A stretch of 64,000 nucleotides of DNA from the NCBI GenBank assembly GCA_021773245.1, contig JAJFKK010000038.1, positions 102 to 64,101 of the forward strand. Reading direction: 5' to 3'. This document shows positions 1-64,000 of this stretch, piece by piece. The position numbers were made by a program, and so were the translations under genes. The stretch is from Gammaproteobacteria bacterium (GTDB taxonomy: Bacteria; Pseudomonadota; Gammaproteobacteria; Eutrophobiales; Eutrophobiaceae). Every line of letters starts with the position of its first letter. The first letter of the stretch is position 1. The notes beneath the pieces were generated by a model. That model saw only the letters and a list, made by a program, of their open reading frames with translations, was not told the origin of the DNA and made no database searches.

Positions 1-2
1 CA

Positions 3-869
3 TTATTCTATGTTTTGGATTTGTTCACGCATCTGCTCAATTAATACCTTTAGATCGACAGATGAATTAGTTGTATCAAGATGCGCTGATTTTGAACCCA
101 ATGTGTTTGATTCACGATTCATTTCCTGCATTAAAAAGTCCAGCCGTCTGCCTACAGGACCTTTTTGATCGAGTACTCTGGATACTTCGTCAATATGAGC
201 ATCAAGACGATCCATTTCTTCAGCGACATCCATTTTTTGAGTTAATAAAAGTAATTCCTGTTCGAGACGATCCTGATTAAATTCGTTACTAAGTTCCTGA
301 GCTCGAAGTAATAATTTTTCACGTAAATTATCAAGAATATCAGGCATTAATTGACGGACGTTTGAAACGATTTCTTTCGACGTTGCGCAACGTTCAAGTA
401 CCATCGTTCTTATTTTTCCCCCTTCACGTTCGCGAGTCGCTATAGCTGAATTCAGCGTTTGATCAATTAATTCAAGTAATGGCGAACCTATTTTTTCCGG
501 GTCGGGTACATCTTTATCCAACACGCCAGGCCAGCGTAGTAAGTCCAAAGGATTCAAAGGCGTACTTGTTTTTAATTGAGAGCTGGTGGCTTCAGCCGTT
601 TCAATTACTTTTGTTAATAGTTCCTGGTTAACAGGTAATGCATCTTTTGAACTTTCTTGCTGAGTAAATCGAATATTACAATCGACTTTTCCACGTTTCA
701 ATTTTTTGGAAATAAGATCGCGTATTTTCTGTTCGAGAAAACGTAACTCTTCCGGTAACCGCAAAGACATTTCCAGATAACGATGATTTACTGTTCGAAT
801 CTCACATGACGCTTCACCCCAATCTCCTGATTGTTCCGTTCTGCCATATGAAGTCATGCTCTTAATCAT
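3..869 (-). CDS. yicC: YicC-family stress-induced protein
   Basis: 288-aa ORF; N-terminal MTSYGR...RTVNHRYLE and C-terminal EQMREQIQNIE resemble YicC/YloC; divergent from rph. Confidence 0.85.
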   Translation of the reverse strand: MIKSMTSYGRTEQSGDWGEASCEIRTVNHRYLEMSLRLPEELRFLEQKIRDLISKKLKRGKVDCNIRFTQQESSKDALPVNQELLTKVIETAEATSSQLKTSTPLNPLDLLRWPGVLDKDVPDPEKIGSPLLELIDQTLNSAIATREREGGKIRTMVLERCATSKEIVSNVRQLMPDILDNLREKLLLRAQELSNEFNQDRLEQELLLLTQKMDVAEEMDRLDAHIDEVSRVLDQKGPVGRRLDFLMQEMNRESNTLGSKSAHLDTTNSSVDLKVLIEQMREQIQNIE

Positions 870-985
870 TCAATTTATCCTTAGTTTTATTGTTATTTTG
901 TTAATAGTAACGTTTCATTCGTATATGGGAAATACATAGATAGATATTATCGTTATAATGCGGCACTTTTATTCAGGAGACACCT

Positions 986-1702
986 ATGCGCCCAAGTGGA
1001 CGTTCGCCGGATCAACTCAGACCCGTCACTATAACAAGAAATTTTACCTGTCATGCAGAAGGTTCAGTATTAATCGAATTCGGAAATACTAAAGTCATTT
1101 GCACTGCGAGTTTTGATACGGGTGTGCCCGGGTTTTTACGTGGCAAGGGAACGGGTTGGGTAACAGCTGAATACGGTATGTTGCCACGTTCTACTGGTTC
1201 ACGGATGCGTCGCGAAGCAAACCAAGGCAAACAAGGCGGCCGTACCCTGGAAATTCAGCGTTTAATCGGACGATCGCTTAGAGCTGTTGTTGATATGGAT
1301 GCGCTAGGTGAAAACACCATTGTTATAGATTGCGATGTAATACAAGCTGATGGTGGTACACGTACAGCTTCAATTACTGGTGCTTATGTCGCATTAGTTG
1401 ATGCAATAAACAATGCAAAAGAAAAAGGATTAATTACGACCGATCCGCTGAAAGGCATGATTGCATCGATTTCGGTTGGAATTTATGAAGGCACGCCAGT
1501 TCTGGATTTAGATTATCCAGAAGACTCAAATGCTGAAACCGATATGAATGTAGTTATGAATGATGAAGGTAAATTCATAGAAGTGCAGGGTACAGCAGAA
1601 GGTCATGCATTTTCATCTGAAGAATTAAACAGCATGCTAGATTTGGCTAACAAAGGTATCTCGGAATTATTCGAGCACCAACGTATTGCCCTTAAATCTT
1701 AG
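986..1702 (+). CDS. rph: Ribonuclease PH
   Basis: 238 aa; MRPSGR..DQLRPV..R.....[19 protein letters not shown] and [19 protein letters not shown] motifs of RNase PH. Confidence 0.95.
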
Positions 1703-1731
1703 ACAATCAAGCATAAGTAAATAAACGACAC

Positions 1732-2334
1732 ATGGATAAGCAAGAAATTGTTCTGGCGAGTAACAACGCTGGCAAGGTAAGAGAAATAAATGAATTACTC
1801 GATGACACCTCGTTCCATGTTATGCCTCAATCAGATTTTAATATCGAAGAAGTAGAAGAAACGGGATTAAGTTTTATTGAAAATGCATTAATAAAAGCAC
1901 GAAACGCTACTTTACATACAAAGCTTCCCGCCATTGCCGATGACTCTGGTATAGAGGTTCCTGCTTTGGATGGTCGTCCCGGAATTTACTCAGCGCGTTA
2001 TGCCGGTGTTGGTGCTAGCGATGAAGATAATTTGAATAAATTAATTAAAGATATCGAATTATTAAGCGAAGAAGATCGTCTGGCTCGATTTGTTTGTGTC
2101 ATGGTATTTATGAAACATGCAGAAGATCCAACACCCATTATTACCCAAGGATTTTGGGATGGAGTAATCATTACTAAACCACTTGGTGATAATGGCTTTG
2201 GTTACGATCCAATATTTTATGTGCCGACGCATGATTGCGCATCAGCAGAATTATCACCAGAAGTTAAAAACCAACTCAGTCATCGTGGACAGGCATTGAG
2301 ACAATTGGTAAGACTGATTAATGAAGAAGTTTGA
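1732..2334 (+). CDS. rdgB: dITP/XTP pyrophosphatase (non-canonical purine NTPase)
   Basis: 200 aa; LASNNAGKVRE, DDSGIEV.AL.G.PGIYSARYAG, GFGYDPIF, SHRG.AL motifs of RdgB/HAM1. Confidence 0.9.
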   Translation: MDKQEIVLASNNAGKVREINELLDDTSFHVMPQSDFNIEEVEETGLSFIENALIKARNATLHTKLPAIADDSGIEVPALDGRPGIYSARYAGVGASDEDNLNKLIKDIELLSEEDRLARFVCVMVFMKHAEDPTPIITQGFWDGVIITKPLGDNGFGYDPIFYVPTHDCASAELSPEVKNQLSHRGQALRQLVRLINEEV

Positions 2335-2406
2335 AAATATAATATTTATTGTTAGAAGGTTTTAAAAAGAAATCTATATATCAAATCTATTATTAAATAA
2401 AAAATT

Positions 2407-2430
2407 AGCGGTCTATGACTATAGACCGCT
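2407..2430. terminator. Bidirectional hairpin between convergent rdgB and SDR genes
   Basis: Perfect 10-bp stem AGCGGTCTAT/ATAGACCGCT with 4-nt loop, flanked by A/T runs. Confidence 0.6.
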
Positions 2431-2463
2431 ATTTAAGGGAGATATAACTAGAGGAAGAATAAT

Positions 2464-3201
2464 TTATGCTGCTATACCACCATCAACTTTGTATTGTGCG
2501 CCGGTTACGTAACTAGCTTTATCCGAAGCAAGAAAAGCAACGGCTGCGGCAACTTCTTCAGAAGTACCGAAGCGACCAAGTGGTACCATTTCCTTGATTG
2601 ATTCGCCCATACCTTCCTGTTCTTGTTCGCTTAAATTCATTTTTCCAAATAAAGGTGTTGCAATAGGTCCAGGACTGACTGCATTAACGCGTATACCGTA
2701 CTCGGCAAATTCTTTAGCTAGACCTTTGGTTAAGGTAATAACTGCACCTTTTGAAGCGGAATATATTGAAAAGCCGGCAAACGGATCGTCAGCAACAATA
2801 GAAGCAGTATTAATAATATTACCTTTGCTTTCTTTTAATAAAGGTAATGATGTTAGTGTTACGTCAATTAAACCACGGACATTGATATTAAAAATATCAT
2901 CATAGTGTTCCATTGTTATTTGTTCGAATGGGATAGGTGTGGCAATACCTGCGTTATTAACTAATACATCTAAACGATTGTATGTCTTTTCTATATGAGC
3001 AATCGTTTTTACTACATCATCATGATTAGTTACATCGGATATAATCCAGTCAATGTTGTCATGTTGTGCTGCGGATTCAACGAGTGTGTTTTCATTACGC
3101 CCGGTGATTAAAACTTTAAACCCATCATCAGCAAGTTCTTTTGCAATGGCGGCACCGATACCGGTACTGCCGCCTGTGACTAATGCTGTTTTTTGTGACA
3201 T
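2464..3201 (-). CDS. SDR-family oxidoreductase
   Basis: 245 aa; TGGSTGIG cofactor motif, NNAG, YSASK catalytic motif. Confidence 0.85.
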   Translation of the reverse strand: MSQKTALVTGGSTGIGAAIAKELADDGFKVLITGRNENTLVESAAQHDNIDWIISDVTNHDDVVKTIAHIEKTYNRLDVLVNNAGIATPIPFEQITMEHYDDIFNINVRGLIDVTLTSLPLLKESKGNIINTASIVADDPFAGFSIYSASKGAVITLTKGLAKEFAEYGIRVNAVSPGPIATPLFGKMNLSEQEQEGMGESIKEMVPLGRFGTSEEVAAAVAFLASDKASYVTGAQYKVDGGIAA

Positions 3202-3211
3202 GTGTGTTCTC

Positions 3212-3811
3212 CTATTTTCTTAGTGTTTGAATGTGTTCTTTTAAGCCTTGTAATGAAGTTTTTAAAACATCAACACTCTTTGCATTCTTGGCAAGACTGG
3301 TTGCGCCTTCAATAGCGGAAACAATGAAATAAGCGGATGTTTCTGTTGATATAGATTCTTTTACAATACCTTTTGATTGACCTTGTTTTAAACCTTCATC
3401 AATTGTTGTACGCCAAAGATCAAAAATAGAATTGATACGTTCACGAAAGCCTTCGTCAATCGGTGACATTTCCTGAGCAAGATTATTTACTGGGCAACCA
3501 AAACAAATATTTTCTTTATTACGTTTACTAATAGCGCTATCAATTTGTAATAACAAAGCATCAATAATATTGTCGGGATTCTTTAGTGGTGTGATCCACA
3601 TTTCCTTAACGCTTTCTGCGACAAGTTCATCAACAACTGCATAGCCCATTTCAAGTTTTGATGGAAAATGATGATAAAGCGCTCCTTTAGTTACTTTGGT
3701 TTCTTTAATAATGTTTGCCAAGCTAGCAGCTTGAAAACCATTTTGATTGATTTCATCAAAAGCAGCATTGAGTAGAGCTAAGCGCGTTTTATCAGGGTTC
3801 CTGTCTACCAT
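3212..3811 (-). CDS. TetR/AcrR-family transcriptional regulator
   Basis: 199 aa; N-terminal HTH (GFQAASLANIIKETKVTKGALYHHFPSK); forms an operon with the SDR gene. Confidence 0.85.
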   Translation of the reverse strand: MVDRNPDKTRLALLNAAFDEINQNGFQAASLANIIKETKVTKGALYHHFPSKLEMGYAVVDELVAESVKEMWITPLKNPDNIIDALLLQIDSAISKRNKENICFGCPVNNLAQEMSPIDEGFRERINSIFDLWRTTIDEGLKQGQSKGIVKESISTETSAYFIVSAIEGATSLAKNAKSVDVLKTSLQGLKEHIQTLRK

Positions 3812-4131
3812 TACTAATCATCTTTGTTGTTAATTTGTTTAATTCAGTTGAATCAGGGCAGATTCCAAAAAGCTCAAAGTAAGAGGCTTTTAAAAACGCA
3901 TAACGAATTATCTCTGTATTTATATCATTCACTGTCACTCTCACTCCTTTAAACATACCAACCAGTATGTATGTAGCATTAATTTAAGTCAAACAAAAAA
4001 TAATTATTTTATTAACTGTCTGTTAATTATAGAAAATTACCCTCTCATTCATCAATGCATGAGAGGGTAATACTGGAAAAGTTCTTTTAGATATTCCATG
4101 ACCTGCAGAATCGTTATACTGCTCCGCGAAA

Positions 4132-5301
4132 ATGACATCTTTATTAACATTCCATGAAAATCCTCCCCTCAGTCTTTATATTCATCTTCCCTGGTGTGTA
4201 AAGAAGTGCCCCTATTGTGATTTTAATTCGCATGAAATTTCTAATTCTGGAATTGATGAAGATGCTTACATTGATGCATTAATTTCTGATTTGGAAACAG
4301 AATTACCACGTATTTGGGGTAGAACTATCACGAGCGTTTTTATAGGTGGAGGGACACCTAGTCTTTTTTCAGTTGCTTCTATAAATAAATTAATGAGTGC
4401 AATTCGGGCAAGATTAAATATTCATTCAGGCATTGAAATAACGCTTGAGGCAAATCCTGGAACAGCCGAAGCTGAAAAATTTATTGGTTATCGAGAAGCA
4501 GGTATAAACCGTTTATCAATCGGCGTGCAAAGTTTTAATGATAAGAATTTAAAAGCATTAGGTCGGATACATGATTCGAACGAAGCTTTAAAAGCTATTA
4601 AGTTGGCTAAAGAAGCGGGTTTTGAAAACTTCAATATTGATTTAATGTTTGCTTTGCCCAACCAAAAAATAAAAGATGCAATCCATGATCTTGAATGCGC
4701 AGTAGAACAAGGATCAAATCATATATCCTGGTATCAATTAACAATAGAGCCGAATACTGTATTTTATTATAAACCGCCCAAAATTCCATCAGATGATGAA
4801 AGTTGGTCAATGCAAGATCAAGGTCAAATGTATTTAGAGAAAAATGGATATAAGCAATACGAAATATCCGCTTATGCAAAAGATAAACATGCCGCATTAC
4901 ATAATATAAATTATTGGGAGTTTGGTGATTACTTGGGAATTGGTGCCGGTGCGCACGGTAAAATTACGAATGTTGCCGAAGGAAAAATTGAACGATTTAC
5001 ACGTCATAAAATTCCAAAACGATATATGGAATTGGCAAATTCTGAATCAGTCATAACAGAAACGAGAGTATTAAATAGAGATGATCTACCTTTGGAATTT
5101 ATGATGAATGCATTCAGACTGAAAGAAGGTGTAGAAGCAAAAAATTTTTTAGAAAGAACAGGCTTACCAATAAAAATAATTGAAAAAGAATTACAAATTG
5201 CAGTAGACCGTAAGCTAATTGAATGGCAACTAGATCGCCTAAAACCAACTAAGGATGGGCAGCGTTATTTAAATGAACTGCTCGAAATGTTTGTGAAATA
5301 G
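4132..5301 (+). CDS. hemW: Radical SAM heme chaperone HemW
   Basis: 389 aa; LYIHLPWC..KC.YCDF radical-SAM cluster motif, GGGTPS, HemN_C-like C-terminus; follows rdgB region as in E. coli. Confidence 0.9.
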   Translation: MTSLLTFHENPPLSLYIHLPWCVKKCPYCDFNSHEISNSGIDEDAYIDALISDLETELPRIWGRTITSVFIGGGTPSLFSVASINKLMSAIRARLNIHSGIEITLEANPGTAEAEKFIGYREAGINRLSIGVQSFNDKNLKALGRIHDSNEALKAIKLAKEAGFENFNIDLMFALPNQKIKDAIHDLECAVEQGSNHISWYQLTIEPNTVFYYKPPKIPSDDESWSMQDQGQMYLEKNGYKQYEISAYAKDKHAALHNINYWEFGDYLGIGAGAHGKITNVAEGKIERFTRHKIPKRYMELANSESVITETRVLNRDDLPLEFMMNAFRLKEGVEAKNFLERTGLPIKIIEKELQIAVDRKLIEWQLDRLKPTKDGQRYLNELLEMFVK

Positions 5302-5412
5302 TCGTGGATTTGCGACTATACCGAAATGGAATGCTAGCTTTCTACTCACAGAGAAGTTACTATTTTTGTCTTGCTGTAAACCCCTGAAAATTATAGATTT
5401 TATATTAATGAA

Positions 5413-7755
5413 ATGTTAACTGAAGCAATGAAGCAAAATATCACTTCTCTCAGCTTGTCTGAGTTGGAGTCACTATGTCAGGCATATCTTGCTGAACATG
5501 GCGAGCACACTGAGGAACAGTTCATTTCGCATCTATATGGTTCGAAGCGTATTACTTCGACAGAATTTAAAAATATTCAGACACATGAAAAAATTGACTT
5601 AACGTCAATAGTTAATATCAGCAATATCAGTGATATTAGCGACATGGTAAATAAATCAGCAGAGCCTTCTTCAGTTGAGATTGATGGGACTTATATTGAT
5701 AACGAAGATTACACCATTCTTGAATCTATCGATGAAGGGGCAATGGGTGAAATTCTGGTTGCCAGAGATAATAAACTCAATCGAACAGTTGCCTATAAAA
5801 AAATTCACGCGCATGTAGCCGAAATTCCAAGTTATCTGGGTCGTTTTTATATGGAAGCTCAGGTGACTGCACAGTTACAACATCCGAATATTGTGCCTGT
5901 TTATGGTTTGATGGCATCAGGTGCTAATGTTGGTTATGCCATGAAACTGATAGATGGTATTACACTGAAAGATCATATTCGCGAAACACAAGAGCAATAC
6001 GTTAATCTAGGTGAGCCTGATGAACATCATAATCTTCATGCGCGACTTGAACATTTTTTAAAAGTTTGTGATGCCATGCATTATGCGCATCGTAAAGGAG
6101 TAATACACCGCGATCTTAAGCCGCTAAACATCATGATTGGTCCATATAATGAAGTTTATGTAATGGACTGGGGTATTGCGAAAACAGTAGAAGTTGATAA
6201 AAGTACCTTTGGTGATAAGACTGTACTTGTCGGACATGAAGAAGTTGATGATGAAGATAAAACCAAGATGGGTCAGGTTATGGGTACGCCAGCCTATATG
6301 TCACCAGAGCAAGCAGAAGGTGAACATGACATTCTTGATCATCGTAGTGATCTATATGCACTCGGTTTAATTTTATTTGAATTAGTGACATTTCACCGCG
6401 CTATCAACGGTAAGAATACTGATCAAATTATGATGAAAGCGCGCAGAGGACATATCGATCCTCCACCTGCGTACGGCAAACAGGAGGACGCGCAGGAACA
6501 ATTATTAGCGATTGTAAAAAAAGCAACGCAGTACATGCCGGAAGATCGTTATCCCACAGTAGCAGATTTCTCTGATGATATACGTCGCTTTATACATGGC
6601 GAAGCAATTAAGGCCCGACCTGAATCGAGAAAGCAAAAAGTGATGCGTTGGGTGACTCATCACCGAAAAGCGGCCGTTAATATTGTGGCCTTATCATTAT
6701 TAGGTTCATTTGCTTTAGTTGTTGCTGTCCTTGTTTTTCAAATGCAAGCAATGCAAGAAATACAGAGTGAAGGACAAAAAACAAACCAATTCGTAACAAC
6801 CGTTGTTAATAAAGCGCAGAAAATTGATTCACAATTTTTGAAATATGAAGGCATTTTAGAAGGGTTAGCAATTGGGGCGAAGAATTTATTAAATCAGGGC
6901 AATAGGGATACAACTGCTTATTATACAAATAATACAATCGCCATCCCTGGAAAAGGACCCGAGGACTATAAGTTTTCCGATGTTTATGGTTTATCTATCA
7001 GTGTTGATTATCATGTTTATAAACTAGCGCCGGACGTTAACGAAACAGAGGTAAAACCGACTTTGCAACGTTTGAATCCATTGCGTCATTCGTTTAAATC
7101 ATTGATGTTAAAAAGTCATAAAGAAGATGTTGCGCCTGATGATGATAAAGCAGCGCATGACATAATAATGAATGAAGGTCTTCCTTTAGTCTGGTCTTAT
7201 ATTGGATTGGAAGAAGGGATTCTTGCGGATTATCCGGGAAAAACCGGTTACCCCGATGCCTATGATCCGAGGCAACGTCCCTGGTATAGAAGCTCGATGG
7301 AAAATACAGGGATTAGCTGGTTAAAACCGTATATCGACGTTGGTGGTCGAGGGGTGCTACTGCCTTGTACTACTCCATTGTATGATAATGACGGTAAATT
7401 CATCGGTGTTGCTGGTGTAGAATTAACACTTGATTATATCAAGAAAAAAGTAATGCCAATGTATGGTATAGATGGTCTGGAAAATATCTATTTGCTAAAT
7501 GATAAAGCTGAGGTTGTAGTATCAAGTTCAGATAAATTGCAGTCCTATGCAATAGGCACCTTAATAAATTCAGTTGAAGATTTGGAAGTTTTTGATAACG
7601 AATACGTTGTTAATAAAATATTGAAAGGGCAATCAGGTAAAAACTTTTTTATTGAACGTGGTCGAGAAAAGGTAATTGTTTTTAATAAATTAAATTCAAT
7701 TGGTTGGTATTATGTCGCCAAGGCTGATGCTGAAGAGCTTTTAAACGAGCTTTAA
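5413..7755 (+). CDS. Ser/Thr protein kinase with TM segment and periplasmic Cache-like sensor domain
   Basis: 780 aa; Hanks kinase motifs (HRDLKPLNIM, DWGIAK, GTPAYMSPEQ), one TM helix (AAVNIVALSLLGSFALVVAVLVF), C-terminal RPWY...PY.D....G.....T.P.Y...GK.IGVAGVEL Cache-like pattern. Confidence 0.8.
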   Translation: MLTEAMKQNITSLSLSELESLCQAYLAEHGEHTEEQFISHLYGSKRITSTEFKNIQTHEKIDLTSIVNISNISDISDMVNKSAEPSSVEIDGTYIDNEDYTILESIDEGAMGEILVARDNKLNRTVAYKKIHAHVAEIPSYLGRFYMEAQVTAQLQHPNIVPVYGLMASGANVGYAMKLIDGITLKDHIRETQEQYVNLGEPDEHHNLHARLEHFLKVCDAMHYAHRKGVIHRDLKPLNIMIGPYNEVYVMDWGIAKTVEVDKSTFGDKTVLVGHEEVDDEDKTKMGQVMGTPAYMSPEQAEGEHDILDHRSDLYALGLILFELVTFHRAINGKNTDQIMMKARRGHIDPPPAYGKQEDAQEQLLAIVKKATQYMPEDRYPTVADFSDDIRRFIHGEAIKARPESRKQKVMRWVTHHRKAAVNIVALSLLGSFALVVAVLVFQMQAMQEIQSEGQKTNQFVTTVVNKAQKIDSQFLKYEGILEGLAIGAKNLLNQGNRDTTAYYTNNTIAIPGKGPEDYKFSDVYGLSISVDYHVYKLAPDVNETEVKPTLQRLNPLRHSFKSLMLKSHKEDVAPDDDKAAHDIIMNEGLPLVWSYIGLEEGILADYPGKTGYPDAYDPRQRPWYRSSMENTGISWLKPYIDVGGRGVLLPCTTPLYDNDGKFIGVAGVELTLDYIKKKVMPMYGIDGLENIYLLNDKAEVVVSSSDKLQSYAIGTLINSVEDLEVFDNEYVVNKILKGQSGKNFFIERGREKVIVFNKLNSIGWYYVAKADAEELLNEL

Positions 7756-7813
7756 ACTTTTAGTTATCATATTATTTTAACTTCAAAGTATTTCCCTGCT
7801 ACAGCAGATTATT

Positions 7814-8080
7814 GTGCTTAACTGGAAAGTCTATATTCTGCGCTGTTCAGATAACTCGCTTTATACCGGTATTACTCGAGACTTAAATCGAAGACTTAAT
7901 GAACATAATCATGTTGATCGTCTTGCCTCAGCGTATACTCGTGCGCGTCGACCGGTAACACTGGTTTATAAAGAAGCACATACGGATCGTTCATCTGCAA
8001 GTAAGCGTGAAGCTGCTATCAAAAAACTAACGAAATTAGAAAAAGAAAAATTAATTATAAATAAACATGGCAAAGAATAG
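7814..8080 (+). CDS. GIY-YIG nuclease-family protein
   Basis: 88 aa, GTG start; VYILRC..NSLYTGIT.DL.RRL.EHN motif. Confidence 0.8.
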   Translation: MLNWKVYILRCSDNSLYTGITRDLNRRLNEHNHVDRLASAYTRARRPVTLVYKEAHTDRSSASKREAAIKKLTKLEKEKLIINKHGKE

Positions 8081-9866
8081 CGTAAAAAATATAGATCGAC
8101 CCAAAGCAAGCAGTCTTCAGCCTTTGAAGCTAGCTTTACCTTTTATGAAACCTTATTTGGCAAGATTATTACTTGCTGTTATCTGTTTGACGATAGCTTC
8201 GTTAGCTATGTTGTCTATGCCTATTGCTATTCGATATGTTATTGACCAAGGCTTTTCTATTGACAGTGTAGGTTCTATTAATACATATTTTATCGCTTTA
8301 TTTGGTCTCGCCATTATCTTCGCTGTATTTGGTTCTTTACGTTATTACCTGGTTATGTGGATAGGTGAACGTGTTGTTGCTGACATACGTTCGACTGTTT
8401 ATAAACATGTTATTAAAATGAGCCCCACTTTTTTCGAAGTAACTCGCACCGGTGAAGTATTGTCACGTTTAACAACTGATACGACTTTGGTTCAAACCGT
8501 TTTCGGTGCGGGCATGTCAATAGCGTTACGTAGTTTGTTCAGTGTCTTCGGATGTTTGATCATGTTATTTGTCACCAGTCCAAAACTGACAATAATGATT
8601 ATTGTGCTTGTGCCTATGGTTGTTCTTCCCATCCTGCTTTATAGCCGCAAAGTTCGTCGTCTTTCACGTGCAAATCAGGATCGTCTGGCAGATACAAGTA
8701 GTATTGCTGATGAATCACTTAACGCAATGCACGTTGTTCAGGCATTTACGCTTGAAAATTTTGTTGGCAGGAAATTCTCTGATTCAGTTGAGGACACGTT
8801 CTCTGCGGCAAGACAGCGTATAAAATTAAGTTCTGTTTTATCCGGAACAATTATTTTAACTGTGTTCGGCGCTGTTGTTTTTGTGCTTTGGGTTGGCGCA
8901 CAAGCTGTTGTCGATGGATCCATGAGCCCAGGAACACTTGGTCAGTTTTTGTTATATGCCATCTTTCTTGCAAGCGGTACAACTTCGCTAAGTGAAGTGT
9001 GGAATGATATTCAGCGTGCTGCAGGTGCAATGGAACGGTTGATGGAGTTACTCTATGTGGAACCAGAGATAAAAGCTCCTGACAATGTTATTGCAATACC
9101 TATAGAAGGTCGGGGTCATATTCAGATTGAAGATGTTTGTTTTAACTATCCTTCTCGACCAGATACGAAATCACTCGAACATTTTACTCTGGAAATAAAA
9201 CCAGGTGAAACGGTGGCGTTAGTTGGCCCTTCCGGTGCAGGAAAAAGTACCGTGTTTCAATTATTATTACGTTTTTATGATCCGCAGTCAGGGAAAATTA
9301 TATTAGACGGTGTAGATATAAAACAAGCCGATCCAATACAAGTACGGCAACGTATAGCTATTGTGCCGCAAGATACAGTTTTGTTTGCAACAACGGCAAT
9401 GGAAAATATTCGTTATGGTAAACCGGAAGCAACCGACGAAGAAGTTAAAGCAGCAGCGCGAGCAGCAATCGCTGATGAATTTATAGAGAAACAACCAGAA
9501 AGCTATGAGACATTTTTAGGTGAAAAAGGAATACGTTTATCAGGAGGGCAACAACAACGCATTGCCATCGCAAGGGCAATATTAAAAAATCCGCCAATCA
9601 TGCTGCTCGATGAAGCAACTAGTGCGCTCGATTCAGAGAGTGAGCAACTGGTTCAGGAAGCACTGGAACATCTAATGCAAGACCATACAACATTGGTCAT
9701 TGCTCACCGTTTATCTACTGTAAAAAAAGCAGATCGTATAGTTGTTATGGACGAAGGAAAGATTGTAGATATTGGCCATCATAATGAATTAATGAAAAAA
9801 AGCGGTTTATATAACAGACTTGCTAAAATTCAGTTTGGACATACAGATGAAGTTGAAACTGTTTAA
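8067..9866 (+). CDS. ABC transporter, fused permease/ATPase (MsbA/ATM1-type exporter)
   Basis: 599 aa; six predicted TM helices then Walker A GPSGAGKST, signature LSGGQQQR, Walker B MLLDEATSALD. Confidence 0.9.
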   Translation: MAKNSVKNIDRPKASSLQPLKLALPFMKPYLARLLLAVICLTIASLAMLSMPIAIRYVIDQGFSIDSVGSINTYFIALFGLAIIFAVFGSLRYYLVMWIGERVVADIRSTVYKHVIKMSPTFFEVTRTGEVLSRLTTDTTLVQTVFGAGMSIALRSLFSVFGCLIMLFVTSPKLTIMIIVLVPMVVLPILLYSRKVRRLSRANQDRLADTSSIADESLNAMHVVQAFTLENFVGRKFSDSVEDTFSAARQRIKLSSVLSGTIILTVFGAVVFVLWVGAQAVVDGSMSPGTLGQFLLYAIFLASGTTSLSEVWNDIQRAAGAMERLMELLYVEPEIKAPDNVIAIPIEGRGHIQIEDVCFNYPSRPDTKSLEHFTLEIKPGETVALVGPSGAGKSTVFQLLLRFYDPQSGKIILDGVDIKQADPIQVRQRIAIVPQDTVLFATTAMENIRYGKPEATDEEVKAAARAAIADEFIEKQPESYETFLGEKGIRLSGGQQQRIAIARAILKNPPIMLLDEATSALDSESEQLVQEALEHLMQDHTTLVIAHRLSTVKKADRIVVMDEGKIVDIGHHNELMKKSGLYNRLAKIQFGHTDEVETV

Positions 9867-10938
9867 GCTGATCTTTAGTTTGAATTTTCTGGCAGCAACT
9901 ATTGTATTTGCAAATGAAGACCTGGAGAAATTAACAATTACTGACTGGCATGTGCATGTCGCCGGATTAGGTTATGGAGAATCTGGAAACTTCGTTAATG
10001 AAGCCATGCGCAATAATTATCGTTTTGATTTCTTTCTGAAATGGATGAATGTTACAGAAGAAGATTTGGAAAATTACGGAGATCAAATTGTTGTTAAACG
10101 ATTAAATAAACAAATTGAAGAATCTAAATATATTGATCAAGCTGTCATTCTTGCTCTTGACGGCGTTATCGATAAAAAAACTAATAAATTAGATAGAGCT
10201 AATACACAGTTCTATGTTGATAATGATTTTGTTGCAAATGAAGCAAATAAATATTCGAAATTATTATTTGGTGCCAGCATTAATCCTGAGCGCGAAGACA
10301 GTATTGAGTTATTAGAAAAAGTACATCATCAAGGTGCGGTATTAATAAAATGGATACCGTCAATCATGCATTTCGACCCTGCCGATGAAAGGTTTGAACC
10401 GTTTTATCGCAAGATGGCAGAGTTAAATATTCCTTTATTAACGCACACGGGAATGGAAAAATCTTTTCCGAATACTAATGATGCGTTGGCTGATCCGAGA
10501 AGATTAGAATTGGCGTTACGTTCAGGTGTAACCGTAATTGCCGCACACATAGCGACGACAGGAAAATCAGTAGGGCAGGATAATTTTGAGCGCATCATGC
10601 CCATGTTTAAACAATTTCCAAATCTCTATACTGAAATATCTAGTCTAACCCAAATTAATAAATTGGGTTATTTGGCCGAGGCGCTAAAGCAACCTGATTT
10701 AAAAGATAGGATGCTCTATGGAACTGATTGGCCATTACAGTCTTTCCCCTTAGTATTTCCTTGGTATCATATCAATCACATCGGAATTAAGAATGCGTGG
10801 CGTTTAGGTAAAATAAAAAATAAATGGGATCGTGATATTGAATTAAAACAGTCTTTTGGCGTGCCACATGAAGTATTTAGTCGAAAGGTAGGAAGAATCA
10901 ACACACTATTAAATAATCATAATGGGACAAACAACTAA
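9847..10938 (+). CDS. Amidohydrolase-family metal-dependent hydrolase (secreted)
   Basis: Start moved to the ATG giving signal peptide MKLKLFKLIFSLNFLAATIVFA; DWHVHV metal motif, GTDWP near C-terminus. Confidence 0.6.
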   Translation: MKLKLFKLIFSLNFLAATIVFANEDLEKLTITDWHVHVAGLGYGESGNFVNEAMRNNYRFDFFLKWMNVTEEDLENYGDQIVVKRLNKQIEESKYIDQAVILALDGVIDKKTNKLDRANTQFYVDNDFVANEANKYSKLLFGASINPEREDSIELLEKVHHQGAVLIKWIPSIMHFDPADERFEPFYRKMAELNIPLLTHTGMEKSFPNTNDALADPRRLELALRSGVTVIAAHIATTGKSVGQDNFERIMPMFKQFPNLYTEISSLTQINKLGYLAEALKQPDLKDRMLYGTDWPLQSFPLVFPWYHINHIGIKNAWRLGKIKNKWDRDIELKQSFGVPHEVFSRKVGRINTLLNNHNGTNN

Positions 10939-11500
10939 CAAAGACACAATAGATTGTGACACTCCTGTCACGATTATTGTTAAACGTCGACCTAAACAGG
11001 ATCGTATTGCCGACTTCGAAGAAGTGATGTCAGGAACGACCAAAGATGCGATGACCTTCGAAGGCCATTTAGGTGCAAATATTATCAAACCTACAAAGGC
11101 GGGTGATTATTATCGGATTGTTTTTAAATTCGACTCAATGCGTCATTATCTGGCATGGGAAAATTCAGAAGTCAGAGAAAGATGGTTAGAGCGTTATGCG
11201 GAAGTAACTATAGGTGAACAAGAGATAGAAGTGCTTAGTGGTCTTGAGACCTGGTTTACTTTGCCCGGTGGTGAAACTTTGATGCCACCACCGAAACATA
11301 AGATGTTGATTATCGTTTGGATATCCATATTCTCTCTTTCTTTGTTCATGCATTTCTTTTTGTTACCGTTTATTAGTTATCTTGAAACTATCACGCAAAT
11401 CGCATTAACTTCATTTATTGTTGTTCTGCTTATGACATATATCGTAATGCCGTATATGGCAAAAATATTTCACCGATGGTTACATTGTAATAAAAATTAG
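10922..11500 (+). CDS. ABM (antibiotic biosynthesis monooxygenase-like) domain protein with C-terminal TM region
   Basis: 192 aa; PVTIIVKRRPK...F.GHLG..I.P....YRIVFKFDS..HYLAWENSE.R..WL pattern plus two hydrophobic helices. Confidence 0.5.
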   Translation: MGQTTNKDTIDCDTPVTIIVKRRPKQDRIADFEEVMSGTTKDAMTFEGHLGANIIKPTKAGDYYRIVFKFDSMRHYLAWENSEVRERWLERYAEVTIGEQEIEVLSGLETWFTLPGGETLMPPPKHKMLIIVWISIFSLSLFMHFFLLPFISYLETITQIALTSFIVVLLMTYIVMPYMAKIFHRWLHCNKN

Positions 11501-11647
11501 CGAGACACCTATAACTGCGTATGCTTCTATCATTCATGAAGAAATACGCTATTAATTTATTTCATAATTCATAATATTGATCCAAGTCAAAACAAATAAT
11601 ATTTGCTTGCATAGACTAGTACCATCTTAAGCAATGGACTTGATTAT

Positions 11648-11860
11648 ATGAATCAGGAAAAAGTTGAATTATTAGCAAAAAAAGCAGAGTTTGAGCAACG
11701 GCTCAAAAAAATCCAGATAGATGTAGCGTCAGGATTAAGTGCTGATTCCGAAGAACGGGCGACAGAACTGGAAAATTATGACGTTCTAATCGAAATTGCA
11801 CGAGTCACGCAACAAGAGCTTGAGTCGATTGAGAAGAAACTGCAGCAACTTGATGAATAA
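11648..11860 (+). CDS. Hypothetical coiled-coil protein
   Basis: 70-aa ORF in an otherwise empty intergenic region; no recognised domain. Confidence 0.35.
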   Translation: MNQEKVELLAKKAEFEQRLKKIQIDVASGLSADSEERATELENYDVLIEIARVTQQELESIEKKLQQLDE

Positions 11861-12035
11861 CTATAACTTATTGATAAAAAACATCAAAATAGCCTTGTTT
11901 TAAGGACTTAAATTACTTCAATTTAACGACATATTGACTCGGAATTGTCCTGAAATCGTCATAAAACCAAACTATACTTTTATGGTATAGAGATTGCTTT
12001 AGTTACATAGACTAATACACCTGAGGAGGTGTTCT

Positions 12036-12323
12036 ATGATTCCTACTAATGTTATGCCGTTTCCAGAAGTTCAATACAGTTTGCGCTGTGGCGTTTGTCC
12101 AAAATGTGGAAAGAGTGATGGCTTTGTCAATCTAGGAAAAGAGCATTGGTTTATCTGTCGTGTTCACAAATCAAAATGGTTCGTTGGTATTAACCTATTT
12201 GAAGGTTGGAAAAATCAAACTGTGGCACAGGCAGAAAGTATTGAGCTAATGCTAAGTAGTTATAAGGAAGTCGTTCCTGTAAGAGCAATTGATGAAGAAC
12301 AAAAAGTAGGCAATATCATATAG
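12036..12323 (+). CDS. Hypothetical protein with CxxC..C zinc-ribbon-like motif
   Basis: 95 aa; strong GAGGAGG Shine-Dalgarno upstream; CGVCPKCG motif. Confidence 0.45.
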   Translation: MIPTNVMPFPEVQYSLRCGVCPKCGKSDGFVNLGKEHWFICRVHKSKWFVGINLFEGWKNQTVAQAESIELMLSSYKEVVPVRAIDEEQKVGNII

Positions 12324-12369
12324 TTTTTTAATTAAATAGTTTCTTCTCCCCCCTTAGCTGACATGCGCT

Positions 12370-12407
12370 ATTTCCTCTGGTTGAAATACCAGAGGAAATT
12401 TCTTTTT
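12370..12407. terminator. Rho-independent terminator between convergent genes
   Basis: Perfect 12-bp stem ATTTCCTCTGGT/ACCAGAGGAAAT, 6-nt loop, followed by TTCTTTTT. Confidence 0.65.
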
Positions 12408-12420
12408 ATTACATTACATT

Positions 12421-12915
12421 TCACTTAGCCAACGCCTGTCTGATCCGTAGATCAACATTCTGTTTAACCATCACATCACTAACGCCAGCAGGACGTTTAT
12501 AAACCACTTTTTTATCTTTACCGATAACATAGACAGAAGGGGTGCCTTTAATACCAAATTGGCTTGCTACTTCATCACCCTCTAATAACATAGTGTATGT
12601 AAATCCTTTGCTTTCAAAGTATTCAGACGGGTTTATCTTTCCATCTTCATAAATATCGATTGCATAAAATTTAACCTTTTTATTTCGATACTTTCGATAA
12701 ATCACTTCCAGATGCGGCATTAAAGTGGCGCAATAGGGGCACCAGGTTGCCCAAAAGATAACAACAGATACTTTATCCTCGCTATCTTGATAATAATCCA
12801 ATGATTCAGATAGGTTGGTTTGTAAGCTCCAGTTTGGTGCGGTACCACCTATTGTCAGAGGCGGTTCTGCATAGACTATAGAAATAGAAAGCATAAACAG
12901 TAGGAGTATTCGCAT
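12421..12915 (-). CDS. TlpA-like thioredoxin-fold thiol:disulfide oxidoreductase (secreted)
   Basis: WATWCPYC active site; start moved to internal Met giving signal peptide MRILLLFMLSISIVYA. Confidence 0.8.
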   Translation of the reverse strand: MRILLLFMLSISIVYAEPPLTIGGTAPNWSLQTNLSESLDYYQDSEDKVSVVIFWATWCPYCATLMPHLEVIYRKYRNKKVKFYAIDIYEDGKINPSEYFESKGFTYTMLLEGDEVASQFGIKGTPSVYVIGKDKKVVYKRPAGVSDVMVKQNVDLRIRQALAK

Positions 12916-13087
12916 AATGGTAACCTTATCTTTAATGTAAATCGTATTAAAACTAGATGAGTATGAATAATAAAAGTTCATACTCTTGCTAGCATCATTT
13001 AAAATGATGTGCTTATTTTGAAACATATAATTGAAAATGGAAAGTTTACTTCAAAACTCACTGACAAATAATCGACATATAGTTTTA

Positions 13088-13645
13088 ATGCGATGGCTTA
13101 TCGTTATTTCGTGTCTTATCTATAACATTGAGTCTTTTTCTCAGGCAGGAGATGTATTAATTGTTAATGAAAGTCTGGTTAACGTCAGAGTGAAGCCAAA
13201 TACGGATGCTGAAGTTTTACTTAAATTACAACGTGATCGTAAAGTGACAGAAATTCAGCGTGATGGTAATTGGGTTGAAGTTGAAACACACCGCGAAGAT
13301 AAAAGAACAGGTTGGATACATAAATCATTACTTAGCAAAGCAACAGTTTCAAAAAATACCTCTTCACCAACACGGTTTGATAATTTCATGCAGCGTTTTA
13401 ATAATCATATTGAAGTTATTACAAAGCAAAGTGGTACACTCTATTTCTCAGAGGTAGAGCATAAAGGACAGGGGCAATTAAAAATTATCGCTACACAAGC
13501 ATGGGTTAGTAGTGATATTGAAACGCGTAATAATTCGTTAAGTGAAATATTTCGCCTCTGGAGTGATGTATCGCCAGTAGGGAGTTCAATATCAATACAA
13601 GTATTAGATGAACAAGGTGAAAAATATACTGTGATGTTGCGCTAG
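13088..13645 (+). CDS. Bacterial SH3-domain protein (secreted)
   Basis: LVNVRVKPNTDAEVLLKL.RD.KV.E....GNWV.V SH3b pattern; start chosen at MRWLIVISCL signal peptide (ORF track starts at TTG 13031); start uncertain. Confidence 0.55.
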   Translation: MRWLIVISCLIYNIESFSQAGDVLIVNESLVNVRVKPNTDAEVLLKLQRDRKVTEIQRDGNWVEVETHREDKRTGWIHKSLLSKATVSKNTSSPTRFDNFMQRFNNHIEVITKQSGTLYFSEVEHKGQGQLKIIATQAWVSSDIETRNNSLSEIFRLWSDVSPVGSSISIQVLDEQGEKYTVMLR

Positions 13646-13674
13646 AATGATAAAAAATTGAATCAATAAAAAAC

Positions 13675-14271
13675 ATGTTAGTAGAAATCATTAAACAGCA
13701 GCATCTCGAATTACGCGAACTTTTCATGCGCCATCAAGAAATGCTATTACAAATGCAATTTGAAGATGCAAAAATATGGTTAGAGCATTTTTATGTTTGT
13801 CAGAAGGCACATATGAAAATTGAAGAAAGCTATCTTTTTCCGGAATTTGCCAAAATAGAGCGAACATCAAAATGGGATGTAAGCCTCTATGAAAAAGAGC
13901 ATGATAAGATCAACCAGCTCTATGAAAATATCGTTAATGATCTAAATTGGTTAAGTGAGCAAAAACTAGATCAATCACAAAAACGCAGAAACATCATTGC
14001 CTTGCTTGATAAAGAAAAAACCTTAAAGGGTTTAAACGAACATCATGAAGAGCGTGAAGAAGAAGCGATGTTAAAAGAATTAGATGACGCCTACATGGAT
14101 GTAGGTGGTACGACTCCAGGGAAGGAGGAGGTAATGTTGCGCCGGGAGCAGCAACCGAGAGCCGAGTCAGGAACAGAGGCCGAGAGAGCTAAAAAATATA
14201 AACAGCTACAATTAGATATTAAACTTACCTGGGCAGAAGTAATCGCCTCAGTAAGAGAAACCTCGATATAA
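13675..14271 (+). CDS. Hemerythrin-HHE-like protein carrying an in-frame GC-rich repeat insertion
   Basis: 198 aa; H..L......H...EE..LFPEF pattern; residues ~139-175 are encoded by repeat copy A. Confidence 0.5.
   Translation: MLVEIIKQQHLELRELFMRHQEMLLQMQFEDAKIWLEHFYVCQKAHMKIEESYLFPEFAKIERTSKWDVSLYEKEHDKINQLYENIVNDLNWLSEQKLDQSQKRRNIIALLDKEKTLKGLNEHHEEREEEAMLKELDDAYMDVGGTTPGKEEVMLRREQQPRAESGTEAERAKKYKQLQLDIKLTWAEVIASVRETSI
14089..14195 (+). repeat. GC-rich ~100-bp repeat family, copy A (inside a CDS)
   Basis: GCCTACATGGATGTAGGTGGTACGACTCCAGGG...GCGCCGGGAGCAGCAACCGAGAG...; aligns with the reverse complement of 22669-22771. Confidence 0.8.
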
Positions 14272-14286
14272 AATAAAGGTATTACG

Positions 14287-15603
14287 ATGAATAAAAAATT
14301 ATTAGTTTCTATCTTACTTTGCATCTTATCTGTCAGTGTTATGGCCGAAACTGATCTTTCAAGTATAGAAGCACAAGAACGCGCTCAAATTATTTCAGAA
14401 TTAACTTATAAGCTTGAAACAAAAGAAAACTGTACACAAACATTAAATTGGGATGATTCAGGATCCGGCGCCGATTTAGACGGATATTTTTTCATTCCAA
14501 ATGCAAAGAATTCTGAGTTTATTATAGGTGGCCATGCTTCAGGAAAAAGAAGTTCTAAATACCATTGCGTAACAACCGTGAGTGAAGCAACGGGTAACCC
14601 AAAAGAAACGCCAGTATTATTAGTTGCTCCGGTAGACTGGAAACGGATCTGGAAAGATTCAGGTAGTGGAGCAACAAAAGATGGATCATTTTGGCAAGCT
14701 ATTCCGCCTGATGATAATTACAAATGTATCGGTAGTGTTTCACAACTGACTCATAATCAAAAACCGCAGTTAGCCAACTATCGATGTGTACATATAAGTT
14801 TGACAGATAAAATAGACGCAGCATCTGTCGTTTGGTCAGACAAAGGTACCGGGGCAGAACAACAGGTCACCATCTTTAATCTACCTAATACAGGCACTTT
14901 CACTGCGGTAGCATCAAGAGCAAGTAATATAACAACCTATAATCTTAAAAAGAACGCGACCAGTGTTCCAGATCCTAAAAAGGTAGAAGAAATATTAGCG
15001 AAAAGAATTGCGCCAATTAAAGCTGATATAGAAGCAAAGACAAAAGCCCTACAGGAACAAAAAGAAGCTGCTAAAAATGAAGAGGCAGCTAAGCAAGCGG
15101 CGAATAAAGCAGCAGCTAAAAAAGCAGAGCAGAAAAAAATAGCTGCAGCAGCAGAAGAAAAGAAAAAACAGGAAGTGGAGAAACAAAAAGCATTAACTGC
15201 ACAAGTTGAAGCTAGACAAGATGATAATTCTGAAGAAGAAGCGCAAGAATTAAAAGAAGAGCAGCAAGCTCGTATAGCAAAAGCAATGGAAGAAAAAGCC
15301 GCTGCGAAAGAAGCAAAACAAAAAGAAGCAGTGGCAAAGCAAGTTCAGGAAGAAAAAGCTAAAAAAGAAGAAACAAAATCAGAACCAAAAGACGAAATTG
15401 TAGCGGAACAAGCAGCGAAAATAGAGCGCGAAGAAACAAGCACTGAGATTACAAGTTCAAGCGAACCTAAAAATGAAACTAAAGGTCTGAATGATATATT
15501 GATGTTTTTTCTGAAAATATTCGGAATGATGATTGGTGGCGTTATCATCTTCATGATTGTTTTCAAGGTGCTTTTTGGGAAGAAAATGCCTACAGGGAAG
15601 TAG
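14287..15603 (+). CDS. Secreted/membrane-anchored protein with three W-D/S-D-x-G-S/T-G-A repeats (Vps62/DUF946-like), a K/A/E-rich low-complexity region and a C-terminal TM helix
   Basis: 438 aa; signal peptide; WDDSGSGADLDGYFF, WKDSGSGATKDGSFW, WSDKGTGAEQQVTIF; last codons PTGK-stop lie in repeat copy C1. Confidence 0.5.
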   Translation: MNKKLLVSILLCILSVSVMAETDLSSIEAQERAQIISELTYKLETKENCTQTLNWDDSGSGADLDGYFFIPNAKNSEFIIGGHASGKRSSKYHCVTTVSEATGNPKETPVLLVAPVDWKRIWKDSGSGATKDGSFWQAIPPDDNYKCIGSVSQLTHNQKPQLANYRCVHISLTDKIDAASVVWSDKGTGAEQQVTIFNLPNTGTFTAVASRASNITTYNLKKNATSVPDPKKVEEILAKRIAPIKADIEAKTKALQEQKEAAKNEEAAKQAANKAAAKKAEQKKIAAAAEEKKKQEVEKQKALTAQVEARQDDNSEEEAQELKEEQQARIAKAMEEKAAAKEAKQKEAVAKQVQEEKAKKEETKSEPKDEIVAEQAAKIEREETSTEITSSSEPKNETKGLNDILMFFLKIFGMMIGGVIIFMIVFKVLFGKKMPTGK

Positions 15604-15697
15604 GTAGTAGAGTCGAGTCTGGAACGGAGACCGAAAGAAGTAACACCTACATGGACGATGGAAAGGAAGTTGAGTCTGGAACGGAGACCGAAAAAGA
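15588..15697 (+). repeat. GC-rich repeat family, two tandem short (~52 bp) variants C1 and C2
   Basis: GCCTACAGGGAAGTAGG..AGAGTCGAGTCTGGAACGGAGACCGAAA, then ACCTACATGGACGATGG..GAGTCTGGAACGGAGACCGAAAAAG. Confidence 0.75.
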
Positions 15698-15762
15698 CAA
15701 ATAATTAAAGTGAAGCTGTTTTAGGTCGATATAAATAATGAATCGAATGAAACAGGTTAGTT

Positions 15763-16137
15763 ATGAGTTTTCAATGCAAAAGATGTGATAAAGAGATGAT
15801 GACCGTTTTTTATGAAGGGGTCGCCATTCAGTTATGCATGAGTTGTAAAGGGATTTACCTCAGCAAGAAGAAGCTTGAAATCATTAAAGATTCGCGAGAA
15901 ATAGATATCCCTGAAGACACCCCCATTCCTCGCAATGGACCTGAAGTTCGCCGACATTGTCCCAAATGCGACATCAGCATGAAAAAAATAAAACACGGCA
16001 ATATTCGTACAACAATGATAGATTTCTGTGAAGATTGTAGTGGACTATGGTTAGATAAAGGTGAGTTGGCCTCAATTCAATTTAGCTACGAAATTGCTGA
16101 AAAAAATCAGTTCCGCAATCAACTTAGACGAGCCTAG
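15763..16137 (+). CDS. zf-TFIIB-type zinc-ribbon domain protein (two copies)
   Basis: 124 aa; C.RC...M........I..C..C.G and CPKC...M..........IDFCEDCSGLWLDKGEL. Confidence 0.7.
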   Translation: MSFQCKRCDKEMMTVFYEGVAIQLCMSCKGIYLSKKKLEIIKDSREIDIPEDTPIPRNGPEVRRHCPKCDISMKKIKHGNIRTTMIDFCEDCSGLWLDKGELASIQFSYEIAEKNQFRNQLRRA

Positions 16138-16201
16138 AAAGACATTAATTTTCCTGCGGCAAAAGAGCGCATGTTTCGCGTTAATATGAAGGCTATCTTT
16201 A

Positions 16202-16235
16202 CTTTAAAACTCCCGCCAAATCAGGCAAAGTAATA
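16202..16235 (+). repeat. 34-nt junction motif, copy e
   Basis: CTTTAAAACTCCCGCCAAATCAGGCAAAGTAATA, upstream of the DUF4870 gene. Confidence 0.5.
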
Positions 16236-16323
16236 CCAGAAGGGGAGATCACTACATTGGCAGTAGTGATTAAGGGAAATATGATTTTCACAAAGACCAT
16301 CAGGCATTGCTGGCAACTGCACT

Positions 16324-17355
16324 ATGAGTAAAACGACATCAGTACTTTTACTTCTTATTGGAATGCTTCTGTTCTTGGGGAGTTGTGCGCCTTTTGGTTA
16401 TGCTATTTACTATGAGACTGTCATCGATTCAACTCAAAATCATTTTCTTTCCGATGTTGGCAGGTCTAACGAAGTAACCTTTAATTCTAGCCCGGGGTCG
16501 TTGGCACGGCTTGCCGTCGAAGCTCATATTACGACTAGTTCTGTGCAAGAAGATCCGGAAGATTTTTCTGATGATTATTTTGCTCGTTTTAAATTTCCTG
16601 TTAATTACAGTATCAGTGATGCTAATGGGAAGATTCTGATTAAAGAGAACGTTGCCTTGGTGTGGAAAGATGGTGGTCATGTATCAAAAAGTAATGAAGA
16701 AACGACAAGCACTAGTGGCTCTCTGACGGCCAAGATCAGTTTTGATAAATTTACTGTACCGGATAATGGTAATTTTATTGTTGCTATCGAAGTGAGTCCG
16801 GATACGACTTATGAAGCTAATGCGTCATCGTTAAAATTATATTTGTATGAAGGGATGATCGATAATACCTGGTATATCGTTGCCGGAGTCGCGATGTTTT
16901 TCATTGGCTTTATTCTGGCATTGATTGGTTTTATCATTTTCGTAACGAATACAACAAATGAGAACTATCAGCAACAACTCTCAGAGTCAGGCACGATAGG
17001 AAATACGGCTCAAGCTACTGTAGATGCTAATCAACAAGCGATGTTTATTCAGCTGTCTGCCTTTGCCGGTTATATTATCCCGCTCGGAAGTATTATCGTG
17101 CCACTTATTTTATGGCAAGTATGGAAGGATAAAGATCCTTACGTTGATAAAATGGGACGAGAGGCGGTTAATTTTCAACTAAGTATGGCACTCTATTACA
17201 TTATCTGTTTATTTCTGATGTTTATTCTCATTGGTATAATATTAATTTTCTTTGTTATGATTTTTCATCTAACCTTCGTTATTATTGGCACCGTGCAAAC
17301 ATCTCGTGGCGTCGATTATCGTTATCCTATGATTATCCGCTTTATTAAACCTTAA
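16324..17355 (+). CDS. Membrane protein with C-terminal DUF4870-like domain
   Basis: 343 aa; lipoprotein-like N-terminus, C-terminal REAVNFQLSMALYYII.. multi-TM pattern. Confidence 0.55.
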   Translation: MSKTTSVLLLLIGMLLFLGSCAPFGYAIYYETVIDSTQNHFLSDVGRSNEVTFNSSPGSLARLAVEAHITTSSVQEDPEDFSDDYFARFKFPVNYSISDANGKILIKENVALVWKDGGHVSKSNEETTSTSGSLTAKISFDKFTVPDNGNFIVAIEVSPDTTYEANASSLKLYLYEGMIDNTWYIVAGVAMFFIGFILALIGFIIFVTNTTNENYQQQLSESGTIGNTAQATVDANQQAMFIQLSAFAGYIIPLGSIIVPLILWQVWKDKDPYVDKMGREAVNFQLSMALYYIICLFLMFILIGIILIFFVMIFHLTFVIIGTVQTSRGVDYRYPMIIRFIKP

Positions 17356-17369
17356 ACTGGAGTTGTAAA

Positions 17370-17546
17370 ATGAAGTTAGCTGTCATGATTTTGAATTCGA
17401 TGTTTTTGTTATTATTTATCAGTGCTGTTATCGGTGAATGGGGTGAGCCTCCAGCAATTATTTCTGGTATTGCCATCCTCAGTATAGTCATTAATTCTGT
17501 TTTTATTCTTGTTAAAACAAAAAATGATTTTGAATATGAAAAATGA
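17370..17546 (+). CDS. Small two-TM membrane protein (58 aa, below the ORF-track cutoff)
   Basis: GGAG Shine-Dalgarno 9 nt upstream of ATG; MKLAVMILNSMFLLLFISAVIGEW...; preferred over antisense ORF 17345..17572. Confidence 0.4.
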   Translation: MKLAVMILNSMFLLLFISAVIGEWGEPPAIISGIAILSIVINSVFILVKTKNDFEYEK

Positions 17547-17629
17547 ACGTATTTATTTAAAGCCTTCCTCAAGATAGTTAGCGCTACCCATAATTCATAT
17601 TATTTTTAATAGCACTCGGAGCACACCCT

Positions 17630-18175
17630 ATGGGCAATTCATTAATCGATCAGATGAAGAAAGCGGGCTTGGTTAACAAAAGTAAAGCAAGTAAGGCTAA
17701 GCATGATCAATACAAAAATAAAAAGCAGAAAGCAAAGAAAGGTTCGGCTGTAGAATTAGATGAAGCGAAGTTGTTGGCTCAAAAAGCACAGGCCGAAAAA
17801 GCAGAACGTGATCGACAGATTAATCTAAAAAATAAAGAAGAAGCAGAACGAAAAGCTGTTGCTGCACAAATTATCCAATTAATTGAAACGAATCGTGTTG
17901 CCGATCGTGATGGTGAGATTGTTTATAATTTTACGGATGATAAGGTGGTGAAACGACTTTTTGTTTCTGAGAAGATTTATCAGCATCTTATGTCTGGAAA
18001 GCTTTCTATCGCTAAATTAGCTGATGGGTATGAATTAGTCCCTAAAGCAGTCGCTGAAAAAATAAAACAACGTGATGCGAAATGTATCATTAAAAATGAA
18101 GAAACTATCGAACAAGTAGAAGGTGAAGACGATCCTTATGCCGATTATAAGATTCCAGATGATTTGATTTGGTAA
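17630..18175 (+). CDS. DUF2058 (YaiL-like) protein
   Basis: 181 aa; MGNSL.DQ.KKAGLV...K..K and C-terminal DDPYADYKIPDDLIW typical of YaiL/DUF2058. Confidence 0.75.
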   Translation: MGNSLIDQMKKAGLVNKSKASKAKHDQYKNKKQKAKKGSAVELDEAKLLAQKAQAEKAERDRQINLKNKEEAERKAVAAQIIQLIETNRVADRDGEIVYNFTDDKVVKRLFVSEKIYQHLMSGKLSIAKLADGYELVPKAVAEKIKQRDAKCIIKNEETIEQVEGEDDPYADYKIPDDLIW

Positions 18176-18213
18176 GTTAAATTATTAGATGTGATTCAAG
18201 GTTTGGAGAAAAA

Positions 18214-18822
18214 ATGATGATACAAATAAGGCAATTTATTAAACATTTCCTAGGAAGAGTAAGTTTCTCTAAATTTTTCTACATGTTGTTTTTCTTGTTA
18301 ATGTCATTAAGTGTCTCATCGGAGACTACAAGTGATATTGACCCACGTTTATCCGAGTCTAGATCAGCAGTTAAAGCGTTTGGCGGTCAGTTAGTGAAAG
18401 AACTTAAACATGCTTTGCAAGAGGGTGGCCCGGTTAAAGCGATTAAGGTATGTAATATCGAAGCACCACAAATTGGCAATACTCTTTCTGATGAAAATGC
18501 TTTGCAGATAGGGCGCACGTCTTTGAAAACACGTAACCCAAATAATAAGCCGGATATGTGGGAACAAGCTGTTTTGGAACAATTTGAAGAACGAAAGCAA
18601 AAAGGCGAAGAATTAGCGAAGCTTGAATTTTATCAAGAGACGGAAGAGGGTTTTCGTTATATGAAAGCGATTCCTACCAAAGGACTATGCTTGACTTGCC
18701 ATGGCGAAGCATTATCTGAACCTGTTAAAGCAACACTAGCAGAATATTATCCGAACGATTCAGCAACAGGTTTTAAAATTGGTGATATTCGAGGGGCGTT
18801 TACGGTAATCAAAAAGAATTAG
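18214..18822 (+). CDS. DUF3365 (Tll0287-like) heme-binding protein
   Basis: 202 aa; signal peptide, CLTCHG heme-c motif, GDIRGAFTV C-terminus. Confidence 0.65.
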   Translation: MMIQIRQFIKHFLGRVSFSKFFYMLFFLLMSLSVSSETTSDIDPRLSESRSAVKAFGGQLVKELKHALQEGGPVKAIKVCNIEAPQIGNTLSDENALQIGRTSLKTRNPNNKPDMWEQAVLEQFEERKQKGEELAKLEFYQETEEGFRYMKAIPTKGLCLTCHGEALSEPVKATLAEYYPNDSATGFKIGDIRGAFTVIKKN

Positions 18823-19103
18823 AAACAAATTCTATTTCGGCCAAAATTTTTAGTTTTTCTGCATAGAATACTATCGGTGGATTTTCACCGAGTTTACGGT
18901 CAGTAGTACGATGGAAGTTATAGGTGTTTGCAATGCTTAGCCGCAACATGCGATTTTTCTGGATGATTTTGGTCATTTTGATTATCCCAGATAGCTTTTC
19001 TTGCTGTTATACTAGGAGTCAATTTTTAAGCAGATTTTTGATCTGGATTAAAAATATCTAAAAAATTTAACCTACAATTAAAACAATAAGGCATATAAAG
19101 ATA

Positions 19104-19514
19104 ATGAGTAATGTAACAACGTGGGCTGTACTGTGTGACGGTAGATATATCAAAGTAATGATTAATAAGAGCGATGATAAAAAACTGTCAGTATTAGATG
19201 CAGATAAGAACGAAGATTTGGCCGCGCTTTGCTATAAGATGGTTAATAGTAAACCGGAATTTTCGCTAAAAGGTTCTGTTAAGGCAAAAAGTATTGATTT
19301 TATTGAATTACAAGCCGGTTTTCTGGCTGAACAATATGAAAAAGAATTATTTGATCGCTTGGTTATTGCAGCACCAGTCGATGTGATTAAAACGTTGCGT
19401 GCTGTTTTACCGGAAAACATAAATAAATTGGTTGCCGGTGAGTTGCCGGAAGATTTAACAACGAAGTCTTCTGATATTATTGAAGATAAGCTGGCGGACA
19501 TTATTGCTGCATAA
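19104..19514 (+). CDS. Host-attachment-protein-like family protein
   Basis: 136 aa; N-terminal TTWAVLCDG....V pattern; weak recognition. Confidence 0.45.
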   Translation: MSNVTTWAVLCDGRYIKVMINKSDDKKLSVLDADKNEDLAALCYKMVNSKPEFSLKGSVKAKSIDFIELQAGFLAEQYEKELFDRLVIAAPVDVIKTLRAVLPENINKLVAGELPEDLTTKSSDIIEDKLADIIAA

Positions 19515-19540
19515 TAGAAAAAATAGTGGGGTGCTAGATT

Positions 19541-19855
19541 ATGCTAATAACTTTTGAATCGAATGCACATACTGACGTAACGATGTTTGCAGATATTGCT
19601 AAATCATTAATTAAGATGATGGGGCACAGTGGCACGATACCAAGTGCGATTGCGGCAAAGGATATTCAAGCCTCACTGGAGCGACTAAAAAAAGCTCTAG
19701 AAGCTGAATCGCAAGAGGATCTTGATGAAGATGTTAATGAAAACGAAGATGAAGAAGAAACAGAGGTAAGTATGTCTGGTCGTGCATTTCCATTAATAGA
19801 AATGTTGAAGGCAGCCGCTAAAGAAGAACAGCCTATTATGTGGTACCAAAAATAA
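19541..19855 (+). CDS. DUF1840-like protein
   Basis: 104 aa; MLITFES.AH.DVTMF.D.A..L...MGHSG..P.AI pattern. Confidence 0.6.
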   Translation: MLITFESNAHTDVTMFADIAKSLIKMMGHSGTIPSAIAAKDIQASLERLKKALEAESQEDLDEDVNENEDEEETEVSMSGRAFPLIEMLKAAAKEEQPIMWYQK

Positions 19856-19959
19856 TTGCTGTATAAGCAGATATAATGCTTATTGCGTCAGCATTATGTA
19901 ATTATCGTATAATCTATAAAAAACATTAATAGAAAATCCCAACGTGATAACATCGCTTG

Positions 19960-20847
19960 ATGTATTCATGGTCACCCACATTAGCCCTTCTTGTTTGTCA
20001 TTCGATTACCGGTACAGCTTCGGTTTTGATGCGTTACTTTGTCAATTATCTAGATCCTGTTGAAATCGCGTTTTTACGCTATTTGTTGGGCGGCTTATTT
20101 ATATTGCCGTTATTTTTTATCTATCGAAACCCAAACTTAACGCGAAGTTTATTTTTTAAATCGATGGCATTGGGTATTTTGTTTTTTGGATTATTCCCAT
20201 ACTTGTTTGCGCAAGCCTTTGTTTATACCAGTGCGGCACGTGGTGCGCTCGTATTGGCCACTATGCCGATATGGACTATGTTGATTGCTAAAGCGATTGG
20301 TCATGAAAAAGTGAATGTTTTTTCATTAGTAGCTATATTTTTGACATTGGTCGGTTTATTTATTTCACTATCCGATAAATTATTTATGCCAGTGGATGCC
20401 GCTGTTACATATAAAGGCGAGTTAATTATGTTGCTTGCTGCTATATGTGGTGCTGTCTATGCGATATTTGCTCGACCTGTTTTAAAACAAATTCCTGCTA
20501 CAACCATGACACCAATAGCGATGTTGGCCGGTTGTACGGTTTTATTTCCGTTTGCCGTTGCCGGCGGTGTTGATGAACATGTGTTGTCCTTATCTAATAT
20601 GCAATTGGGATTAGTGATTTATGTGGGGATTGTTACAGGAGGTATTGCTTTCTTTTTATTCAGCTGGGTTTTAACCAGAACTACTGCGACGTTCAATACT
20701 ATGTTTGTGACATTAAACCCTATCGTCGCTATCTTTTTAGGATATCTGTTCTTAGGGGAAGTAATTCATCTAAACTTCATCATCGGTGTATTGATTGTTT
20801 TTAGCGGACTTGGTCTAGCTGTTTATTCGCAACGAAAACATAGCTAA
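19960..20847 (+). CDS. DMT/EamA-family transporter
   Basis: ~10 TM helices; two EamA-like halves; ATG at 19960 preferred to TTG at 19957. Confidence 0.75.
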   Translation: MYSWSPTLALLVCHSITGTASVLMRYFVNYLDPVEIAFLRYLLGGLFILPLFFIYRNPNLTRSLFFKSMALGILFFGLFPYLFAQAFVYTSAARGALVLATMPIWTMLIAKAIGHEKVNVFSLVAIFLTLVGLFISLSDKLFMPVDAAVTYKGELIMLLAAICGAVYAIFARPVLKQIPATTMTPIAMLAGCTVLFPFAVAGGVDEHVLSLSNMQLGLVIYVGIVTGGIAFFLFSWVLTRTTATFNTMFVTLNPIVAIFLGYLFLGEVIHLNFIIGVLIVFSGLGLAVYSQRKHS

Positions 20848-20969
20848 AAAAACCAAATTTTATTGTATTAATTAAGCGACTATTTTTTGATCGAGAACAA
20901 AAAATAGCTTCCCACCTAGTATTATTATTTAAATAAGGATTATTTAGTAATGATGTAGCAGGGGGATTT

Positions 20970-21896
20970 ATGAGTAAGACTCAGTTAAGGATTGTTGTTC
21001 TTTACGCTGACGTTTCTGGCAGTACCCGTCTTTATGAAAAATTTGGTGACACGATAGCGTGTGCCGATATTCATACGTGTTTAGATATCTTCTCTGAAGT
21101 AGTTGTGCAGAATGAAGGGCAAAAGATTAAGACAATTGGCGACGAAATAATGTGTTCATTTTATAAAGCGGAAAATGCTGCTCAAGCTGCGATACAGATG
21201 AATCAGGAATTACGCGATGCTAGTGAAATGGGGCGTTTTCAGTCGGGTGAAGTGCATATCAAGATTGGTTGGCATTATGGTAGTGGAGTTTTTCGTGACG
21301 ATGATATTATTGGTGAAGCTCCATTGTTGGCACAGCAAGTCATTGGTATGGCAAAGCGCGATGAAATTCTGACGACACAAAAAAGTATTGATGAATTGCC
21401 CGCTATTATTAAATGTACTGCAAAATTTATTGACCGTATTGAAGCTGCAGATGGTAGTGGAGAAATTGATGTTTATGCACTGCCATGGGATGACGAAGAT
21501 AGTGATGCCACTGTCGTTGTTAGTGATACTGAATCACATACTCTTACCGGTGCCTTGGTTCATAGTGCATTGCTTCTGCACTATAAGGATCAAAAAATTG
21601 AAATGAATCAACAGCTGACACATTGTCATATTGGCAGTGGCGAAGATAACGAACTTGTTGTGCATGGTGAATTTACTTCGCGACACCATGGAGAGATTTA
21701 TTATCGTCACGGACGTTTTCATCTATCTGATATGAGTACTAATGGTACTGGTATCATTCATCAAGGTGATGATTTTGTTCGTTTACACCGAGAAGAGCGA
21801 ATGTTAACTGAAAATGGGACGATTTGTTTTGGTGGAGATCCAAATGCCGATCCCGCTGCGGCTGTTGAGTATGAGTGTATTAAGGCAGAGAATTAA
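20970..21896 (+). CDS. Class III nucleotidyl cyclase-like domain fused to C-terminal FHA domain
   Basis: 308 aa; VLYADVSGSTRLYE...IKTIGDEIMCSF cyclase pattern; C-terminal IGSGEDNELVV....SR.HGEI......F.L.D.STNGT FHA pattern. Confidence 0.7.
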   Translation: MSKTQLRIVVLYADVSGSTRLYEKFGDTIACADIHTCLDIFSEVVVQNEGQKIKTIGDEIMCSFYKAENAAQAAIQMNQELRDASEMGRFQSGEVHIKIGWHYGSGVFRDDDIIGEAPLLAQQVIGMAKRDEILTTQKSIDELPAIIKCTAKFIDRIEAADGSGEIDVYALPWDDEDSDATVVVSDTESHTLTGALVHSALLLHYKDQKIEMNQQLTHCHIGSGEDNELVVHGEFTSRHHGEIYYRHGRFHLSDMSTNGTGIIHQGDDFVRLHREERMLTENGTICFGGDPNADPAAAVEYECIKAEN

Positions 21897-22631
21897 TTAT
21901 TTATCCGCCTTGTAGGCGACATAAACAGTACAAGATGATTCTTTATCTTCATAAAGGTTTGGAAAGCTAACGATATGCGATACTGAAGATTGAAAAACAC
22001 TATTCAGTAAACGCATAAATTCTTCATCTGGCGGATCATTTGACCAAAGACCAAAAATGCCGCCAGGAACAATTTTATTGGCTAATCTATTTAAACTCTC
22101 TTCAGTATAAAAAGAACTGTTTTCTTCGTTTAGCCAATGCGTTGGTGAATGGTCAATATCAAGTAACACAGCATGTACCTGTTTATTCTCTTCATCAAAA
22201 CCGTTGTTATCCGATGTTGCCAAAGCAAAAAAATCAGCATGTATTAATCTGCAACGTGGATCAGATGTTAGTTTTTTTCCTAATGGTACCAGTCCACGTT
22301 TATGCCAATCGATAACGGGGGCCATAACATCAATAACTTTAAGTGATTTGATTGCTTGATCTTCCAATGCAGCAACTGCGGTATAACCGAGACCTAATCC
22401 ACCGACGACAATATCTAGATTATTTTTATGTTTTGTTTGTTTTAATGCAGCAAGGCTAAGTTTTGAAAGTTGTATTTCTGATTCGGTGAATAAACTGGAC
22501 ATTAAAAACTCGTCGTTCAGTTTTACTTCGTAGAGTAACTTTCCATTGAGCCTCGGTTCGGTTCGTTTTCTGAGGCTAATATCTCCTAAAGGCGTAGGTT
22601 GAAAGTCCAGTTCTTCGAAGATGATTTGCAT
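21897..22631 (-). CDS. Spermidine-synthase-like SAM-dependent transferase
   Basis: 244 aa; VVGGLGLGYT SAM-binding motif, LLDIDHSP. Confidence 0.6.
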   Translation of the reverse strand: MQIIFEELDFQPTPLGDISLRKRTEPRLNGKLLYEVKLNDEFLMSSLFTESEIQLSKLSLAALKQTKHKNNLDIVVGGLGLGYTAVAALEDQAIKSLKVIDVMAPVIDWHKRGLVPLGKKLTSDPRCRLIHADFFALATSDNNGFDEENKQVHAVLLDIDHSPTHWLNEENSSFYTEESLNRLANKIVPGGIFGLWSNDPPDEEFMRLLNSVFQSSVSHIVSFPNLYEDKESSCTVYVAYKADK

Positions 22632-22668
22632 ATTTATTATTGTTTATATTTATCGCTTTTACTTATTT

Positions 22669-22771
22669 ACCTTTTTCGGTCTCCGTTCCGGACTCGACTC
22701 TCGGTTGCTGCTCCCGGCGCAACTCTACCTCCTCCATCCATGGAGTCGTACCGCCTACTTCCCTGTAGGCG
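22669..22771 (-). repeat. GC-rich ~100-bp repeat family, copy B (full length)
   Basis: Reverse complement reads CGCCTACAGGGAAGTAGGCGGTACGACTCCATGGATGGAGGAGGTAGAGTTGCGCCGGGAGCAGCAACCGAGAGTCGAGTCCGGAACGGAGACCGAAAAAGG; supplies the stop codon of the RRM gene. Confidence 0.8.
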
Positions 22772-23123
22772 TCTTTTTCCCATAGCCCTGAAAACTAGTT
22801 TTTGGTTTTTTATCAGCAGTAACAGCTTGTTTTTTTATATCGTCCTGCCCATGCTTTTCAGGTTCTGCCTTTTCAGCCTCTGGTTTTGATTCAGCTTTTT
22901 TAACGCGGATTTTATTGTCGGCAACTTCCTTACCATTCAGATTTGTTATTGCTATTTTGGCTTCGCCTGCTTTTGGCATTTCGACAAAGCCAAAGCCTTT
23001 AGATTGATTAGATTTTTTGTCCATAACAATCGTACAAGATTGTACTGTGCCATGCGCTTCAAATAGAGTGCGGACTTCGGCTTCGGTGGTGCTGCGATCT
23101 AGATTGCGTATCAGTATCTTCAT
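22755..23123 (-). CDS. RRM (RNP-1) RNA-binding protein
   Basis: 122 aa; MKILIRNL (RNP2) and KGFGFVEM (RNP1); C-terminal KKTPTGK-stop lies within repeat copy B. Confidence 0.85.
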   Translation of the reverse strand: MKILIRNLDRSTTEAEVRTLFEAHGTVQSCTIVMDKKSNQSKGFGFVEMPKAGEAKIAITNLNGKEVADNKIRVKKAESKPEAEKAEPEKHGQDDIKKQAVTADKKPKTSFQGYGKKTPTGK

Positions 23124-23153
23124 AGAGGTACCTTAATAAATACAAAGGCCTTG

Positions 23154-24770
23154 TTATTTAGCGTTAGCTGATTTTTTCTCTACTTCCAGCTGGCTTAAAA
23201 GATATTCTTCATAAGTGCCCTGGAAATCGATAACTTTATGGTTTTTTATTTCAATCACTCGTGTCGCCAATGATGAAACGAATTCGCGGTCATGACTAAC
23301 GAAGATCAAAGTGCCTTCATAATGTTCCAACGCCAGGTTTAGCGCTTCAATCGCTTCCATGTCTAAATGGTTGGTCGGTTCGTCCATTATCATGACGTTA
23401 GTTTCTTGCATCATTAACTTACCAAACAACAATCGGTTCTTTTCTCCGCCCGAACAGACCTTTACTTTTTTCTCAAAGTCTTCTGATGAGAATAAGAGTT
23501 GTCCTAAGGTAGCACGTACGGCTTGATCATCGTGCTTTGGTTTACGCCATCGACTCATCCAATCGTATAACTTCAGATCATTATCGAAATCAGCGGTGCT
23601 GTCTTGAGGGCAGTAGCCTAGTGTTGCATTTTCTGCCCACTGTATCGTACCGTTGTTTGCTTTAAGATCATTCACTAAACATCGAAGAAAGGTTGTTTTA
23701 CCTACACCATTCTCACCGATAATGGCTAAACGAGCGCCAGCTTCTAAGAGGATGTTGCCTTTATCAAAAAGTGTTTCTTCTTCAAAACCATGGCCTAAAT
23801 CTTCCAGAGTTAATGCAAGACGATGTAATTTTTTATCCTGACTAAAACGAATAAAAGGGCTCATACGACTGGATGCTTTAATATCATCCAGTTTGATTTT
23901 TTCAATTTGTCTTGCGCGAGATGTCGCTTGCTTTGCTTTCGAAGCATTGGCAGAGAAACGACTAACAAAATGTTTTAGTTCGGCTATTTGTGCTGTCTTC
24001 TTTGCATTCTCTGATTGCATTCGTTCGCGTGCTGCTGTCGATGCCATCATAAAATCATCGTAGTTACCCGGGTAGACTCGTAATTCACCATAATCGATAT
24101 CAGCGATGTGAGTGCAAACCTCACTTAGGAAATGACGATCATGGGAAATAATCACCATAGTACTTTTCCGACTTTTGAGTACATCTTCTAACCAACGAAT
24201 GGTATTGATGTCGAGGTTATTAGTCGGTTCGTCTAATAACAAAATGTCAGGTTCTGCAAACAGAGCTTGTGCGAGTAAAACGCGAAGTTTCCAACCGGGT
24301 GCGACTTCACTCATCGGTCCTTCATGTAATTCTTCTTCGATACCTGCGCTTAAGAGTAATTCACCGGCGCGGCTTTCGGCACTGTAGCCATCCATTTCAC
24401 CAAATTCGCTTTCCAAATGAGCGACTTTCATGCCGTCTTCTTCAGACATTTCTGCCAGGGAATAAATACGGTCACGTTCTTGTTTTACTTCCCATAATTC
24501 AGCATGACCCATAATCACGGTATCAAGCACAGTGTATTTTTCAAAAGCAAATTGATCCTGATGCAATTTACCGACACGTTCGTTCGGAGTAATAGAGACA
24601 TTTCCGGTAGTAGGCTCAAGGCTGCCATCAAGAATTTTCATGAAGGTCGATTTACCACAACCGTTCGCGCCAATCAGTCCATAGCGATTTCCATCGCCGA
24701 ATTTGACTGAAATATTTTCAAATAAAGGCTTAGCACCGAATTGCATTGTGACGTTTGCTGTCGAAATCAT
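23154..24770 (-). CDS. ybiT: ABC-F family ATPase YbiT
   Basis: 538 aa; near-colinear with my recollection of E. coli YbiT ([39 protein letters not shown]); two ABC cassettes. Confidence 0.9.
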
Positions 24771-25013
24771 TTCGTGTTCCTGACTCTGTTTTAATGGGGG
24801 TTAAACGGGCGCGTACTATAGTGCTTTGCAGCAATTTCGTCGAGTGAAACTATTGTTAATTTGTGCCGTTTTTCTATTAATTTCGACAAATATCTAGATA
24901 TAGCGGTTAATTTACTATTTACTACTATATATAGATGTTTTTACAATAAAACCGTATGATATTTACCCTAGTACTTGCTGTTATTTGGGAAGCAAATTTA
25001 AGGGGGAATATCG

Positions 25014-25583
25014 TTGTTTATAGGCCGGAAAGCTCCGCATTTAGCCTTATTGGGCTTGTTTATTACTGTTTCTATACTATCTAGTCGTTTTGTTCTTGCT
25101 TCGCATGATGAAGTTTGTAGCTCTCAGTGGCATGTGACTGGCTACTTTACCCCGGTTGAAGTCGATTACTCTCAATCTGAACTAAGTCAGGTTCATATTG
25201 AGCGGTTTGGCAAAAGCATCCATTCCAAAGCATTTTTAAAAGCGGTTAAAATCGAAGGCTGGGGAAGAACAAAGGACGGTTGGTATCTTGGTCGTTTTTC
25301 TAACAAGTGGCATAAAAGTAAGCAGCCACTAAATTCGATAGGTAAGCCATTACAAACAGGTTCGATTGCGACTGACAGAACTATAATTCCAACAGGTTCG
25401 AAATTGAAGATTCCTAGCTTGCCAAATAATCTAAAACATCAACTCTATGTGTCTGATGATGTCGGTAGTGCAATTAAGAATACGCATGTCGATATATATA
25501 CTGGCGAAGGCAGACAGGCAGAGAAAACGACTTATGAGATAACCGGAAAAGATCATACCGTTTGCCGATTAAGTTCGATCTAA
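25014..25583 (+). CDS. 3D-domain (MltA-like) secreted protein
   Basis: 189 aa; TTG start 6 nt after AGGGGGA; DDVGSAIK..HVDIYTGEG 3D-domain motif. Confidence 0.6.
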   Translation: MFIGRKAPHLALLGLFITVSILSSRFVLASHDEVCSSQWHVTGYFTPVEVDYSQSELSQVHIERFGKSIHSKAFLKAVKIEGWGRTKDGWYLGRFSNKWHKSKQPLNSIGKPLQTGSIATDRTIIPTGSKLKIPSLPNNLKHQLYVSDDVGSAIKNTHVDIYTGEGRQAEKTTYEITGKDHTVCRLSSI

Positions 25584-26962
25584 TTTATTCTACGGACTTT
25601 AAATTTTCGACCTTTTATTTTTCCTTCAGAAAGTACCTTTAAAGCTTGTTTTGAAATCGCTTGTTCTACAGCGACATAAGCATATTTATCAAAGATATCG
25701 ATTTTACCAATCTGCTTGCCGTTAAGACTCGCATCTCCTGTTAAGGCACCCAAAATATCTCCCGCACGGACTTTATCTTTACGACCTCCATTAATACCAA
25801 GAGTGACCATTGGCGGGAATAATTTAGAAAAGTCACGAGTTTTAAGTGTCGATGTTTTATCAATACGTACCGGACTCTTTTTAAATGCTTCTATCGCTTC
25901 AACTCTGAATTTTTCTGAAGCCATAAATAAACTCAATGCTAAGCCTTGGCTACCTGCGCGACCGGTACGGCCGATTCGGTGAATGTGTATTTCCGGATCA
26001 GGTGATAACTCAAAATTAATTACAGCTTGTAGATCTTTAATATCAATTCCGCGTGCAGCAACGTCAGTTGCGATTAAAATAGAACTACTTTTATTCGCAA
26101 ATTGTACAATGACTTGATCTCGTTCTCGTTGTTCCAGATCGCCGTGTAAAGAAAGTGCATGAAATCCTTGCTTCCATAAGGTATCAACCAACTCCTGACA
26201 TTGTTGTTTTGTATTACAAAAAACAATACTTGACTCAGGTTTGTAATGTTGTAGTAAAGCAATCAGTGCAGTCGTTCTTTCACCTGCGTCTACTTCATAA
26301 AATATTTGTTTTATTTCTTTATCGTCATGCACAGATTCAACACGGACATCGGCTGGATTATTTTGAATGGTGTTACTAATCTTTTTAATCTGATCAGGGT
26401 AGGTAGCGGAAAATAACAACGTCTGTTTTTGTTTTGGAGTTTGTTTAATGACCCGCATGATTTCATCAGAAAACCCCATGTCTAACATACGATCAGCTTC
26501 ATCCAGAACTAATGTTTTTAATCCATTCAGTTTTAACGATTCTTTATCCAGGTGTTTTAATATTCGCCCTGGAGTGCCAACAACAATATGCGGCGGATGT
26601 TCTAATGCTGCGAGTTGCGGCATCATAGACTTGCCGCCACATAAGGTAACCAATTTCGTGTTAGGAATAGCACGTGCAAGGCGACGTATTTCAGTGCTAA
26701 CTTGATCTGCGAGTTCACGTGTTGGACAAAGTACTAATGCTTGTACTTGATAATTTTTCGTTTCAAGTTTATTCAATAAGCCAATAGCGAATGCCGCTGT
26801 TTTACCGCTACCGGTTTTTGCCTGAGCTAATAAATCTTTACCTTCAAGAATAGCGGGTAGGCTTTGTGCTTGAATAGGCGTCATCTCTTTAAAATCTAAA
26901 GACGCAATATTAGCCAAAACTTCAGCAGGCAAGGGCAGGGATGAAAAATCTGTTGAGCTCAT
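25580..26962 (-). CDS. dbpA: ATP-dependent RNA helicase DbpA
   Basis: 460 aa; DEAD-box motifs ([23 protein letters not shown]) plus DbpA C-terminal RNA-binding domain (VRAGDILGALTG...IGKIDI). Confidence 0.9.
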   Translation of the reverse strand: MSSTDFSSLPLPAEVLANIASLDFKEMTPIQAQSLPAILEGKDLLAQAKTGSGKTAAFAIGLLNKLETKNYQVQALVLCPTRELADQVSTEIRRLARAIPNTKLVTLCGGKSMMPQLAALEHPPHIVVGTPGRILKHLDKESLKLNGLKTLVLDEADRMLDMGFSDEIMRVIKQTPKQKQTLLFSATYPDQIKKISNTIQNNPADVRVESVHDDKEIKQIFYEVDAGERTTALIALLQHYKPESSIVFCNTKQQCQELVDTLWKQGFHALSLHGDLEQRERDQVIVQFANKSSSILIATDVAARGIDIKDLQAVINFELSPDPEIHIHRIGRTGRAGSQGLALSLFMASEKFRVEAIEAFKKSPVRIDKTSTLKTRDFSKLFPPMVTLGINGGRKDKVRAGDILGALTGDASLNGKQIGKIDIFDKYAYVAVEQAISKQALKVLSEGKIKGRKFKVRRIN

Positions 26963-26964
26963 AA

Positions 26965-27438
26965 TTATAATAATAAACCTTCATCTATTTTATGAAAGAC
27001 ATCAGCGCTTTCAATAAGATTTTTAGCTGTTAAAGCCGGTACGCCATAAACTTCAGTGGCGACACCATAAGTATTCTTTATCTTTTCTAATAAAATACCG
27101 AAGTCACCATCGCCTGATAATAAGATAACGGTATCAACGTCTTTTGCCATTTCCATAACATCAATGGTAATACCGACATCCCAGTCACCTTTCGCCGAAC
27201 CATCACTACGTTGAATAAACGGTTTAAGTTTTACGGTAAAGCCAATGTGTTTTAAGGCATCTTGAAATTTAATCTGTTTGTCATCACCACGATGCGTTGC
27301 ATAAGCATTGGCGCAAACGATTTCACCTTCCGCACTAACGTTTTTCCAGAGTTTCTTGTAATTAAACTGGCGGGAATAGGTATCGCGGGTGGTGTAATAG
27401 ATGTTTTGAACATCTACAAAAAGTGCAATTTTTTTCAA
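26965..27438 (-). CDS. NYN/LabA-like (PIN-like) domain protein
   Basis: 157 aa; IALFVDVQN.YY, D..I..D......D.VILLSGDGDF pattern. Confidence 0.75.
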   Translation of the reverse strand: MKKIALFVDVQNIYYTTRDTYSRQFNYKKLWKNVSAEGEIVCANAYATHRGDDKQIKFQDALKHIGFTVKLKPFIQRSDGSAKGDWDVGITIDVMEMAKDVDTVILLSGDGDFGILLEKIKNTYGVATEVYGVPALTAKNLIESADVFHKIDEGLLL

Positions 27439-27473
27439 AATGGGTCCGTTGGAGTCATATCTTGTTAAACGTT

Positions 27474-27632
27474 ATACCCATGATATATGGAAATGCGGAA
27501 TTTAGAGTGCGTTTGTTTTTATTCAGAGCAAGACGCGACGACGCGCATGGTCGCTCCCTGTAAGGAGGAGCAACGAAGTTCTGGATGAAAACAGGTGGGC
27601 TATAAAACTGCATTTCTATATATCATGGGTAT
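27474..27632. repeat. 159-bp palindromic (MITE-like or structured-RNA) element
   Basis: 23-bp terminal inverted repeats ATACCCATGATATATGGAAATGC / GCATTTCTATATATCATGGGTAT (1 mismatch); arms continue imperfectly inward; GC-rich centre. Confidence 0.7.
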
Positions 27633-27744
27633 GAGCATAACACGAGCTAGAAGATAGAGATTCCCTAAGTAATGTTTAAGTGATTTTAGTCGATATATCG
27701 CTATCTACATTTGAAACACTCACTATAATAGCCCGCCTCGGAGG

Positions 27745-29244
27745 ATGTACATGCTTTTACTTTCAAAAAAACAAGATTGGCTGGGAAATATTCGCGGCGA
27801 TATTTTGGCGGGCCTTGTTGTTGCGCTGGCCTTGATTCCAGAGGCGATCGCCTTTTCAATTATTGCCGGTGTTGACCCTAAAATTGGTCTTTATGCATCA
27901 TTTTGTATTGCTGTAATTACCGCAATTATTGGCGGGCGCCCAGGCATGATCAGTGCTGCTACAGGTGCGATGGCCTTACTAATGGTGACATTAGTTAAAG
28001 AACACGGCTTACAATATTTATTAGCAACAACCTTATTAACCGGTGGTTTACAAATTATTGCCGGTTATCTCAAACTTGGTAGTTTAATGCGTTTTGTATC
28101 GCGTTCCGTCGTCACAGGCTTTGTAAATGCTTTAGCCATTTTGATCTTTATGGCGCAATTACCAGAATTAACCAATGTCACATGGCATGTCTATGCGATG
28201 ACTGTTGCGGGATTGGGCATTATATATTTGTTTCCCTATCTTCCTGTTATTGGCAAGTCGATTCCATCACCGCTAGTTTGTATTGTATTAATATCGGCAA
28301 TCGCTGTTTATTTTCAAATAGATATTCGCACCGTCGGTGATATGGGTGAATTACCCGATACCTTGCCGATATTTCTATGGCCTGATATACCGTTAACATT
28401 TGAAACACTGCAAATCATATTTCCTTATGCCTTACCGTTAGCAATGGTCGGTTTACTAGAGTCATTAATGACAGCAACGATTGTTGATGATTTAACCGAT
28501 ACCGGCAGTGATAAGAATCGTGAATGTAAAGGACAGGGGATTGCTAATATTGGTTCCGGTCTTTTAGGCGGCATGGCAGGTTGTGCGATGATTGGTCAAT
28601 CTGTGATTAACATTAAATCAGGTGGTCGTGGTCGTTTATCAACCTTACTTGCCGGTATCTTTCTTTTGATCATGGTTGTCTTCCTCGGAGAATGGATAAA
28701 ACAAATTCCGATGGCAGCGTTAGTCGCTGTGATGATCATGGTGTCGATTGGTACTTTTAGTTGGGGTTCGCTTCGAGATTTAAAAGCACATCCGCTTTCT
28801 TCTAACATTGTGATGATCATGACAGTGATAGTTGTTGTCTGGACACACAACCTGGCTTTGGGTGTTTTTGTTGGCGTATTACTCGCGTCATTGTTCTTTG
28901 CTAACAAGATTAGTCATTTCATGTATGTTGAGTCAGAGAAAGATGAAGAAAAAGATATTCGAACTTATCGTATTGTTGGTCAGATCTTTTTTAGTTCATC
29001 AGATAAATTTATTGCCGCATTTGATTTTAAAGAGGCAGTAGAAAAAGTAGTGATTGATCTCAATCGAGCGCACTTCTGGGATATCACATCGGTATCAGCT
29101 TTGGATAAAGCAGTACTTAAATTTCGTAGAGAAGGTGCAGAAGTTGAATTAATAGGTTTAAATGAAGCGAGTTCAACAATTATCGATCGCTTCGGTGTTC
29201 ATGATAAGCCAGAAGAAATAGAAAAAATTATGGGTGGTCACTGA
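27745..29244 (+). CDS. SulP-family anion transporter with C-terminal STAS domain
   Basis: 499 aa; multi-TM SulP core ([12 protein letters not shown]), C-terminal STAS ([10 protein letters not shown]...F). Confidence 0.9.
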
Positions 29245-30110
29245 TGAGTAATGAAAAGCCAATGGTTTTAGCCTGTATCGATGGATCTAAATTAAGCGAA
29301 GCAGTTTGCGACTATGCAGTATGGATAGCACAACGCGTCGAAGTGCCATTAAAACTTCTTAATATTATAGACCATCATCATGAGACTGCCTCAACAAGTG
29401 ATCTCTCCGGTAACCTGGGTGTTGATAGTCGCGATCATTTACTCGAAGACATTACCGAATCTGAACACACAAAAGGTAAAAAACGTATTCAACAAGGCAA
29501 AGCGATTTTACAAGCTGCAAAAGAACGCGTGATTGAAGATGGTTTTTCAAATCCAGAAACAAGTCTGCAACATGGTAGTTTGATAGAGACGTTAACAGAG
29601 CTTGAAGAAAATATTCGTGTGCTCGTGATTGGTGCAAGAGGAAAGGTACATGAAGATCAACCAGATCAAATTGGTGCAAAACTTGAAGAAATGATCCGCT
29701 CTTTACATCTTCCCATTCTGGTGGCTTATGAAGAATTCAAAACACCGAAAACAATCATGATTGCCTATGATGGCGGCGAAGCAGCAGATAAGGCAGTTGA
29801 TATGGTTGCGAATAGCCCTTTATATAAAGGCCTCGTTTGTCATCTGGTCTGCGTTAGTAATAAAGATAAAGCGGATGAAGTATTAGACAAAGCAGCTAAT
29901 AAGCTACGTGAAGCTGGTGGCATAGATATTGTTACTGCTAGTCTGAGAGGCAAAGCTGAACATGAACTTTGTGAATACCAACTAAGTCAGAATATTGATA
30001 TGACGATAATGGGAGCATTTAGTCATAATCGATTACACGATCTGCTTTTAGGTAGCTTTACGGTCAAAATGTTATTCAATACCAAAAGACCATTATTGCT
30101 ACTCAGATAA
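29244..30110 (+). CDS. Tandem universal stress protein (UspE-like)
   Basis: 288 aa; two Usp domains, G...H......GS motifs; ATG overlaps the SulP stop (TGATG). Confidence 0.8.
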   Translation: MSNEKPMVLACIDGSKLSEAVCDYAVWIAQRVEVPLKLLNIIDHHHETASTSDLSGNLGVDSRDHLLEDITESEHTKGKKRIQQGKAILQAAKERVIEDGFSNPETSLQHGSLIETLTELEENIRVLVIGARGKVHEDQPDQIGAKLEEMIRSLHLPILVAYEEFKTPKTIMIAYDGGEAADKAVDMVANSPLYKGLVCHLVCVSNKDKADEVLDKAANKLREAGGIDIVTASLRGKAEHELCEYQLSQNIDMTIMGAFSHNRLHDLLLGSFTVKMLFNTKRPLLLLR

Positions 30111-30174
30111 ACTTAAAAAATTGATACAAATATTTAAATTAATATAAAATAATCTAAAACTGGAGAATTAAATA

Positions 30175-30654
30175 ATGAATAAACTAAACTTATTAGGCCT
30201 GGCGCTTATTGTATTTTTAACGGCTTGTAGTGATGAAGATAAATCTGCTGCATCTAAAGAAATGGACAAGGCTGGAGAAAGTACTGCAGCAGCTATGGAA
30301 AGTGTTACTGAAGCAGTAAGCGAAGCAAAAGAAGAAATGGCTGAAGTTGTAGAAGAAGCGGCAGAAGAAACAGCTGCGGCTACTGAAGAAGCGCCTACTA
30401 TGACCGATCAAGCGATGGATATGGCGAAAGAAAAAGCACAAGAATATATCGATGAAAATAAAGATGAAATAATCCAGGCGGCAAAAGAAGAAGTGACTAG
30501 CATGGTTCAGGATCAAGCTGCGGATATGGCCAAGGAACAAGCCACTGAGATGGTTAAAGATCAAGCTGCAGATATGGTAAAGGAACAAGCAATGGACGCA
30601 ACTAAAGAAGGTGCAATGGATAGTGCAAAAGATATGCTTAAAGAAGGTTTCTAA
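30175..30654 (+). CDS. Acidic repetitive lipoprotein
   Basis: 159 aa; lipobox LTAC; repeated DQAADM(A/V)KEQA units. Confidence 0.6.
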   Translation: MNKLNLLGLALIVFLTACSDEDKSAASKEMDKAGESTAAAMESVTEAVSEAKEEMAEVVEEAAEETAAATEEAPTMTDQAMDMAKEKAQEYIDENKDEIIQAAKEEVTSMVQDQAADMAKEQATEMVKDQAADMVKEQAMDATKEGAMDSAKDMLKEGF

Positions 30655-30678
30655 GACACTATTTAAATAAGTCGTAAA

Positions 30679-30712
30679 ATTTGATGGTGGACTTATACGT
30701 TCACCATCAAAT
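30679..30712. terminator. Bidirectional hairpin between lipoprotein gene and rhlE
   Basis: 11-bp stem ATTTGATGGTG/CACCATCAAAT with 12-nt loop. Confidence 0.5.
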
Positions 30713-30762
30713 ATTTACAGAAGTATAACGTTACTCCTCATACAAGCTTTAAACACAAATTC

Positions 30763-32127
30763 TTAAACAGCAGCTTTATTCGTTGAAGCAGAACGTCTAT
30801 TTTGATTAGATGATCTATTACTATTGTAAGGGTTATTTGCTTGTCCATTCTTACTACGTGTTTTTTTCTTAGTCGATTTTCCTTTCCACGGACTTTTGCT
30901 ATTACTCGTGTTTCCGTCATTCGATCTATTGTTAGGTTTCTTCGAACGACTTTTTTTATTAGATGAATTTGTCCTAACCGATTCCGGTACACTATGATCA
31001 GGTTCAAAACCGTCGATTTCTTCGCGCTTAATTTTAAATTTAATAAGCTTCTCGATATCTTGCAGTTGTTTTATTTCATCCGCACTGACTAAAGAAATCG
31101 CATGTCCACTTGCACCGGCACGACCGGTTCGACCGATTCGATGCACATAGTCTTCGGAAACATTCGGTAGATCAAAATTAACAACATGAGACAGTTGATC
31201 AATATCAATCCCTCTGGAAGCGATATCAGTAGCAACTAACACTTGTACTTTATTCTGCTTAAAGTTTGCTAGTGCCTTAGTACGCTGCGACTGGCTTTTG
31301 TTGCCGTGTATTGCGGCGGCTTTGATATCATTTTGAGAAAGTTTTTTAACTAATTTATCCGAGCCATGTTTGGTACGAGCAAAGACTAAAACTTGATACC
31401 AATTGCCCTCTTTAATTAAGTGACTTAATAATTCTAATTTGCGTGCCTTATCAACCGGGTGAACAGTTTGCGAAATTTTTTCAACAGTTGAGTTACGTGG
31501 TGCAACATCGATTTCGACAGGGTTGTTAATAATGCCTTTAGCAAGCTGTCTGATTTCATCAGAGAATGTCGCAGAGAACATCAGGTTTTGACGCTTCTTC
31601 GGTAACAACGCCATGATTTTTTTAATGTCATGAATAAAACCCATATCCAACATACGGTCGGCTTCATCAAGCACGAGTATTTCGAGATCACTAAATTTCA
31701 CTGCGTTTTGTTGATACAAATCAAGCAAGCGTCCTGGTGTTGCAACAAGGACATCAACGCCTTTGCGTAGCTTCATCATTTGCGGATTAATACCTACACC
31801 ACCAAAAACAACGGCAGATCGTAAATCCATATGTTTACCATAAGTAAAAACGCTGTCTTGTACTTGTGCAGCGAGTTCGCGAGTCGGTGTTAATACCAAA
31901 GCGCGAACACGATTATTTTTTACTTTCGGTTTATTACTAAGCAGTTGTAATAACGGTAAGGTAAAACCGGCTGTTTTTCCTGTGCCAGTTTGTGCGGCAG
32001 CCATGACATCCGAGCCTTTTAAAATAGCGGGGATGGCTTGCGCCTGAATAGGGGTTGGGCTGGTATAGCCAGTGTCACGCACAGCGCGTAACAATTCTTC
32101 GGATAATCCGAGTTCTTCAAATTTCAT
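30763..32127 (-). CDS. rhlE: DEAD-box ATP-dependent RNA helicase RhlE
   Basis: 454 aa; [23 protein letters not shown]; basic low-complexity C-terminal tail as in RhlE. Confidence 0.9.
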
Positions 32128-32547
32128 TTAATAAAGTATTCCTAAATATTGTTATGCCATCCGCTTTGCTATTTCTAGCTAAAGTCTACATAAGATGACA
32201 TGAGTTTCGGCGCACGCGCATTATTGCGGAGCAGTCCGAGGCATAAGGTAGTTTTGCCGTTTTACGCGGCATACAATTGTGGCTTCTCAAAAAGGAAGGG
32301 ATTTAGACTTGGTGTGTTTATTAAGTCTAATAACAACTAAAGATGTCGCTCTGAACACTATGTAGTGCTACAGATGCGCGCACATTAACAGAATTTGCTA
32401 GTAAAGCTACACATTTATTAAGATAAGCGGAACATTACGACATTATTGCCCAATACAAAGTAATGAATTCAATATCATTGATTTCTTTGTATTTAAGTCT
32501 TAGCTAGAATAAATTTAACTAAAATTAACTCAATATCGAAAGCACAT

Positions 32548-33087
32548 ATGTATAAACACTATTCTAAGATTATTTTACTTCTCATTGCCTTTTGTAGTTT
32601 AAGCGGATGTGTTGGCGTGCCTAAGGGTGTTACAACGGTAAATGGTTTTGAAATAGATCGATACTTAGGTGAATGGTATGAAATCGCGCGTTTGGATCAT
32701 TCTTTCGAAAGAGGCTTAACTAACGTATCAGCAAATTATAGTTTACGAGAAGATGGTGGCGTAAAAGTAATAAACAAAGGTTATGACCCGGTTAAAAATG
32801 AATGGAATGAAGCGGAAGGGAAAGCTTATTTCGTCGGTGATAAATCCTTAGGCCAATTAAAAGTTTCTTTTTTCGGACCATTTTACGGCGCTTATAATAT
32901 TTTAAAGTTAGATAAAAAAGACTACCAATATTCATTAGTGTCTGGCCCCGATTTTTCTTACTTATGGATCCTTGCCAGATCACCTGATTTAGATCAATCT
33001 GTGAAAAACTCACTAATAAGCTATGCTAAAGAAAAAGGCTTTGCGACAGATCAACTTATTTTTGTTTCTCACGACAAAGTAAAATAA
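32548..33087 (+). CDS. blc: Outer-membrane lipocalin Blc
   Basis: 179 aa; lipobox LSGC; YLG.WYEIARLDH.FE, Y.W.L.R lipocalin motifs. Confidence 0.85.
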   Translation: MYKHYSKIILLLIAFCSLSGCVGVPKGVTTVNGFEIDRYLGEWYEIARLDHSFERGLTNVSANYSLREDGGVKVINKGYDPVKNEWNEAEGKAYFVGDKSLGQLKVSFFGPFYGAYNILKLDKKDYQYSLVSGPDFSYLWILARSPDLDQSVKNSLISYAKEKGFATDQLIFVSHDKVK

Positions 33088-33104
33088 AAGAAGAGTAATG
33101 AGAT

Positions 33105-33395
33105 ATGGATAAAATAAATCATGTCGCGATACAGGTAGATGATATCGATATTGCGGTTGAATGGTATATGCAGAAGTTTGATACAAAATTGCTTTACCAA
33201 GATGAATCATGGGCATTGATTCAATTTGATAACTTATCTCTGGCTTTAGTACTTCCAAATCAACATCCTTCACATTTTGCTATCGATAACCATGAAGCAG
33301 AAAAATATGGCGAGCTAACAAAACATCGCGATGGTACAGCTTCTATTTATATAAAAGATCCCTTTGGTAATTCAGTCGAAATAATAAAAAGTTAA
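33105..33395 (+). CDS. VOC/glyoxalase-fold small protein
   Basis: 96 aa; INHVAIQV.DI..A..WY, H.A......DPFGN..E. Confidence 0.6.
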   Translation: MDKINHVAIQVDDIDIAVEWYMQKFDTKLLYQDESWALIQFDNLSLALVLPNQHPSHFAIDNHEAEKYGELTKHRDGTASIYIKDPFGNSVEIIKS

Positions 33396-33654
33396 GCCAG
33401 ATTTAATAGAATCATGTGAATCTATCTCACCTAAGCTAAAAATCATTTAAATATCTCATACTATCTCCTTACTAAATAAAGTGAATCTTTAACTATTCTT
33501 AACTATATTTACAGGATGAAGGGCTCATCAAGATATTGAACTATATCAAATTAGACTTTAAATATAGTGTTCGATAACCTTGGTTCTACAAGTGCTTCAT
33601 GGAAACATGCAGCTGAAACCGTAATTATACTATGGGTACGAGATTTGATGCGTT

Positions 33655-34635
33655 ATGAGACTAATTAGTATTTTAGATGTCGCCAATACCTCTTACGATG
33701 AGCAAGTTTTTCGAACTTCGAATACTTCTAATATCATTGTATTTTTAGTTTTCGCTACTCTGATAGCGATTTGCACTTATATCTTCATTGCAAATGGTTA
33801 TTACCTAAAATCATTTTTCTGGAACTATGTTATTTATCTGTGGTGTATATTTTGGTTCGGCCTTTTTGTCTGGATGGCATGGTCTCGGTTTCGTTCATGC
33901 TTACTTCCTACAAATTGGCTCGTAAAATTAAGCTCCGATCGTCTGTTAGTAAAATATCGTTCTTTCCAGAATCTTAATTATGCGGATACTGATCCCGTTA
34001 TTATTGAATTATCATGGCGAGATCTTAATTGGGTGCGTAAAACAAAAGAAACGTCATCGAAAGATCATGGTGATAGCACGACAACAGAATTTTTCACCTA
34101 CATTGATATTAACTTGCAGTTATCAAAAGATGAATTACAAGAAATTAAATCAGCATTGAATGAAGAAAGAAAACGTAAACCACCGGCATCGGAAGTAGGT
34201 GAATTGCGACATGAGTTGTTTCAAGCCAGAAAAAGTAAAGCAGACAAACACGAAATTCAGGAAATAAAGGAAAGAATTCGTCGCGCCAAAGGAAATAGTA
34301 AATCTAGCCAAAAAGTATCAGGTGTTAAACATAATGATTACCCTGTAAGGTTAATTGATAATATTTTGCGGATCAGATGGAATGGCTTAAAGCCAAAAGC
34401 TAATCAAGCAATAAAATCGTTTACCTTACACACAAAACTTGAGACAGACTTAAAACTAGACTCCGATTCAACGAGTGATTCACTCAAAGGAAAAGAACTC
34501 GATGACATGATTCTCGACCGAGTAAGTAAGGGAGATAGATTTGATGCTATGACATTAGTAAAAAAACACTATGGATATAGCACAACAGAAGCCAAGAAAT
34601 TTATAGATGAACTGGCTAACAAACCAATTGAATGA
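33655..34635 (+). CDS. Hypothetical membrane protein with C-terminal L7/L12-C-like motif
   Basis: 326 aa; two N-terminal TM helices; K/E-rich middle; no confident family. Confidence 0.4.
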   Translation: MRLISILDVANTSYDEQVFRTSNTSNIIVFLVFATLIAICTYIFIANGYYLKSFFWNYVIYLWCIFWFGLFVWMAWSRFRSCLLPTNWLVKLSSDRLLVKYRSFQNLNYADTDPVIIELSWRDLNWVRKTKETSSKDHGDSTTTEFFTYIDINLQLSKDELQEIKSALNEERKRKPPASEVGELRHELFQARKSKADKHEIQEIKERIRRAKGNSKSSQKVSGVKHNDYPVRLIDNILRIRWNGLKPKANQAIKSFTLHTKLETDLKLDSDSTSDSLKGKELDDMILDRVSKGDRFDAMTLVKKHYGYSTTEAKKFIDELANKPIE

Positions 34636-34654
34636 AAAATAATTTAGCCTAAAT

Positions 34655-35533
34655 ATGTTTAATAAATCTGAAGAATTCGAATATTCTGAACGTGATAAAA
34701 AGATACATCGCCTGATTGTTATTGAAGGCAGTGTCAATCTCATTGTCCTGATAGCAAAATTGTTTGTTGGTTTATCAACCGGCTCCTTAGCCATTATTGC
34801 CGATGCAATACACTCCTTAACGGATCTTGCTAATAATATAGTCGCCTGGGTTGTTGTGCGCTTATCCGCAATGCCAGCAGATCGTGAACATCCCTACGGA
34901 CATCGTAAATTTGAAACCTTAGCCGTGTTTGCCTTGGCTACCTTGCTGGCCGTATTTGCATTCGAAATTGCGAAGAATGCAGTAATAAAAGAAACAACGG
35001 AGATTATTAGCGGCAATTGGGAACTCGCCGTGATGATAACGGTGCTGGTGATTAATATCACGTTAGCAGCATGGCAACGTTATTGGGCCAAAAAATTAAA
35101 ATCCAGCATTATGCTTGCTGATGCGGCACATACCTTTGCCGATGTATTAACCACCGTTGTTGTTATTGTCGGTTGGCAGTTATCGGCCATGGGATTTTTA
35201 ATCGCCGATAGATTATGCGCGCTTGGCGTTGCCGGTTTTGTTTTTTATCTCGCTTACCGATTATTTAAAACAGCATTTCCAGTGCTCGTCGATGAATATG
35301 CGATCGATCCGGAAGAGATCAACGAAGTGGTCATGAATATTGATGGCGTTAAAGAAGTAGGGCGTATTCGTTCACGCTGGATCGGATCAGATGTTGCCAT
35401 CGACATGGTGGTTTCAGTTGATGCAAAATTAACAACAGAAGAATCACATCACATTGCTGATCAAATTGAAACAATGATAGAAGAACAATTCAATGTCGGC
35501 GATGCCTTCATACATATCGAACCTTATAAATAA
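34655..35533 (+). CDS. Cation diffusion facilitator (CDF) transporter
   Basis: 292 aa; SLAIIADAIHSLTD, six TM helices, cytoplasmic C-terminal domain ending HIEP. Confidence 0.85.
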   Translation: MFNKSEEFEYSERDKKIHRLIVIEGSVNLIVLIAKLFVGLSTGSLAIIADAIHSLTDLANNIVAWVVVRLSAMPADREHPYGHRKFETLAVFALATLLAVFAFEIAKNAVIKETTEIISGNWELAVMITVLVINITLAAWQRYWAKKLKSSIMLADAAHTFADVLTTVVVIVGWQLSAMGFLIADRLCALGVAGFVFYLAYRLFKTAFPVLVDEYAIDPEEINEVVMNIDGVKEVGRIRSRWIGSDVAIDMVVSVDAKLTTEESHHIADQIETMIEEQFNVGDAFIHIEPYK

Positions 35534-35549
35534 TTATCTGTACATAATT

Positions 35550-35870
35550 TTAATCCAGCAAGAATCGTCCAAGCTGTTGCTTGAGTAATTTATTTTCCGA
35601 ACGAAGTTTTTCCAGCTCATCGATCATATCGAGATATAGCGGAATACCAATCCAATCGATATCAAAATCCCGATGCAGTCGCGATGCGCGTTTGGCAATG
35701 CTGAGCATATAACAATCGAAACACCATTCGTTTGGCGAATCGCCACTCGGCTCGATAACGCCTTCTTCAACGATAGTAATTAATACCTCAGTCGGCAGTT
35801 CAGCAATTTCGCATACTTCGTCGAGCGTTAGCTCTACAGTTAAACTCGTTTCCATTATGCAGTCCTCCAT
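35550..35870 (-). CDS. cbpM: Chaperone modulator CbpM
   Basis: 106 aa immediately downstream of and overlapping cbpA; MerR-like fold pattern. Confidence 0.75.
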
Positions 35871-36802
35871 TCGCTACGTGGATTGAATGTCGAATTTTTC
35901 GATAAGGATTCCCAAAGTTGTTTGGCTTCATCATCCGTCTTATCAGGAACGACTATTTTCAAGACCGCATACAAATCACCCGTGCCGGTTTTACCAGGCA
36001 GGCCTTTACCTTTAATGCGCATGCGCTTACCGGTCTGGCTATTTTGCGGCAAGGTCAGATTAATATTACCCGAGAGTGTCGGTACCTCGACCTTGGTACC
36101 CAGTATCGCTTCCCATGGCGAGATCGGAACGGTAATAATCAAATTATGCCCTTCAACATCATAAAGCGGATGCGGGACCAAACGGATATGCAAATACAAA
36201 TCACCATTGGCTCCCTCACCAATACCGGGGCCGCCCTGAGCTTTTAAACGAATACGTTCGCCCTCGGTCACACCTTTGGGAATTTTAATATTCAGGGTCT
36301 TCTTAACATCCGCCAACCTGCGTCCCTCGGCATCGTAATGCGGAAGACTAAAAGAAATCGTTTTCTGTTTATCCGAAATCGTTTCTTCAAGAAAAATCGG
36401 TAATTCAGTTTCAATATCCTGACCGCGGAAACTAAAGTGCGATTGGCGATTAGCTTGCGGGCCGCTGGTGCCAGCGCGCGAACCACCCGCACCAAATATC
36501 GATTCAAAGAAATCAGAAAAATCGCCATCATGAGAAGCAGACGATTGCCAACCCGGCGGCGGCGTAAAGCTTTGGCCTTCCTTGCCGCCGTATTTGCGCA
36601 GCTCATCATATTCCGTTCGTTTCGCCGGATCTTTCAGCGCAGCATAGGCTTCAGCAACATCCTTGAATTTGGCTTCAGCATCCTTGTGTTCGCTAACATC
36701 CGGATGATACTTGCGCGCCAGTTTTCGATAAGCGGTTTTAATCGCCTTTAGATCGGCCTCCGGCTCAACCCCGAGAATCTTGTAATAATCTTTAAATTCC
36801 AT
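35855..36802 (-). CDS. cbpA: Curved-DNA-binding DnaJ homologue CbpA
   Basis: 315 aa; J domain (DYYKILGV...[11 protein letters not shown]) without a zinc-finger region. Confidence 0.85.
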
Positions 36803-36922
36803 TCATAACCTCTTGTGATTCAACATTGATGTTCAAGAATGACAAAGCAGTTTTAAAGATAGCACTTTCTCTTCACTAAAAGCACCATGAAAGTGAAATG
36901 ACGAAATTGCAGAATAGTTTCA

Positions 36923-36956
36923 CTTCAAATACCCGCTCAAATAAGGCAAATTAAAT
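36923..36956 (+). repeat. 34-nt junction motif, copy a (degenerate)
   Basis: CTTCAAATACCCGCTCAAATAAGGCAAATTAAAT; aligns without gaps to copies at 38996, 43436, 45487 and 16202. Confidence 0.6.
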
Positions 36957-37266
36957 TCATGAAAGTTAACAAAGGCTGGCACTATTTATTGCCATTAATA
37001 CTGCCGGGCTGTAATAGTATAAATACATGATTACCCAAAACTTCAAAAGGACTTACCGCAGCATCGCTATCTGAAAAAACTAGAGCGGGCAAAATCAGAA
37101 GTACTTAATAGTCAACAAAAAGGCGATGAGGAACGGTTGAGTACAAAGTTTATTATAAAACTGAAGATGGGAGACAAAATATTCTACATGAAAAACCGAC
37201 TTTTCTAATAATTGAAAGACGTTGGCATTATATTGAAAGTATAGTGAAAATAGCGAAATTAAAATA
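36940..37266 (+). pseudogene. Relic of mltC 5' end fused to ychJ 3' end
   Basis: 36940-37025 nearly identical to 39013-39107 (1 mismatch plus a 9-bp indel); 37026-37266 aligns at roughly 70% identity to ychJ 40424-40667. Confidence 0.8.
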
Positions 37267-37294
37267 AAAAATAAACTTTCTTTTTTCTTGTTAA

Positions 37295-38596
37295 TTAATA
37301 TTTAAATTTCGTTATCGATTTTTTCATGTTTTCAAAAATCGGCTCAGAAATATGTTGAGGAAAGTCTTTAGATACACGAGAAGAAACTTCAGAAATGACG
37401 TGATCAACTTCACTGATAGATTCATCAATGGTATCTATCATTGCGGTTCCTGGAAAATCAACTTTCTTACTTTGAGCCAACCAATGTCGTGGCAACATAG
37501 TATGCCAATGATAATGTGTATTCTTACTATGTAAGGCCATGGCCATTTTTAGTTTTTGATAATCAATCTGTCTTTTGTTAGAGATAGTATATGCAGATAT
37601 AACATCATAAATAGGTGTTAAACAGAATCGGCCTCCTTGCTTTAAAAAGATACTGAAATTTTTTGCATGGCCATCAATAGCACCAAGTAACCAGAATAGA
37701 AAAATAGTTTTCATAAATTGTTTTCTTTCTTCTTCAGGTTTCAAAGAAGACTTTAAAACATCCATAATTGTTTCAATTCCCGGTCCTCCATGACTTTCAT
37801 ATTTTAAACCAGGTGCTTTTCCAGTTGCTTGGCACATATCTTCTTGCGGTATTCTGATGATCCAGTCTCCATCATCTGAAAATTCACGATCAAAACGCTC
37901 TACAATCAATACCGTAACGTCTTCAAACGTTTTTATTTCTACATTAGGAACTGGAATGTTAAATTCTTTTAAAATATTGTTGCATAGCCATTCGTTTTCA
38001 ACACTCTCACTTAAGTCAATGTTGTTATATTCGATTTTCCCTATAGGTAATTTAAAGATATGCGTTGTTGGAGTAGCACCTATTGGACGTTGCCATTTTC
38101 CATCATGCCAAAGCAAAGCCGTCTTTTCCTGTGCGCCGGCAAGTGAAATTCGAAAATCATCATCTTCCGACATGCCGAGTGGAATTGTCTTATAGTTTTT
38201 CAGTTCCTCAGCGATTTTTTTATCACTTAGAGGCGTGCCTTCAATTTTTTTTACATCAACCTCATTTTTTTCTGTTAATAATTGAATCGCACCAACACAA
38301 TCCTTTCCTATAATAGAAAGCAAATCGAATGGCCTATCTGTCTTTGCACCGAACCTAGCCTGAATACGTTCTCTGATATCTTTATTATCAGGTAAAAGGT
38401 TAGCAAAATAATTGTATACGTTATCCCCTTTATGTTTCTTTTCTGTCAGTGGTAATGATAAAGATAATGGGATGGCTAGATCTTTATGTTCTAACCATGA
38501 ATCACTATAAATAAATTCCTGCATTCCACTTTTATGTTGAATGTACTCACCAACTTCATAGCCATTCATATAAACAAACAACGATGCCATTACCAA
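37295..38596 (-). CDS. hipA: Type II toxin HipA (Ser/Thr kinase)
   Basis: 433 aa; SLAGAQEK, HAKNFS motifs; 7-nt overlap with upstream hipB. Confidence 0.9.
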   Translation of the reverse strand: MVMASLFVYMNGYEVGEYIQHKSGMQEFIYSDSWLEHKDLAIPLSLSLPLTEKKHKGDNVYNYFANLLPDNKDIRERIQARFGAKTDRPFDLLSIIGKDCVGAIQLLTEKNEVDVKKIEGTPLSDKKIAEELKNYKTIPLGMSEDDDFRISLAGAQEKTALLWHDGKWQRPIGATPTTHIFKLPIGKIEYNNIDLSESVENEWLCNNILKEFNIPVPNVEIKTFEDVTVLIVERFDREFSDDGDWIIRIPQEDMCQATGKAPGLKYESHGGPGIETIMDVLKSSLKPEEERKQFMKTIFLFWLLGAIDGHAKNFSIFLKQGGRFCLTPIYDVISAYTISNKRQIDYQKLKMAMALHSKNTHYHWHTMLPRHWLAQSKKVDFPGTAMIDTIDESISEVDHVISEVSSRVSKDFPQHISEPIFENMKKSITKFKY

Positions 38597-38832
38597 AGTC
38601 CTTTCTTAGTTTTAGATTTAACACGTGGTTCTAAATATATTTCGAGTCCAAGCGCAGACATAATGTTAAATAAAGTTTCAAGTCGTACACCCTGTTTTCC
38701 TGCTTCGATATTTGAAACAGTTTTTTGGGTCAAGTTAAAACGTTGCCCTGCCTCTGTTTGAGTTAGATTCTGCTCCATTCGGTACTTTCGTAGTACCTTG
38801 CCTAAAGTTTTGGGAGAGGTAATTGGAATCAT
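38590..38832 (-). CDS. hipB: HipB antitoxin (XRE HTH)
   Basis: 80 aa; HTH LTQTEAGQRFNLTQKTVSNIE; precedes hipA. Confidence 0.85.
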   Translation of the reverse strand: MIPITSPKTLGKVLRKYRMEQNLTQTEAGQRFNLTQKTVSNIEAGKQGVRLETLFNIMSALGLEIYLEPRVKSKTKKGLW

Positions 38833-38864
38833 GATCTTTATCTCAAGTTAATGTTGATTTCTAA

Positions 38865-38963
38865 TATATCCGTAAGGGTATATCTTTAGTTTATATCTGT
38901 AAAGGTATATTTTAAGTTTATACCTTTAAGGGTATATATGCAGAATATATCTTTAAAGGTATA
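38865..38963. promoter_or_regulatory. Four HipB-type operator half-palindromes at exact 27-bp spacing
   Basis: TATATCCGTAAGGGTATA (38865), TATATCTGTAAAGGTATA (38892), TATACCTTTAAGGGTATA (38919), TATATCTTTAAAGGTATA (38946), directly upstream of hipB. Confidence 0.75.
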
Positions 38964-38995
38964 AATTAGACTTTGTAGATCGTTGTTTTATAGCG

Positions 38996-39029
38996 CTTTT
39001 AAAGCCGTTCTGAATAAGGCAAAGTAAAT
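38996..39029 (+). repeat. 34-nt junction motif, copy b
   Basis: CTTTTAAAGCCGTTCTGAATAAGGCAAAGTAAAT, ends 2 nt before the mltC ATG. Confidence 0.6.
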
Positions 39030-39031
39030 TC

Positions 39032-40204
39032 ATGAAAGTTAACAAAGGCTGGCACTATTTATTGCCATTAATACTATTAATACTGCCGGGCTGTAATAGT
39101 ATAAATATTTGGGACATACGGGATATCGGCGCCGTAGTCGAGGATCCGAGTACAGCCAAACAAGTATTGAAGAACAGAGGTCGGAGTTATGCCGAAAGCA
39201 AAATCCCCGCCGATCTAAAAGCCCTAAAAGTCACTATAGAAAGATTTGTAGAACAAATTGATAATATTTGGGGAAAAGATGACGCCAAACAATCCGGTCC
39301 GAAAGACTACGTAAAATACACCGATAAATATTACAACCGCGCACATGTTAATTTTGAGAGCGGCACAGTCACTATCGAAACGCTAGCACCAGATTCACAA
39401 GAAGATTATTTAAAGAAAGCCATCATAACCACATTACTAACGCCAGATGATCCAAGACAAGTTGATCTCTATTCCGATGCCACGCCAGTAGGAGATGGCA
39501 ATCCTTTTCTCTACGAACAAGTATTAGATCACGAAGGCAAAGCCATACAATGGCAATGGCGTGCTAATCGTTATGCAGAATACTTAATAAAAAATAAAAT
39601 CAGTAAAGTTAAAATAGGTGATAAGAATGGACTAAGAGTCATCTTTCCATTAGTTAAAACGCACCAGAAAATTCGGGCTTATAAATACGCCTCATTAGTA
39701 CGCAAATACAGCAAGAAATATAATGTTACCGAAAGTTTAATCTACGGCATTATAAAAACAGAAAGCAGTTTCAATCCGTTTGCCGTTAGCCATGCCCCGG
39801 CGTATGGACTAATGCAGATTGTTCCGAGTACTGCGGGCCGAGATGTCTTCGAAAAAATAAAAAAAAGCCCCGGGCAACCCAGTCCGCAAAATCTGTATAA
39901 CCCTGAATACAATATTGATATCGGCACGGCTTATGTAAAAATATTACAAGAGCAATATTTGGTAAAAGTAAAAGACCAAAATGCGCGTCGCTATACAGTA
40001 ATCTCTGCCTACAACGGCGGCGCGGGTAATGTACTAAAAACCTTCTCATCCAATCGAGAACAAGCCGTAGTAAAAATAAACCAGCTCTCATCAAACGAGG
40101 TCTACCAACAACTTACTAACAAACACCCCAAACAAGAATCACGTCGTTACCTATTAAAAGTAGACGAAGCCCAGAAAGAGTTTTGGAAGAACGAAGGTTT
40201 TTAA
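39032..40204 (+). CDS. mltC: Membrane-bound lytic murein transglycosylase C
   Basis: 390 aa; lipobox LPGC; SLT catalytic region ESSFNP.A.S.A.A.GLMQ..P.TA. Confidence 0.85.
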   Translation: MKVNKGWHYLLPLILLILPGCNSINIWDIRDIGAVVEDPSTAKQVLKNRGRSYAESKIPADLKALKVTIERFVEQIDNIWGKDDAKQSGPKDYVKYTDKYYNRAHVNFESGTVTIETLAPDSQEDYLKKAIITTLLTPDDPRQVDLYSDATPVGDGNPFLYEQVLDHEGKAIQWQWRANRYAEYLIKNKISKVKIGDKNGLRVIFPLVKTHQKIRAYKYASLVRKYSKKYNVTESLIYGIIKTESSFNPFAVSHAPAYGLMQIVPSTAGRDVFEKIKKSPGQPSPQNLYNPEYNIDIGTAYVKILQEQYLVKVKDQNARRYTVISAYNGGAGNVLKTFSSNREQAVVKINQLSSNEVYQQLTNKHPKQESRRYLLKVDEAQKEFWKNEGF

Positions 40205-40226
40205 AACCACAGATTTAATTGAAACT

Positions 40227-40667
40227 ATGACAAACATATGTCCCTGCGAACAAGGTGAATTGCGAAGCGAGAGAGGGCAGCCTGGGCTGAGCGGAAAACC
40301 ATTTGAAAAATGTTGCGAACGTTTTCTAAATGGAAGTGCTAACGCAACAACTCCAAAACAACTCATGCGCTCAAGATACACCGCTTATGCATTAGGCAAC
40401 TATGGCGAATATTTACTAGCAACATGGTTACCCGAAAAAAGAATAGGACTGACCGCCGAATCGCTATCTGAAAAAAGGCTGGAGTGGGTAAAATTAGAAA
40501 TACTCAATAGCCATCAAACAGGCGATGCAGGCAGGGTTGAGTTTAAGGCTTATTATAAAACGGATGATGAAGAACTAAATATTCTGCATGAAAAATCGAC
40601 TTTTCGAAGAATTGATAGGCGTTGGTACTATGTTGAAGGCGAGGTAAAACAGGAAAATACTGAATAA
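40227..40667 (+). CDS. ychJ: YchJ-family (UPF0225, SEC-C motif) protein with a 14-aa insertion in the N-terminal zinc knuckle
   Basis: 146 aa; CPC..[14 aa]..SGKPFEKCC, LMRSRYTAY, RWYYVEG. Confidence 0.75.
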   Translation: MTNICPCEQGELRSERGQPGLSGKPFEKCCERFLNGSANATTPKQLMRSRYTAYALGNYGEYLLATWLPEKRIGLTAESLSEKRLEWVKLEILNSHQTGDAGRVEFKAYYKTDDEELNILHEKSTFRRIDRRWYYVEGEVKQENTE

Positions 40668-40688
40668 AATAATTATTTAAATATGAGA

Positions 40689-41186
40689 TTATTCAAATAA
40701 TTTCTCAATTGTTGAGATAAGTAAAAATAGTTTTAAATCTTGATTAGGCAAATTAATAAAACCATAACTTTCATAAAAAGATTTAGCCTTTTCATTAATC
40801 GAATCAACAATGATGCACTTTATTCCCATTTCATTAGAAGTAAGATAAATTCGCTTTAATGCATTAAAGAGTAGACGTTCACCCAAGCCTGTACCTTGCA
40901 TTTTTAAATCAACAGCTAATCTTGATAATCGAGCTGCGGGTACCGGGTAACGGGGCAGTTGTTTTGAAATATTTTCAGGTAATTCTTCAAAGTTAATTGA
41001 AGCTGAACAAATCGAATAATATCCCTGTATTATTTTTTCATCATCATCAATGGCTACAAAGGTTCTGGAAATACTTTTTTTATCGTTCTGCCGTGCGTAA
41101 CGAATGAGATAGTCGTTAAGTGATTTAACACCACAATCAAAATTATTTCGTATATGAGATTTTTCTAGAAGCTCGATGATGTACAT
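40689..41186 (-). CDS. GNAT acetyltransferase toxin (TacT/KacT-like)
   Basis: 165 aa; F.CG...LN.YL, RLAVD...QG.GLG..LL..AL, downstream of a DUF1778 gene. Confidence 0.8.
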   Translation of the reverse strand: MYIIELLEKSHIRNNFDCGVKSLNDYLIRYARQNDKKSISRTFVAIDDDEKIIQGYYSICSASINFEELPENISKQLPRYPVPAARLSRLAVDLKMQGTGLGERLLFNALKRIYLTSNEMGIKCIIVDSINEKAKSFYESYGFINLPNQDLKLFLLISTIEKLFE

Positions 41187-41263
41187 GGAAGTATGAATGT
41201 CGTGTTAAACAGGGATGTTGATAGCGACCCTGAGCATCGTATACATTCCTTAGTGCAAGATTA

Positions 41264-41548
41264 TTAATTAATATTTTCTGTACGATATTTCTCTGCGGCA
41301 CGACGAAGCTTGGCATTGGGTGCTGGTGGATTAGTAAGGGCATTTAGAAAGACATCGCGTCCTTCATTGTTCAACTCAATTCGCTCTTGTTGTTCAATTA
41401 ATCTGGTTGCTCTATCCCGAACTGATTCAATCATGAAAGCACTCATTGTTGTTCCTGCAACCTCGGCAGCACGCGCGACCAATGCCTTGATATCTGCACT
41501 TATGCGTAAATCAAATCGTTCATCTCTACTATGATTGTCATTCTTCAT
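41264..41548 (-). CDS. DUF1778 RHH antitoxin (TacA/KacA-like)
   Basis: 94 aa; R.ERFDLRIS...K.L..RAA...G.T...F; pairs with the GNAT toxin. Confidence 0.8.
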   Translation of the reverse strand: MKNDNHSRDERFDLRISADIKALVARAAEVAGTTMSAFMIESVRDRATRLIEQQERIELNNEGRDVFLNALTNPPAPNAKLRRAAEKYRTENIN

Positions 41549-41586
41549 TTTGAAACTCGTAATAATCGGGAAATAACAAAAGTATA

Positions 41587-41610
41587 GTATATGTACGGTA
41601 TATGTACATA
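41587..41610. promoter_or_regulatory. Possible operator in the tacA / parD divergent intergenic region
   Basis: Tandem GTATATGTAC G GTATATGTAC ending in the perfect palindrome TATGTACATA; function inferred only from position. Confidence 0.3.
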
Positions 41611-41719
41611 CAAATATTACTGTCTTTTAGTAAATCCATTACATAAAACTACAAAATTGCAATGAATAGTCTATTTTACTAATATTAAATAATACTATTT
41701 ATGAATATTGGTAATTATT

Positions 41720-41998
41720 ATGGCTAATACAAGCTTGACGCTAGGTAAGCATTGGGAATCCTTTATTAAGGAGAAGATCTCTAATGGTCGATATGGCTCA
41801 GCCAGTGAGTTGGTTCGCGATTCACTGCGTTTACTCGAAGAACGCGATGTTAAGTTAGAAGCTCTGCGTGCGGCACTTATTGAAGGAGAAGAAAGTGGGA
41901 CAGCAGGTAAACTGGATATTGAATCAATAAACGTAAGGGAAGAGAAAACAAGTAATGTTGTAACTAACAAAAAAATACTAAAAAAAATAAACAAATAA
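41720..41998 (+). CDS. parD: ParD-family antitoxin, orphan (no parE downstream)
   Basis: MANTSLTLG.HWE.FI...I..GRYGSASELVRDSLRLLEER...LEALRAALIEGE.SG; the next gene is ppnN 25 nt downstream. Confidence 0.75.
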   Translation: MANTSLTLGKHWESFIKEKISNGRYGSASELVRDSLRLLEERDVKLEALRAALIEGEESGTAGKLDIESINVREEKTSNVVTNKKILKKINK

Positions 41999-42022
41999 GA
42001 ATAATTAACAATAAATTAAAAT

Positions 42023-43393
42023 ATGAAACCAGAAACGATAGACAGTGTTATTTCGCCGGTTAAAGGCATGGATATATTGTCCAGGATTGAAGTCAGTCAC
42101 TTACTGGATAATAGTCAGAACGGTCTTTATTCAATATTTAGAAATTGTGCCTTAGCCGTTCTCAACAGTGGCGTTGCTATTGATGACAGTAAACAATTAT
42201 TTGAAAAGTATGCTGACTTTGATATCCGTGTTGTTCAGGTCGAAAGAGGGATAAAGCTGCAATTAACGGCGGCACCAGCGACAGCCTTTGTCGACGGTAA
42301 AATCATACGCGGTATTAAAGAACATCTATATGCCGTATTGCGCGACATTGTTTATATCTTTGAAGAAATTAAAGATAAGACCGATGTTGACCTGAATACC
42401 TCCGAAGGAATTAGTAATGCTGTTTTTCATATCTTGCGTAATGCGGATGTATTGCACGGCGGCGTCGAACCCAATCTTGTCGTTTGTTGGGGTGGACATG
42501 CGATTAGTCGAGAAGAATATGACTATGATAAGGAAGTCGGTTACGAATTAGGCTTGCGCAAATTTGATATTTGTACCGGTTGTGGTCCCGGTGCGATGAA
42601 AGCACCAATGAAAGGTGCCAATGTCGCCCATGCGAAACAGCGTGTTAAAAAAGGAATTTATCTCGGCATTACCGAGCCGGGAATCATAGCGGCAGAGTCA
42701 CCTAATCCCATAGTGAATAATTTGGTTATTATGCCGGATATAGAAAAGCGTCTCGAAGCTTTTGTCCGCTGTGCACATGCTATTATCGTTTTCCCGGGTG
42801 GTGTCGGTACCACAGAAGAAATATTATATTTACTCGGAATTTTACTGCATCCAGATAATGCAAAAATACCCTTTCCTTTAATCTTTACCGGGCCGGAATC
42901 TTCCAGAGACTATTTTGAAAAAATAAATGAATTCATTTCAGCAACACTCGGCCCAGAGGCGCAAAAGCATTATCAAATTATTATTAACGATCCAATTGCA
43001 GTAGCCAGAGAAGTAAAAAAAGGCATAGCCGAAGTAAAAGAGTTTCGAGTTGAACATGGCGATGCATTCTATTTTAACTGGCTATTAAAGATACAACGTG
43101 AGTTTCAGCTTCCCTTCATTGCCGACCATGACAATATGCGTTCATTAGAATTATACAAAGATATGCAGGTACACATCTTGGCTGCAAACCTACGCCGGGC
43201 ATTTTCAGGCATCGTCGCCGGCAATGTTAAAAGCGAAGGCATGCGCGAGATAGAAGAACACGGCTTATTCGAAATACATGGCGATGAACAGATTATGAAT
43301 GCAATGGATAGCTTATTAAGCGCATTCGTTGAACAAAAACGCATGAAAGTGTCTGCAGAAAGCTACAAACCTTGTTATCGGATTGTTAAGTAA
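42023..43393 (+). CDS. ppnN: Nucleotide 5'-monophosphate nucleosidase PpnN (LOG family, YgdH)
   Basis: 456 aa; colinear with my recollection of E. coli PpnN (VVCWGGH.I, ICTGCGPGAM.APMKGA, IMPDIEKRLEAFVR, FPGGVGT.EE.LYLLGIL, LRRAFSGIVAGNVK). Confidence 0.9.
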   Translation: MKPETIDSVISPVKGMDILSRIEVSHLLDNSQNGLYSIFRNCALAVLNSGVAIDDSKQLFEKYADFDIRVVQVERGIKLQLTAAPATAFVDGKIIRGIKEHLYAVLRDIVYIFEEIKDKTDVDLNTSEGISNAVFHILRNADVLHGGVEPNLVVCWGGHAISREEYDYDKEVGYELGLRKFDICTGCGPGAMKAPMKGANVAHAKQRVKKGIYLGITEPGIIAAESPNPIVNNLVIMPDIEKRLEAFVRCAHAIIVFPGGVGTTEEILYLLGILLHPDNAKIPFPLIFTGPESSRDYFEKINEFISATLGPEAQKHYQIIINDPIAVAREVKKGIAEVKEFRVEHGDAFYFNWLLKIQREFQLPFIADHDNMRSLELYKDMQVHILAANLRRAFSGIVAGNVKSEGMREIEEHGLFEIHGDEQIMNAMDSLLSAFVEQKRMKVSAESYKPCYRIVK

Positions 43394-43435
43394 CGGTTAA
43401 AGCTCCGAATTCACACCACCAAAAGTACATGTTCG

Positions 43436-43469
43436 CTTTAAAACTTTAGCTAAATCAGACAAAGTAAAT
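43436..43469 (+). repeat. 34-nt junction motif, copy c
   Basis: CTTTAAAACTTTAGCTAAATCAGACAAAGTAAAT, 43 nt downstream of the ppnN stop. Confidence 0.6.
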
Positions 43470-43743
43470 CGTAGGAAAAATATATTTAAATTGTGATGAA
43501 AACAGCCCACCCTGATTTTCTTAACTAAGATGCACAATGGACTTCTGGTTTTTTATTAGTTTGTAATATCTCCAATGTACTCATAAACATCATCATCAAT
43601 TTCTATAGTATTCATAATTTTTTACCTCACTAATAGAATAATTAGAGCACTCTAATTACTTAAAACTATCAATATAGATAATATTTATACGTATATTGTG
43701 TATAAACATTGACAAATATAAATATATATCAATACTTATACAC

Positions 43744-44352
43744 ATGTCTGAATCAATTAAAATTGCTGAAAAAATAATAGAACTCGCTAAAGAACAAGGA
43801 GTTATCCAAGTTCGTGATCTACGAGAAAGAGATATACACCCTGAATATCTTCGGCGGCTTTGCGAAAAAGGTAGCCTTGTGAAACTAGCCAGAGGGCAAT
43901 ATGCGCTTCCTGATCTAAATATTAGCGAAAATCATAGTCTGGTCCTAACTGCAAAATCAGCACCTAATGCAATCATATGTCTGGTATCTGCACTGCGCTT
44001 TCATAATATAGGAACTCAAGCGCCTTATGAGATTTGGATTGCCATAAAAAATAGAACAGCCAAACCTCAGGTCAGATATCCTAAGATTCGAGTTTTTTAT
44101 TACTCAGGAATGGCGTATTCAGAAGGCGTCGAAGAACACATAATCGAAAGAGTGAATGTAAAAATATACAGTCCGGCAAAAACAATTGCAGATTGTTTTA
44201 AATATCGAAATAAAATCGGAATTGATGTGGCTATTGAAGCACTACGTGATGGATGGCATGAAAATAAATTCAATATGGATGAACTATGGCATTACGCAAA
44301 AATATGTCGTGTGGCTAATATTATGAAACCCTATCTGGAATCGCTAACATGA
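43744..44352 (+). CDS. abiEi: AbiEi-family type IV antitoxin/transcriptional regulator
   Basis: Start at MSESIK; wHTH (VIQVRDL......PEYLRRL...G.L.KLARG.Y.L) typical of AbiEi; 4-nt overlap with abiEii. Confidence 0.8.
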   Translation: MSESIKIAEKIIELAKEQGVIQVRDLRERDIHPEYLRRLCEKGSLVKLARGQYALPDLNISENHSLVLTAKSAPNAIICLVSALRFHNIGTQAPYEIWIAIKNRTAKPQVRYPKIRVFYYSGMAYSEGVEEHIIERVNVKIYSPAKTIADCFKYRNKIGIDVAIEALRDGWHENKFNMDELWHYAKICRVANIMKPYLESLT

Positions 44353-45225
44353 CTAAGGAAGCAAAAAAGGATATTGCAGCTTCAGTACGGCAACGATTAT
44401 TAAATATAGCCAAAGAACAAGAAGAAGATTTTAATTTAATTCTGACGCGATATGGATTGGAGCGAATGCTCTATCGATTAAGTCAATCAGAATGGCGGGA
44501 TAAATTTTTACTTAAAGGAGCGATGTTATTTGCGCTCTGGCATGATGAACCACATCGACCTACACGCGATGCTGACTTTTTAGGTTTTGTAAATCCCGAC
44601 ATTGATAACATAACAGCCATCTTTCAATCCTTATGTAGTATTACTGTAGATGATGATGGATTGAAATTCGATCCAGAAACGGTGACAGCAGAAGAGATTA
44701 GAGAAAATCATGCTTATGAAGGCATTCGCGTACATTTAAGTGGAGAGCTATCTGGAGCCAAGATAATATTACAAATTGATATTGGCTTTGGTGATGTAGT
44801 AACGCCAGATCCGGATGAAATTGAATATCCAACATTATTAGATCAAGAAGTGCCGAAGCTTAAGGCTTATCCTGTATATACAGTCATTGCTGAAAAATTT
44901 GAAGCGATGATAAAGCTTGGAATGATAAATACGCGAATGAAAGATTATTTATAATCTATGGATATTGTTACAAAAATTTGAATTAGAAAGCCAGCTTCTT
45001 GAGGAAGCAATAAAAGCAACGTTCGATAGAAGAAAAACAGAAATACCAAAAGAAAAGCCTTTGGCCTTTAGCGAAGAATTTTATGATGACGATACAAAGA
45101 AAAAACAGTGGGCAGCATTCTTAAATAAAAATAGCATTAATAACACTGTGGAACTAAATGAGCTTGTTAAAAATTTAGGAGAATTTCTAATTCCAATAGT
45201 AAAAGCAATAAGCACTAAAAAATAA
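44349..45225 (+). pseudogene. abiEii: AbiEii/AbiGii nucleotidyltransferase toxin, disrupted by a frameshift near 44950
   Basis: ORFs 44349..44954 and 44965..45225 are N- and C-halves of one ~290-aa AbiEii; the other frame across the break reads KIIYNLWILL, restoring the family RMKD.YD.W motif. Confidence 0.75.
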
Positions 45226-45269
45226 TAGAAATGATTTGGTTTTCAAAAATAGTTAGATTAAAAGATAAT

Positions 45270-45443
45270 GGCAATGTTAAAAGCGAAGGCATGCGCGAGA
45301 TTGAAGAACACGGCTTATTCGAAATCCATGGCGATGAACAGATTATGAATGCAATGGACAGCTTATTAAGCGCATTCGTAGAACAAAAACGCATGAAAGT
45401 GTCTGCAAAAAGCTACAAACCTTGTTATCGAATTGTTAAGTAG
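45270..45443 (+). pseudogene. Duplicated 3' end of ppnN (last 57 codons)
   Basis: 174 nt with ~6 mismatches relative to 43220-43393; encodes GNVKSEGMREIEEHGLFEIHGDEQIMNAMDSLLSAFVEQKRMKVSAKSYKPCYRIVK. Confidence 0.9.
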
Positions 45444-45486
45444 TAGTAAATCAGATCAAATTTGCCCCATCAAGAGTACATCTACT

Positions 45487-45520
45487 CTTTAAAAATCAAC
45501 CCATATAAGGCAAAGTAAAT
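45487..45520 (+). repeat. 34-nt junction motif, copy d
   Basis: CTTTAAAAATCAACCCATATAAGGCAAAGTAAAT, same offset from the duplicated ppnN stop as copy c. Confidence 0.6.
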
Positions 45521-45572
45521 CTTTAGGGAAAACAATAATAATTAGGAACTGAAGTAGGGGAGACTTCGGATT

Positions 45573-46340
45573 ATGGATAAAAAGAACAGCCCACTAAAGG
45601 ATAAGCCTCTACGTCTTGCTGGCCAGTCTCTACAGGAAGAGATCGATAAGACCATAAATGAACAAGCACTCAATTTTATTCTCTTACCTGCATTTTTTAT
45701 CTCTTTAACTCTTTATGAAGTAATTAGATATATTCAAGGAGCAGCTCCCACCATAAGGTCAGTTACACTCTTGGGGATAGTAGCAATCATAGTCTCAGTT
45801 GTTTGTGTATTTAAGCTCGTAAAATTCAGAAAAAAAGTCAAAAACATGCGCTTGGGTCTAGATGGCGAAAAAGCCGTTGGACAGGAGTTAGAGAAACTAA
45901 GAACGCAGGGATGTATGGTCTTTCATGACATTGTCGGCGATAACTTTAATATTGATCATGTGGTTGTATCTGATAAAGGTATCTTTCTCGTTGAAACAAA
46001 AACATATTCAAAACCAAATCGTGTAAATCCAAAAGTACGTTATGAAAAAGGTAAGCTTTCTATCGATGGCTTGGGTGACATGTCAAAAATTATCACTCAG
46101 GTTAAGGCTTCTAGCACTTGGTTAAAAAGAACATTAGAAGAATCGACAGGTAAAACATTCTTAATTAAACCGGTTATTCTTTTTCCTGGATGGTTTGTTG
46201 AATCACCTAATGATTCTGAAATATGGGTTTTAGAGCCGAAACAGTTTCCTTATTATATAAGTAAGAAAAAAGAAATTGTTTCTCTGGAAGATAAGAAGTT
46301 GGCTGCGTATCATTTGAGTCGGTATATAAGGGCATTATGA
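45573..46340 (+). CDS. NERD (nuclease-related domain) protein with two N-terminal TM helices
   Basis: 255 aa; G..GE..V...L..L...G..VFHDI.....NIDHVVVS..GIFLVETK NERD pattern. Confidence 0.75.
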   Translation: MDKKNSPLKDKPLRLAGQSLQEEIDKTINEQALNFILLPAFFISLTLYEVIRYIQGAAPTIRSVTLLGIVAIIVSVVCVFKLVKFRKKVKNMRLGLDGEKAVGQELEKLRTQGCMVFHDIVGDNFNIDHVVVSDKGIFLVETKTYSKPNRVNPKVRYEKGKLSIDGLGDMSKIITQVKASSTWLKRTLEESTGKTFLIKPVILFPGWFVESPNDSEIWVLEPKQFPYYISKKKEIVSLEDKKLAAYHLSRYIRAL

Positions 46341-46351
46341 TAAGCGGTAAA

Positions 46352-46381
46352 TTCAAGATTCAAGATTCAAGACTTGACTCC
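46352..46381 (-). repeat. Heptamer-repeat / GGRGTCA site, inverted copy
   Basis: TTCAAGATTCAAGATTCAAGACTTGACTCC, i.e. (TTCAAGA)x3 then the reverse complement of GGAGTCAAG. Confidence 0.6.
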
Positions 46382-46537
46382 GATCAATGAATGCAATTAT
46401 GGATGGACAGGATGTTGAAGGGAAAATAGATGATAAGGAATTGAAATATATTAGTATTTTCATAGAGGAAAAAAAGAAAAACTAATATATAGCCTGATAG
46501 TAAATTTAAAGCGAAAGAAATAGATTAAGGAGACTGC

Positions 46538-47245
46538 ATGAATATCAAGGAACTAAGCGAAGTTCTCAAAGAGACAAACTTTCAGGAGGATATGCTTCAT
46601 AGTCTTGTGGAAAAAGGATTTGGTAGTCTACCTGCAAGAGAAACTGCTCTAACTATATTAGAGTTAATCTTGCAGCATTATCCTGAATGGAAAGATAATC
46701 CTCCCGAGGACTATGAATTAGCAAGACTTCTTCGGACTTCTCCTCGAAAAATAAGAGGCTTACGTGATGATTTGGCATATAGAGATCCTAGGAAAGATGA
46801 TGATTGGTGCTTAAACGAGCTTACAGAGTTACTGAAGGGTGCAGAGAGAATCAAGGATGGTGCATATGTTACTTTTGAAATTGATGATGGTTTAGTTAGA
46901 GATTTTGCAAGAAAATTAGTGAGAAAAAATCTTGGTGTATTCGAGTCGGGACTCAATAACACTGTAGTTAAAATATCAGGAGAGCAATTCATTGCTCTTA
47001 CTATGACTATATTGCCAGAAAGTGAATTTAAAAAGCTAGAGAAAGTATTAAGTAAAGAAATAGCCAAAGAGAAAGTTAAGGATAAAGATGTTTCGCCTAT
47101 TCGATTATTCGTTAATAGTTTTATAAAGTCGGCTGGAACTCAGGCAGGAAAGAAGAGTGTCGATTTAGCATTTACAGTCTTAACGGGCGGGTTGTCTGAC
47201 GTAAAAGATGCAATTGATTATTTAAAGGAATTAATAAAAAAATAA
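46538..47245 (+). CDS. Hypothetical protein (no recognised domain)
   Basis: 235-aa ORF with AAGGAG Shine-Dalgarno; bracketed by inverted copies of the heptamer-repeat site. Confidence 0.5.
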   Translation: MNIKELSEVLKETNFQEDMLHSLVEKGFGSLPARETALTILELILQHYPEWKDNPPEDYELARLLRTSPRKIRGLRDDLAYRDPRKDDDWCLNELTELLKGAERIKDGAYVTFEIDDGLVRDFARKLVRKNLGVFESGLNNTVVKISGEQFIALTMTILPESEFKKLEKVLSKEIAKEKVKDKDVSPIRLFVNSFIKSAGTQAGKKSVDLAFTVLTGGLSDVKDAIDYLKELIKK

Positions 47246-47308
47246 GGTAAATCTAATTTGATATTTATTAAGCTATGGATATTAACGATTTAGAAGTAGG
47301 TCAGAGAT

Positions 47309-47337
47309 GCGGGGTCAGCTCTTGAATCTTGAAATTC
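47309..47337 (+). repeat. Heptamer-repeat / GGGGTCAG site, unoccupied copy
   Basis: GCGGGGTCAGCTCTTGAATCTTGAAATTC; same sequence class as the site split by the IS110 element at 58281/59452. Confidence 0.6.
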
Positions 47338-47427
47338 TTACCCAAGAGATTGTTGAACAGCTTGAAGCCGCGTTGGAAGCGTTGAATCAGCTTTAATCAT
47401 ATCAGAGGATTAGGCTTAGGGGGATAT

Positions 47428-50190
47428 ATGCCTACTAATAGAGAAAAAGTTCTAAATTATTTAAACAAGATTTCACCCGGCAGAGCAACCAATAACGATA
47501 TTCTTATAGCTACTGAGATAGAACCTCATCAACAAGTTTTTCAGATCACCGACAATTTGTTCCAATCGGGACAAATTCAAGGAGTAAAAAATGGTAAGGA
47601 GTGGTCGTTTTGGATTGATGAAAATTCAATAAGCGGCGACTCAGTCAATCCTGAAACAGTGAGTGCTAATATGAATCCATTAATTCGCGAGTTATTTCTT
47701 AAATATAAAGCTAATCCTAATGAAGTTTGGGTTTCTGAATATGAAGAAAGAATTAATCAAGTTAGAACATTTCGGAATAAACCAGCGTCGTTTTTAACTG
47801 AAAAAGTTTTGCACGAACTGTGGATGCAAAAAGCGAATGGTATCGCTAATGTAGGACTTGGTTTTATGTATCAAAGTGAGTTTGATGCGTTACAGGAACA
47901 GTTGCCTGAAATAACGATTAAAATTATAAATGAGCCGACCTCTGTAAAACTTGATGAGATAGAAGTTTGGGCTAAACAGCAAAAAGATTTTGGGAATCTA
48001 AAGCATATTACCTGGTCAGTAATCTATCGTGTTTTCGCTGCAGCTAACCCAGATGAGCTATGTACAATAGTTAATAAAGCAAATCTAGACCAATTAATTA
48101 AAACTCTTAATGAAAATTATGGTTTTAATATTTCCACTCAAGGAAATTGGTTTGACAGAAACTCAGCCTTGCTGAAATCCTTAAAGCAAGGAGAATTAGC
48201 TAATCAAGAAGTACATTTGATAAATACCTTTCCATGGATGCTTTATGAGTGGTTAGTGGTACAAGCTCCTGAAAGAAATGCCAGCTTATCAATGGAACAT
48301 GTGATTAGTGCAATAAATGAAATTGATGAACGCGGTGTTAATTCTGGTGAAAAGTCATCTACCTACGATCTCATTCATAATGTAAGGTGTTATCCGCCTA
48401 AACTAGTCTATTCCCTAGCGCATAAATATAAAGATGGAACAGAACTCGATCGATCTGCATTTGAGGGAGGAGAAAATACGCAATGCTTTAGTGACTTACG
48501 TGGTCTTGGCTTTATCATTGAGCGTAAGGATTTTGTTTCTGAATTACTTAAGAAATTTATTCAACAAGCTGATGAAGGCGCTAGTTTAACTACAAGAGAT
48601 TATCCTAAAACGTATTGTGGGTTAGATGTTAATGTAAGTTTTGGCCAGGGCAACTTTTCAAAGGTGCCCTGGATATCATTTTTAGGATATGGTCAAAAAA
48701 CACAGAATGGTATATACCCTGTTTATCTATATTATAAAACTATCAAGGTCCTAGTACTTGCATACGGCGTAAGTACAACAAATGAACCAGAAGTAGTATG
48801 GAAATTTCATGATCATAAAGAAACAATCCGGGATCATTTAGCAAGTGAATATGATTTTCAATTAGAAAAATATGGTTATTCTTATGTTTATTCTTCATAT
48901 CATTTGCCTACTAACCTCACTGATCCTCAAGTCACTCTGGATTTAGACACTGTGATTGCTGAATACCATAAACTGATGGGCGGTACACCAACAGTTTCTC
49001 CCGCTCCTGTTCCGCCAGAACCTGAGCCACCTGTAGAACCAATCTTAGATCCTGAAGCTATATCCAAATCATTTTCTGCTGCTCTGAGTAATTCGAATGT
49101 TCGTTTTGGTGAATCCCATGATGCTAGAGTTAGTGCTTTCGTTTCAAGCTTGATGACAAAACCTCTAGTTATTCTCACCGGCTTGTCTGGTTCAGGCAAA
49201 ACGCAAATCGCCATCCGTTTTGGGGAGTGGCTAGGTAAGGATCGAATGTTAGTAGCGCCAGTTCGTCCTGATTGGACAGGTGCAGAGGCGCTATTTGGAT
49301 ACGAAGATGCACTAAAGCCAATAGTTAATGGCAGAGCTTCTTGGGCTGTGCCAGATACATTAGCATTTATACTCAAAGCTTCGAATAACCCACATTGGCC
49401 GTATTTACTTGTTTTAGATGAAATGAACTTGGCTCACGTCGAACGATATTTTGCCGATGTGTTATCTGGAATGGAATCTGATCAACCTTGCTTGCCTAAT
49501 TTAATTCAAGAGAGTGATGGTTGTTGGCGTATTGCTGATCATGGTCCTGATAAAATTACATTTCCTAAGAATATATTTGTTGTCGGTACGGTAAACGTTG
49601 ATGAAACGACTTATATGTTTTCACCAAAAGTACTCGATCGAGCCAATACGTTTGAGTTTCGGGTGACCACCGATGACTTGGCTGATGATTATATTAAACC
49701 TATACAATGCAAACCAGGTGAAATCGGATTGGTCAGAGGGTTTTTGGAAGTTGGGCGTGATGATGCATGGCATAGTCAGAATGTCTTTACAGAAGCAACA
49801 GATCTTTCTCAACAACTGCGCCATGTACATAGCATGTTAGCTGCACATGGATTTGAGTTTGGCCATCGGGTATTTTATGAGTCCCAACGCTTCGCTGCAA
49901 TTTATGGTGCCACTGGAGAATTCAATTTATCAAATGTATTAGATTTGATTGTGATGCAAAAACTATTGCCACGATTACACGGTTCTCGTCGCCGACTTGA
50001 AGAACTGCTGCGTGCCTTTGCAAAATTTTGTTTTAATAACACCATCGAAACAAAAGAGGAAAGCATAGCCTCAATATTTGAGCCGGAGGATAAAAATACT
50101 GCCGATGCAAAATTGCCCGTTTCATTTGATAAGTTAAAACGTATGTTACGTAGTTTACGAGCCAATCAATTTACGAGTTTTACGGAATAA
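47428..50190 (+). CDS. McrB-like AAA+ GTPase with long N-terminal extension (wHTH, YPPK-type module, DUF3578/MrcB_N-like module)
   Basis: 920 aa; Walker A GLSGSGKT, Walker B/McrB signature LLVLDEMNLAHVERYFADVLS, GTVNVDETT...S.KVLDRA; residues ~390-450 GQGNFSKVPWISFL...GIYPVYLYY resemble DUF3578. Confidence 0.8.
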   Translation: MPTNREKVLNYLNKISPGRATNNDILIATEIEPHQQVFQITDNLFQSGQIQGVKNGKEWSFWIDENSISGDSVNPETVSANMNPLIRELFLKYKANPNEVWVSEYEERINQVRTFRNKPASFLTEKVLHELWMQKANGIANVGLGFMYQSEFDALQEQLPEITIKIINEPTSVKLDEIEVWAKQQKDFGNLKHITWSVIYRVFAAANPDELCTIVNKANLDQLIKTLNENYGFNISTQGNWFDRNSALLKSLKQGELANQEVHLINTFPWMLYEWLVVQAPERNASLSMEHVISAINEIDERGVNSGEKSSTYDLIHNVRCYPPKLVYSLAHKYKDGTELDRSAFEGGENTQCFSDLRGLGFIIERKDFVSELLKKFIQQADEGASLTTRDYPKTYCGLDVNVSFGQGNFSKVPWISFLGYGQKTQNGIYPVYLYYKTIKVLVLAYGVSTTNEPEVVWKFHDHKETIRDHLASEYDFQLEKYGYSYVYSSYHLPTNLTDPQVTLDLDTVIAEYHKLMGGTPTVSPAPVPPEPEPPVEPILDPEAISKSFSAALSNSNVRFGESHDARVSAFVSSLMTKPLVILTGLSGSGKTQIAIRFGEWLGKDRMLVAPVRPDWTGAEALFGYEDALKPIVNGRASWAVPDTLAFILKASNNPHWPYLLVLDEMNLAHVERYFADVLSGMESDQPCLPNLIQESDGCWRIADHGPDKITFPKNIFVVGTVNVDETTYMFSPKVLDRANTFEFRVTTDDLADDYIKPIQCKPGEIGLVRGFLEVGRDDAWHSQNVFTEATDLSQQLRHVHSMLAAHGFEFGHRVFYESQRFAAIYGATGEFNLSNVLDLIVMQKLLPRLHGSRRRLEELLRAFAKFCFNNTIETKEESIASIFEPEDKNTADAKLPVSFDKLKRMLRSLRANQFTSFTE

Positions 50191-50193
50191 ACA

Positions 50194-52485
50194 ATGCCTG
50201 CCTGCGAAGCAACGCAGTTAGCTGTTTTAGATCAAGCCAATATTGCTCGCGCTTGTATTAGTTTGTCATTATTACCAAATAAAAAGTCGGATAAGAACCT
50301 CGTTCCGCCCTTAATCGTCTTAGATAAACATTCTGAATCAAACGCAGTTCCCCCAGTTCAATTACTTGAAGGTTGTGAATACCGCTATGAGTTTATTGAA
50401 TTAAAAGATATCAAGGGCGTAATCACAACCGATCATGCTGATGTCTTTCAGCCTGATACAAACGATGGTCGAAGTGGGCGAGTTCGGCCGGAACTGTATA
50501 CGGGGACGCTTCCAATTAGAGTCTTTCTCGATGGGAAAGATTTTGGTTCCTTCTCCCTTGAGGTGCGTTCTAGAAAACTAGATTATTTAAAAGAATACCG
50601 ATGGATGGTCAGGGATCTGGCTGAGCAAATGTCAGAAATAGTAATGAATCGTTTTGCACCTGCAATTCAACGTTTCAGTATAGATGACACAAAAGATGCG
50701 CAAACGCTTTATCAACGGTTTGCTTTTCTTAAATCTTTAATTGGCAGTGAAGAATTTCAAGCTGCTTTAAGTGAGATTGTTCATCATCCTCATGTTGCCT
50801 GGATTGATTTTCATGAGCCTGTACATCCGAGCAAGGGACTCAAAGCGGGTTCCTATGTCTCCCGTCAATTGGCCAAGAGTGGTCCAAGGCAAGAATGGAA
50901 ACATGGAATTATCTCAACCATTCCTCAAAATATTTATCGACATATAACAGAAGTAACTGTTGATACCACGCCGAATCGATTCGTTAAGTTTGCTATTGAA
51001 CGTTGGCGCGATGTGGTGGCAAGAATTGGTGAGTTACTTGCTGCGCAATCACAGAATCCAGTAATTGATAGGGGTGTACGGGAAGTAATTGAAATCCTTG
51101 ATTATCTCGATGCTATTTTAGCTGAAGGTTTGTTTAGAGAATTAGGAACGCTCGATAACTTTCCTGCAGATAACCAAGTGCTGCACAAACGGGAAGGTTA
51201 TCGAGATGTGTTTCGAGCCTATATCCAATTTGATGTGGCGGCAAAGTTATCATGGGATGGCGGCGAAGATGTTTATGGCGCGGGTAAACAAGACGTTGCG
51301 ACTTTATATGAATATTGGGTCTTCATGAAACTAGCGCAATTGATTTCTGAACTTTGTGATACGCCTTTTAAATTTTCTGATTTGATTAAGGTTGAAGAGG
51401 ATGCTTTAAATGTAATCCTTAAAAAAGGGAGGCGATGTGTATTGAAAGGGATTGTAGAACGCCGCGGGCGAATGATGGATGTGGAGCTCTGGTTCAATCG
51501 TACCTTTGGCAATAGAGCTCAAGGTGAAGGTTCTTGGTCACGACAAATGCGACCGGATTATTCACTAAAGATTTCCCCATCGAAAGATGAAGTTGCTCAT
51601 TTTGAGCCGGTTTACGTGCATTTTGATGCCAAATATCGAATTGACCGAATAGAAGATGTATTTAGGCCAGGCGAAGAAGATAGCTCTGAGTATGAAGTAA
51701 CTAACAGTAATTCGCCTGCTGCTACTGCAAAACGTGATGATCTATTAAAAATGCATGCCTATCGAGATGCTATACATCGTTCAGCCGGCGCCTATGTTTT
51801 ATACCCTGGTACTGAAGTAAAGGTGTATCGAGAATATCATGAACTCCTACCTGGCTTGGGGGCATTTGCCTTAAGACCTACCGAAGATGGAGAGGCAGCA
51901 GGCAAACTACCCTTGGAACGATTCATCGAAGATGTGCTTGAGCATGTTGCTTCTCAGATCACTCAGCATGAGCGAGGGCGATATTGGGTTAAAGAAGCTT
52001 ATGCCGAACAAGATTATTTCACTAGCGAAATACCTGCGGCATCTTTTCTAAAGCACCCTCCAGCAGATACGCAAGTGTTATTAGGTTACGTTAAGAATAA
52101 GAAGCATTGGGACTGGATAGAGAAAAACAAACTTTATAACGTTAGAGGCTACGGTAAAAGAGGGAAGATTGGATTAGGCTCAAAAGAACTGGGTTCGGAC
52201 ATAATTCTCTTGTCATGCCCTAGCGAAAAGCTAGTAGCAATTGCACGAATCATTGGTTCACCTGAATTGCATACCAAAGAAGAGATGGAAGAAAATAATT
52301 ATCCTAAACCAAAAGGAATTTACTATTGTTTCAATTTGGAAATGATTATTGATGAATATTGGTGTGGATTTGTAAGCAGTGAATTGATTGAAAAAGTACG
52401 GTCTACATTAACTCCCAATAAAGAGCCTATTGTTATGTCATGGTTAAAATTGATTCGAAGTATAGAAGTAAAAAATGACGTATAG
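50194..52485 (+). CDS. McrC-like PD-(D/E)xK nuclease with DUF2357-like N-terminal region and extra C-terminal module
   Basis: 763 aa; starts 3 nt after the McrB-like stop; LYEYWVF, RPDYSL, VHFDAKYR (D-x-K), LLKMHAYRDAI, AYVLYPG. Confidence 0.7.
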   Translation: MPACEATQLAVLDQANIARACISLSLLPNKKSDKNLVPPLIVLDKHSESNAVPPVQLLEGCEYRYEFIELKDIKGVITTDHADVFQPDTNDGRSGRVRPELYTGTLPIRVFLDGKDFGSFSLEVRSRKLDYLKEYRWMVRDLAEQMSEIVMNRFAPAIQRFSIDDTKDAQTLYQRFAFLKSLIGSEEFQAALSEIVHHPHVAWIDFHEPVHPSKGLKAGSYVSRQLAKSGPRQEWKHGIISTIPQNIYRHITEVTVDTTPNRFVKFAIERWRDVVARIGELLAAQSQNPVIDRGVREVIEILDYLDAILAEGLFRELGTLDNFPADNQVLHKREGYRDVFRAYIQFDVAAKLSWDGGEDVYGAGKQDVATLYEYWVFMKLAQLISELCDTPFKFSDLIKVEEDALNVILKKGRRCVLKGIVERRGRMMDVELWFNRTFGNRAQGEGSWSRQMRPDYSLKISPSKDEVAHFEPVYVHFDAKYRIDRIEDVFRPGEEDSSEYEVTNSNSPAATAKRDDLLKMHAYRDAIHRSAGAYVLYPGTEVKVYREYHELLPGLGAFALRPTEDGEAAGKLPLERFIEDVLEHVASQITQHERGRYWVKEAYAEQDYFTSEIPAASFLKHPPADTQVLLGYVKNKKHWDWIEKNKLYNVRGYGKRGKIGLGSKELGSDIILLSCPSEKLVAIARIIGSPELHTKEEMEENNYPKPKGIYYCFNLEMIIDEYWCGFVSSELIEKVRSTLTPNKEPIVMSWLKLIRSIEVKNDV

Positions 52486-52869
52486 ATGTCTATGTCAAAA
52501 ACAGATTGCCCTTTTTGTAATATATCTAATTCTGAAATTTTAATTCGGAACGAGTTATGTTATGCGCGATTGGATCTGTATCCAGTTTCTGAAGGCCATG
52601 TTTTGATTATTCCGTTTCGTCATTTTTCAAATTATTTTGATGTTACACAAGATGAAAAAAATGCCATTTGGTCTCTTGTAGATGAAATGAAACAAGTCAT
52701 CAGACAGGAACACAGTCCAGATGGTTATAATATCGGGATGAATGTAGGTCGAGCAGCAGGACAAACTGTCCCCCACTTACATGTTCATATCATTCCAAGA
52801 TACGAAGGCGATGTTGAGAATCCTAAAGGTGGCGTTCGAGGAGTGATACCGGTCAAACAAAAATATTAG
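52486..52869 (+). CDS. HIT-family nucleotide hydrolase/transferase
   Basis: 127 aa; histidine triad HLHVHIIP; CPFC N-terminus; ATG directly abuts the McrC-like stop (TAGATG). Confidence 0.85.
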   Translation: MSMSKTDCPFCNISNSEILIRNELCYARLDLYPVSEGHVLIIPFRHFSNYFDVTQDEKNAIWSLVDEMKQVIRQEHSPDGYNIGMNVGRAAGQTVPHLHVHIIPRYEGDVENPKGGVRGVIPVKQKY

Positions 52870-52885
52870 TTTTCTAATTAATTTA

Positions 52886-53038
52886 ATGAAACTTTTTACA
52901 CAAAATAAAGAGCAAATAAAGACCTTTGACGACTGGGCCAATATTTTTCTAGGTACTAAAAAGGCCAAGCATTGGAAAGAGGGACGCAGTGCTTACTCAA
53001 TTGCTGTCTTTATTATGAATCATAATGGCCAAGCGTAG
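52886..53038 (+). pseudogene. 50-codon ORF, probable truncated gene remnant
   Basis: MKLFTQNKEQIKTFDDWANIFLGTKKAKHWKEGRSAYSIAVFIMNHNGQA-stop; the HWK.GRSA..A motif looks like the N-terminus of a longer family; assignment uncertain. Confidence 0.3.
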
Positions 53039-53092
53039 TTTATGCTGGTGAAGAAATAATTATCACTAATAATTTATAAAACGAGATAAATA

Positions 53093-56000
53093 ATGCATAG
53101 GGAAAGTGGCATATCACGAACATTTGACCTCTTCGCAGAAGAAGAGAAGATTGATAGTCATAAGATCCCGGGTTGGCCTTCCTACGCACGTTTCCCACTT
53201 AACATAGACGGCTATCATGTTGAAGATGTTGTTTTAAATGATCTAAAATCCAGTAAATCACCACTCATCATTACAGGTTTTGCTAGTTTAGATAACCTTA
53301 TTGATTTTTGTTTTGATGCCCATATAAATAATCCAAAAATTCATACACGATTACTAATTGGTCAGGAACCTTTTCCTTCTCGTAGAGAAACCTTTTCAGT
53401 TAACCAAAACCATTTGACTGAAGAAGTAGAAGCCTATTGGTTGGAACGTGGCATTTCATTGATTTATTCAGCCAAGTTAATTCATATGGTTGAGCTATTA
53501 AAGAATGGAAAAATTGAAGCGCGATATATGCCTGGTAGTCGGCGTCTTCATGCAAAGATATATTGTGGCGATGAAGCAGCAACGGTTGGTTCATCCAATT
53601 TTACCCATCCGGGACTAAAAGGACAGATTGAAGCTAATGCTCGTTTTGAAAAAGATGGGCGTTCTAGTCGGTTTGAAGAACTCACTACCATAGCTGAAAA
53701 TTATTGGACGTTGGGAAGAAGTTACCAGGATCAACTAATCGAATTATTAGAAAAATTATTACGCGTTGTAACATGGGAGGAAGCTTTAGCGCGAGCTTGT
53801 GCTGAGCTATTAGAAGGTGAGTGGGCGGAAAAATATATTCGAGGTGAATACTTATCGGGTTCAGGTAGTTTATGGCCTTCCCAAAAACAGGGTATAGCGC
53901 AAGCACTTACAATATTATCGACTCAAGGTAGTGTTTTAATCGCTGATGCTACCGGTGCTGGGAAAACCAAGATGGGTACTTACTTAATAGGTGCTGTGCA
54001 GGATCATATCTTACGTACAGGCAGAATGCGTCAAGGTAAAGCATTAATGATTTGTCCTCCAACAGCAGAATCAAATTGGAAACGGGAATCAAACTTATCA
54101 GGTGTTGCTTTAGATCCTTATTCACATGGAATTTTCAGTAATGAGAGAACAAAAGGACATGATGATACTGTTGATGCTCTACGTAGAGCGCAAATCCTTT
54201 CAGTTGATGAAGGGCATAACTTCCTTAATTTTAAATCTCAAAGAACTCAAAAACTATTAAGAAATATGGCAGACCATGTCATGTTGTTTACTGCTACGCC
54301 AATTAATAAAAGCGTGAATGACCTACTGAGAATGGCCGATATGCTTGGTGCCGATAATTTATCTGAATCAGTTATTTCGGCATTTAAGAAGATGTTAGGT
54401 GTTCGAAATCTGAGTAGACAATTATCAGAGAAAGAACTTGATGAGTTAAGGACGGAAATAAAAAAATTTACAGTTCGACGTACAAAGAAGCAGTTGAATA
54501 AGCTTGTTGATAGAGAGCCGGATAAATATACAGATATTAATGGTAAGCAATGCCGTTTTCCGAAGCATTTGCCAAAAGTCTACAGTCTATATGAATCTGA
54601 TGATGATAAAGAAATTGCAAATAAAATAAAAAAACTAGCAAGTGAATTATATGGCGTCACTCATTTTGTTAAAACAATTAAAATGCCTGATATTTTTATT
54701 AAACAAGGTTTGACAGAAGAAAAATATTTACAAGGGCGTTTGGCTTCGGCAAAAAGTTTAGCCCGATATATGATCATGTCTTGTTTAAGGTCATCACGAG
54801 CAGCACTGATTGAGCATGCTGTTGGTACAGATGAAGCAATTGAGTTTAGTCAAATAACGGGTTTTCATAAAAGCAACAAAAGCAAAGGGATGACGGAGCA
54901 AATAAAATCAATAAAAGATAAGTTGCCCGAGAATCAATTAAGCATCGACCTTCCTCTATGGTTAACTAATAAAAAAGATCATGGAGATGCTTGTGCTAAT
55001 GACTTCAGAATTTATAGAAAAATTGCTGATCTTGCAGCGCACATGAGTGATAGTAGAGAAATATCTAAGGCTAAAAGATTAATGAGCTTATTAAAAAAGC
55101 ATGATCTTGTTTTAGCATTTGATAGGAAGCCAATTACTTTAGCTGTCATTAATCAAAAAATAAGTCTTAATAAAGATAATAGGGTGCTTGTTGCATGGGG
55201 AGAAAAAGGGAGTGACAAGGATAAAGTTATAAAAACATTTGCATTTGGTTCAGAAGAAAAAGGTGTTATCGGTCTTTGTTCAGATAGTCTTGCCGAAGCA
55301 GTAAATCTTCAACAGGCATCGTGTTTATTACACTTGGATATGCCAAGTGTAGTTCGGATAGCCGAGCAGAGAGCTGGAAGAATAGACCGTATGGATAGTC
55401 CCCATAAGAATATAGAAATATGGTGGCCGGATGATGCGGAAGAATTTTCATTGACATCCGATGAACGATTTATTGAACGATATGACACAGTAGAAAAATT
55501 ATTAGGTTCAAATATGCCTTTGCCAGAAATTATGAAACGGCACAGTAGAAAAGTAGTAACGACAAAAGACATGATTGAAGAAGTTGAGTTAAAAGAAAAT
55601 ATTTGGGATGGAATAGACGACGCATTTTCATCCGTTCGTTCATTAGTTGAAGGTGAAACTGCTATAGTTTCTACAGAAGTATACGAAAGGTATGTATCCG
55701 TTAAAGAACGTGTTTTATCAAGAGTGAGTCTTGTTAGATCTCATTCTCCGTGGGCATTGTTTTGTATTACATCAGGTAGTTTCGGTTCGCCAACATGGGT
55801 ATTACTTCCTAGTTTAGGTGGGCAGGCAGAAACAGAACTTAGTCGTATTGTTGATAAAATACGTAAGCGTTTAACTGATGACGTGGAAGATGTGAAGCTT
55901 GATGAGAATAGTGCAAAGTTACTGGATCATTTTTTAAATCGACTGTCTGTAAGTGAACGGAGTTTATTGTCCAGAAAGAAACAAAGAGCATTGGAAGAAA

Positions 56001-56335
56001 TGGAACTTATAATTGGTAAGCTAAAAACAAAGAGTGAGAGTAAAAAACATATTGATCACTTGCTAGATGTTGAGAAGATGTTAACTAATCCACCAAAAGA
56101 TAAACAGCCAGATTGGGATGAAGTTGCTTCTAGATGGCTGGATGTGATTAGGCCAGTTTGGTTTGATAAATTAAATAATCCTAGAAACAAACCACTTCTT
56201 TTAAAAGATATTCGAAATGAACTGATGAAAGAACCTAAATGGCTAGTGAGTGAAATTGTAGAACATTTTAGACGTTTTCCGATATTGCCTGGGCCAGAAG
56301 AAAGGATTAAGGCTTGTATTATTGGTGTGAATTAA
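53093..56335 (+). CDS. PLD (HKD) nuclease domain fused to SF2 (SNF2/DEAD-like) helicase
   Basis: 1080 aa; single HKD motif HAKIYCGDEAATVGSSNF (H153); helicase motifs ADATGAGKT, DEGHNF, TATPINKS, QRAGRIDR; ~280-aa uncharacterised C-terminus. Confidence 0.8.
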   Translation: MHRESGISRTFDLFAEEEKIDSHKIPGWPSYARFPLNIDGYHVEDVVLNDLKSSKSPLIITGFASLDNLIDFCFDAHINNPKIHTRLLIGQEPFPSRRETFSVNQNHLTEEVEAYWLERGISLIYSAKLIHMVELLKNGKIEARYMPGSRRLHAKIYCGDEAATVGSSNFTHPGLKGQIEANARFEKDGRSSRFEELTTIAENYWTLGRSYQDQLIELLEKLLRVVTWEEALARACAELLEGEWAEKYIRGEYLSGSGSLWPSQKQGIAQALTILSTQGSVLIADATGAGKTKMGTYLIGAVQDHILRTGRMRQGKALMICPPTAESNWKRESNLSGVALDPYSHGIFSNERTKGHDDTVDALRRAQILSVDEGHNFLNFKSQRTQKLLRNMADHVMLFTATPINKSVNDLLRMADMLGADNLSESVISAFKKMLGVRNLSRQLSEKELDELRTEIKKFTVRRTKKQLNKLVDREPDKYTDINGKQCRFPKHLPKVYSLYESDDDKEIANKIKKLASELYGVTHFVKTIKMPDIFIKQGLTEEKYLQGRLASAKSLARYMIMSCLRSSRAALIEHAVGTDEAIEFSQITGFHKSNKSKGMTEQIKSIKDKLPENQLSIDLPLWLTNKKDHGDACANDFRIYRKIADLAAHMSDSREISKAKRLMSLLKKHDLVLAFDRKPITLAVINQKISLNKDNRVLVAWGEKGSDKDKVIKTFAFGSEEKGVIGLCSDSLAEAVNLQQASCLLHLDMPSVVRIAEQRAGRIDRMDSPHKNIEIWWPDDAEEFSLTSDERFIERYDTVEKLLGSNMPLPEIMKRHSRKVVTTKDMIEEVELKENIWDGIDDAFSSVRSLVEGETAIVSTEVYERYVSVKERVLSRVSLVRSHSPWALFCITSGSFGSPTWVLLPSLGGQAETELSRIVDKIRKRLTDDVEDVKLDENSAKLLDHFLNRLSVSERSLLSRKKQRALEEMELIIGKLKTKSESKKHIDHLLDVEKMLTNPPKDKQPDWDEVASRWLDVIRPVWFDKLNNPRNKPLLLKDIRNELMKEPKWLVSEIVEHFRRFPILPGPEERIKACIIGVN

Positions 56336-56432
56336 GAGGTAATCTTTCCTAAAGTTACCTTGAAAATACCCGATAAACCCCTATATAAAGGTTGACAAAA
56401 GTTGACGAATTAAGAGAGAATACGCCCCGTTT

Positions 56433-57560
56433 ATGGATAAAACCCTTAGAATAGAAGCAATAAAGCAAGCCATGGATAAGGCTGGCCTTAACCAAGCTGC
56501 GCTCTCTGCAAAGCTGAGTGTTTCAAAAGAAATCGTTTCCAAATGGCTTAGTGGTGTTAAGTTCCCGCGTCCAGATAAATTACTTAGATTATCTAGTGCT
56601 TTGGAATTAAATTACGATGAACTCGTTGAGATTATTTCTCAGGTTAATGAACCGATAATAGCTTTTCGTAAAAAAGGTAGTACAAAAACAACAGAAAAAC
56701 ATATTAATAGAGCTAAAAATATAGGTCGTTTGTTATCTTGTTTAGTTTCTTATTTGCCCTTTGATGAATTTGTTCAGCCATCAAAATTAAAAAATCCCAA
56801 ACTTGAGTATGAATATGTTCAATCCTTTACTTTTAAAGTTCGTAAAGAAATAGGATTGCGAATAGATCAGGTAATTGATTTTACTGATTTAATTCATACA
56901 TTTCATGAATTACAGGCAGTAATTGTCCCTGTTATGTGGGGAAAGAAGAATGTACATGAAAATGCACTTCATATTTATTTGCCTGATTCAATGACGACTT
57001 GGGTTTATTTGAACTTAGATACAGAGTTACATGATTTTAAGTTTTGGATGGCTCATGAATTAGGTCATGTATTTAGTCCTGATCTAAGAGGAAATGAAGC
57101 AGAAGATTTTGCTGATGCATTTGCCGGAGCATTATTATTCCCTCAAGAATTGGCCAAGCAGGCATATAAAAGTATATCTTCAAGTAAAAGCGATAAAATA
57201 AGAATTTCTAAAATTAGAGACTATGCACTTGAATATTCAATATCTTTAATCTCTGTATATAAAGAAATTAATAATTATGCTATTTATAATAGTTTGCCTA
57301 AGATAGATTTAGGAAATAGTTTGTTTGGGGCAAATACAAATTTTAATAAAATGTTTGCAACTGTAAGTGGTTCATTATTTGAAAATGAATCTCCAAATGC
57401 TGAAGATTATATTCAAAGAACTTCAGATGTTTTTGAAACTCCTTTTTTTGATACTTTGAAAAAGTATCTAGTTGAACACGGAAAGTCAGCAAGTTATGTA
57501 CAGTCTATTCTTGATACTCCGCTAATTGACGCAAAGGAACTGTATGCGGAGTTGACTTGA
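56433..57560 (+). CDS. XRE HTH fused to ImmA/IrrE (M78) metallopeptidase
   Basis: 375 aa; N-terminal HTH (LNQAALSAKLSVSKEIVSKWLSG), HExxH motif MAHELGHVF. Confidence 0.8.
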   Translation: MDKTLRIEAIKQAMDKAGLNQAALSAKLSVSKEIVSKWLSGVKFPRPDKLLRLSSALELNYDELVEIISQVNEPIIAFRKKGSTKTTEKHINRAKNIGRLLSCLVSYLPFDEFVQPSKLKNPKLEYEYVQSFTFKVRKEIGLRIDQVIDFTDLIHTFHELQAVIVPVMWGKKNVHENALHIYLPDSMTTWVYLNLDTELHDFKFWMAHELGHVFSPDLRGNEAEDFADAFAGALLFPQELAKQAYKSISSSKSDKIRISKIRDYALEYSISLISVYKEINNYAIYNSLPKIDLGNSLFGANTNFNKMFATVSGSLFENESPNAEDYIQRTSDVFETPFFDTLKKYLVEHGKSASYVQSILDTPLIDAKELYAELT

Positions 57561-58120
57561 TGTCGCAGTCAAAAATTCTAATTGATAGTAATTCCTATTT
57601 TAGATTAGCCAAAAGTATACACCCGCTTTTGAATGAGGTGTTTGGTGAATTAGAATATTGTTTATATGTACTAAAGGAACTGGAAAAAGAATATGACCGA
57701 AACCCTCGTTTAAAAACTAAGTTTCATTGGGTAAATGAAGATGAATATTTTCAGAATAGAAAAAAGAAAGTAAATATTTCAAATAAAGAAAAAAAAGAAA
57801 TAGAAAGGACTATAGGATTTTTAGAAGGATATAAAAATGACAATTGCTTAGGAACTTCTCCAATAGATATAAAATATCTAGCAACGGCTTTTATTTTAGA
57901 TATACCTGTTGTAACAGATGATATAGATATGCTTAACCTAGGAAAAGCATTTGATATTGTAACTATGACTAGTATGGACTTGCTGAAGTTAATGTTAGAA
58001 AGCGATCATATAAACATTGAAAAAGTAAGAGAAACAGTATCGTATTGGAAATATATAAAAGATATACCAGCAAACTATAAAAAGAATTACAAAAAATTAT
58101 TTAAAGAAAATGCTCCTTAA
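57560..58120 (+). CDS. PIN-like (DUF4411-like) putative nuclease/toxin
   Basis: ATG overlaps the ImmA stop (TGATG); ILIDSNSYF N-terminus and VVTDDIDM acidic motif consistent with a PIN-like fold. Confidence 0.55.
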   Translation: MSQSKILIDSNSYFRLAKSIHPLLNEVFGELEYCLYVLKELEKEYDRNPRLKTKFHWVNEDEYFQNRKKKVNISNKEKKEIERTIGFLEGYKNDNCLGTSPIDIKYLATAFILDIPVVTDDIDMLNLGKAFDIVTMTSMDLLKLMLESDHINIEKVRETVSYWKYIKDIPANYKKNYKKLFKENAP

Positions 58121-58305
58121 ATAAATATCATTTCATCATACATTTATTGTTTTCATTAATTATTCGAACAATTAACTTTGCATCTACGTTAAACTAGGAC
58201 TCTTGTTTTTAACTTTGAGTTCACCATTGATTAACCTTCCTTTTAAAAATCGATATCTGGAATTGGGTGAATATTGGAGTGCGGGGTCAGATACCGTCTT
58301 AAAGA

Positions 58306-59298
58306 TCAAGCAAAATTCTTATCAAATGGCATACCACTTTTCAAAACCCCATAAATAATGTGAACGAGTTTTCGCATAGCAGCACCAACAATCGCCATTT
58401 TAGATTTACCTGCTTTTGTTAATCGCAACTTTAATTCTATGATTAATGGGTTATGTTTTAACGCGACTAATGCCGGCATAAAGAAGGCCTTGCGTAAATT
58501 AGAACGCCCCATCTTTGACATCCTTGCACGTGAACGTAATGACGTTCCGGATTCTCGTGTTTTCGGTGCAACGCCAATAAATGCCGCCAAGGCTTTTGCA
58601 TTTTTGAATTGAGTGATGTTACCAAACTCGGAAAGAATGACATTGATAGTGGCTTCACCAATGCCTGGAATGCTTTCCAGTAATACTTTTCTTTTCTTCA
58701 TATCGGGGTGATCATCGATGTGTTGTTTAATCATTTTCTTTACCTTCTTTATCTCTTTATCAAGATACGCAAGGTGATGATGTAGTTGTTCTGCAATGAG
58801 ATCACTGGCACCTTCAAGCCGATTACTTTCTTGTCGATGCATATTTCCCAATGCCTCTAAGCGTCGTACCAGGTCACGACATTGGCGTATTTCCACTGGT
58901 AGTGGTTGCCAGAGCGAGGGCTCCAGTGCGAGACAAAAACGCGCAATCAAACTCGCATCAACTTTGTCTGTTTTAGTACGCAGTTGTTCACTTTGTGCAA
59001 AGCCTTTGACACGCGCTGGATTGACAATACTAATATTTATTTCGTTGTCATATAAATATTCAGCTAAGGCTTCACCATAAACACCAGTGGCTTCCATACA
59101 CGCATGCAGTTCCTGAGCATCGTGTTTACTGAGCCAAGCCAGTAATGTTTGATAGCCTTTTGTATTATTAAAGAATTTCTTGTGTTTTAGTTTGTTACCT
59201 ATCAATAGCGCAACATCAAACTTCTGTTTGTATATATCGATACCCAGTGTTGTTTTGGTTGTTATCATTGTTCTGCTTACCTCGTGATGCAGGTTCAT
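58306..59298 (-). CDS. IS110-family DEDD transposase/recombinase
   Basis: 330 aa; LGIDI.K, MEATG.YGE, VNPARVKGFA, KTDKVDA, SIPGIGE, G..P....SG. Confidence 0.9.
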   Translation of the reverse strand: MNLHHEVSRTMITTKTTLGIDIYKQKFDVALLIGNKLKHKKFFNNTKGYQTLLAWLSKHDAQELHACMEATGVYGEALAEYLYDNEINISIVNPARVKGFAQSEQLRTKTDKVDASLIARFCLALEPSLWQPLPVEIRQCRDLVRRLEALGNMHRQESNRLEGASDLIAEQLHHHLAYLDKEIKKVKKMIKQHIDDHPDMKKRKVLLESIPGIGEATINVILSEFGNITQFKNAKALAAFIGVAPKTRESGTSLRSRARMSKMGRSNLRKAFFMPALVALKHNPLIIELKLRLTKAGKSKMAIVGAAMRKLVHIIYGVLKSGMPFDKNFA

Positions 59299-59451
59299 CC
59301 TTTAAGGAGACCTAAGATACCGTCCAGCATTGTGAACAAAATTGGTCGGGGCACCTATCTGACCCACAGGTTCAAGACCTAACGTCTTAGCGATGTCACC
59401 CGACCACGTTATTGAGTTATCATGATATCTCAACGACATTGATAAGATACG
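59299..59451 (-). ncRNA. Candidate IS110 bridge RNA (non-coding left end)
   Basis: 153-nt non-coding end upstream of the transposase; stem GGUCGGG/CCCGACC (59344-59405) encloses AGGUCUUGAA and GGGUCAG, the reverse complements of the two target half-sites plus CT core; 3' part contains GACGGUAUCUUAGG, matching both IS termini. Confidence 0.45.
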
Positions 59452-59531
59452 AGGTCTTGAATCTTGAATCTTGAATTTATTAATTACAGAAGTAAGAAAC
59501 CATAAGAATATATATCCTTTCATATAACTTC

Positions 59532-59672
59532 CGGAGTACCCCATGGGTAATTCACTAATCGCTTAAATGAAGAATGCGGGTTTGGATAAAACTCAAAGTT
59601 GATATTATGAATCGATCGACTTCAATCATTTTACTTCTGCTTGGGATGTTCCTGATCTTGGTGCGCTTTGCT
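59532..59672 (+). pseudogene. Tandem relics of the 5' ends of the DUF2058 gene (17618-) and of the DUF4870 gene (16324-)
   Basis: 59532-59598 aligns with 17618-17690 (CGGAG.AC.C.ATGGG.AATTCA.TAATCG...ATGAAGAA.GCGGG.TTGG); 59607-59672 aligns at ~70% with 16324-16397. Confidence 0.65.
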
Positions 59673-59765
59673 GACGCAGCCCTTTAATTTTATGAACACC
59701 ATGTTCTTAAATCGTAGGAATAGATCGAGTAGAATAGGATGTACTACTGAACGAGGAGGATTTAG

Positions 59766-59933
59766 ATGGCGACAAAACTAGAACAGGAAGAATACTTGTA
59801 CCGGCGTGCGATTGATATTATCGAGTCTACTGATACGGACTACGACAAAGAAAATTTGCTGTTTCAGGAAGTCTGGATCCCTTTGGCGGAATTGTACAAA
59901 GATAAAATCATCACCCCTAAGCCCAAGGACTAG
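59766..59933 (+). CDS. Hypothetical 55-aa protein
   Basis: Strong AGGAGGA Shine-Dalgarno 5 nt upstream of ATG; MATKLEQEEYLYRRAIDIIES...; below the ORF-track cutoff. Confidence 0.35.
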   Translation: MATKLEQEEYLYRRAIDIIESTDTDYDKENLLFQEVWIPLAELYKDKIITPKPKD

Positions 59934-59986
59934 CAAGAAACCCAAAGAGTTAAAAGGGATCAGTGACAAATGCGAAAGTGATCGGG

Positions 59987-60808
59987 CTAGCGCCAGGACG
60001 CCGGGTCCAGATTATAGAATCTTTTCAGTTGTACATATAAGTCCGGCAATTTTTTCTGCATCTGTCTGGGTTTTTCGAAGAAGGATTCTGTTGCTACGGC
60101 AAAGAATTCCGCTGGCGAGACTGCGCCGTATTCATCGATAACAGAATTTTTCCCTTTTTCTACTCTAATCAATAGTGATTCATATTCTTTGCTTAGCACT
60201 TTGGCCCATTCTGCGTAATGGGAAATGTCGCGAAGTACCGGCAGGCCATCCATGCTGTCATTTGCCTCATCCAGCTTATGGGCGAATTCATGTAGCACGA
60301 CATTGTGTCCTTCATTACTATTTTTTGTTCCGCGCATAACATCTGCCCACGATAAGACGATGGGGCCACGGTGCCAGGACTCGCCTGCTCTTACGCTTTC
60401 TTTTTCGGTTACAAGCAAGCCATGATAATGGATTTCCTTGCTGACATAGGTATTCGGATAAACCAGGATAGAGGTAAAGCCCGGAAAGCATTCTTTATCC
60501 CGTTGTAACAGGAGCAGGCAGGCATTCCCGGCGATGGTGATGCGGATCTCGTCGGTGATCTCCAAACCCGCACAGCCAAAGAATTCTTTTTCATCAAGGA
60601 AGATATTGATGCGGCCATACAGTTCTGGGCGCAGGTCTTCCGGCAGCAAGGCGTAGAGTGTGACGTTACGTTCCAGTAACGGCATCCATTCGGGAGGTAA
60701 TGGTTTTAGGAACAGCCTGTTGCGTCGGGCGCGTTGTAATCGTGAGTGACTCACCCAGATCAGGATGATGATAACGATTATGCTGAATAAGATAAGGATA
60801 GGGGACAT
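59987..60808 (-). CDS. mtfA: MtfA-like M90 zinc peptidase
   Basis: 273 aa; N-terminal TM, HEFAHKLD zinc motif, GPIVLSW, SPAEFFAV.TE.FF as in E. coli MtfA. Confidence 0.8.
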   Translation of the reverse strand: MSPILILFSIIVIIILIWVSHSRLQRARRNRLFLKPLPPEWMPLLERNVTLYALLPEDLRPELYGRINIFLDEKEFFGCAGLEITDEIRITIAGNACLLLLQRDKECFPGFTSILVYPNTYVSKEIHYHGLLVTEKESVRAGESWHRGPIVLSWADVMRGTKNSNEGHNVVLHEFAHKLDEANDSMDGLPVLRDISHYAEWAKVLSKEYESLLIRVEKGKNSVIDEYGAVSPAEFFAVATESFFEKPRQMQKKLPDLYVQLKRFYNLDPASWR

Positions 60809-60957
60809 TGATAGCTAAATTAAAACACATTCTGTGCTTTGTGAAGAAGTTATCTTTGCTAATCAATCGAACCGGTCGCTTCTTTACGCCATGACATCGC
60901 GGCATTAGTACTTCCCTGTACGTCTATCATTTGGTTTAATTCATCTATACTTTACAC

Positions 60958-61917
60958 ATGAAAGCCAAGTCCTTTAATCTACAAACAACACGCCGTGAGT
61001 TTTTAAAATCAGTCAGTGGTGTGGCCTTGTCGCCGTTTGCTTCTTCGTTTTTGCCCGCTTCAGTGTTTGCTGAAGACGTTGTTTCAGATTCAATTCTGAC
61101 TAAAGCGATTCCGGTTTCGTCTGAACAGATTCCGGTGATCGGTATGGGGTCATGGCAAACTTTTGATGTAGATGATGATGCAGAAAACCGTGCACGTTGT
61201 GTCAAGATACTGGAGTCGTTTTTTAAACGCGGTGGCGGCATGATCGATTCTTCGCCGATGTACGGTTCGTCACAAGAAGTGATTGGTCATAGTCTTGCAC
61301 AACTGAAACCACATCCCGGTTTATTTTCTGCGACCAAGGTCTGGATTATCGGCAAGTCGTTTGGTATTGGCCAGATGGAAGATTCGCAATACTTGTGGGC
61401 TATCCCGCGTTTTGATCTGATGCAGATCCATAATATGTTGAACTGGCGCACGCATCTCGAAACCTTGAAGGAATGGAAAGCAGTGGGACGAATCCGTTAT
61501 ATCGGTATTACCACCTCACATGGACGGCGACATGAAAAGCTTTATAAAGCCTTACAGGAAGAAGCGTTTGATTTTGTGCAGTTCACTTATAATGTTGTTG
61601 ATCGCGAGGTAGAACAACGTTTATTACCCCTGGCCAGGGAACGCGGTATTGCCGTGATCATTAATCGTCCGTTTCAACACGGTGCGTTGTTTGATCGGGT
61701 TAGGAATAAACCCTTGCCGGATTTTGCTGCCGAGATCGATTGCGCTAACTGGGCACAGTTCTTTTTAAAGTTTATTGTTTCGCATCCTGCTGTGACCTGT
61801 GCGATTCCTGCAACCTCACAAGTCCCACATATGCAGGAGAATATGGGTGCCGCCTATGGACGCTTACCCGACCGAGCAATGCGCGAACGCATGCTTCAGT
61901 ATTTTTTTTCCATCTAA
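60958..61917 (+). CDS. Aldo/keto reductase with Tat-type signal peptide
   Basis: 319 aa; RREFLK twin-arginine motif; IDSSPMYG, IRYIGITTS AKR motifs. Confidence 0.8.
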   Translation: MKAKSFNLQTTRREFLKSVSGVALSPFASSFLPASVFAEDVVSDSILTKAIPVSSEQIPVIGMGSWQTFDVDDDAENRARCVKILESFFKRGGGMIDSSPMYGSSQEVIGHSLAQLKPHPGLFSATKVWIIGKSFGIGQMEDSQYLWAIPRFDLMQIHNMLNWRTHLETLKEWKAVGRIRYIGITTSHGRRHEKLYKALQEEAFDFVQFTYNVVDREVEQRLLPLARERGIAVIINRPFQHGALFDRVRNKPLPDFAAEIDCANWAQFFLKFIVSHPAVTCAIPATSQVPHMQENMGAAYGRLPDRAMRERMLQYFFSI

Positions 61918-61976
61918 TAGGTTTATTTCCATTACGGAATGATAAGATCCAGTAATAATTATAAATAAGATTGCTT

Positions 61977-62876
61977 ATGAATAGCGAAATAGGAAATGGC
62001 ACAACCCGCGAGATCGAGGGTAAGTCTTGCGTGTATTACGATGGATACTGGATTAGAAGTTATCATCTAAATAAGGATAGTTTTGCCGACAAGAAGCAGA
62101 TGATTGATTTGTTAACTCGTCGAGTGTTTCATCATGTCGAGCAGGGGATCAATACGCCGAGTAATCGTCTGGATGAGATTCGTGGCATTTATGATGCTGA
62201 GGATGATCCGGCAAGAAAACGGGTGAAAGGTGCAATGTTGGCGGGTTCTTTATTGAACCGTGGGCGTCATATTTTGACAGTGATTGTCGAACTGGAAGAG
62301 GCCGGGGTTAAGATTGAAAGCACTAATGAGTTACTGCACGAATGTGGCAGCTGTTTTATGGAAGCACTGGAGCTGGGTAAGAATATTAAACTGGCCGATG
62401 GCGGTGAAGGTATTGACGAACTCTGGGGTGAGCCTTTCAGAGTCTTTACTATGCCGATTAAAGAATTTTTTAAAACTCGTTATATCAAGATTGCACAAAC
62501 TATGTCCGAGATCGATCGGGTTAACGAAGCCGCGCGCAGTGTGATTTGTCAGTTCACCGAGTTTGATCATATTAAAGTCAAGTTAACTGAACTTACCGAG
62601 ATGACCAAGTTGGCCTGCGAAACAATACGTACCGATCCGGTTATCTTTGATGTCTGGCCACGATATATTGCTGCAAAAGAGAAATATGAAAACTGCATGC
62701 TCAATTTGTCGATTAACAATAATGAGACTGGTTATCCACTTTCTCTGGATGCTTATCGCCTGGTTAAAGAAGCTGGCATGCTGCTGGTTAAATTGGCGAC
62801 GCTACGCGTACCAATTCCGAATAGTGTTAAAGATTTCAGCCAACGTTGTGAAGACTTTGATATTAAAAATAATTAA
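61977..62876 (+). CDS. Hypothetical protein
   Basis: ~299 aa from the ATG at 61977; no recognised domain. Confidence 0.5.
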   Translation: MNSEIGNGTTREIEGKSCVYYDGYWIRSYHLNKDSFADKKQMIDLLTRRVFHHVEQGINTPSNRLDEIRGIYDAEDDPARKRVKGAMLAGSLLNRGRHILTVIVELEEAGVKIESTNELLHECGSCFMEALELGKNIKLADGGEGIDELWGEPFRVFTMPIKEFFKTRYIKIAQTMSEIDRVNEAARSVICQFTEFDHIKVKLTELTEMTKLACETIRTDPVIFDVWPRYIAAKEKYENCMLNLSINNNETGYPLSLDAYRLVKEAGMLLVKLATLRVPIPNSVKDFSQRCEDFDIKNN

Positions 62877-62896
62877 CAGTCATGTTTAAAAATATT

Positions 62897-63050
62897 CGGA
62901 GTACCTGGTAAATCATCATTAATTCACTAATCGATCAGCTTAAAAAAACCGGGCTGGTTGATAAAGAAAGGCACATCAGGTCAAGCATGATCAATATAAA
63001 AACAAAAAGCAGAAAGTAAAAAAGGTTCGGCTGAGCAATTGGACGAAGTA
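62897..63050 (+). pseudogene. Second degraded copy of the DUF2058 gene 5' end
   Basis: CGGAGTACCTGG...AATTCACTAATCGATCAGC...GGGCTGGTTGATAAAGAAAGG...AAGCATGATCAATATAAAAACAAAAAGCAGAAAG aligns with 17618-17780 but has no intact reading frame. Confidence 0.7.
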
Positions 63051-63116
63051 TTAAAGGGCCAGGTCTGGCTTCTTGCTATTCAAAAGGTTCAGACAAGACT
63101 CTTTTATCAACATTGC

Positions 63117-63839
63117 TCAAGAAGGCCGCCGATACCACAGTGTACATAATGACTTGATGCGTACCGTGAAAGGAAACACGGCGAGTAGTAATACATAAAG
63201 ATAGATACGTAGCGGAGAATACCATTGTATCTTGCGCATTGAGGTGATGACCGGTGGTTGTTTGATAATGTTAAAGCTTTGTTTTCTTTTCTTTCCCAGT
63301 TTTTTCAGGTTTCTTGATAACCAGATTTCTTCGCTGGCATAGACGGCTTCGCTGAAGCCGCCAATGGTTTCAAAGGCGTCACGTTGGCAATAGATAAAAC
63401 TGCCTGCGGCACTTCGGGTTTGAATTGAAATAAAATTCCAGAAGTTGAGTAAGTATTGCATTGAAAAATGCAGTGGTATATCTCCGGATACGCAAGCACC
63501 GCCACCAATAATGTCACCGCTCTCAAGATTGATCAGGGCCTGTTCTAATAGGGCATGCGGTATGACGGTATCGGCATCGACAAAGATCAGGTAACGGCCT
63601 TGTGCTGTTTTTGCGCCTGCATTCCTGGCGCGCGATATTTGATTGATGGCTTCGAAGACGACTATTGCCCCCTGTTCTTCGGCGATCGCTGCTGTCCGGT
63701 CGCTGCAGTTATTATCTACCACGATGATTTCACCGCTGAGTGCTATTTGTGGCATGGCTTCTTGCAAGGCGTGCAATGTTGTCGCTAGATAATCTTCCTC
63801 GTTATAGGCGGGGATAATGATGGAATAGTCGATGGGCAT
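63117..63839 (-). CDS. Family 2 glycosyltransferase
   Basis: 240 aa; YSIIIPAYNEE, VVDNNCSD.T, FVDADT motifs. Confidence 0.85.
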   Translation of the reverse strand: MPIDYSIIIPAYNEEDYLATTLHALQEAMPQIALSGEIIVVDNNCSDRTAAIAEEQGAIVVFEAINQISRARNAGAKTAQGRYLIFVDADTVIPHALLEQALINLESGDIIGGGACVSGDIPLHFSMQYLLNFWNFISIQTRSAAGSFIYCQRDAFETIGGFSEAVYASEEIWLSRNLKKLGKKRKQSFNIIKQPPVITSMRKIQWYSPLRIYLYVLLLAVFPFTVRIKSLCTLWYRRPS

Positions 63840-64000
63840 AGTCAGTTTGTAGCCGAGTTAAGGTTTATAAATAATAACCTAAATAATGCGATGTGAGTGA
63901 TTAAGCAAGACGATAATCAATTGATTTCAAGATTTTGTAAAAACGCATTAAATCTTGCTGATGCAAGTCACTCTATGAATTAATGTATGAAGGTCGAGTA

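Follow-up and report, generated by a model that had tools for sequence, protein, structure and literature searches.

The window analysed here, to which all coordinates refer, is a 64,000-nucleotide stretch of a gammaproteobacterial contig. Four co-oriented genes lie in its defence island, encoding an McrB-like protein, an McrC-like protein, a HIT protein and a fusion of a PLD nuclease with an SNF2 helicase. Inspection of the sequence showed that the McrB and McrC genes are separated by a 3-nt gap (TAA-aca-ATG) and that the start codon of the HIT gene abuts the stop codon of the McrC gene (TAG-ATG). ORF calls, Pfam searches and motif checks bore out the original description of the four ORFs, of how they adjoin and of their catalytic motifs. 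Statements below about which genes and motifs are present, about homology and synteny, and about neighbourhood statistics are direct observations. The features are as follows.

47428-50190, + strand: McrB-like ORF, 920 aa
47434-47664, + strand: McrB residues 3-79, small N-terminal module, found also as stand-alone proteins of 70-150 aa in a representative search
47680-48267, + strand: McrB residues 85-280, domain of unknown function of about 200 aa, with representative-search matches in other large proteins
48283-48537, + strand: McrB residues 286-370, module like the N-terminal 'head' of ScoMcrA (profile match to 5zmm_A residues 4-94, E 8e-4)
48538-49002, + strand: McrB residues 371-525, MrcB_N / DUF3578, homologue of the N-terminal 5-methylcytosine-binding DNA domain of E. 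coli McrB
50194-52485, + strand: McrC-like ORF, 763 aa
McrC residues 95-343, + strand: DUF2357 domain (Pfam E 2e-47)
McrC residues 370-541, + strand: PD-(D/E)xK domain, PDDEXK_7 (Pfam E 1.5e-35)
52051-52482, + strand: McrC residues ~620-763, C-terminal YTH/EVE-like (PUA-like) module, from AlphaFold2 and Foldseek
52486-52869, + strand: HIT ORF, 127 aa
52886-53038, + strand: 5' remnant of a DUF6946 gene, a 50-codon ORF inside the 223-nt gap between HIT and helicase
53093-56335, + strand: PLD-SNF2 helicase ORF, 1080 aa
56433-57560, + strand: RmrA-like protein with HTH(XRE) and M78 peptidase domains (Pfam HTH_3, Peptidase_M78; PADLOC RmrA E 3.8e-13)
57557-58120, + strand: weakly PIN-like protein of 187 aa, putative toxin partner (Pfam PIN E 0.018)
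58306-59298, - strand: IS110-family transposase (Pfam DEDD_Tnp_IS110, Transposase_20)
59987-60808, - strand: mtfA (Peptidase_M90), core gene (Pfam E 3.8e-85)

Residues 372-729 of the McrB-like protein, which also aligns with 6hz4, align with the E. coli McrB structure 6ut6 (E 1.6e-41) and carry the Walker A motif GSGKT (K591) and the Walker B motif LDEMN (at 663). The canonical NxxD GTPase signature is absent and is replaced by a shortened NxD(E) form, GTVNVDETT, at residues 720-728. This motif is kept as GTVN[VI]DE[TS]T in 75 of the 77 family members, so the protein falls outside the canonical clade and within the NxD variant branch. The NCBIfam McrB model reached 145.9 bits against a cut-off of 637, and PADLOC PDC-M26A matched at E 3e-43, most strongly over the AAA+ region; it belongs to the candidate system PDC-M26, for which a literature search returned no description.

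The original prediction assigned about 560 extra N-terminal residues to this protein. Of these, residues 371-525 make up the canonical domain with which McrB binds DNA (PDB 3ssc, E 8.9e-34; 8ik4, E 3.3e-33; Pfam MrcB_N, E 9e-9), whereas the remaining ~370 residues are truly extra and comprise three modules. The first of these, residues 3-79, had no match in the Pfam search, and our guess is that it is winged-helix-like. The second, residues 85-280, recurs at positions 3-700 within proteins 210-1160 aa long, and its profile matched none of the solved structures searched. The third, the ScoMcrA head-like module, is promiscuous, with many matches in the representative library at the N-termini of proteins of 95-1181 aa; relatives have a precomputed PF26345 ScoMcrA_N annotation.

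In the McrC-like protein, the nuclease residues D455 and D478-A-K480 are invariant among 25 homologues, and the nuclease is intact. Searches of PDB and NCBIfam sequences and of the PADLOC models gave no match to this protein. The AlphaFold2 model of the C-terminal module has a mean pLDDT of 82.4, with most of the core above 90. Nearly all of its best 50 Foldseek matches in the PDB are YTH domains (Mmi1, YTHDC1, Pho92), and these 50 also include the restriction endonuclease VcaM4I and MJECL36; the best E value is 1.5e-3, with a TM score of about 0.5. Five aromatic residues in this region are invariant (W641, Y648, Y703, Y710, W750), and the module is a predicted reader of modified bases. An extra C-terminal module had been proposed as a feature of this locus; the module is indeed present, but it is family-wide, since the homologues listed, among 3547 proteins found at E <= 1e-5, match over nearly the full length.

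The pair thus has an AAA+ NTPase, an adjacent DUF2357/PD-(D/E)xK McrC and a predicted modified-base reader, which supports the proposed Type IV core with extra reader modules. Like the canonical, GTP-dependent Type IV McrBC of E. coli K-12, it consists of two adjacent genes; McrB joins an N-terminal 5mC-binding domain (3ssc) to an AAA+ GTPase that carries both Walker motifs, and McrC has a DUF2357-type N-terminal region followed by a PD-DxK nuclease. It differs from that system in the NxD(E) motif in place of NxxD, the ~370 additional N-terminal residues of McrB, the 763-aa McrC with its YTH/EVE-like C-terminus and the appended HIT gene. Another counterpart is the NxD branch described by Bell et al. 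2024 (PMC11090510), a non-CoCoNuT group, often methyltransferase-associated, in which NxD is strictly conserved and usually followed by E or D, and in which, according to that paper, no GTPase has been characterised. The window locus shares with this branch the conserved NxD followed by E, the added McrC domains and the existence of methyltransferase-linked relatives such as L083, but its nuclease is intact and it lacks neighbouring HEPN or two-component genes. In some relatives (L083) McrB is translationally coupled to a methyltransferase, which is unexpected for a pure Type IV enzyme. We rejected CoCoNuT as an assignment because the N-terminus of McrB consists of four globular modules, with no long coiled coil evident from the domain content, the McrC nuclease is intact, and HEPN is absent from the island ORFs scanned.

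A survey of 80 neighbourhoods of this family found McrB and McrC paired in 77, the other three ending at a contig edge. The pair is the sole conserved unit (77 of 77 complete loci), and no further gene family is shared by more than five loci. The core of the system is a two-gene pair. Its surroundings form a defence island, as predicted, with AbiE, NERD, HTH-M78 and IS110 genes all found. The IS110 transposase gene lies between mtfA and the helicase with its two downstream genes. An McrBC cluster adjoins mtfA in L174 and L177 too, and the 3' flank of mtfA is a recurrent site for this DUF2357 McrBC family.

The HIT protein was readily assigned to its superfamily by the Pfam match (E 2.7e-27), the fold and the HxHxHxx motif (HLHVH at residues 97-101, within HLHVHII at 97-103). 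At E < 1e-5 it matches 45 HIT proteins in the PDB, and the solved structures closest to it belong to HIT proteins, Ap4A phosphorylase and Fhit. Judged by sequence, it is a nucleotide hydrolase or transferase of the Fhit/Ap4A-phosphorylase-like branch. Its match to ThsC2 (E 1.2e-14) recalls the type II Thoeris protein ThsC, likewise a small HIT protein encoded by an optional, low-frequency accessory gene, which the PADLOC paper (PMC8565338) records at 2.4% of Thoeris loci; the host system in the window, however, is a restriction enzyme and not an NAD-signalling system. Thoeris type II was rejected since the match to ThsC2 is a generic HIT match and ThsA, ThsB, TIR and SIR2 are absent from the island.

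We then considered whether the HIT gene belongs with McrBC. Among six other close relatives, it was present in L174, L083 and L176 and absent from L082, L177 and L178, and it directly followed McrC in 3 of the 76 distant loci with sufficient downstream sequence (L022, L064 and L066). Across 1.47 Mb of distant loci these three are the only stand-alone HIT genes, all on the same strand as McrC and immediately after it. The fourth HIT, in L074, is part of a fusion with a PLD-ResIII helicase, a SauUSI-like Type IV enzyme with a match to PADLOC mREase_IV (E 3.5e-94). The proposal that HIT may be a third component is supported by the recurring McrC-HIT adjacency, in three close relatives and three distant loci, but the gene is facultative; likewise, the conservation of HIT beside this McrBC subtype, on which the original prediction staked its case, was found only in part. 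A link between HIT proteins and Type IV enzymes appears to be undescribed, and HIT is not mentioned by Bell et al. 2024 (PMC11090510).

The gene might instead be a bystander, a housekeeping nucleotide hydrolase of this lineage with no defence role that resided at the mtfA hotspot when McrBC was inserted just upstream. The closest HIT homologue with a resolved context (77% aa and 82% nt identity) lies in a DUF498-HIT-AKR arrangement beside mtfA, without McrBC there, in a close relative, its divergence equals that of the flanking core genes, further homologues of 61-64% identity sit among housekeeping genes, and about 95% of the distant McrBC loci have no HIT. We nevertheless consider this unlikely. 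The McrC-HIT junction, a stop/start abutment or a 4-nt gap, persists despite ~30% nucleotide divergence between the window and L174; in Gemmatimonadota and Solirubrobacterales loci HIT again follows McrC and is itself followed by an additional gene, for an HNH nuclease; and the L074 fusion joins HIT to a Type IV enzyme. In addition, McrBC stands beside mtfA in L177 with HIT missing, indicating that HIT is no fixed resident of that site. HIT is thus better read as a facultative third gene of the McrBC operon, predicted to be a co-expressed, translationally coupled, optional accessory. It would act on a nucleotide-linked substrate that accompanies restriction, for which a dinucleoside polyphosphate or a nucleotidylated or thio-nucleotide product would be candidates.

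From the homology of the reader domains we infer that this McrBC variant is modification-dependent. McrB would be expected to assemble as a hexamer, and modified cytosine would be found through the E. coli-McrB-like DNA-binding domain, assisted by the extra N-terminal modules of McrB and the YTH/EVE-like domain of McrC. The NxD-type AAA+ GTPase would then translocate DNA, which would be handed to the intact PD-DxK nuclease of McrC. Alternatively, the pair could supply the restriction activity of an R-M-like system that is blocked by host methylation as in LlaJI, its methyltransferase having been lost or lying elsewhere in the genome. In L083 the gene for an HsdM-like methyltransferase (PADLOC MTase_I, E 1.6e-195) shares 8 nt with the start of McrB, and many NxD-branch GTPases are methyltransferase-associated according to Bell et al. 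(PMC11090510). We regard this alternative as improbable, because McrB contains a domain closely homologous to the one with which E. coli McrB flips 5mC, and McrC has a YTH/EVE-like reader. The island itself, as claimed, lacks a methyltransferase: none was found among the ORFs scanned from ppnN to mtfA, and none occurs in the close relatives L082, L174, L176, L177 and L178 within the extent of their contigs.

The fourth gene has a different history. Its product is a fusion of a PLD(HKD) nuclease with an SNF2 helicase (Pfam PLDc_2, SNF2-rel_dom, Helicase_C) with motifs H153/K155, GAGKT at 288 and DEGH at 372, and 21 homologues all keep HxK...GSSN, DATGAGKT and DEGH unchanged. None of the named-family models scored above its cut-off, with DrmD, DpdE and phospholipD_antiphage at 33-62 bits against cut-offs of 500-1100, and the predicted model of the C-terminal ~270 aa found no fold match. 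The N-terminal HKD/PLD nuclease fused to an SF2/SNF2 translocase resembles the HKD-Swi2/Snf2 effectors of Type-2 BREX-related systems (PMC12839542), and DISARM DrmC plus DrmD and SauUSI-type PLD-helicases similarly combine an HKD/PLD nuclease with a translocase at restriction-type loci. On gene content we rejected a Type-2 BREX-related system, of which the HKD-SNF2 fusion is present and the DUF499 ATPase, N6-methyltransferase and DUF3780 are absent, and DISARM, for which DrmD scored 58.7 bits against a cut-off of 610 and DrmA, DrmB and a methyltransferase are absent from the ORFs scanned. The two genes downstream of the helicase, which overlap by 4 nt, resemble RosmerTA (RmrT/RmrA) in that an HTH plus M78 peptidase protein matching the RmrA profiles has a small overlapping partner; the partner differs in being weakly PIN-like, with no match among the PADLOC models.

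The gap between HIT and the helicase records how these genes arrived. The original prediction described 223 nt with a 50-codon remnant ORF, which was confirmed, and the remnant proved to be DUF6946. L174 encodes a complete DUF6946 protein of 259 aa, and the remnant aligns with its residues 19-66 at 56% identity (E 2.8e-12); the remnant also matches the N-terminal 33 positions of Pfam DUF6946 (E 0.0012). In L174 the order is McrB-McrC-HIT-DUF6946-mtfA, with DUF6946 intact. At L179, which is syntenic with window positions 21915-40648, the block 53086-58105 is found at 80% nt identity adjoining ychJ, with its own HTH-M78/PIN-like pair and no McrBC or HIT. The RmrA-like gene is co-linear with the helicase there, a homologous 184-aa gene takes the position of the PIN-like gene, and the homology stops at 58105. 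This block, the PLD-SNF2 helicase with the RosmerTA-like pair, is a mobile cassette. The DUF6946 remnant forms the left boundary of the event, an insertion or a replacement, by which it arrived, and by sequence comparison the cassette appears to have interrupted and replaced most of the DUF6946 gene downstream of HIT. The cassette would be self-contained, a PLD-nuclease/SNF2-translocase followed by the HTH-M78/PIN-like pair, and would work alone or as a general-purpose addition to restriction operons.

Taken together, the best explanation for the locus, to which we assign a probability of about 0.65, is two independent modules juxtaposed through island turnover: module A (47428-52869), a Type IV McrBC variant with HIT as an optional third gene, and module B (53086-58105), the PLD-SNF2/RosmerTA-like cassette. 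The two modules are probably functionally independent of each other. The original prediction had instead proposed a single three- or four-component system, with HIT, the PLD-helicase or both supplying an activity beyond that of McrBC. The common orientation of the four genes fits that proposal, as does the lack of a detected terminator between them (a search between HIT and the helicase found neither promoter nor terminator signal). L083 repeats the four-gene content, with McrB-McrC-HIT and a 52%-identical PLD-SNF2 helicase 420 nt away, and L074 has its HIT-PLD-helicase fusion beside the same McrBC family. With the window excluded, every McrC locus that has a PLD-helicase also has HIT (Fisher p = 0.07, or p = 0.006 counting the L074 fusion). 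However, the L083 helicase is on the opposite strand and convergent, and the L074 helicase belongs to a different, SauUSI-like family, with no phmmer match to that of the window. The helicase at L173 is 88% identical (aa) to that of the window, with homology limited to 53047-56335, and follows an MmeI-like/DEAD/T5orf172 operon. None of 80 helicase homologue loci contains this DUF2357 McrC, so the helicase is not conserved beside McrBC; 12 lie downstream of a same-strand hsdR (adjacent in 11) and 9 directly after an N6_N4 methylase. Together with the interrupted DUF6946 gene and the L179 block, these contexts speak against including the helicase and make a composite system very improbable. HIT is found close to the helicase in 3 of the 80 helicase loci, however, and given also the one HIT-PLD-helicase fusion, there may be some functional affinity between HIT proteins and PLD-helicases.

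The four-gene cluster lies in a defence island bordered by ppnN (42023-43393) on one side and mtfA (59987-60808, minus strand) on the other, with MltC, YchJ, PpnN and MtfA as the flanking genes; these and a GC content of ~37% point to a gammaproteobacterium. The original prediction had read the four co-oriented genes as a candidate composite system, and their coordinates and junctions matched it exactly:

47428-50190, plus strand: McrB-like protein, 920 aa (Pfam MrcB_N)
50194-52485, plus strand: McrC-like protein, 763 aa (Pfam DUF2357 + PDDEXK_7)
52486-52869, plus strand: HIT protein, 127 aa (Pfam HIT)
53093-56335, plus strand: PLD-helicase, 1080 aa (Pfam PLDc_2 + SNF2 + Helicase_C)

The McrB/McrC junction reads TAA-aca-ATG, and at the McrC/HIT junction TAG is directly followed by ATG. 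All the residues named beforehand were found (K591 in McrB, D478/K480 in McrC, HLHVH 97-101 in HIT, and H153 in the helicase), together with further motif residues, namely D455 in McrC and K155, GAGKT at 288 and DEGH at 372 in the helicase. Besides the cluster, the island holds AbiEi, a frameshifted AbiEii, a NERD protein, a 235-aa ORF without assignment, and an HTH-M78 gene that overlaps a 187-aa gene, followed by IS110; the absence of a methyltransferase was borne out among the island ORFs scanned. None of the four proteins matched an NCBIfam model at its cut-off. A promoter and terminator scan of 46.3-58.4 kb was uninformative: promoter-like sites were fewer than after shuffling, and the stretch from HIT to the helicase had none. 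The AbiEii toxin gene (44349-45225) is split into ORFs of 201 aa and 86 aa covering profile positions 1-162 and 168-222, respectively, and is probably a frameshifted pseudogene. Just outside the island, a GNAT acetyltransferase gene beside that of a TacA-like antitoxin forms a TacAT-type toxin-antitoxin pair (40689-41548, minus strand). A HipA-family kinase toxin gene (Couple_hipA + HipA_C) is found at 37295-38596 (minus strand).

The core of the system is a two-gene McrB/McrC module. Among 80 species-representative genome loci with a distant McrC (33-49% identity, 1.47 Mb in all), McrB is located immediately 5' of McrC in 77, the other three being interrupted by a contig end, and any other gene family occurs at five or fewer of the 80. 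A recurring third gene was sought as well: the 235-aa upstream ORF, the NERD, the HTH-M78 and the 187-aa ORF had no match in 160 McrBC and helicase loci, except for the HTH-M78/187-aa pair in L179, a locus with a related helicase. McrB-McrC(-HIT) is a real, recurrent arrangement of a McrBC branch that is catalogued computationally and uncharacterised experimentally.

The N-terminal extension of McrB is present as predicted, but its truly extra part is confined to residues 1-370, since residues 371-525 are closely homologous to the N-terminal 5-methylcytosine-binding domain of E. coli McrB (PDB 3ssc, E 8.9e-34). A search of 1.84 billion representative proteins resolved residues 1-370 into three independently occurring modules (3-79, 85-280, and 286-370). 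The profile of the last one matches the N-terminal head of ScoMcrA (5zmm_A residues 4-94, E 8e-4), in agreement with precomputed PF26345 matches in relatives, and that of residues 85-280 found nothing credible in the PDB. Residues ~568-730 align to the AAA+ GTPase domain of E. coli McrB (6ut6, 6hz4), with a sensor motif, GTVNVDETT, that is NxD-E rather than the canonical NxxD. The motif GTVN[VI]DE[TS]T is kept in 75 of 77 members of the McrB family, which thus shares the hallmark of the NxD branch of McrB GTPases. According to Bell et al. (2024, PMC11090510), this branch has no characterised member, and many NxD GTPases are associated with methyltransferases and complex McrC partners. In L083, a close relative (63% McrC identity), an HsdM-like N6 methyltransferase gene overlaps the McrB start by 8 nt (1-5281; PADLOC MTase_I, E 1.6e-195) and is preceded by a gene for a 1761-aa DUF4011 / SF1 helicase / MTES_1575 protein. 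L083 thus has the same McrBC-HIT operon with a methyltransferase linked to it, so some members may differ in wiring from a pure Type IV enzyme.

The McrC-like family is large and uniform, with 3547 proteins at E <= 1e-5 from many phyla, and the nuclease residues D455 and D478-A-K480 are invariant among the homologues. The C-terminal module described in the original prediction as extra does exist, but it is not peculiar to this locus, since the match spans nearly the full length of ~760 aa among the homologues listed. A sequence search of McrC against the PDB gave no match. An AlphaFold2 model of residues 596-763 (mean pLDDT 82, most of the core >90) was compared with the PDB using Foldseek, and nearly all the matches listed were YTH domains (Mmi1, YTHDC1, Pho92), the remaining ones including the VcaM4I restriction endonuclease and MJECL36. 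The scores are modest (best E 1.5e-3, TM ~0.5) and the set is consistent. The invariant aromatic residues of the C-terminus are compatible with a modified-base pocket, and we regard the module as a predicted second reader common to the whole family.

HIT is a facultative gene of the McrBC operon. Among the six close relatives (60-75% McrC identity), it follows McrC in L174, L083 and L176 (gaps of 4, 13 and 27 nt, respectively) and does not in L082, L177 and L178. Four homologues of the window HIT occur in the 1.47 Mb of distant McrC loci, three of which (L022, L064, L066) are the first same-strand gene 3' of McrC. The proposal of HIT as a third component therefore stands as far as a recurrent adjacency to McrC is concerned, but not as a constant membership, as half of the close relatives lack the gene. 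The fourth distant homologue is the N-terminal domain of a 1414-aa HIT-PLD-ResIII helicase-S24 protein in L074, an Enterobacterales MAG locus (2017-6261, minus strand), which is divergent from the adjoining McrB of a DUF2357-type McrBC and matches the SauUSI-type 'mREase_IV' profile of PADLOC (E 3.5e-94); here HIT is directly fused to a Type IV restriction enzyme.

The HIT subfamily is also found in ordinary contexts. A 77%-identical copy is located in a DUF498-HIT-AKR arrangement by mtfA in a close relative, where it is as similar in nucleotide sequence (82% identity) as the flanking core genes are, and further copies have housekeeping neighbours in Kosmotoga and elsewhere. In a neighbour-joining tree (125 aa, without support values), the McrC-linked HITs are not monophyletic, and the window HIT branches with the DUF498-linked copy; this tree is too weak for telling co-divergence from repeated recruitment.

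In defence contexts, a protein of nuclease type or a candidate defence protein repeatedly comes after HIT or is fused to it. A conserved two-gene cassette of HIT and an HNH protein of ~390 aa, homologous between the loci (32% identity, E 1e-41), lies 3' of McrC in L022 (8387-9917) and L066 (12068-13533), and 3' of a Schlafen-group-3-like helicase in the helicase locus L137 (240-1864, minus strand). Other partners are a NOV_C / PDC-S36 protein (L108), DUF6946 (L174), and the PLD domain of the L074 fusion. Neither the HNH protein, including its N-terminal domain, nor the DUF6946 protein had a match in the PDB, and the solved structures nearest to the window HIT are HIT proteins, Ap4A phosphorylase and Fhit. 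In the literature searched on HIT with restriction or defence, the sole precedent found was ThsC, a HIT gene that is optional in Thoeris and present in 2.4% of its loci (PADLOC paper, PMC8565338), and a search on PDC-M26 found nothing. The link of HIT to Type IV restriction has no mention there and is apparently undescribed.

The PLD-helicase is a neighbour of McrBC, not a subunit. In L174, the gene order is McrB-McrC-HIT-DUF6946 (259 aa)-mtfA, and both the McrBC-HIT stretch and mtfA share ~70% nucleotide identity with the window. The 50-codon ORF of the window is the first part of a DUF6946 gene, with 56% identity to residues 19-66 of the L174 protein; the segment from ~53030 to mtfA has thus been inserted or replaced, interrupting DUF6946. 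L179, which is syntenic with window 21915-40648 (74-83% nucleotide identity), holds the block corresponding to window 53086-58105 (the helicase, HTH-M78 and PIN-like genes, 80% nucleotide identity) directly 3' of ychJ, with neither McrBC nor HIT beside it. The helicase of L173 (88% identity) is preceded by an MmeI-like enzyme, a DEAD helicase and a T5orf172 protein, and its homology with the window is limited to 53047-56335. In a survey of 80 metagenomic loci (39-66% helicase identity), none has the DUF2357 McrC. The helicase is 3' of a Type I hsdR on the same strand in 12 of these (adjacent in 11), several with a canonical McrBC just upstream, and immediately 3' of an N6_N4 methylase in nine, of which four have a ResIII-TnsA-like protein upstream; the remaining loci have varied neighbours. 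These four agreeing lines indicate that the helicase is a separate cassette, a promiscuous gene with a tendency toward the 3' end of restriction-type operons. The original observation is confirmed with corrections to the domain map. Its interpretation is supported in part: the McrB-McrC(-HIT) arrangement is recurrent and the membership of the helicase is not upheld.

The HKD and helicase motifs of the PLD-helicase are invariant among homologues, its PADLOC matches are weak, and a model of residues 812-1080 (pLDDT 76) gave nothing below E about 1 for these C-terminal 270 residues with Foldseek against the PDB. The architecture parallels the HKD-Swi2/Snf2 effector of 'Type-2 BREX-related' systems, but none of their partner genes is in the island. 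Around the inserted block, a search for repeats (target-site duplications, terminal repeats) returned weak matches only. The HTH(XRE)+M78 protein matches PADLOC RmrA (E 4e-13), and its gene overlaps the weakly PIN-like 187-aa partner ORF by 4 nt (56433-58120); the two look like a RosmerTA-type pair, which travels with the helicase as one block, as seen in L179. The McrBC family recurs at the 3' flank of mtfA (window, L174, L177), and DUF6946 genes adjoin mtfA there, one in L174, two in L177, and the remnant in the window. In L151, L155, L159 and L161 (about 3-13 kb), the PLD-SNF2 helicase comes after canonical McrB, McrC and Type I HsdR, all in one orientation, with a 1592-aa ORF between McrC and HsdR in L159; some Type I/McrBC 'immigration control' operons seem to have this helicase regularly as their last gene.

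A residual association of HIT with PLD-helicases was noticed. L083 carries McrB-McrC-HIT plus a 52%-identical helicase, convergent and 420 nt off, and a HIT gene is nearby in three of the 80 helicase loci (L102, L108, L137). Among the McrC loci except the window, a PLD-helicase occurs solely where HIT is present (Fisher p = 0.07, or 0.006 with L074 counted, the helicase of which is a different one from that of the window). These small numbers are suggestive, and HIT may work with nucleases in general. They leave the four-gene operon unsupported as an evolutionary unit.

The observed basis for a mechanism consists of domain homologies, motif integrity, operon structure and synteny. McrB hexamers would bind modified cytosine via the McrB-N-like domain, with the ScoMcrA-head-like module and the YTH/EVE-like domain of McrC probably widening or tuning recognition. 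McrB would translocate DNA driven by GTP, the NxD motif probably altering the stimulation of hydrolysis by McrC, and the PD-DxK site of McrC would cleave it. HIT would be co-translated with McrC and, as an Fhit/Ap4A-phosphorylase-type enzyme, most likely handles a restriction-associated nucleotide-linked small molecule or DNA-end adduct. The helicase and the RosmerTA-like pair would act independently as an ATP-driven nuclease-translocase. Tentatively, at a probability of roughly 0.3, modification-dependent restriction enzymes have in the Fhit/Ap4A-phosphorylase-like HIT a genuine, recurrent functional partner that would process a restriction-tied nucleotide-linked substrate, in NxD-type McrBC operons, in the SauUSI-like PLD-helicase fusion, and in the HNH, NOV_C and DUF6946 pairings. 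Proposed substrates are nucleotidylated DNA ends, thio- or amido-nucleotides from modified DNA, and a dinucleoside-polyphosphate signal, and the window PLD-helicase, replacing DUF6946, may have taken over the 'nuclease after HIT' slot. If true, the HIT link gives modification-dependent restriction a nucleotide-hydrolase layer that compares with ThsC in Thoeris.

The locus offers a compact, tractable entry to the NxD branch: its 5mC reader is recognisable, its nuclease is intact, and a second reader is predicted on McrC. It also cautions that tight co-orientation within a defence island does not amount to one system, as synteny in relatives separated the 'four-gene system' into two cassettes. 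Schlafen-group-3-like helicases adjoin the McrBC-HIT operon in L176 (2707-5091, with a C-terminal S24 peptidase domain) and the PLD-SNF2 helicase in L137 (1779-3767) and L111 (440-2500).

Follow-up and report, generated by a model that had tools for sequence, protein, structure and literature searches.

In the textbook view of modification-dependent restriction, exemplified by McrBC and SauUSI, a reader, a motor and a nuclease are all that such a system requires. McrB GTPases with an NxD signature form a large branch without a characterised member as of 2024 (Bell et al. 2024, PMC11090510). The CoCoNuT systems are distinguished by a long coiled-coil fused to McrB, by tandem or HEPN nucleases and by predicted RNA-binding domains. 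A HIT-family gene has been described as part of a defence system in Thoeris: ThsC is present in 2.4% of Thoeris systems (PADLOC paper; PADLOC "Thoeris type II"). ThsC adjoins ThsA (SIR2/Macro-SLOG) and ThsB (TIR), and Thoeris signals via NAD-derived nucleotides; for McrBC, in contrast, no signalling step is known. To our knowledge, no HIT enzyme acts on DNA ends apart from aprataxin, the eukaryotic DNA 5'-deadenylase. Within the open-access literature, HIT proteins were not mentioned in the McrBC census and its supplements, the MDRE screen or the Type IV review, and except for PADLOC ThsC no relevant open-access paper was found that links HIT with McrC, anti-phage defence, HNH/restriction, SauUSI or deazaguanine. 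The statement of the first-pass annotation (a model's reading of the DNA letters) that HIT enzymes are not known partners of McrBC is supported to this extent.

The locus under study lies in a stretch of 64,000 nucleotides of gammaproteobacterial DNA (contig JAJFKK010000038.1), hereafter the window, in which a HIT-family gene follows the genes of a McrB-like GTPase and a McrC-like nuclease subunit (see Table 1). The HIT protein is Fhit-like with an intact histidine triad. It is inherited together with modification-dependent nucleases and in relatives is fused to them, and the nucleases concerned have three unrelated folds. That it is a real functional partner or accessory of modification-dependent (McrBC-type) restriction is the reading to which the evidence inclines us, albeit by a modest margin.

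Table 1. Features of the HIT locus (positions in the window).
Feature	Position	Strand	Length	Basis or remark
McrB-like GTPase	47428..50190	+	920 aa	Pfam MrcB_N, NCBIfam McrB, BLASTP, PADLOC
McrC-like subunit	50194..52485	+	763 aa	DUF2357 + PD-(D/E)xK nuclease + C-terminal extension of ~220 aa
HIT-family enzyme	52486..52869 (probable start ATG 52492)	+	127 aa (125 aa from probable start)	Pfam HIT
DUF6946 remnant	52886..53038	+	50 codons	57% over 46 aa to the intact DUF6946 N-terminus in L084, E 9e-18
PLD + SNF2 helicase cassette	53047..56335 (gene 53093-56335)	+	1080 aa	Pfam, PADLOC; single gene

The McrB-like protein matched Pfam MrcB_N (E 9.3e-9), the PADLOC model PDC-M26A (E 3.1e-43) and NCBIfam McrB (E 1.5e-42, under the equivalog cut-off). 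In the BLASTP comparison with E. coli K-12 McrB, its residues 374-816 were aligned to almost the whole of EcoKMcrB (28% identity, E 5e-49), with residues 374-500 resembling the N-domain of EcoKMcrB that binds m5C; the AAA+ GTPase signature NVDE was aligned to the NTAD of the E. coli protein. NVDE meets the definition of the NxD signature (NxD instead of NxxD, with E or D as the usual next residue), this being a motif match only, without phylogenetic placement. The McrC-like gene opens 3 nt past the McrB stop, and its product has the McrC architecture, comprising DUF2357 (Pfam, E 2.1e-47), the McrB-activating domain, and PDDEXK_7 (E 1.5e-35); the nuclease motif HFDAKYR is invariant in 20 homologues. 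No similarity to EcoKMcrC was detected by BLASTP. With a McrB-type AAA+ GTPase carrying an N-terminal reader and an adjoining McrC of DUF2357 and PD-(D/E)xK type, the pair fulfils the criteria for McrBC. It is inferred, from sequence alone and including its GTP-dependent cleavage, to be a (h)m5C-dependent DNA restriction system and not an RNA-targeting CoCoNuT; membership in the latter is disfavoured because McrB contains an m5C-reader-like domain and the PD-(D/E)xK motif of McrC is intact (no coiled-coil prediction enters this judgement).

The junction between the McrC-like and the HIT gene reads ...GTA TAG ATG TCT ATG TCA..., where TAG (52483-52485) is the stop codon of the McrC-like reading frame and is directly abutted (0 nt) by the first ATG of the HIT gene. 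Close HIT homologues begin with MSK or MTK, which align with the second ATG; this start is the likelier one, and the gap would then be 6 nt. Neither spacing (0 or 6 nt) leaves space for a promoter, and a scan for promoter and terminator consensus sequences found none beside the McrC-HIT junction and none in the gap between HIT and the helicase gene. Tight spacing is nevertheless weak evidence for a functional link, because the HIT gene closely follows unrelated genes at other loci as well; it is rather the repeated finding of the McrC-HIT junction at further loci (gaps of -14 to +13 nt) that exceeds what chance would give.

The HIT protein, whose translation includes PHLHVHIIPRYEGD and has the C-terminal end GGVRGVIPVKQKY, contains a CPFC motif, the intact histidine triad HLHVHIIP (HLHVHII at residues 97-103; H97/H99/H101) and a conserved tail (P113-G115-G116-R118...Y127). 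Its match to Pfam HIT (PF01230; E 2.7e-27, 95.7 bits versus a cut-off of 21.5) satisfies the score criterion of the superfamily. In an alignment of 120 homologues H99 was invariant, H97 and H101 were conserved to at least 90%, and the tail residues were invariant or nearly so. From the conservation of triad and tail and from the structural model, the protein is inferred to be, in all likelihood, catalytically competent. The first-pass annotation had claimed an ATG directly abutting the TAG of a 763-aa nuclease gene, a McrC-like identity of that nuclease, and a HIT protein with the HLHVHIIP triad and a C-terminal tail; all three claims held (the second by DUF2357, PDDEXK_7 and the preceding McrB GTPase, the third by translation and Pfam HIT), with the reservation about the start codon given above.

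The AlphaFold2 model of the HIT protein reached a pLDDT of 90.8 and a pTM of 0.85 (tail: ~68). A Foldseek search of the PDB with this model gave 127 matches at E <= 0.001, of which the listed top 50 were all HIT proteins, so that the HIT fold is predicted by the model. The best matches (E ~2e-10, TM 0.70-0.78) were the Ap4A phosphorylase Rv2613c (3ano, 3wo5), its Mycobacterium avium homologue (6af2) and Fhit (7p8p); structures of aprataxin, GalT and DcpS were absent from the top 50. On the sequence level, the best NCBIfam match was ATP adenylyltransferase (NF052622; E 5.7e-25), at 87.8 bits versus an equivalog cut-off of 290, and the model of Hint/purine nucleoside phosphoramidase (NF007965) scored 42.7 bits versus a cut-off of 206; neither assignment is met. 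The characters of an aprataxin-type protein are not met either: the HIT protein ends 26 residues past the triad without a further domain, so that it has neither the DNA-binding C2H2 zinc finger that comes after the HIT domain in aprataxin nor an FHA domain. The PADLOC ThsC model was matched at E 1.2e-14 (52 bits versus 96 bits for the generic Pfam HIT model), and a scan of 10 flanking window proteins (43696-58120) gave no match to a Thoeris model; the genomic context expected of ThsC is thus missing. The tail (GGVRGVIPxKxxY) could not be aligned by sequence to any solved structure, and a tail-only search of the PDB stopped at ...PRYEGD. A possible similarity of the tail to a GGSK motif of Rv2613c was not used as evidence.

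Counting the window itself, seven lineages have a McrC that shares 60% or more identity with the window protein, and in six of them HIT is located directly downstream of McrC. The McrC identities and spacings are as follows: 65% and a 4-nt gap in L084; 60% and a 4-nt overlap in L087; 74-75% in L180 and L264-269 (12 contigs; gaps of +3 and -1 nt); 63% and a 13-nt gap in L270-273; and 78%/67% in L179, where McrC is split by an IS630-type transposase and is followed by an intact HIT gene at a 14-nt overlap. The exception is L086 (McrC 74%), where a DUF429 gene takes the place of HIT. In L084 and L087 single nucleotide HSPs span the McrC-HIT junction. The McrB-McrC-HIT trio is found in at least four differing flanking contexts (e.g. 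with M90 peptidase in L084 as in the window, with HsdM and NYN/OST-HTH in L270, with toxin-antitoxin genes in L179), and the reader domains of McrB vary among the loci as well (MrcB_N, EVE, ScoMcrA_N); the three genes therefore travel as a unit. Pairwise identities of McrC and HIT are correlated (Spearman 0.84; 36 pairs, non-independent). Among 80 more distant metagenomic McrC loci, four carried a HIT gene (L087, L144, L157, L134), whereas by our own rough estimate a random single-copy gene would be expected to yield ~0.2 or fewer matches in ~700 flanking genes. L144 shows the order McrB-McrC-HIT-HNH with a 3-nt gap; in L157 the HIT gene is divergent, and in L134 a HIT-PLD-helicase fusion is divergent from McrBC. 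Otherwise, the gene that follows McrC varies across the wider McrC family, and no third gene is dominant; given this and the HIT-less McrBC of L086, HIT is inferred to be dispensable for the core McrBC machinery. The locus set is small, partly kin by descent and drawn from metagenome contigs, and a scan of viral contigs with a McrC profile yielded only three loci, all distant.

A link to nucleases is also seen in the HIT subfamily at large. The L134 protein (1414 aa) joins HIT to PLD, ResIII/Helicase_C and Peptidase_S24 domains. An exhaustive profile search of the subfamily retrieved 558 cluster representatives at E <= 1e-30, and 23 of the best 150 were at least 400 aa long; in 16 of the 20 long representatives scanned, an N-terminal HIT domain is joined to PLD and/or ResIII helicase domains (SauUSI-like), in some with an additional Peptidase_S24 and in two with DUF3427, while one was a fusion of HIT and HNH. 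DUF3427 is the target-recognition domain of SauUSI. The PLD-helicase partners matched the PADLOC model mREase_IV for Type IV methyl-directed restriction (E 3.5e-94, 2.6e-93 and 2.3e-69). The triad is retained in 21 of the 23 long proteins, and the tail motif (DPRGGVRxVIPxKxNY) is retained internally in the fusions, so that the "tail" is to be seen as a structural element and not as a free C-terminus. In a representative set of 80 genomes with a subfamily HIT (52-65% identity), the gene adjoined an HNH_4 protein (~350-430 aa) in 14, a SauUSI-like protein in 4 and both in two; no McrB, McrC or PLD-SNF2 homologue was present within 10 kb of HIT in these genomes. In L017 a PLD-helicase gene lies directly upstream of HIT. 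All four plasmid copies inspected were paired with an HNH gene, in restriction-modification or defence surroundings; HIT-HNH pairs occur in either gene order, on plasmids in some cases beside IS elements. PDB sequence searches with the HNH partner, and likewise with DUF6946, gave no match.

Other members of the subfamily have no such neighbours. Two close relatives of the window HIT (77% and 76% identical) follow a DUF498 or a baeRF-like gene and not McrC, and most of the distant members are found in non-nuclease contexts (e.g. enolase, PFK, KdtA, HflX; AprAB in 11 sulfur oxidisers). The subfamily is also present in hundreds of viral contigs, where a large related group is located beside 7-deazapurine biosynthesis genes, the phage clusters having the order PRTase - HIT - GTP cyclohydrolase I - QueE-like. 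The first-pass annotation had read HIT as translationally coupled to the McrC-like nuclease and had named, as a finding that would refute a shared role, an adjacency restricted to this genome with homologues mostly in housekeeping contexts. That the two are probable functional partners is supported by the six of seven lineages and by the nuclease fusions; the refuting pattern was not met in the close clade, but most of the distant members of the subfamily do indeed lie in unrelated contexts.

The region downstream of HIT gives an indication of the locus history. An intact DUF6946 gene follows HIT in L084, a DUF6946 gene is also present after HIT in L179, and in the window only the remnant listed in Table 1 is left. 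At the nucleotide level the window aligns with the PLD-SNF2 cassette of L167 (80%) over exactly 53047-56335. Since the remnant separates HIT from the helicase gene and the L167 homology begins only at 53047, the helicase is a later arrival: the ancestral order is inferred to have been McrB-McrC-HIT-DUF6946-(M90), with a block reaching from PLD-SNF2 through an IS110 transposase inserted later into the DUF6946 gene. No HIT gene adjoins the homologues of the PLD-SNF2 protein that are 88%, 65% and 62% identical. A 52%-identical homologue is encoded convergently to HIT in L270-L273, which we leave as an unexplained coincidence.

The most serious rival reading treats HIT as a bystander, i.e. a nucleotide-housekeeping gene (Hint/Fhit/Ap4A-type) around which defence cassettes gathered, its adjacency to McrC being a matter of shared descent. 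In its favour, the closest homologue on a long contig (P0014 of L002/L003, 77-78% identical) is situated between peptidase_M90 and aldo-keto reductase (AKR) genes, directly after a DUF498 gene; both core neighbours are present in the window, where they adjoin each other at 59987-61917, and the divergence between the window and L002/L003 is similar for M90 (83%), AKR (76%) and HIT (77%). The window HIT further groups with gammaproteobacterial non-defence HITs (a poorly resolved neighbour-joining tree of a 125-aa protein, to be taken as a rough guide), many subfamily members reside in metabolic operons, and L086 possesses McrBC without HIT. Against it stand the multiple flanking contexts of the trio, the repeated fusion of the subfamily to restriction nucleases and the nucleotide homology between the window and L002, which is confined to 52491-52882, i.e. 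to the HIT gene itself. The base composition also speaks against a core gene: GC3 is island-like in HIT (0.27), as in McrB (0.27), McrC (0.32) and PLD-SNF2 (0.25), versus 0.54 in the flanking core gene M90 and 0.45 in AKR; HIT is still more foreign in L003 (0.17 versus 0.47-0.51 in its neighbours) and foreign in L176 (0.29 versus 0.52-0.55). HIT is thus compositionally foreign even at loci without McrBC, housekeeping-looking contexts among those examined included, and with this the main support of the bystander reading is gone; we consider it unlikely. A first reading of our own, which took the gene for a housekeeping orthologue on account of L002/L003 and the same M90 and AKR genes, was dropped in view of the gene-only homology, the GC3 of 0.17 and the position of most close relatives after McrC.

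Two further readings tie HIT to the helicase or to mobility, and both appear very unlikely. According to the former, HIT belongs with the PLD-SNF2 helicase as a two-gene version of the HIT-PLD-helicase fusions; this would be in line with the frequency of such fusions in the subfamily, the gene order in L017 and the renewed presence of a PLD-SNF2 homologue beside McrBC-HIT in L270-L273. However, the DUF6946 remnant and the cassette boundary indicate that the helicase came later, three PLD-SNF2 homologues lack a HIT neighbour, and the fused helicases are of ResIII/SauUSI type without detectable tblastn similarity to the window SNF2 protein; moreover, the helicase of L270 is on the opposite strand, and L084 and L179 have McrC-HIT without this helicase. 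This had been our second reading, prompted by the L134 fusion, and it was dropped for the window on the remnant, the boundary at 53047 and the HIT-less homologues. According to the latter, HIT is self-mobile or a hitch-hiker (e.g. cargo of an HNH homing endonuclease) landing at the 3' ends of operons, so that its link to nucleases reflects mobility and not function. The restriction of inter-locus homology to the HIT gene, its foreign composition wherever checked and the frequent HNH pairing in either order, including on plasmids beside IS elements, are compatible with this, and a pair of loci with 97% identical McrC (93% at the nucleotide level over the aligned locus) yet only 85% identical HITs suggests exchange of the HIT segment. 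On the other hand, no repeats or attachment sites were found (the search was not systematic), the in-frame, triad-keeping fusions to PLD-helicase enzymes argue for a selected enzymatic role, and no HNH gene is located beside HIT in the window, L084, L087 and L264.

The partner reading is therefore retained as the best explanation. In mechanistic terms, a Type IV restriction cassette that moves horizontally would carry HIT as its third gene, distal to the promoter and co-translated. Its McrBC is inferred to recognise and cut DNA containing methyl- or hydroxymethyl-cytosine, and the HIT triad would assist restriction by cleaving a nucleoside-5'-phosphoryl group (AMP/NMP-X) or transferring it. 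The favoured substrate would be located at or near DNA, e.g. a 5' DNA end that carries a nucleotidyl group or a protein modified in this way (ligase-AMP, for instance), since HIT is often tethered in cis to DNA-translocating nucleases; such an action would affect whether breaks get resealed. A close alternative is a small nucleotide, e.g. one that serves phages as activated donor or precursor for the modification of their DNA, as the fold is nearest to Ap4A phosphorylase and Fhit, which act on small dinucleotides, and as phage homologues are found among nucleotide-biosynthesis genes. In the absence of substrate data, each of these substrate classes taken singly is, at best, a tentative proposal that we would not expect to prove right. 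The roles put forward by the first-pass annotation (processing of a nucleotide signal, de-adenylation of DNA ends, action on a phage DNA modification) likewise stay speculative, the fold slightly disfavouring a strict analogy to aprataxin.

A bolder interpretation, which we hold to be unlikely, would regard the HIT subfamily with the GGVRGVIPxKxxY motif as an enzymatic weapon over DNA modification on the host as well as the phage side. On the host side, the enzyme might destroy nucleotide-activated donors or precursors (e.g. NDP-sugars) that serve to mask hm5C or other bases, so that phage DNA stays recognisable; or it might, as a transferase of Ap4A-phosphorylase type, put AMP on nuclease-made 5'-phosphate ends and thereby render the breaks unligatable. 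On the phage side, the HIT proteins in 7-deazapurine clusters would mean that both parties use the same chemistry.

Under the partner reading, a recurrent, triad-intact HIT protein, present as third gene or fused domain, implies a so far unrecognised step in restriction (the activity itself being inferred), which might process ends, block repair or interfere with the modification chemistry of phages. McrBC-type Type IV restriction with a HIT accessory is apparently undescribed in the open-access literature searched, and the same appears to be true for the broad tie of one HIT subfamily to modification-dependent nucleases; the viral HITs beside 7-deazapurine genes suggest a further undescribed link, to DNA hypermodification. 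Related modules can be sought by the sequence signature of the conserved tail, and the window system flags the uncharacterised NxD McrB GTPase branch as a tractable model.

Compared with known systems, the HIT protein itself is nearest to Ap4A phosphorylase and Fhit in structure and sequence and has the motif HxHxHxxPR(Y/W)xGD in common with them, but its score is far under the equivalog cut-off and its context is restriction instead of nucleotide housekeeping. Aprataxin is the natural analogy for a nuclease-tethered HIT, to be taken as a lead and not as a finding. ThsC of Thoeris resembles HIT in being an optional addition that only a minority of the copies of a defence system possess, and it represents a precedent for a HIT protein as an optional defence-system accessory. 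With EcoKMcrBC the window shares the two-gene core, in which the activator-nuclease subunit comes after an AAA+ GTPase whose N-terminal domain reads modified cytosine; it differs in the GTPase signature (NVDE versus NTAD), in the size of McrC (763 versus 348 aa, without BLASTP similarity) and in the presence of HIT, ancestrally also of DUF6946, as following genes of the operon, neither of which belongs to EcoKMcrBC. SauUSI itself consists of PLD, helicase and DUF3427 domains only, without HIT (open-access literature searched), and the window uses McrBC instead of a PLD-helicase, with HIT as a separate polypeptide; both are, however, modification-dependent and NTP-driven, and in many metagenomic SauUSI-like proteins a HIT domain of the same subfamily is fused to the N-terminus.

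The genes surrounding the HIT gene varied between related McrB-McrC-HIT loci. In the comparison loci L084 and L179, the gene following HIT encodes a conserved DUF6946 protein; it is intact in the former, split in the latter and cut down to 50 codons in the window, and despite these differing states the HIT gene itself is intact in all three. The presence of a D...EAK-type motif (GLEAKVDE) in DUF6946 suggests a PD-(D/E)xK nuclease, a possible assignment that is inferred from this motif only. Between the closely related operons of L264 and L180, nucleotide identity is 93% overall and the McrC proteins match at 97% of positions, yet the HIT segment reaches only ~85-88% at the nucleotide level and 85% at the protein level. 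This drop below the remainder of the operon points to recombinational exchange or to a faster evolution of HIT, either of which may apply.

The PLD-SNF2 helicase gene of the window is, with high confidence, a later insertion. A second case of such a helicase adjoining McrB-McrC-HIT was found at L270-L273, where it is encoded on the opposite strand and is 52% identical to the window protein. This repeated adjacency may reflect either chance or a preference.

The AT-rich island comprises ~43.7 to 58.1 kb of the window (GC3, the G+C content at third codon positions, 0.20-0.32) and is bordered by a PpnN/LOG-like gene on one side and the peptidase_M90 core gene (M90) on the other. In its upstream part, the AbiEii ORF breaks off at position 199 of the 299-position profile, with two short ORFs behind it, which indicates that the toxin gene is probably disrupted. 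Neither the NERD-domain gene nor the 235-aa ORF was found at other McrB-McrC-HIT loci; by the authors' reading of the translation only, the N-terminal half of the NERD-domain protein appears hydrophobic. At the downstream end, the XRE-HTH/M78 gene and the overlapping 187-aa ORF resemble a defence pair of the RosmerTA toxin-antitoxin type. Solely on the basis of their translations, the 330-aa ORF is tentatively read as an IS110-family transposase, and the 433-aa ORF resembles a HipA-type kinase toxin.

Location of the features considered (window positions unless a locus is named)
Feature	Location	Strand	Remarks
433-aa ORF	37295-38596	minus	motif SLAGAQEKTALL
AbiEi/AbiEii pair	43696-45443		
Short ORFs after AbiEii	44965-45225; 45231-45443		
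NERD-domain protein	45573-46340		just upstream of McrB
235-aa ORF	46538-47245		no family match; just upstream of McrB
PLD-SNF2 helicase	53093-56335	plus	
XRE-HTH + M78 peptidase protein	56433-57560		matches PADLOC's RmrA models (lowest E 3.8e-13)
187-aa ORF	57557-58120		very AT-rich; no family match; 4-nt overlap with XRE-HTH + M78 gene
330-aa ORF	58306-59298	minus	right edge of inserted block; adjoins core M90 gene
DUF6946	L084 4670-5389; L179 3375-4053		conserved gene after HIT
HIT near aprAB, sulfur oxidizers	L005, L012, L013, L018, L019, L021, L034, L044, L060, L075, L077, L081		

Members of the HIT subfamily were also present in bacterial genomes outside the McrBC context. In five Bacteroidales genomes (L050, L062, L073, L078, L083), the gene of an HNH_4 protein (~350 aa) overlaps by 13 nt with that of a 293-aa fusion protein, which consists of a class-I SAM methyltransferase domain and a HIT domain of the same subfamily. 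In sulfur-oxidizing gammaproteobacteria, the APS reductase genes aprAB are located 1-4 kb from HIT at 12 loci. HIT enzymes are linked to APS chemistry, and a role in APS metabolism or adenylyl transfer in these organisms would be compatible with this proximity; this possibility is inferred from gene position only.

Among viruses, at least 518 IMG/VR contigs encode the subfamily (pattern PxGG[VI]RGVI). In the 80 fetched loci (L184-L263) on which the neighborhood counts are based, a phosphoribosyltransferase gene directly precedes HIT in 37, a GTP cyclohydrolase I gene follows ~0.3 kb downstream in 26, and a QueE-like radical-SAM gene ~1 kb downstream in 32. In phage phiSASD1 (L175), HIT (gp4) is preceded by an AANH-like gene that might be QueC-like. 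Judged from its gene content, the viral neighborhood of phosphoribosyltransferase, HIT, GTP cyclohydrolase I and QueE-like genes resembles a 7-deazapurine cluster. No link between HIT and deazaguanine was found in the literature searched.

Follow-up and report, generated by a model that had tools for sequence, protein, structure and literature searches.

A PLD nuclease–SNF2 motor fusion as a candidate single-gene barrier against foreign DNA

Introduction

The 64,000-nucleotide stretch of gammaproteobacterial DNA analysed here (the window) carries a gene whose product, P0001, joins a PLD-superfamily nuclease domain, a helicase motor and a long C-terminal region. The locus raises the question of whether this protein works alone or with the McrBC-like genes upstream of it, both of which a first-pass annotation had proposed, and whether it serves in defence at all. 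Based on comparisons of sequences and structural models, we consider it likely, with a probability of roughly 60%, that P0001 is an ATP-dependent motor nuclease which functions autonomously as a single polypeptide, so that one gene would suffice to bar foreign DNA, whether phage or other.

Results

Domain organization

The full-length AF2 model of P0001 had a pLDDT of 81.3 and a pTM of 0.77. The features of the gene and its product were as follows.

53047-53092, + strand: 5' leader of 46 bp that travels with the PLD-SNF2 gene (blastn against locus L004)
53093-56335, + strand: whole PLD(HKD)-SNF2-CTD gene, an intact ORF of 1080 aa encoding P0001
53171-53722, + strand: N-terminal PLD-superfamily nuclease domain with a single HKD, residues 27-210 (Pfam PLDc_2 and RE_NgoFVII; profile matches)
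53549-53602, + strand: HKD motif HAKIYCGDEAATVGSSNF, residues 153-170 (sequence; conservation)
53723-53857, + strand: acidic helical linker, strongly conserved, residues 211-255 (alignment; AF2 model)
53858-54637, + strand: SNF2 ATPase lobe 1, residues 256-515 (Pfam SNF2-rel_dom; Foldseek; motif conservation)
53942-53968, + strand: Walker A, ADATGAGKT, residues 284-292 (sequence)
54206-54223, + strand: motif II, DEGHNF, residues 372-377 (sequence)
within SNF2 lobe 1, + strand: motif III, TATPINKS, residues 400-407 (sequence)
54638-55072, + strand: helical insertion between the RecA lobes, as in SNF2 enzymes, residues 516-660 (AF2 secondary structure)
55073-55492, + strand: SNF2 ATPase lobe 2, residues 661-800 (Pfam Helicase_C; profile match to RapA)
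55367-55390, + strand: motif VI, QRAGRIDR, residues 759-766 (sequence)
55514-56332, + strand: family-specific C-terminal domain, residues 808-1080 (AF2, pLDDT 81.8)

The first-pass annotation had described one HKD motif, helicase motifs I, II, III and VI, and about 280 residues without a recognisable domain. All of the motifs are present at the residues listed, and the unassigned region corresponds to residues 808-1080 (273 aa), for which neither sequence nor fold yielded a match.

The nuclease domain

Conservation was evaluated using 118 full-length representatives of clusters formed at 50% identity. In the N-terminal domain, Pfam PLDc_2 matched residues 131-195 with 25.7 bits, slightly below its 27-bit cut-off, and the RE_NgoFVII PLD match was weak. 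A family profile of this domain matched solved PLD nucleases, specifically the poxvirus nicking-joining enzyme (5.5e-6) and BfiI (1.5e-4); against SauUSI (7CLG), the same profile gave an E-value of 0.029. The PLD signature HxK(x)4D(x)nG(S/G)xN is satisfied by H153, K155, D160, G166, S167 and N169, all of which are conserved, with a D-to-G spacing of 5 residues, not 6. Indeed, H153 and N169 were each retained in 114 of the 118 representatives and K155 in 113, while G166 and S167 were present in every one.

By these comparisons, P0001 carries an intact PLD nuclease domain of the BfiI/SauUSI/NgoAVII type with a single HKD. Both the sequence and Pfam revealed one HKD in the protein. A single HKD is half an active site, and Nuc, BfiI, SauUSI and MtsD pair as dimers. 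PLD nucleases are metal-independent.

The linker between nuclease and motor had the highest mean pairwise identity of all segments, 44%. Its invariant positions are W228, E230, A235, E238, L240-G242, W244 and A245.

The motor

Pfam SNF2-rel_dom matched residues 360-513 with 61.4 bits (cut-off 24.9), and Helicase_C matched residues 663-767 with 26.7 bits (cut-off 23.5). In Foldseek comparisons with the PDB, the matches included RapA, SMARCAD1, Mot1, Rad5, CSB and Chd1, with E-values of 1e-13 to 1e-11; in a profile search of PDB sequences, lobe 2 matched RapA at 5e-10. Helicase motifs I, II, III and VI were conserved in all 118 representatives, as were Q759, R760, R763 and R766 individually. Because they are conserved over the 118 cluster representatives, the HKD and helicase motifs are not chance occurrences. 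Taken together, the sequence and fold comparisons identify the motor as an intact SNF2-type ATPase of SF2. SNF2 motors track along intact dsDNA without unwinding it.

That the top matches among solved structures are RapA and eukaryotic remodellers would also suit a RapA-like housekeeping SNF2 protein of repair or transcription whose PLD domain has degenerated and which takes no part in defence. The strong conservation of the HKD residues argues against such a protein, as do its distribution and location, described below.

The C-terminal domain

Modelled separately, residues 808-1080 folded confidently (pLDDT 81.8) into a three-stranded sheet with helices (808-935) followed by a basic helical bundle (936-1080, pI 9.2); the two halves are only mildly charged. 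This is the most variable folded part of the protein, with 27-31% pairwise identity. Pfam gave no match, DUF3427 included, beyond approximately residue 800; a PHROGs scan of the whole protein and its C-terminus found no family; and a profile search of PDB sequences with the domain returned no match. Foldseek comparisons of the model were likewise without significant matches, the best E-values being 1.2 for PDB folds and 0.05 for BFVD. A search for the domain in proteins of 150-478 aa returned solely truncated fragments of the PLD-SNF2 family. The domain does not resemble the known modified-base readers SRA, PUA/EVE, DUF3427 and winged helix. A degenerate PD-(D/E)xK reading of the sheet was rejected, the conserved acidic/Lys pattern being absent. 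By these sequence and model searches, the conserved C-terminal domain appears confined to the PLD-SNF2 family, with an unrecognised fold.

Distribution and mobility of the family

Clustering of full-length homologues at 90% identity gave more than 1276 clusters, nearly all of 1075-1090 aa; at 50% identity, there were 396 (E below 1e-30). The hosts are spread patchily over Gammaproteobacteria, Desulfuromonadales, Desulfobulbales, Cyanobacteria, Burkholderiales and Actinomycetota. In some relatives, the N-terminus bears an nSTAND1 NTPase, and domains of this class are typical of immune sensors. INPHARED, PLSDB and IMG/VR, searched for carriage by phages, plasmids and viral contigs, yielded no relatives.

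Among 41 related genomes, the gene was detected in one; the 22 other genomes from the host's genus all lacked it. Its nearest homologue, at locus L004, is 88% identical and has entirely different neighbours. Specifically, blastn of the 44-60 kb part of the window against L004 gave a single HSP, 53047-56335, at 80.5% identity, and nothing else in common. As DNA homology with this 88%-identical copy is limited to the gene and 46 bp upstream, the gene behaves as a single-gene unit. The sequence data indicate a large, accessory, horizontally moving and unnamed family.

This distribution refutes the housekeeping explanation for practical purposes. The gene is missing from 40 of the 41 related genomes, spreads patchily across phyla, and lies here among AbiE, NERD, McrBC-like and Rosmer-like modules and an IS110 transposase. 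We therefore regard a housekeeping role as extremely improbable. For the first-pass annotation, homologues that proved to be conserved repair helicases or members of a named single-gene system would have told against its defence reading. Neither was seen: P0001 matched no named model of PADLOC 2.0 or NCBIfam 20 above threshold, and its presence in one of 41 relatives is not that of a housekeeping helicase. A literature search found no paper describing the PLD-SNF2 family, and a query with DUF7226 was likewise empty.

Genes upstream in the window

Three genes precede the PLD-SNF2 gene.

47428-50190, + strand: McrB-like GTPase gene, matching PADLOC candidate PDC-M26A
50194-52485, + strand: DUF2357/PD-(D/E)xK McrC-like gene
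52486-52869, + strand: HIT protein gene

The McrC-like gene starts 3 bp past the McrB-like stop, and the HIT gene starts directly after the McrC-like stop. Between the HIT and PLD-SNF2 genes, there is a gap of 223 bp containing a 50-codon gene remnant. A promoter and terminator scan, itself uninformative, detected no convincing sigma-70 promoter ahead of the PLD-SNF2 gene and no terminator between the four genes.

The adjacency of the four genes on a common strand, the lack of a detected terminator between them and the match of the McrB-like protein to a PADLOC candidate are what a composite system would present, with P0001 as the effector of the McrB-like GTPase, McrC-like and HIT proteins. 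Against this, the upstream three are nearly contiguous while the gap and remnant set P0001 apart, the McrC-like protein already has its own PD-(D/E)xK nuclease, and homology with the closest relative ends 46 bp before the start codon. The neighbourhood is also absent from all other family members compared. Specifically, among 54 family loci, the trio of McrB-like, DUF2357/PD-(D/E)xK and HIT genes was not found beside any other member; McrBC-type genes lay within 8 kb at 3 of the 54, in varying positions and on varying strands. The comparative data led us to reject the composite system, which we consider very improbable.

Neighbourhoods across the family

Across the same 54 loci, the largest recurring cluster of neighbour proteins occurred at four. 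Recurring neighbour domains were ResIII, HsdR, N6_N4_Mtase, AbiEii/AbiEi, Fic, HipA, Mrr_cat, Uma2, WYL and McrBC. The loci thus described are, as judged from their gene content, variable regions rich in defence and toxin-antitoxin genes, with no obligatory partner. Of the two roles proposed in the first-pass annotation, the stand-alone translocating nuclease gains support from this low recurrence (at most 4 of 54) and from the restriction of L004 homology to the gene plus 46 bp. The other, an effector arm of the McrBC-like genes, finds no support in McrBC-type genes within 8 kb at only 3 loci.

The upstream gene was co-oriented at 38 of 50 loci and the downstream gene was on the opposite strand at approximately 29 of 50; the PLD-SNF2 gene therefore often ends a transcription unit.

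Association with restriction genes

At approximately 9-10 of the 54 loci, the PLD-SNF2 gene lies directly behind, and sometimes overlaps, Type III or Type I restriction genes. L013, L018, L062 and L010 share the gene order res - mod - PLD-SNF2, the genes being spaced 3-19 bp apart, and divergence within these Type III triads is concordant: 56-58% for Mod, 65-68% for Res and 55-60% for PLD-SNF2. A canonical HsdR gene is directly upstream at L001 and L077, overlapping at the latter, and HsdR-like helicases are upstream at L057 and L061, with a 4-bp overlap at L061. The first-pass annotation had not anticipated this subset, in which restriction-modification genes of Type III or Type I are stably followed by the PLD-SNF2 gene in third position.

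These arrangements, together with the frequent terminal position in transcription units, are consistent with a protein that serves restriction-modification systems as an accessory third subunit. Such a subunit would be a motor nuclease that is recruited by a Type III or Type I enzyme, or that acts subsequently to it, and that shreds the DNA its partner has recognised, with the partner's methylation protecting the host; the present copy would be an orphan, either idle or serving another local system. The in-step divergence of the three genes in the Type III cases agrees with dependence on a partner, at any rate for that sub-lineage. However, approximately 80% of the 54 loci have no directly adjoining restriction gene, and context types did not cluster on the protein tree. 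Moreover, the PLD-SNF2 gene also abuts or overlaps upstream Fic, HipA, AbiEii and T5orf172 genes, which points to a promoter-less cassette landing at operon ends and away from any one specific partner.

The host genome bears on the same question. It contained no C5 methylase, no N4/N6 restriction-type methylase and no Type III Mod homologue; the sole methylase matches were a Dam-like gene and one marginal N6_Mtase match, for which reason a partner methylase elsewhere in the genome was rejected. Despite the missing restriction-type methylase, the gene is intact and every catalytic residue is kept. For P0001, we consider the accessory role rather unlikely.

Comparison with known systems

SauUSI of Staphylococcus aureus is an autonomous PLD-helicase dimer and a Type IV ATP-dependent restriction enzyme (PDB 7CLG; PMC7913695, PMC3141236). 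P0001 has the same order of an N-terminal single-HKD PLD domain, a central SF2 motor and an extra C-terminal domain. It is likewise encoded by one gene, and SauUSI is autonomous with no methylase partner. Unlike SauUSI, P0001 has an SNF2-type motor, and SauUSI was absent among the 50 best fold matches listed. Searches of PDB sequences with the whole protein also missed SauUSI, and the DUF3427 target-recognition domain, which reads 5mC/5hmC, is missing from P0001.

MtsD of MANTIS (formerly Gao_RL) is a PLD-SF2 dimer with one shared PLD active site and requires MtsA, MtsB and MtsC (AAA+, DUF3870 and methylase) (bioRxiv 10.64898/2026.09.23.753747). P0001 similarly combines a PLD nuclease and an SF2 ATPase in a single polypeptide, but these AAA+, DUF3870 and methylase neighbours are absent around P0001. 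Two models presumably represent MtsD: NCBIfam NF042964, 'phospholipase D-like anti-phage protein', and PADLOC PLD_Helicase. P0001 scored 33.4 bits against the former, whose cut-off is 1100, and 19 bits against the latter.

Azaca (ZacA-ZacB-ZacC) combines PLD and SF2 components in ATP- and Walker A-dependent cleavage, has no methylase, prefers modified T4 DNA and needs ZacA (DUF6361) (bioRxiv 10.1101/2025.07.10.664194). P0001 shares the pairing of PLD nuclease and SF2 helicase, and Azaca provides a precedent for PLD-helicase defence without a methylase. Azaca comprises three separate proteins, whereas P0001 is one; the ZacB match was just 18.9 bits, ZacC did not appear among the 20 PADLOC matches listed, and DUF6361 is absent in P0001 and its neighbours.

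Class 1 DISARM includes corresponding modules, DrmD (SNF2) and DrmC (PLD), and DrmD was the best PADLOC match of P0001. That match was partial, with 53-59 bits vs a cut-off of 610. In P0001, the modules are fused and a C-terminal domain is added, while DrmA/DrmB and the methylase are missing. For Dpd, the DpdE score was 61.8 bits vs a cut-off of 500, and no dpd genes are nearby. Membership in DISARM, Dpd or Druantia was rejected because the host genome encodes no DUF1998 (PF09369) protein.

HmaA is an SNF2 helicase with a C-terminal PD-(D/E)xK nickase that alone protects against T4 (PMC11232893). As in P0001, a single protein unites the SNF2 motor with a nuclease. The nuclease of HmaA, in contrast, belongs to another superfamily and occupies the opposite end; the HmaA model matched lobe 2 only, with 27 bits, and NOV_C is absent from P0001.

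Discussion

Weighing these comparisons, we judge that P0001 is probably a homodimeric, dsDNA-translocating PLD nuclease that acts like SauUSI, MtsD, Azaca or HmaA. By analogy with Nuc, BfiI, SauUSI and MtsD, two protomers would dimerise through their PLD domains to form a single metal-independent catalytic centre. Fuelled by ATP hydrolysis, the dimer would either draw DNA past itself or travel along it. Triggering or stalling of the motor would then lead to cleavage of the two strands in turn, by way of a phosphohistidine formed at H153. Our guess is that the C-terminal domain would sense or recognise the target and regulate the nuclease, keeping it away from host DNA; it is the prime candidate for self/non-self discrimination. 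Since the host has no restriction-type methyltransferase and some four-fifths of the family loci lack adjoining restriction genes, it is more likely that the enzyme recognises something in the foreign DNA, for example a modified base, a DNA end or an atypical structure, than that methylation protects the host. This is the least-supported step of the scheme.

A broader extension is possible but doubtful. The family may constitute a novel class of PLD restriction enzymes, each encoded by one gene and powered by an SNF2 motor, whose C-terminal domain, novel in fold, would be a hitherto undescribed reader of some feature of foreign DNA, for instance a hypermodified base, the end of a DNA molecule or a structure formed in replication. 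The promoter-less genes would spread by inserting at the 3' ends of other defence operons, among them those of Type III, Type I, Fic, HipA and AbiE, and their products could also shred DNA marked by the upstream system as a general second stage.

PLD and helicase motor nucleases are an emerging, recurrent design in defence, exemplified by SauUSI, MANTIS MtsD, Azaca and DISARM DrmC/DrmD. The PLD-SNF2 family would add a widespread one-gene, methylase-independent version driven by an SNF2 motor, comprising hundreds of sequence clusters in at least four phyla and unnamed in current defence-annotation models. If the C-terminal domain proves to be a non-self sensor, it would constitute a new reader of DNA features and a compact candidate tool. 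Finally, the co-inherited Type III res-mod-PLD-SNF2 triads offer a tractable case of a second motor nuclease that may cooperate with a classical restriction enzyme.

Domain organization and predicted structure

The PLD-SNF2 gene (53093-56335, + strand) is an open frame of 1080 residues, and each of the motifs quoted in the first-pass annotation was located in its translation. Domain boundaries were set by us from a structural model and the conservation profile.

Motifs and domains of the PLD-SNF2 protein (residues)
27-210: PLD domain
153-170: HKD stretch, HAKIYCGDEAATVGSSNF
211-255: acidic helical linker, very conserved
256-515: ATPase lobe 1
284-292: Walker A, ADATGAGKT
372-377: DEGHNF
400-407: TATPINKS
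516-660: helical insertion
661-800: ATPase lobe 2
759-766: QRAGRIDR
808-1080: C-terminal domain (CTD)

Pfam searches revealed SNF2-rel_dom (61.4 bits), Helicase_C (26.7 bits) and PLDc_2 (25.7 bits, slightly below the 27-bit cut-off). The PLD domain model of the restriction enzyme NgoFVII also gave a weak match; past approximately residue 800 there was no Pfam domain. A profile of the N-terminal domain, based on an alignment of 50 family members, was searched against the sequences of solved structures. It matched the poxvirus nicking-joining enzyme (5.5e-6), BfiI (1.5e-4), SauUSI (7CLG; 0.029) and R.NgoVII (0.23). Based on these matches to solved PLD nucleases, the domain belongs to the nuclease branch of the PLD superfamily.

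The full-length AlphaFold2 model (50-sequence alignment) had a mean pLDDT of 81.3 and a pTM of 0.77. Compared with PDB folds, it matched the SNF2 enzymes RapA, SMARCAD1, Mot1, Rad5, CSB, Chd1 and ISWI (E = 1e-13 to 1e-11); SauUSI was absent among the best 50 fold matches listed. Modelled by itself using 43 sequences (pLDDT 81.8), the CTD was predicted to comprise a three-stranded sheet flanked by helices and, after it, a helical bundle. This model matched nothing significantly among PDB folds (best E 1.2) or in BFVD (best E 0.05), and the CTD had zero matches to PDB sequences. Among shorter proteins, the CTD occurred only in broken fragments of the same family. Judging from its confident model and these searches, the CTD is a folded, conserved domain that is particular to the PLD-SNF2 family and currently unassignable. 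The earlier description of about 280 residues without a recognizable domain was thus accurate.

Family conservation and relation to named systems

With sequences clustered at 90%, a word-indexed search returned >1276 homologues; they are nearly all 1075-1090 residues long and cover 97-100% of the query. An exhaustive HMMER search yielded 396 clusters at 50% identity (E < 1e-30). Where homologues were named, the names were "helicase", "SNF2-related protein", "superfamily II DNA or RNA helicase" or "hypothetical protein", the single exception being one evidently wrong annotation. Across 118 full-length representatives, helicase motifs I, II, III and VI were invariant (118/118). The HKD His and Asn were each kept in 114 representatives, and the Lys in 113, with Arg in four. 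This conservation points to strong purifying selection on both enzymatic centres. Of the folded parts, the CTD varies most, with a mean pairwise identity of 27-31% versus 35-44% for the other domains; despite this variability, it is homologous across the whole family. The protein thus combines a single-HKD nuclease domain and an SNF2 motor, both intact, with a conserved novel CTD.

A few relatives, including P0242, P0142/P0161 and P0206 from the HMMER search, are extended at the N-terminus by an nSTAND1 NTPase of approximately 400 residues, by DUF7226, for which a literature search gave no description, or by a histidine phosphatase domain. The nSTAND1 class of domain is typically seen in immune sensors. 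Such extensions are possibly alternative sensor or regulator modules.

The protein was compared with defence-system libraries (PADLOC from 2023, NCBIfam from 2026). It scored 33 bits against NF042964, a PLD anti-phage protein (cut-off 1100), 59 bits against DrmD (cut-off 610) and 62 bits against DpdE (cut-off 500). Only partial matches were obtained to HmaA (27 bits), ZacB (19 bits) and PADLOC PLD_Helicase (19 bits), and Pfam detected none of DUF3427, DUF6361 and NOV_C in the protein. On these scores, we place it outside every named family tried. Its family, mostly lacking a methylase, is large, uncharacterized and unnamed, and represents a new form of PLD-plus-helicase motor nuclease with a putative defence function.

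Genomic context

The PLD-SNF2 gene lies within a 16-kb island flanked by housekeeping genes.

Features of the island and its flanks
42023-43393: PpnN, left housekeeping flank
43696-44954: AbiEi/AbiEii pair
45573-46340: NERD-domain protein
46538-47245: gene of unknown kind
47428-50190: McrB-like protein, 920 aa; MrcB_N + AAA; PADLOC PDC-M26A, 3e-43
50194-52485: McrC-like protein, 763 aa; DUF2357 + PD-(D/E)xK (PDDEXK_7)
52486-52869: HIT protein, 127 aa; also matches the Thoeris-associated ThsC HIT model
53093-56335, +: PLD-SNF2 gene
56433-57560: XRE-HTH/M78 (ImmA/IrrE) peptidase, 375 aa; PADLOC RmrA models
57557-58120: 187-aa ORF, overlapping the end of the XRE-HTH/M78 gene by 4 bp
58306-59298, -: IS110 transposase, right edge of the island
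59987-60808: M90 peptidase, right housekeeping flank

The McrC-like gene starts 3 bp past the McrB-like stop, and the HIT start codon immediately follows the McrC-like stop; a HIT hydrolase as the third gene of an McrBC-like system may merit separate study. The HIT and PLD-SNF2 genes are separated by 223 bp. This gap contains a 50-codon ORF, MKLFTQNKEQIKTFDDWANIFLGTKKAKHWKEGRSAYSIAVFIMNHNGQA (52886-53038), which resembles what is left of the N-terminal part of a longer gene and points to an earlier insertion or deletion at this position. Downstream, a dozen RmrA models in PADLOC matched the XRE-HTH/M78 protein, the lowest E being 4e-13. Taking RmrA to be the RosmerTA antitoxin, 56433-58120 resembles a toxin-antitoxin defence pair of the RosmerTA type, distinct from the PLD-SNF2 gene. 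A HipA kinase toxin (37295-38596) is encoded beyond the island, approximately 5 kb to its left.

The first-pass annotation had proposed either a stand-alone translocating nuclease or an effector arm of the adjacent McrBC-like genes, and had called for an analysis of homologue neighbourhoods. ORFs within 8 kb either side of 54 family loci were called and clustered by BLASTP. The family itself aside, the largest neighbour cluster occurred in at most 4 of the 54 loci; there was no constant partner. Nearest-neighbour Pfam tallies reached 2-4 loci each for ResIII and SWI2_SNF2 (HsdR), N6_N4_Mtase, AbiEii and AbiEi, Fic, HipA, Mrr_cat, Uma2, WYL and McrBC, and ordinary island-boundary genes were also present. 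For example, one copy adjoins a Type I HsdR and an Mrr-like gene, another has HipBA before and a relaxase after it, and a third is preceded by an MmeI-like enzyme, a DEAD helicase and a T5orf172 gene. The closest homologue (locus L004) encodes a protein 88% identical in a wholly different neighbourhood, and the DNA common to both loci is only 53047-56335, from 46 bp before the start codon through the stop codon. The unit of inheritance is thus the single gene. Together, the survey and this comparison support the stand-alone proposal and support neither the effector-arm one nor a composite system of four genes: the unit is autonomous at the gene level.

The gene was carried by 1 of 41 related genomes and by none of the 22 other genomes of the host genus. 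When one genome per species was scanned for the pattern, 252 stretches contained relatives. Most of these were gammaproteobacterial; Desulfuromonadales, Desulfobulbales, Cyanobacteria, Burkholderiales and one Acidimicrobiia genome were also represented. Searches of PLSDB plasmids, INPHARED phages and IMG/VR contigs gave no relatives. The gene is accessory, chromosomal and horizontally moving. Its rarity among related genomes and patchy spread rule out a housekeeping helicase.

Association with restriction genes

The upstream gene was co-oriented with the PLD-SNF2 gene in 38 of 50 loci and the downstream gene was on the opposite strand in approximately 29 of 50, so the PLD-SNF2 gene is often last in its transcription unit. 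A Type III res-mod pair lies 3-19 bp ahead of it in L013, L018, L062 and the truncated L010.

Type III res - mod - PLD-SNF2 triads
L013: 3155-11231
L018: 2982-11240
L062: 599-10337

Divergence has run in parallel in all three proteins (Mod 56-58%, Res 65-68%, PLD-SNF2 55-60%), which indicates long co-inheritance; the triads represent a stable form of Type III restriction-modification system in which a third gene adds a second motor nuclease. In L001 and L077, a canonical Type I HsdR gene lies immediately upstream, overlapping the PLD-SNF2 gene in L077, and an HsdR-like helicase gene does so in L057 and L061, with a 4-bp overlap in L061. These arrangements would fit a real functional link to restriction systems. 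In L047 and L058, however, it is a Fic gene that overlaps from upstream, and context types are scattered on the maximum-likelihood tree, the Type III context requiring at least three changes. The data equally fit a promoter-less gene that settles at the 3' end of any defence or toxin operon it reaches; consistent with this, a sequence scan found no convincing promoter upstream of the gene in the window. Since both readings fit, we retain restriction affinity as the main rival explanation.

Proposed mechanism and host methylases

Single-HKD enzymes, such as Nuc and BfiI, are dimers with one active site that cut without metal through a phosphohistidine intermediate, and SNF2 ATPases translocate on duplex DNA. 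By analogy, the PLD-SNF2 protein is most likely a homodimer that is bridged by its PLD domains and has two SNF2 motors. This dimer would travel along dsDNA, cutting it upon triggering, collision or stalling, with the CTD as the prime candidate for a sensor or regulator. Its mode of working may resemble that of SauUSI (PMC7913695) and MtsD (bioRxiv 10.64898/2026.09.23.753747), both single-HKD dimers with one active site; SauUSI provides autonomous, 5mC/5hmC-dependent defence. Other precedents include Azaca, in which PLD and SF2 are on separate proteins, T4 DNA is preferred and the Walker A motif is needed (bioRxiv 10.1101/2025.07.10.664194); HmaA, a SNF2-nuclease fusion that works alone against T4 (PMC11232893); and END nucleases, which join a PLD domain to a variable C-terminal sensor (bioRxiv 10.1101/2025.03.31.646159).

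The host assembly (96.6% complete) contained no Type III Mod homologue, N6_N4_Mtase (PF01555, N4/N6 methylase), C5 DNA methylase or DUF1998 protein. One marginal N6_Mtase match (20 bits) and one Dam-like gene (contig C165, 11709-12413) were detected. If the enzyme is active in this host, protection through a dedicated methylase is therefore unlikely. Circumstantially, the methylase-poor genome agrees with a foreign-feature-dependent, Type IV-like mode of the PLD-SNF2 enzyme and with tolerance of the McrBC-like system next to it. This methylase content fits a host bearing modification-dependent restriction systems.

What the first reader, a model, noticed from the sequence alone, without database searches (positions are those of the whole stretch)
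58281..59476. IS110-family element with a readable candidate bridge RNA and its split target site
Seen: the element (58291-59451) interrupts GCGGGGTCAG | GTCTTGAATCTTGAATCTTGAA. On the transposase sense strand both ends are bordered by CT. All the non-coding DNA (153 nt) lies 5' of the transposase. Within it, a 7-bp stem (GGTCGGG/CCCGACC) encloses AGGTCTTGAA-CCTGT-GGGTCAG. These are the reverse complements of left flank plus CT (TTCAAGACCT) and of CT plus right flank (CTGACCC). Near the transposase start, GACGGTATCTTAGG matches both IS termini (RE ...GACGGTAT-CT, LE CT-CGTATCTTATC). Established: IS110-group recombinases use a bridge RNA encoded in the non-coding end, with loops that specify target and donor around a core dinucleotide (CT in IS621). 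Inference: this is a natural example in which the guide-target relationship can be read directly from the sequence.
Basis: partly seen in the sequence, partly recalled or inferred. Interest (0 to 1): 0.6.

Follow-up and report, generated by a model that had tools for sequence, protein, structure and literature searches.

The report
IS621-like insertion sequence with bridge RNA

Summary
Window 58291-59451 (minus strand) is an intact 1161-bp IS110-family element. Its transposase is 48% identical to that of IS621, and a CT core borders both ends. The 5' non-coding end is about 183 nt, not 153 nt, because the real start codon is at 59268. A covariance model built only from 39 relatives, IS621 included, matches this end at 143.9 bits (E 1.7e-39).

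The proposed left target guide AGGTCTTGAA does not hold. It is the conserved inner hairpin of the target-binding loop. Its stem covaries internally, and the same hairpin occurs in relatives that have unrelated targets.

The real left target guide is CUAAGAC(GU), just 5' of the hairpin. It has the same sense as the flank, so it pairs with the bottom strand, as in IS621. It matches the flank TCAAGAC-CT at 5 of 7 positions.

Across 48 relatives, guides defined this way track their flanks (5.4/7 and 4.7/5, against about 2.4 when shuffled).

The target is a multi-copy repeat in this genus. In a congener it flanks a Y1-transposase gene, much as IS621 inserts into REP elements.

Verdict: a new member of a known kind, of low interest.

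The parts
58291..59451 (-). Whole IS element (1161 bp), IS621-like member of the IS110 family
   Evidence: The uninterrupted target motif in congeners fixes both boundaries. Single copy in the own draft genome.
59452..59453 (-). Left copy of the core dinucleotide CT
   Evidence: 47 of 48 relatives analysed have CT here.
58289..58290 (-). Right copy of the core dinucleotide CT
59454..59460 (-). Left target (LT) TCAAGAC, part of a TTCAAGA x3 repeat
   Evidence: Matches the left target guide CUAAGAC at 5/7 positions.
58284..58288 (-). Right target (RT) GACCC
   Evidence: Perfect complement of the right target guide.
59272..59451 (-). Left end encoding the bridge RNA (extent of the covariance-model match)
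   Evidence: Model R1, built from 39 relatives without this element: 143.9 bits, E 1.7e-39, full length 1-186.
59444..59449 (-). -10 box TATCTT of the junction promoter (left-end positions 3-8)
   Evidence: TATCTT in 45/48 relatives, a fixed 17 bp from a TTGAC-type -35 box across the right-end/CT/left-end junction.
58304..58309 (-). -35 box TTGATC in the right end, overlapping the stop codon; functional only in the excised circle
   Evidence: TTGAYN at this position in 45/48 relatives. Same geometry as IS621 TTGCAG-17-TATTAT. Junction promoter described in PMC11208160.
59407..59437 (-). 5' stem-loop of the bridge RNA
   Evidence: MFE fold. Position equivalent to the IS621 5' stem-loop.
59399..59405 (-). 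Outer stem of the target-binding loop, 5' strand GGUCGGG
   Evidence: Pairs with 59344-59350. In 62 relatives, own-partner duplex averages -20.4 kcal/mol against -11.7 +/- 0.4 for swapped partners.
59382..59390 (-). Left target guide (LTG) CUAAGAC + GU (core positions)
   Evidence: Column-homologous to IS621 AUCGGGCCU. Same-sense match to LT across 48 relatives is 5.38/7 against 2.35 +/- 0.21 when permuted.
59368..59380 (-).
   Evidence: Homologous to IS621 GGGU-UCUA-ACCU. The stem pairs covary, with 18 double changes at one pair. No covariation with LT: 2.98/8 against 2.61.
59359..59365 (-). Right target guide (RTG) GGGUC + AG (core)
   Evidence: Reverse complement of CT-GACCC. Across relatives 4.67/5 against 2.46 +/- 0.16. 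L011 switches to GGGAUAG with RT ATCCC.
59357..59358 (-). Handshake guide AU of the target-binding loop
   Evidence: Complementary to left-donor positions 6-7 (AT). Rule taken from PMC11208158. Inferred from sequence only.
59344..59350 (-). Outer stem of the target-binding loop, 3' strand CCCGACC
59315..59324 (-). Left donor guide (LDG) GACGGUAU + CU
   Evidence: Identical to the right-end terminus GACGGTAT-CT (58291-58298 plus core). G/A covariation (ACGGTAT against ACAGTAT) in relatives.
59290..59314 (-). Inner hairpin of the donor-binding loop
   Evidence: Covarying pairs in RNAalifold.
59281..59289 (-). Right donor guide (RDG) C-AU(C)ACGAG, discontiguous complement of CT-CGTAT
   Evidence: Left ends starting CGTAT go with ..ACGAG, and those starting TGTAT with ..ACAAG, in all relatives. 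Discontiguous pairing as described for IS621 (PMC11208160).
59279..59280 (-). Handshake guide GU of the donor-binding loop
   Evidence: Complementary to LT positions 6-7 (AC). Rule from PMC11208158. Inferred.
58306..59268 (-). Transposase / bridge recombinase gene, 320 aa, start ATG 59268
   Evidence: PF01548 and PF02371. 48% identity to the IS621 transposase, E 2e-97. D11, E59, D101, D104, S240 invariant in 26 homologues. Relatives are 319-320 aa.
58291..58298 (-). Left donor (LD) GACGGTAT, terminus of the right end
47309..47337 (+). Unoccupied paralogue of the target motif (in IS sense TCAAGAG-CT-GACCC)
   Evidence: Only 4/7 match to the left target guide, with a mismatch next to the core.

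Best explanation
This is an intact, probably active IS621-like insertion sequence of the IS110 group: a serine/DEDD bridge recombinase gene preceded by a canonical bridge RNA of about 180 nt.

Shown by comparison:
- The RNA has a 5' stem-loop, a target-binding loop and a donor-binding loop.
- In the target-binding loop, the 5' side CUAAGAC(GU) has the sense of the left flank and so pairs with its bottom strand. [quoted passage not shown]
- In the donor-binding loop, GACGGUAU(CU) and AU(C)ACG(AG) do the same for the joined right and left ends.
- AGGUCUUGAACCU, which lies between the two target guides, is a structural hairpin.

Inferred from the IS621 mechanism:
- The element excises as a circle whose right-end/CT/left-end junction rebuilds a sigma-70 promoter (TTGATC-17-TATCTT) that drives the bridge RNA.
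- Two recombinase dimers, holding the two loops, synapse the circle with a target of the form nnAAGAC-CT-GACCC.
- They exchange top strands at CT, helped by the handshake dinucleotides AU and GU, and then resolve the Holliday junction.

The copy in this window sits in a near-cognate site: 5/7 on the left with both mismatches distal, and 5/5 on the right. The site belongs to a short repeat that is multi-copy in the genus.
For: - Pfam PF01548 and PF02371.
- 48% identity to the IS621 transposase. The catalytic residues D11/E59/D101/D104/S240 are invariant and align to IS621 D11/E60/D102/D105/S241 (PMC11208158).
- The recalled IS621 bridge RNA was verified at 100% identity, directly upstream of an annotated IS621 transposase.
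- The left end aligns column by column with IS621 and about 60 relatives.
- The covariance model built without this element scores 143.9 bits, E 1.7e-39, over 59272-59451.
- Compensatory changes occur in the target-loop inner hairpin and in the donor-loop stems. The target-loop outer stem is partner-specific, -20.4 against -11.7 kcal/mol.
- Guide/flank covariation in 48 non-redundant elements: LTG 5.38/7 against 2.35, RTG 4.67/5 against 2.46.
- Natural re-targeting in a 90%-identical relative: GGGAUAG goes with ATCCC.
- An independent insertion of a 91%-identical relative lies in the same TTCAAGAC-CT-GACCCC motif in a different genomic context (L016).
- The junction promoter is conserved in 45-47 of 48 elements.
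- The empty form of the site is present many times in congeners.
Against: - There is no transcript, circle-junction or activity evidence.
- The LTG matches the occupied site at only 5/7 positions, plus a G opposite the first core position, so this is not a perfect 'readable' pair.
- There is only one copy in a draft genome, so there is no within-genome replication of target choice.
- The MFE fold of the left end alone is not clearly better than shuffles (z -1.8).
- E-values from the home-made model are rough.
Confidence: 0.9

Rival explanations
1. AGGUCUUGAA is the left target guide and, like GGGUCAG, pairs with the top strand, so both guides read the same DNA strand.
For: There is perfect 10-nt complementarity to TTCAAGAC-CT in this element and in L016. 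Chance expectation for such a 10-mer in one left end is roughly 0.01 or less by my estimate.
Against: - The segment is column-homologous to the IS621 hairpin GGGUUCUAACCU, whose target is unrelated.
- Its AGGY/RCCU stem covaries internally.
- Across 48 elements it does not track the left flank: 2.98/8 against 2.61 permuted.
- Nearly the same hairpin occurs in L088, L100 and L053, whose left flanks are CGCTTCC, GCCCACC and unrelated.
- L009 has a different hairpin but the same kind of target, and its LTG matches 7/7.
- Three of the ten matches (AGG against C-CT) come for free, because C-CT is near-universal in the family.
Confidence: 0.03
2. The hairpin is structural, but in this clade its complementarity to AAGAC-CU has a second role. 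It could sequester the LTG (AAGAC:GUCUU) as an off-switch, or it could capture the displaced top strand of the left target.
For: AAGAC/GUCUU or GUUUU pairing is possible in the closest relatives: this element, L016, L011, L018, L039, L041. A 7-10 nt match is unlikely by chance.
Against: The pairing is lost in L009, L023, L040 and L057, which use the same target type. The LTG is constant in the clade, so no compensatory change can be shown. IS621 has no such pairing.
Confidence: 0.05
3. The element is a dead relic that merely retains recognisable features.
For: It is a single copy. It sits among decayed gene fragments in a defence island. A truncated copy exists in a sister genome.
Against: - The 320-aa frame is open with all catalytic residues.
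- Every bridge-RNA module, both termini and the junction promoter are intact.
- Homologues of 87-93% identity lie at different sites in other metagenomes.
Confidence: 0.1

Closest known systems
IS621 of Escherichia coli (IS110 family; bridge recombinase and bridge RNA; Durrant et al. 2024, PMC11208160; Hiraizumi et al. 2024, PMC11208158)
   Same: - Same two Pfam domains and five catalytic residues; 48% protein identity.
- Same order of RNA modules: 5' stem-loop, target-binding loop with inner hairpin, donor-binding loop with inner hairpin.
- CT core.
- LTG and LDG have the sense of the top strand; RTG and RDG are its complement; the RDG is discontiguous.
- Handshake dinucleotides AU and GU in the same places.
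- Near-identical donor (GACGGTAT-CT-CGTAT against ACAGTAT-CT-TGTAT).
- -35 box in the right end and -10 box in the left end, 17 bp apart across the junction.
- Inserts into a short genomic repeat.
   Different: - Different target (nnAAGAC-CT-GACCC against ATCGGGC-CT-ACGCA).
- The LDG is fully matched to the core (CU), whereas IS621 has CA.
- The base of the LTG opposite the first core position is unconstrained in this clade (G here; U, C or A in relatives).
- The RTG is 5+2 nt and fully matched.
- The right end is only 15 nt, with the -35 box overlapping the stop codon.
- No experimental data.
ISPpu9/ISPpu10 of Pseudomonas putida (IS110 family, REP-targeting; PMC12288879; bioRxiv 10.64898/2026.03.19.712850)
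   Same: IS110-family elements that insert at one position of a multi-copy intergenic repeat.
   Different: No sequence comparison was made here. The repeat targeted in this window is not an obvious palindrome.
IS1111-group elements with seekRNA (Siddiquee et al. 2024, PMC11187229)
   Same: A DEDD/serine transposase guided by an element-encoded RNA to a specific site.
   Different: In the IS1111 group the non-coding region lies 3' of the transposase and there are subterminal inverted repeats. Here the RNA is 5' and there are none.

Membership tests
IS110 family, IS110 group (IS621-like bridge recombinase systems) | Transposase with an N-terminal DEDD RuvC-like domain (PF01548) and a C-terminal Tnp domain (PF02371) | tested here: met
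   PF01548 at 7.7e-24 and PF02371 at 2.6e-25.
IS110 family, IS110 group (IS621-like bridge recombinase systems) | Catalytic D, E, D, D and Ser (IS621 D11, E60, D102, D105, S241) | tested here: met
   D11, E59, D101, D104 and S240-G241 align to the IS621 residues and are invariant in 26 homologues.
IS110 family, IS110 group (IS621-like bridge recombinase systems) | Long non-coding left end 5' of the gene, short right end, no terminal inverted repeats, and a core dinucleotide at both junctions without target duplication | tested here: met
   183-nt left end, 15-nt right end, CT at both junctions. The empty motif in congeners has a single CT.
IS110 family, IS110 group (IS621-like bridge recombinase systems) | The left end folds as a bridge RNA: 5' stem-loop, target-binding loop and donor-binding loop | tested here: met
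   Covariance model from relatives: 143.9 bits, E 1.7e-39. Compensatory pairs. Partner-specific outer stem. Rfam holds no such model: the authentic IS621 RNA also gives no hit.
IS110 family, IS110 group (IS621-like bridge recombinase systems) | The LTG (top-strand sense) and RTG (complement) match the flanks around the core | tested here: met
   RTG 5/5 plus core 2/2. LTG 5/7 plus core 1/2 at this site. Family-wide covariation has z of about 14 for each guide.
IS110 family, IS110 group (IS621-like bridge recombinase systems) | The LDG and RDG match the joined right-end/left-end donor | tested here: met
   LDG GACGGUAUCU equals the right end plus core. RDG AU(C)ACGAG pairs with CT-CGTAT. There is C/T-G/A and G/A covariation in relatives.
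IS110 family, IS110 group (IS621-like bridge recombinase systems) | A promoter is reconstituted across the circle junction | tested here: met
   TTGATC-17 bp-TATCTT across the junction. TTGAYN and TATCTT are conserved at fixed spacing in 45-47 of 48 relatives. This rests on sequence only.
IS110 family, IS110 group (IS621-like bridge recombinase systems) | The bridge RNA is transcribed and the element excises as a circle | not testable with these tools
IS1111 group (seekRNA) | Non-coding region 3' of the transposase, and subterminal inverted repeats | tested here: not met
   Only 15 nt lie 3' of the stop codon; the RNA is 5'.

The most novel reading that the evidence does not exclude
In this clade the inner hairpin of the target-binding loop has acquired a second job. 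Its 5' arm and loop (AGGUCUUGAA) are complementary both to the element's own left target guide and to the top strand of the preferred left target. It could therefore act as an intramolecular mask of the guide, or as a clamp for the displaced target strand. That would be a regulatory layer not described for IS621.
Probability: 0.05. Interest if true: 0.55.

Novelty: new member of a known kind. Interest (0 to 1): 0.17.

Why it matters
It matters little for discovery. Bridge-RNA-guided IS110 elements and their guide rules were described in 2024 from thousands of examples, and this element obeys them.

It has some practical use:
- It shows how a plausible by-eye guide assignment can be wrong. Complementarity to a flank is not enough; position in the conserved fold and covariation decide.
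- It adds an IS621-related orthologue (48% identity) with a fully matched donor core guide, a 7-nt matched right guide, and a set of natural relatives with many different left guides.
- It identifies a short multi-copy repeat of this genus as the natural landing site.

Tried and rejected
- Rfam scan of the region found only chance hits. The control on the authentic IS621 RNA also found nothing, so Rfam has no bridge-RNA model and the negative result says nothing.
- Single-sequence folding gave z = -1.8, which is not decisive.
- The search for an orthologous empty site in 22 congeners found none with both flanks joined. Only the short motif itself and, separately, the left 130 nt were found.
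- The genome-contig scan gave only two loci. The metagenome scan and exact-protein look-ups supplied the comparison set.
- I considered whether the target motif is an integron attC site. The mixed orientations argue against it.
- I considered whether it is a Tn3-family terminal repeat. It starts with GGGG, but there is no TAAG at position 35-38 and the interior is variable. Neither idea was pursued.
- My guess that 58141-58271 is the start of a selO-like gene was not verified. The frame from GTG is closed in L118.
- RNAalifold on the MAFFT alignment missed the outer stem of the target-binding loop because of indels. I tested that stem per sequence instead.

Full report
**1. What is in the sequence**

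Read on the minus strand, the region is:

...AAATTCAAGATTCAAGATTCAAGAC-CT-[CGTATCTTATC ... TTTAAGACGGTAT]-CT-GACCCCGCAC...

The bracketed element is 58291-59451 (1161 bp).

The longest ORF (58306-59298) carries PF01548 and PF02371. The DEDD domain begins only at ORF residue 18. Homologues in the large protein database are 319-320 aa. This places the start at ATG 59268 (MITTKTTLGIDI...), not 59298. The left non-coding end is therefore 183 nt, not 153 nt, and 15 nt of right end follow the stop codon.

The element is single-copy in its 183-contig draft genome.

**2. Relation to IS621**

I recalled the 177-nt IS621 bridge RNA from memory. I then verified it: it occurs at 100% identity in 1,199 or more E. 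coli records, directly upstream of a gene annotated 'IS110-like element IS621 family transposase'.

The window's protein is 48% identical to that transposase (E 2e-97). IS621's catalytic D11, E60, D102, D105 and S241 (PMC11208158) align to D11, E59, D101, D104 and S240. All five are invariant in an alignment of 26 homologues.

**3. The guide rule that has to be met**

Durrant et al. (PMC11208160) state the rule for each loop:
- The 5' side (LTG, LDG; 8-9 nt including the core) pairs with the bottom strand, so it has the sequence of the top strand.
- The 3' side (RTG, RDG; 4-7 nt) pairs with the top strand.

**4. Alignment-based anatomy**

I collected relatives in three ways: exact-protein look-ups, one genome scan and one metagenome scan. 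Their left ends align well with the window and with IS621.

In those columns the window reads:

- GGUCGGG-UGACAUCG
- [CUAAGAC GU] = left target guide (LTG)
- U-[AGGU CUUGA ACCU]-GU = inner hairpin
- [GGGUC AG] = right target guide (RTG)
- AU-AGGUGC-CCCGACC
- ...UGCUG
- [GACGGUAU CU] = left donor guide (LDG)
- [UAGGUCUCC UUA AAGGAUGAACCUG] = donor-loop hairpin
- C[AU C ACG AG] = right donor guide (RDG)
- GU-AAGCA...AUG

IS621 in the same columns reads AUCGGGC CU / U-GGGU UCUA ACCU-GU / UGCGU AG.

The true left target guide is the 9 nt just 5' of it.

**5. Tests of the two assignments**

*Covariation with flanks.* For 48 non-redundant elements with both junctions identifiable:

| Comparison | Observed mean | Permuted pairings |
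|---|---|---|
| LTG, same sense, against left flank | 5.38/7 | 2.35 +/- 0.21 |
| RTG, reverse complement, against right flank | 4.67/5 | 2.46 +/- 0.16 |

The small excess for the hairpin comes from the window's own clade.

Examples of clean re-targeting:
- L047: AUCGAGU-CU with ...ATCGAGT-CT.
- L061: GGCCGCC-CU / GACAG-AG with GGCCGCC-CT-CTGTC.
- L102: AGAAGUC / UGAGG with AGAAGTC-CT-CCTCA.
- L011, 90% identical to the window, has RTG GGGAUAG and right flank ATCCC.

*The hairpin is structural.* RNAalifold on 39 relatives, without the window, predicts the 4-bp stem. It has compensatory changes at three of its four pairs, including 18 double changes at one pair.

*The hairpin is independent of the target.* Nearly the same hairpin (AGGUCUUGGAACCU, AGGUCUUUGAACCU, AGGUCUUGAGCUU) occurs in L088, L100 and L053, whose guides and left flanks are unrelated. 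L009 has a different hairpin (AGGCAUUAAGCCU) but the same kind of target. Its LTG UAAAGAC matches its flank TAAAGAC 7/7.

It is shared with L016, which has the same hairpin and the same target. It is best read as coincidence on top of three free matches: AGG against C-CT, which is near-universal in the family.

**6.

Rfam gives nothing relevant. It gives nothing for authentic IS621 either, so it holds no bridge-RNA model.

I built a model from 39 relatives, with IS621 included and with the window and its relatives of 87% identity or more excluded. It finds exactly one strong match in the 64-kb window: 59272-59451 on the minus strand, full length, 143.9 bits, E 1.7e-39. For comparison, IS621 itself scores 68 bits.

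I tested it per sequence. Each element's 5' and 3' strands pair at -20.4 kcal/mol on average, against -11.7 +/- 0.4 with another element's strand.

**7. Donor side, handshake guides and promoter**

- The LDG GACGGUAU-CU equals the right end plus core.
- Relatives with ACAGTAT termini have ACAGUAU guides.
- The RDG reads AU(C)ACG-AG against CT-CGTAT. Left ends starting CGTAT always go with ...ACGAG, and those starting TGTAT with ...ACAAG. The pairing is discontiguous, as described for IS621.
- Following PMC11208158, the two nucleotides 3' of the RTG (AU) can pair with left-donor positions 6-7 (AT). The two 3' of the RDG (GU) can pair with left-target positions 6-7 (AC). This is inferred from sequence only.
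- Joining right end, CT and left end gives TTGATC-17 bp-TATCTT. In 48 relatives the -35 position reads TTGAYN in 45, and the -10 box TATCTT in 45, at the same spacing. IS621 has TTGCAG-17-TATTAT.

This fits the published finding that excision rebuilds the promoter for the bridge RNA. In the integrated copy no comparable -35 box lies upstream, by my reading. That agrees with the weak expression from integrated IS621 reported in PMC13626964.

**8. The target**

The LTG/RTG pair predicts CTAAGAC-CT-GACCC.
- No perfect site exists in the draft genome.
- One site has a single mismatch (contig 50, CGAAGAC-CT-GACCC).
- The occupied site has two mismatches, both at the distal LT positions.

The 91%-identical L016 element, with the same LTG, sits in the same TTCAAGAC-CT-GACCCC motif next to dnaJ in another organism. 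This near-cognate choice is therefore reproducible.

The motif is a repeat:
- Variants occur about 11 times in the own genome, against 0-7 for shuffled motifs.
- The uninterrupted 23-27-mer occurs at 100% identity many times in congeners.
- In genome G001, two inverted copies bracket a gene with Y1_Tnp (IS200-like) and HTH domains.
- The 79%-identical L023 element is likewise inserted about 40 nt from a Y1_Tnp gene.

This parallels IS621 and other IS110 members that land in REP elements. I did not show that the repeat is a REP in the strict sense.

**9. Limits**

- No expression, circle or activity data could be obtained.
- Model E-values are rough by construction.
- Flank extraction used motif rules. 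It skipped loci with atypical ends, so 48 of about 80 were usable.
- Sequences in the set are related, so permutation z-scores overstate independence. The many distinct guide/flank pairs nevertheless make the conclusion robust.

**10. Verdict**

This is a canonical, intact IS621-like element: a new member of a known kind. The left target guide was mis-assigned, and the right donor guide and the true RNA length were missed.

Noticed in passing
window 46349-46385 (motif in IS sense on +) and 47309-47337; L125 (G001) 1016, 1962, 2730, 3722, 5394, 5611: The IS target GGGGTCAG(G/C)TCTTGAATCTTGAA is a multi-copy repeat of this genus. In the window, two copies in inverted orientation bracket a 235-aa ORF (46538-47245). 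In G001, two inverted copies bracket a Y1_Tnp+HTH gene (L125 2758-3687). It may be the end of a small mobile unit or a REP-like element. Its nature is unresolved.
   Followed up: partly
L125 (G001) 2730-2761, 1962-1999, 5394-5425: The repeat continues as ...TTGAATTTAYTCAT. On the other strand several unrelated ORFs therefore begin M(N/S)KFKIQDLT(P), reading through the repeat, preceded by a shared GAGGAAGAG-like ribosome-binding stretch. This looks like a portable translation start.
   Followed up: no
window 58141-58271: This stretch is 85-94% identical to a conserved segment in five congeneric genomes (two copies in G022). Homology stops 19 nt before the IS target motif, as if an island boundary or rearrangement lies here.
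   Followed up: partly
L006 (genome G015, contig 21): A truncated copy of a 92%-identical IS: only transposase residues ~222-320 plus the right end remain. It is bounded on the left by an intact, uninterrupted target motif (TTCAAGAC-CT-GACCCC) and on the right by CT-GACCCCAAAGAC. It is possibly the product of an aberrant recombination or deletion.
   Followed up: partly
window 59383; same column in L009, L011, L016, L018, L023, L039-L050: In the clade whose left guide ends AAGAC, the guide base opposite the first core position is unconstrained (G here; U, C or A in relatives). Almost all other relatives keep C. Conversely, the left donor guide is fully matched (CU) in nearly all relatives, whereas IS621 has CA.
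   Followed up: no
L018 and L020 left junction; L014 right junction: L018 and L020 carry an extra T between the matched left flank and the core (CTCAGAC-T-CT), a one-base register shift relative to the guide. L014 has CA instead of CT after the right end. These may be natural off-register events or assembly artefacts.
   Followed up: no
window 59269-59298: The longest ORF of the transposase starts at ATG 59298, inside the hairpin of the donor-binding loop. Automatic annotation would over-extend the gene by 10 codons and hide the right donor guide.
   Followed up: yes
window 45573-58120: The IS lies at the edge of a defence-gene island. It contains a NERD-like ORF, McrBC-like genes, a PLD-helicase, and an XRE-ImmA/PIN-like pair, as earlier notes on this genome also record.
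   Followed up: no
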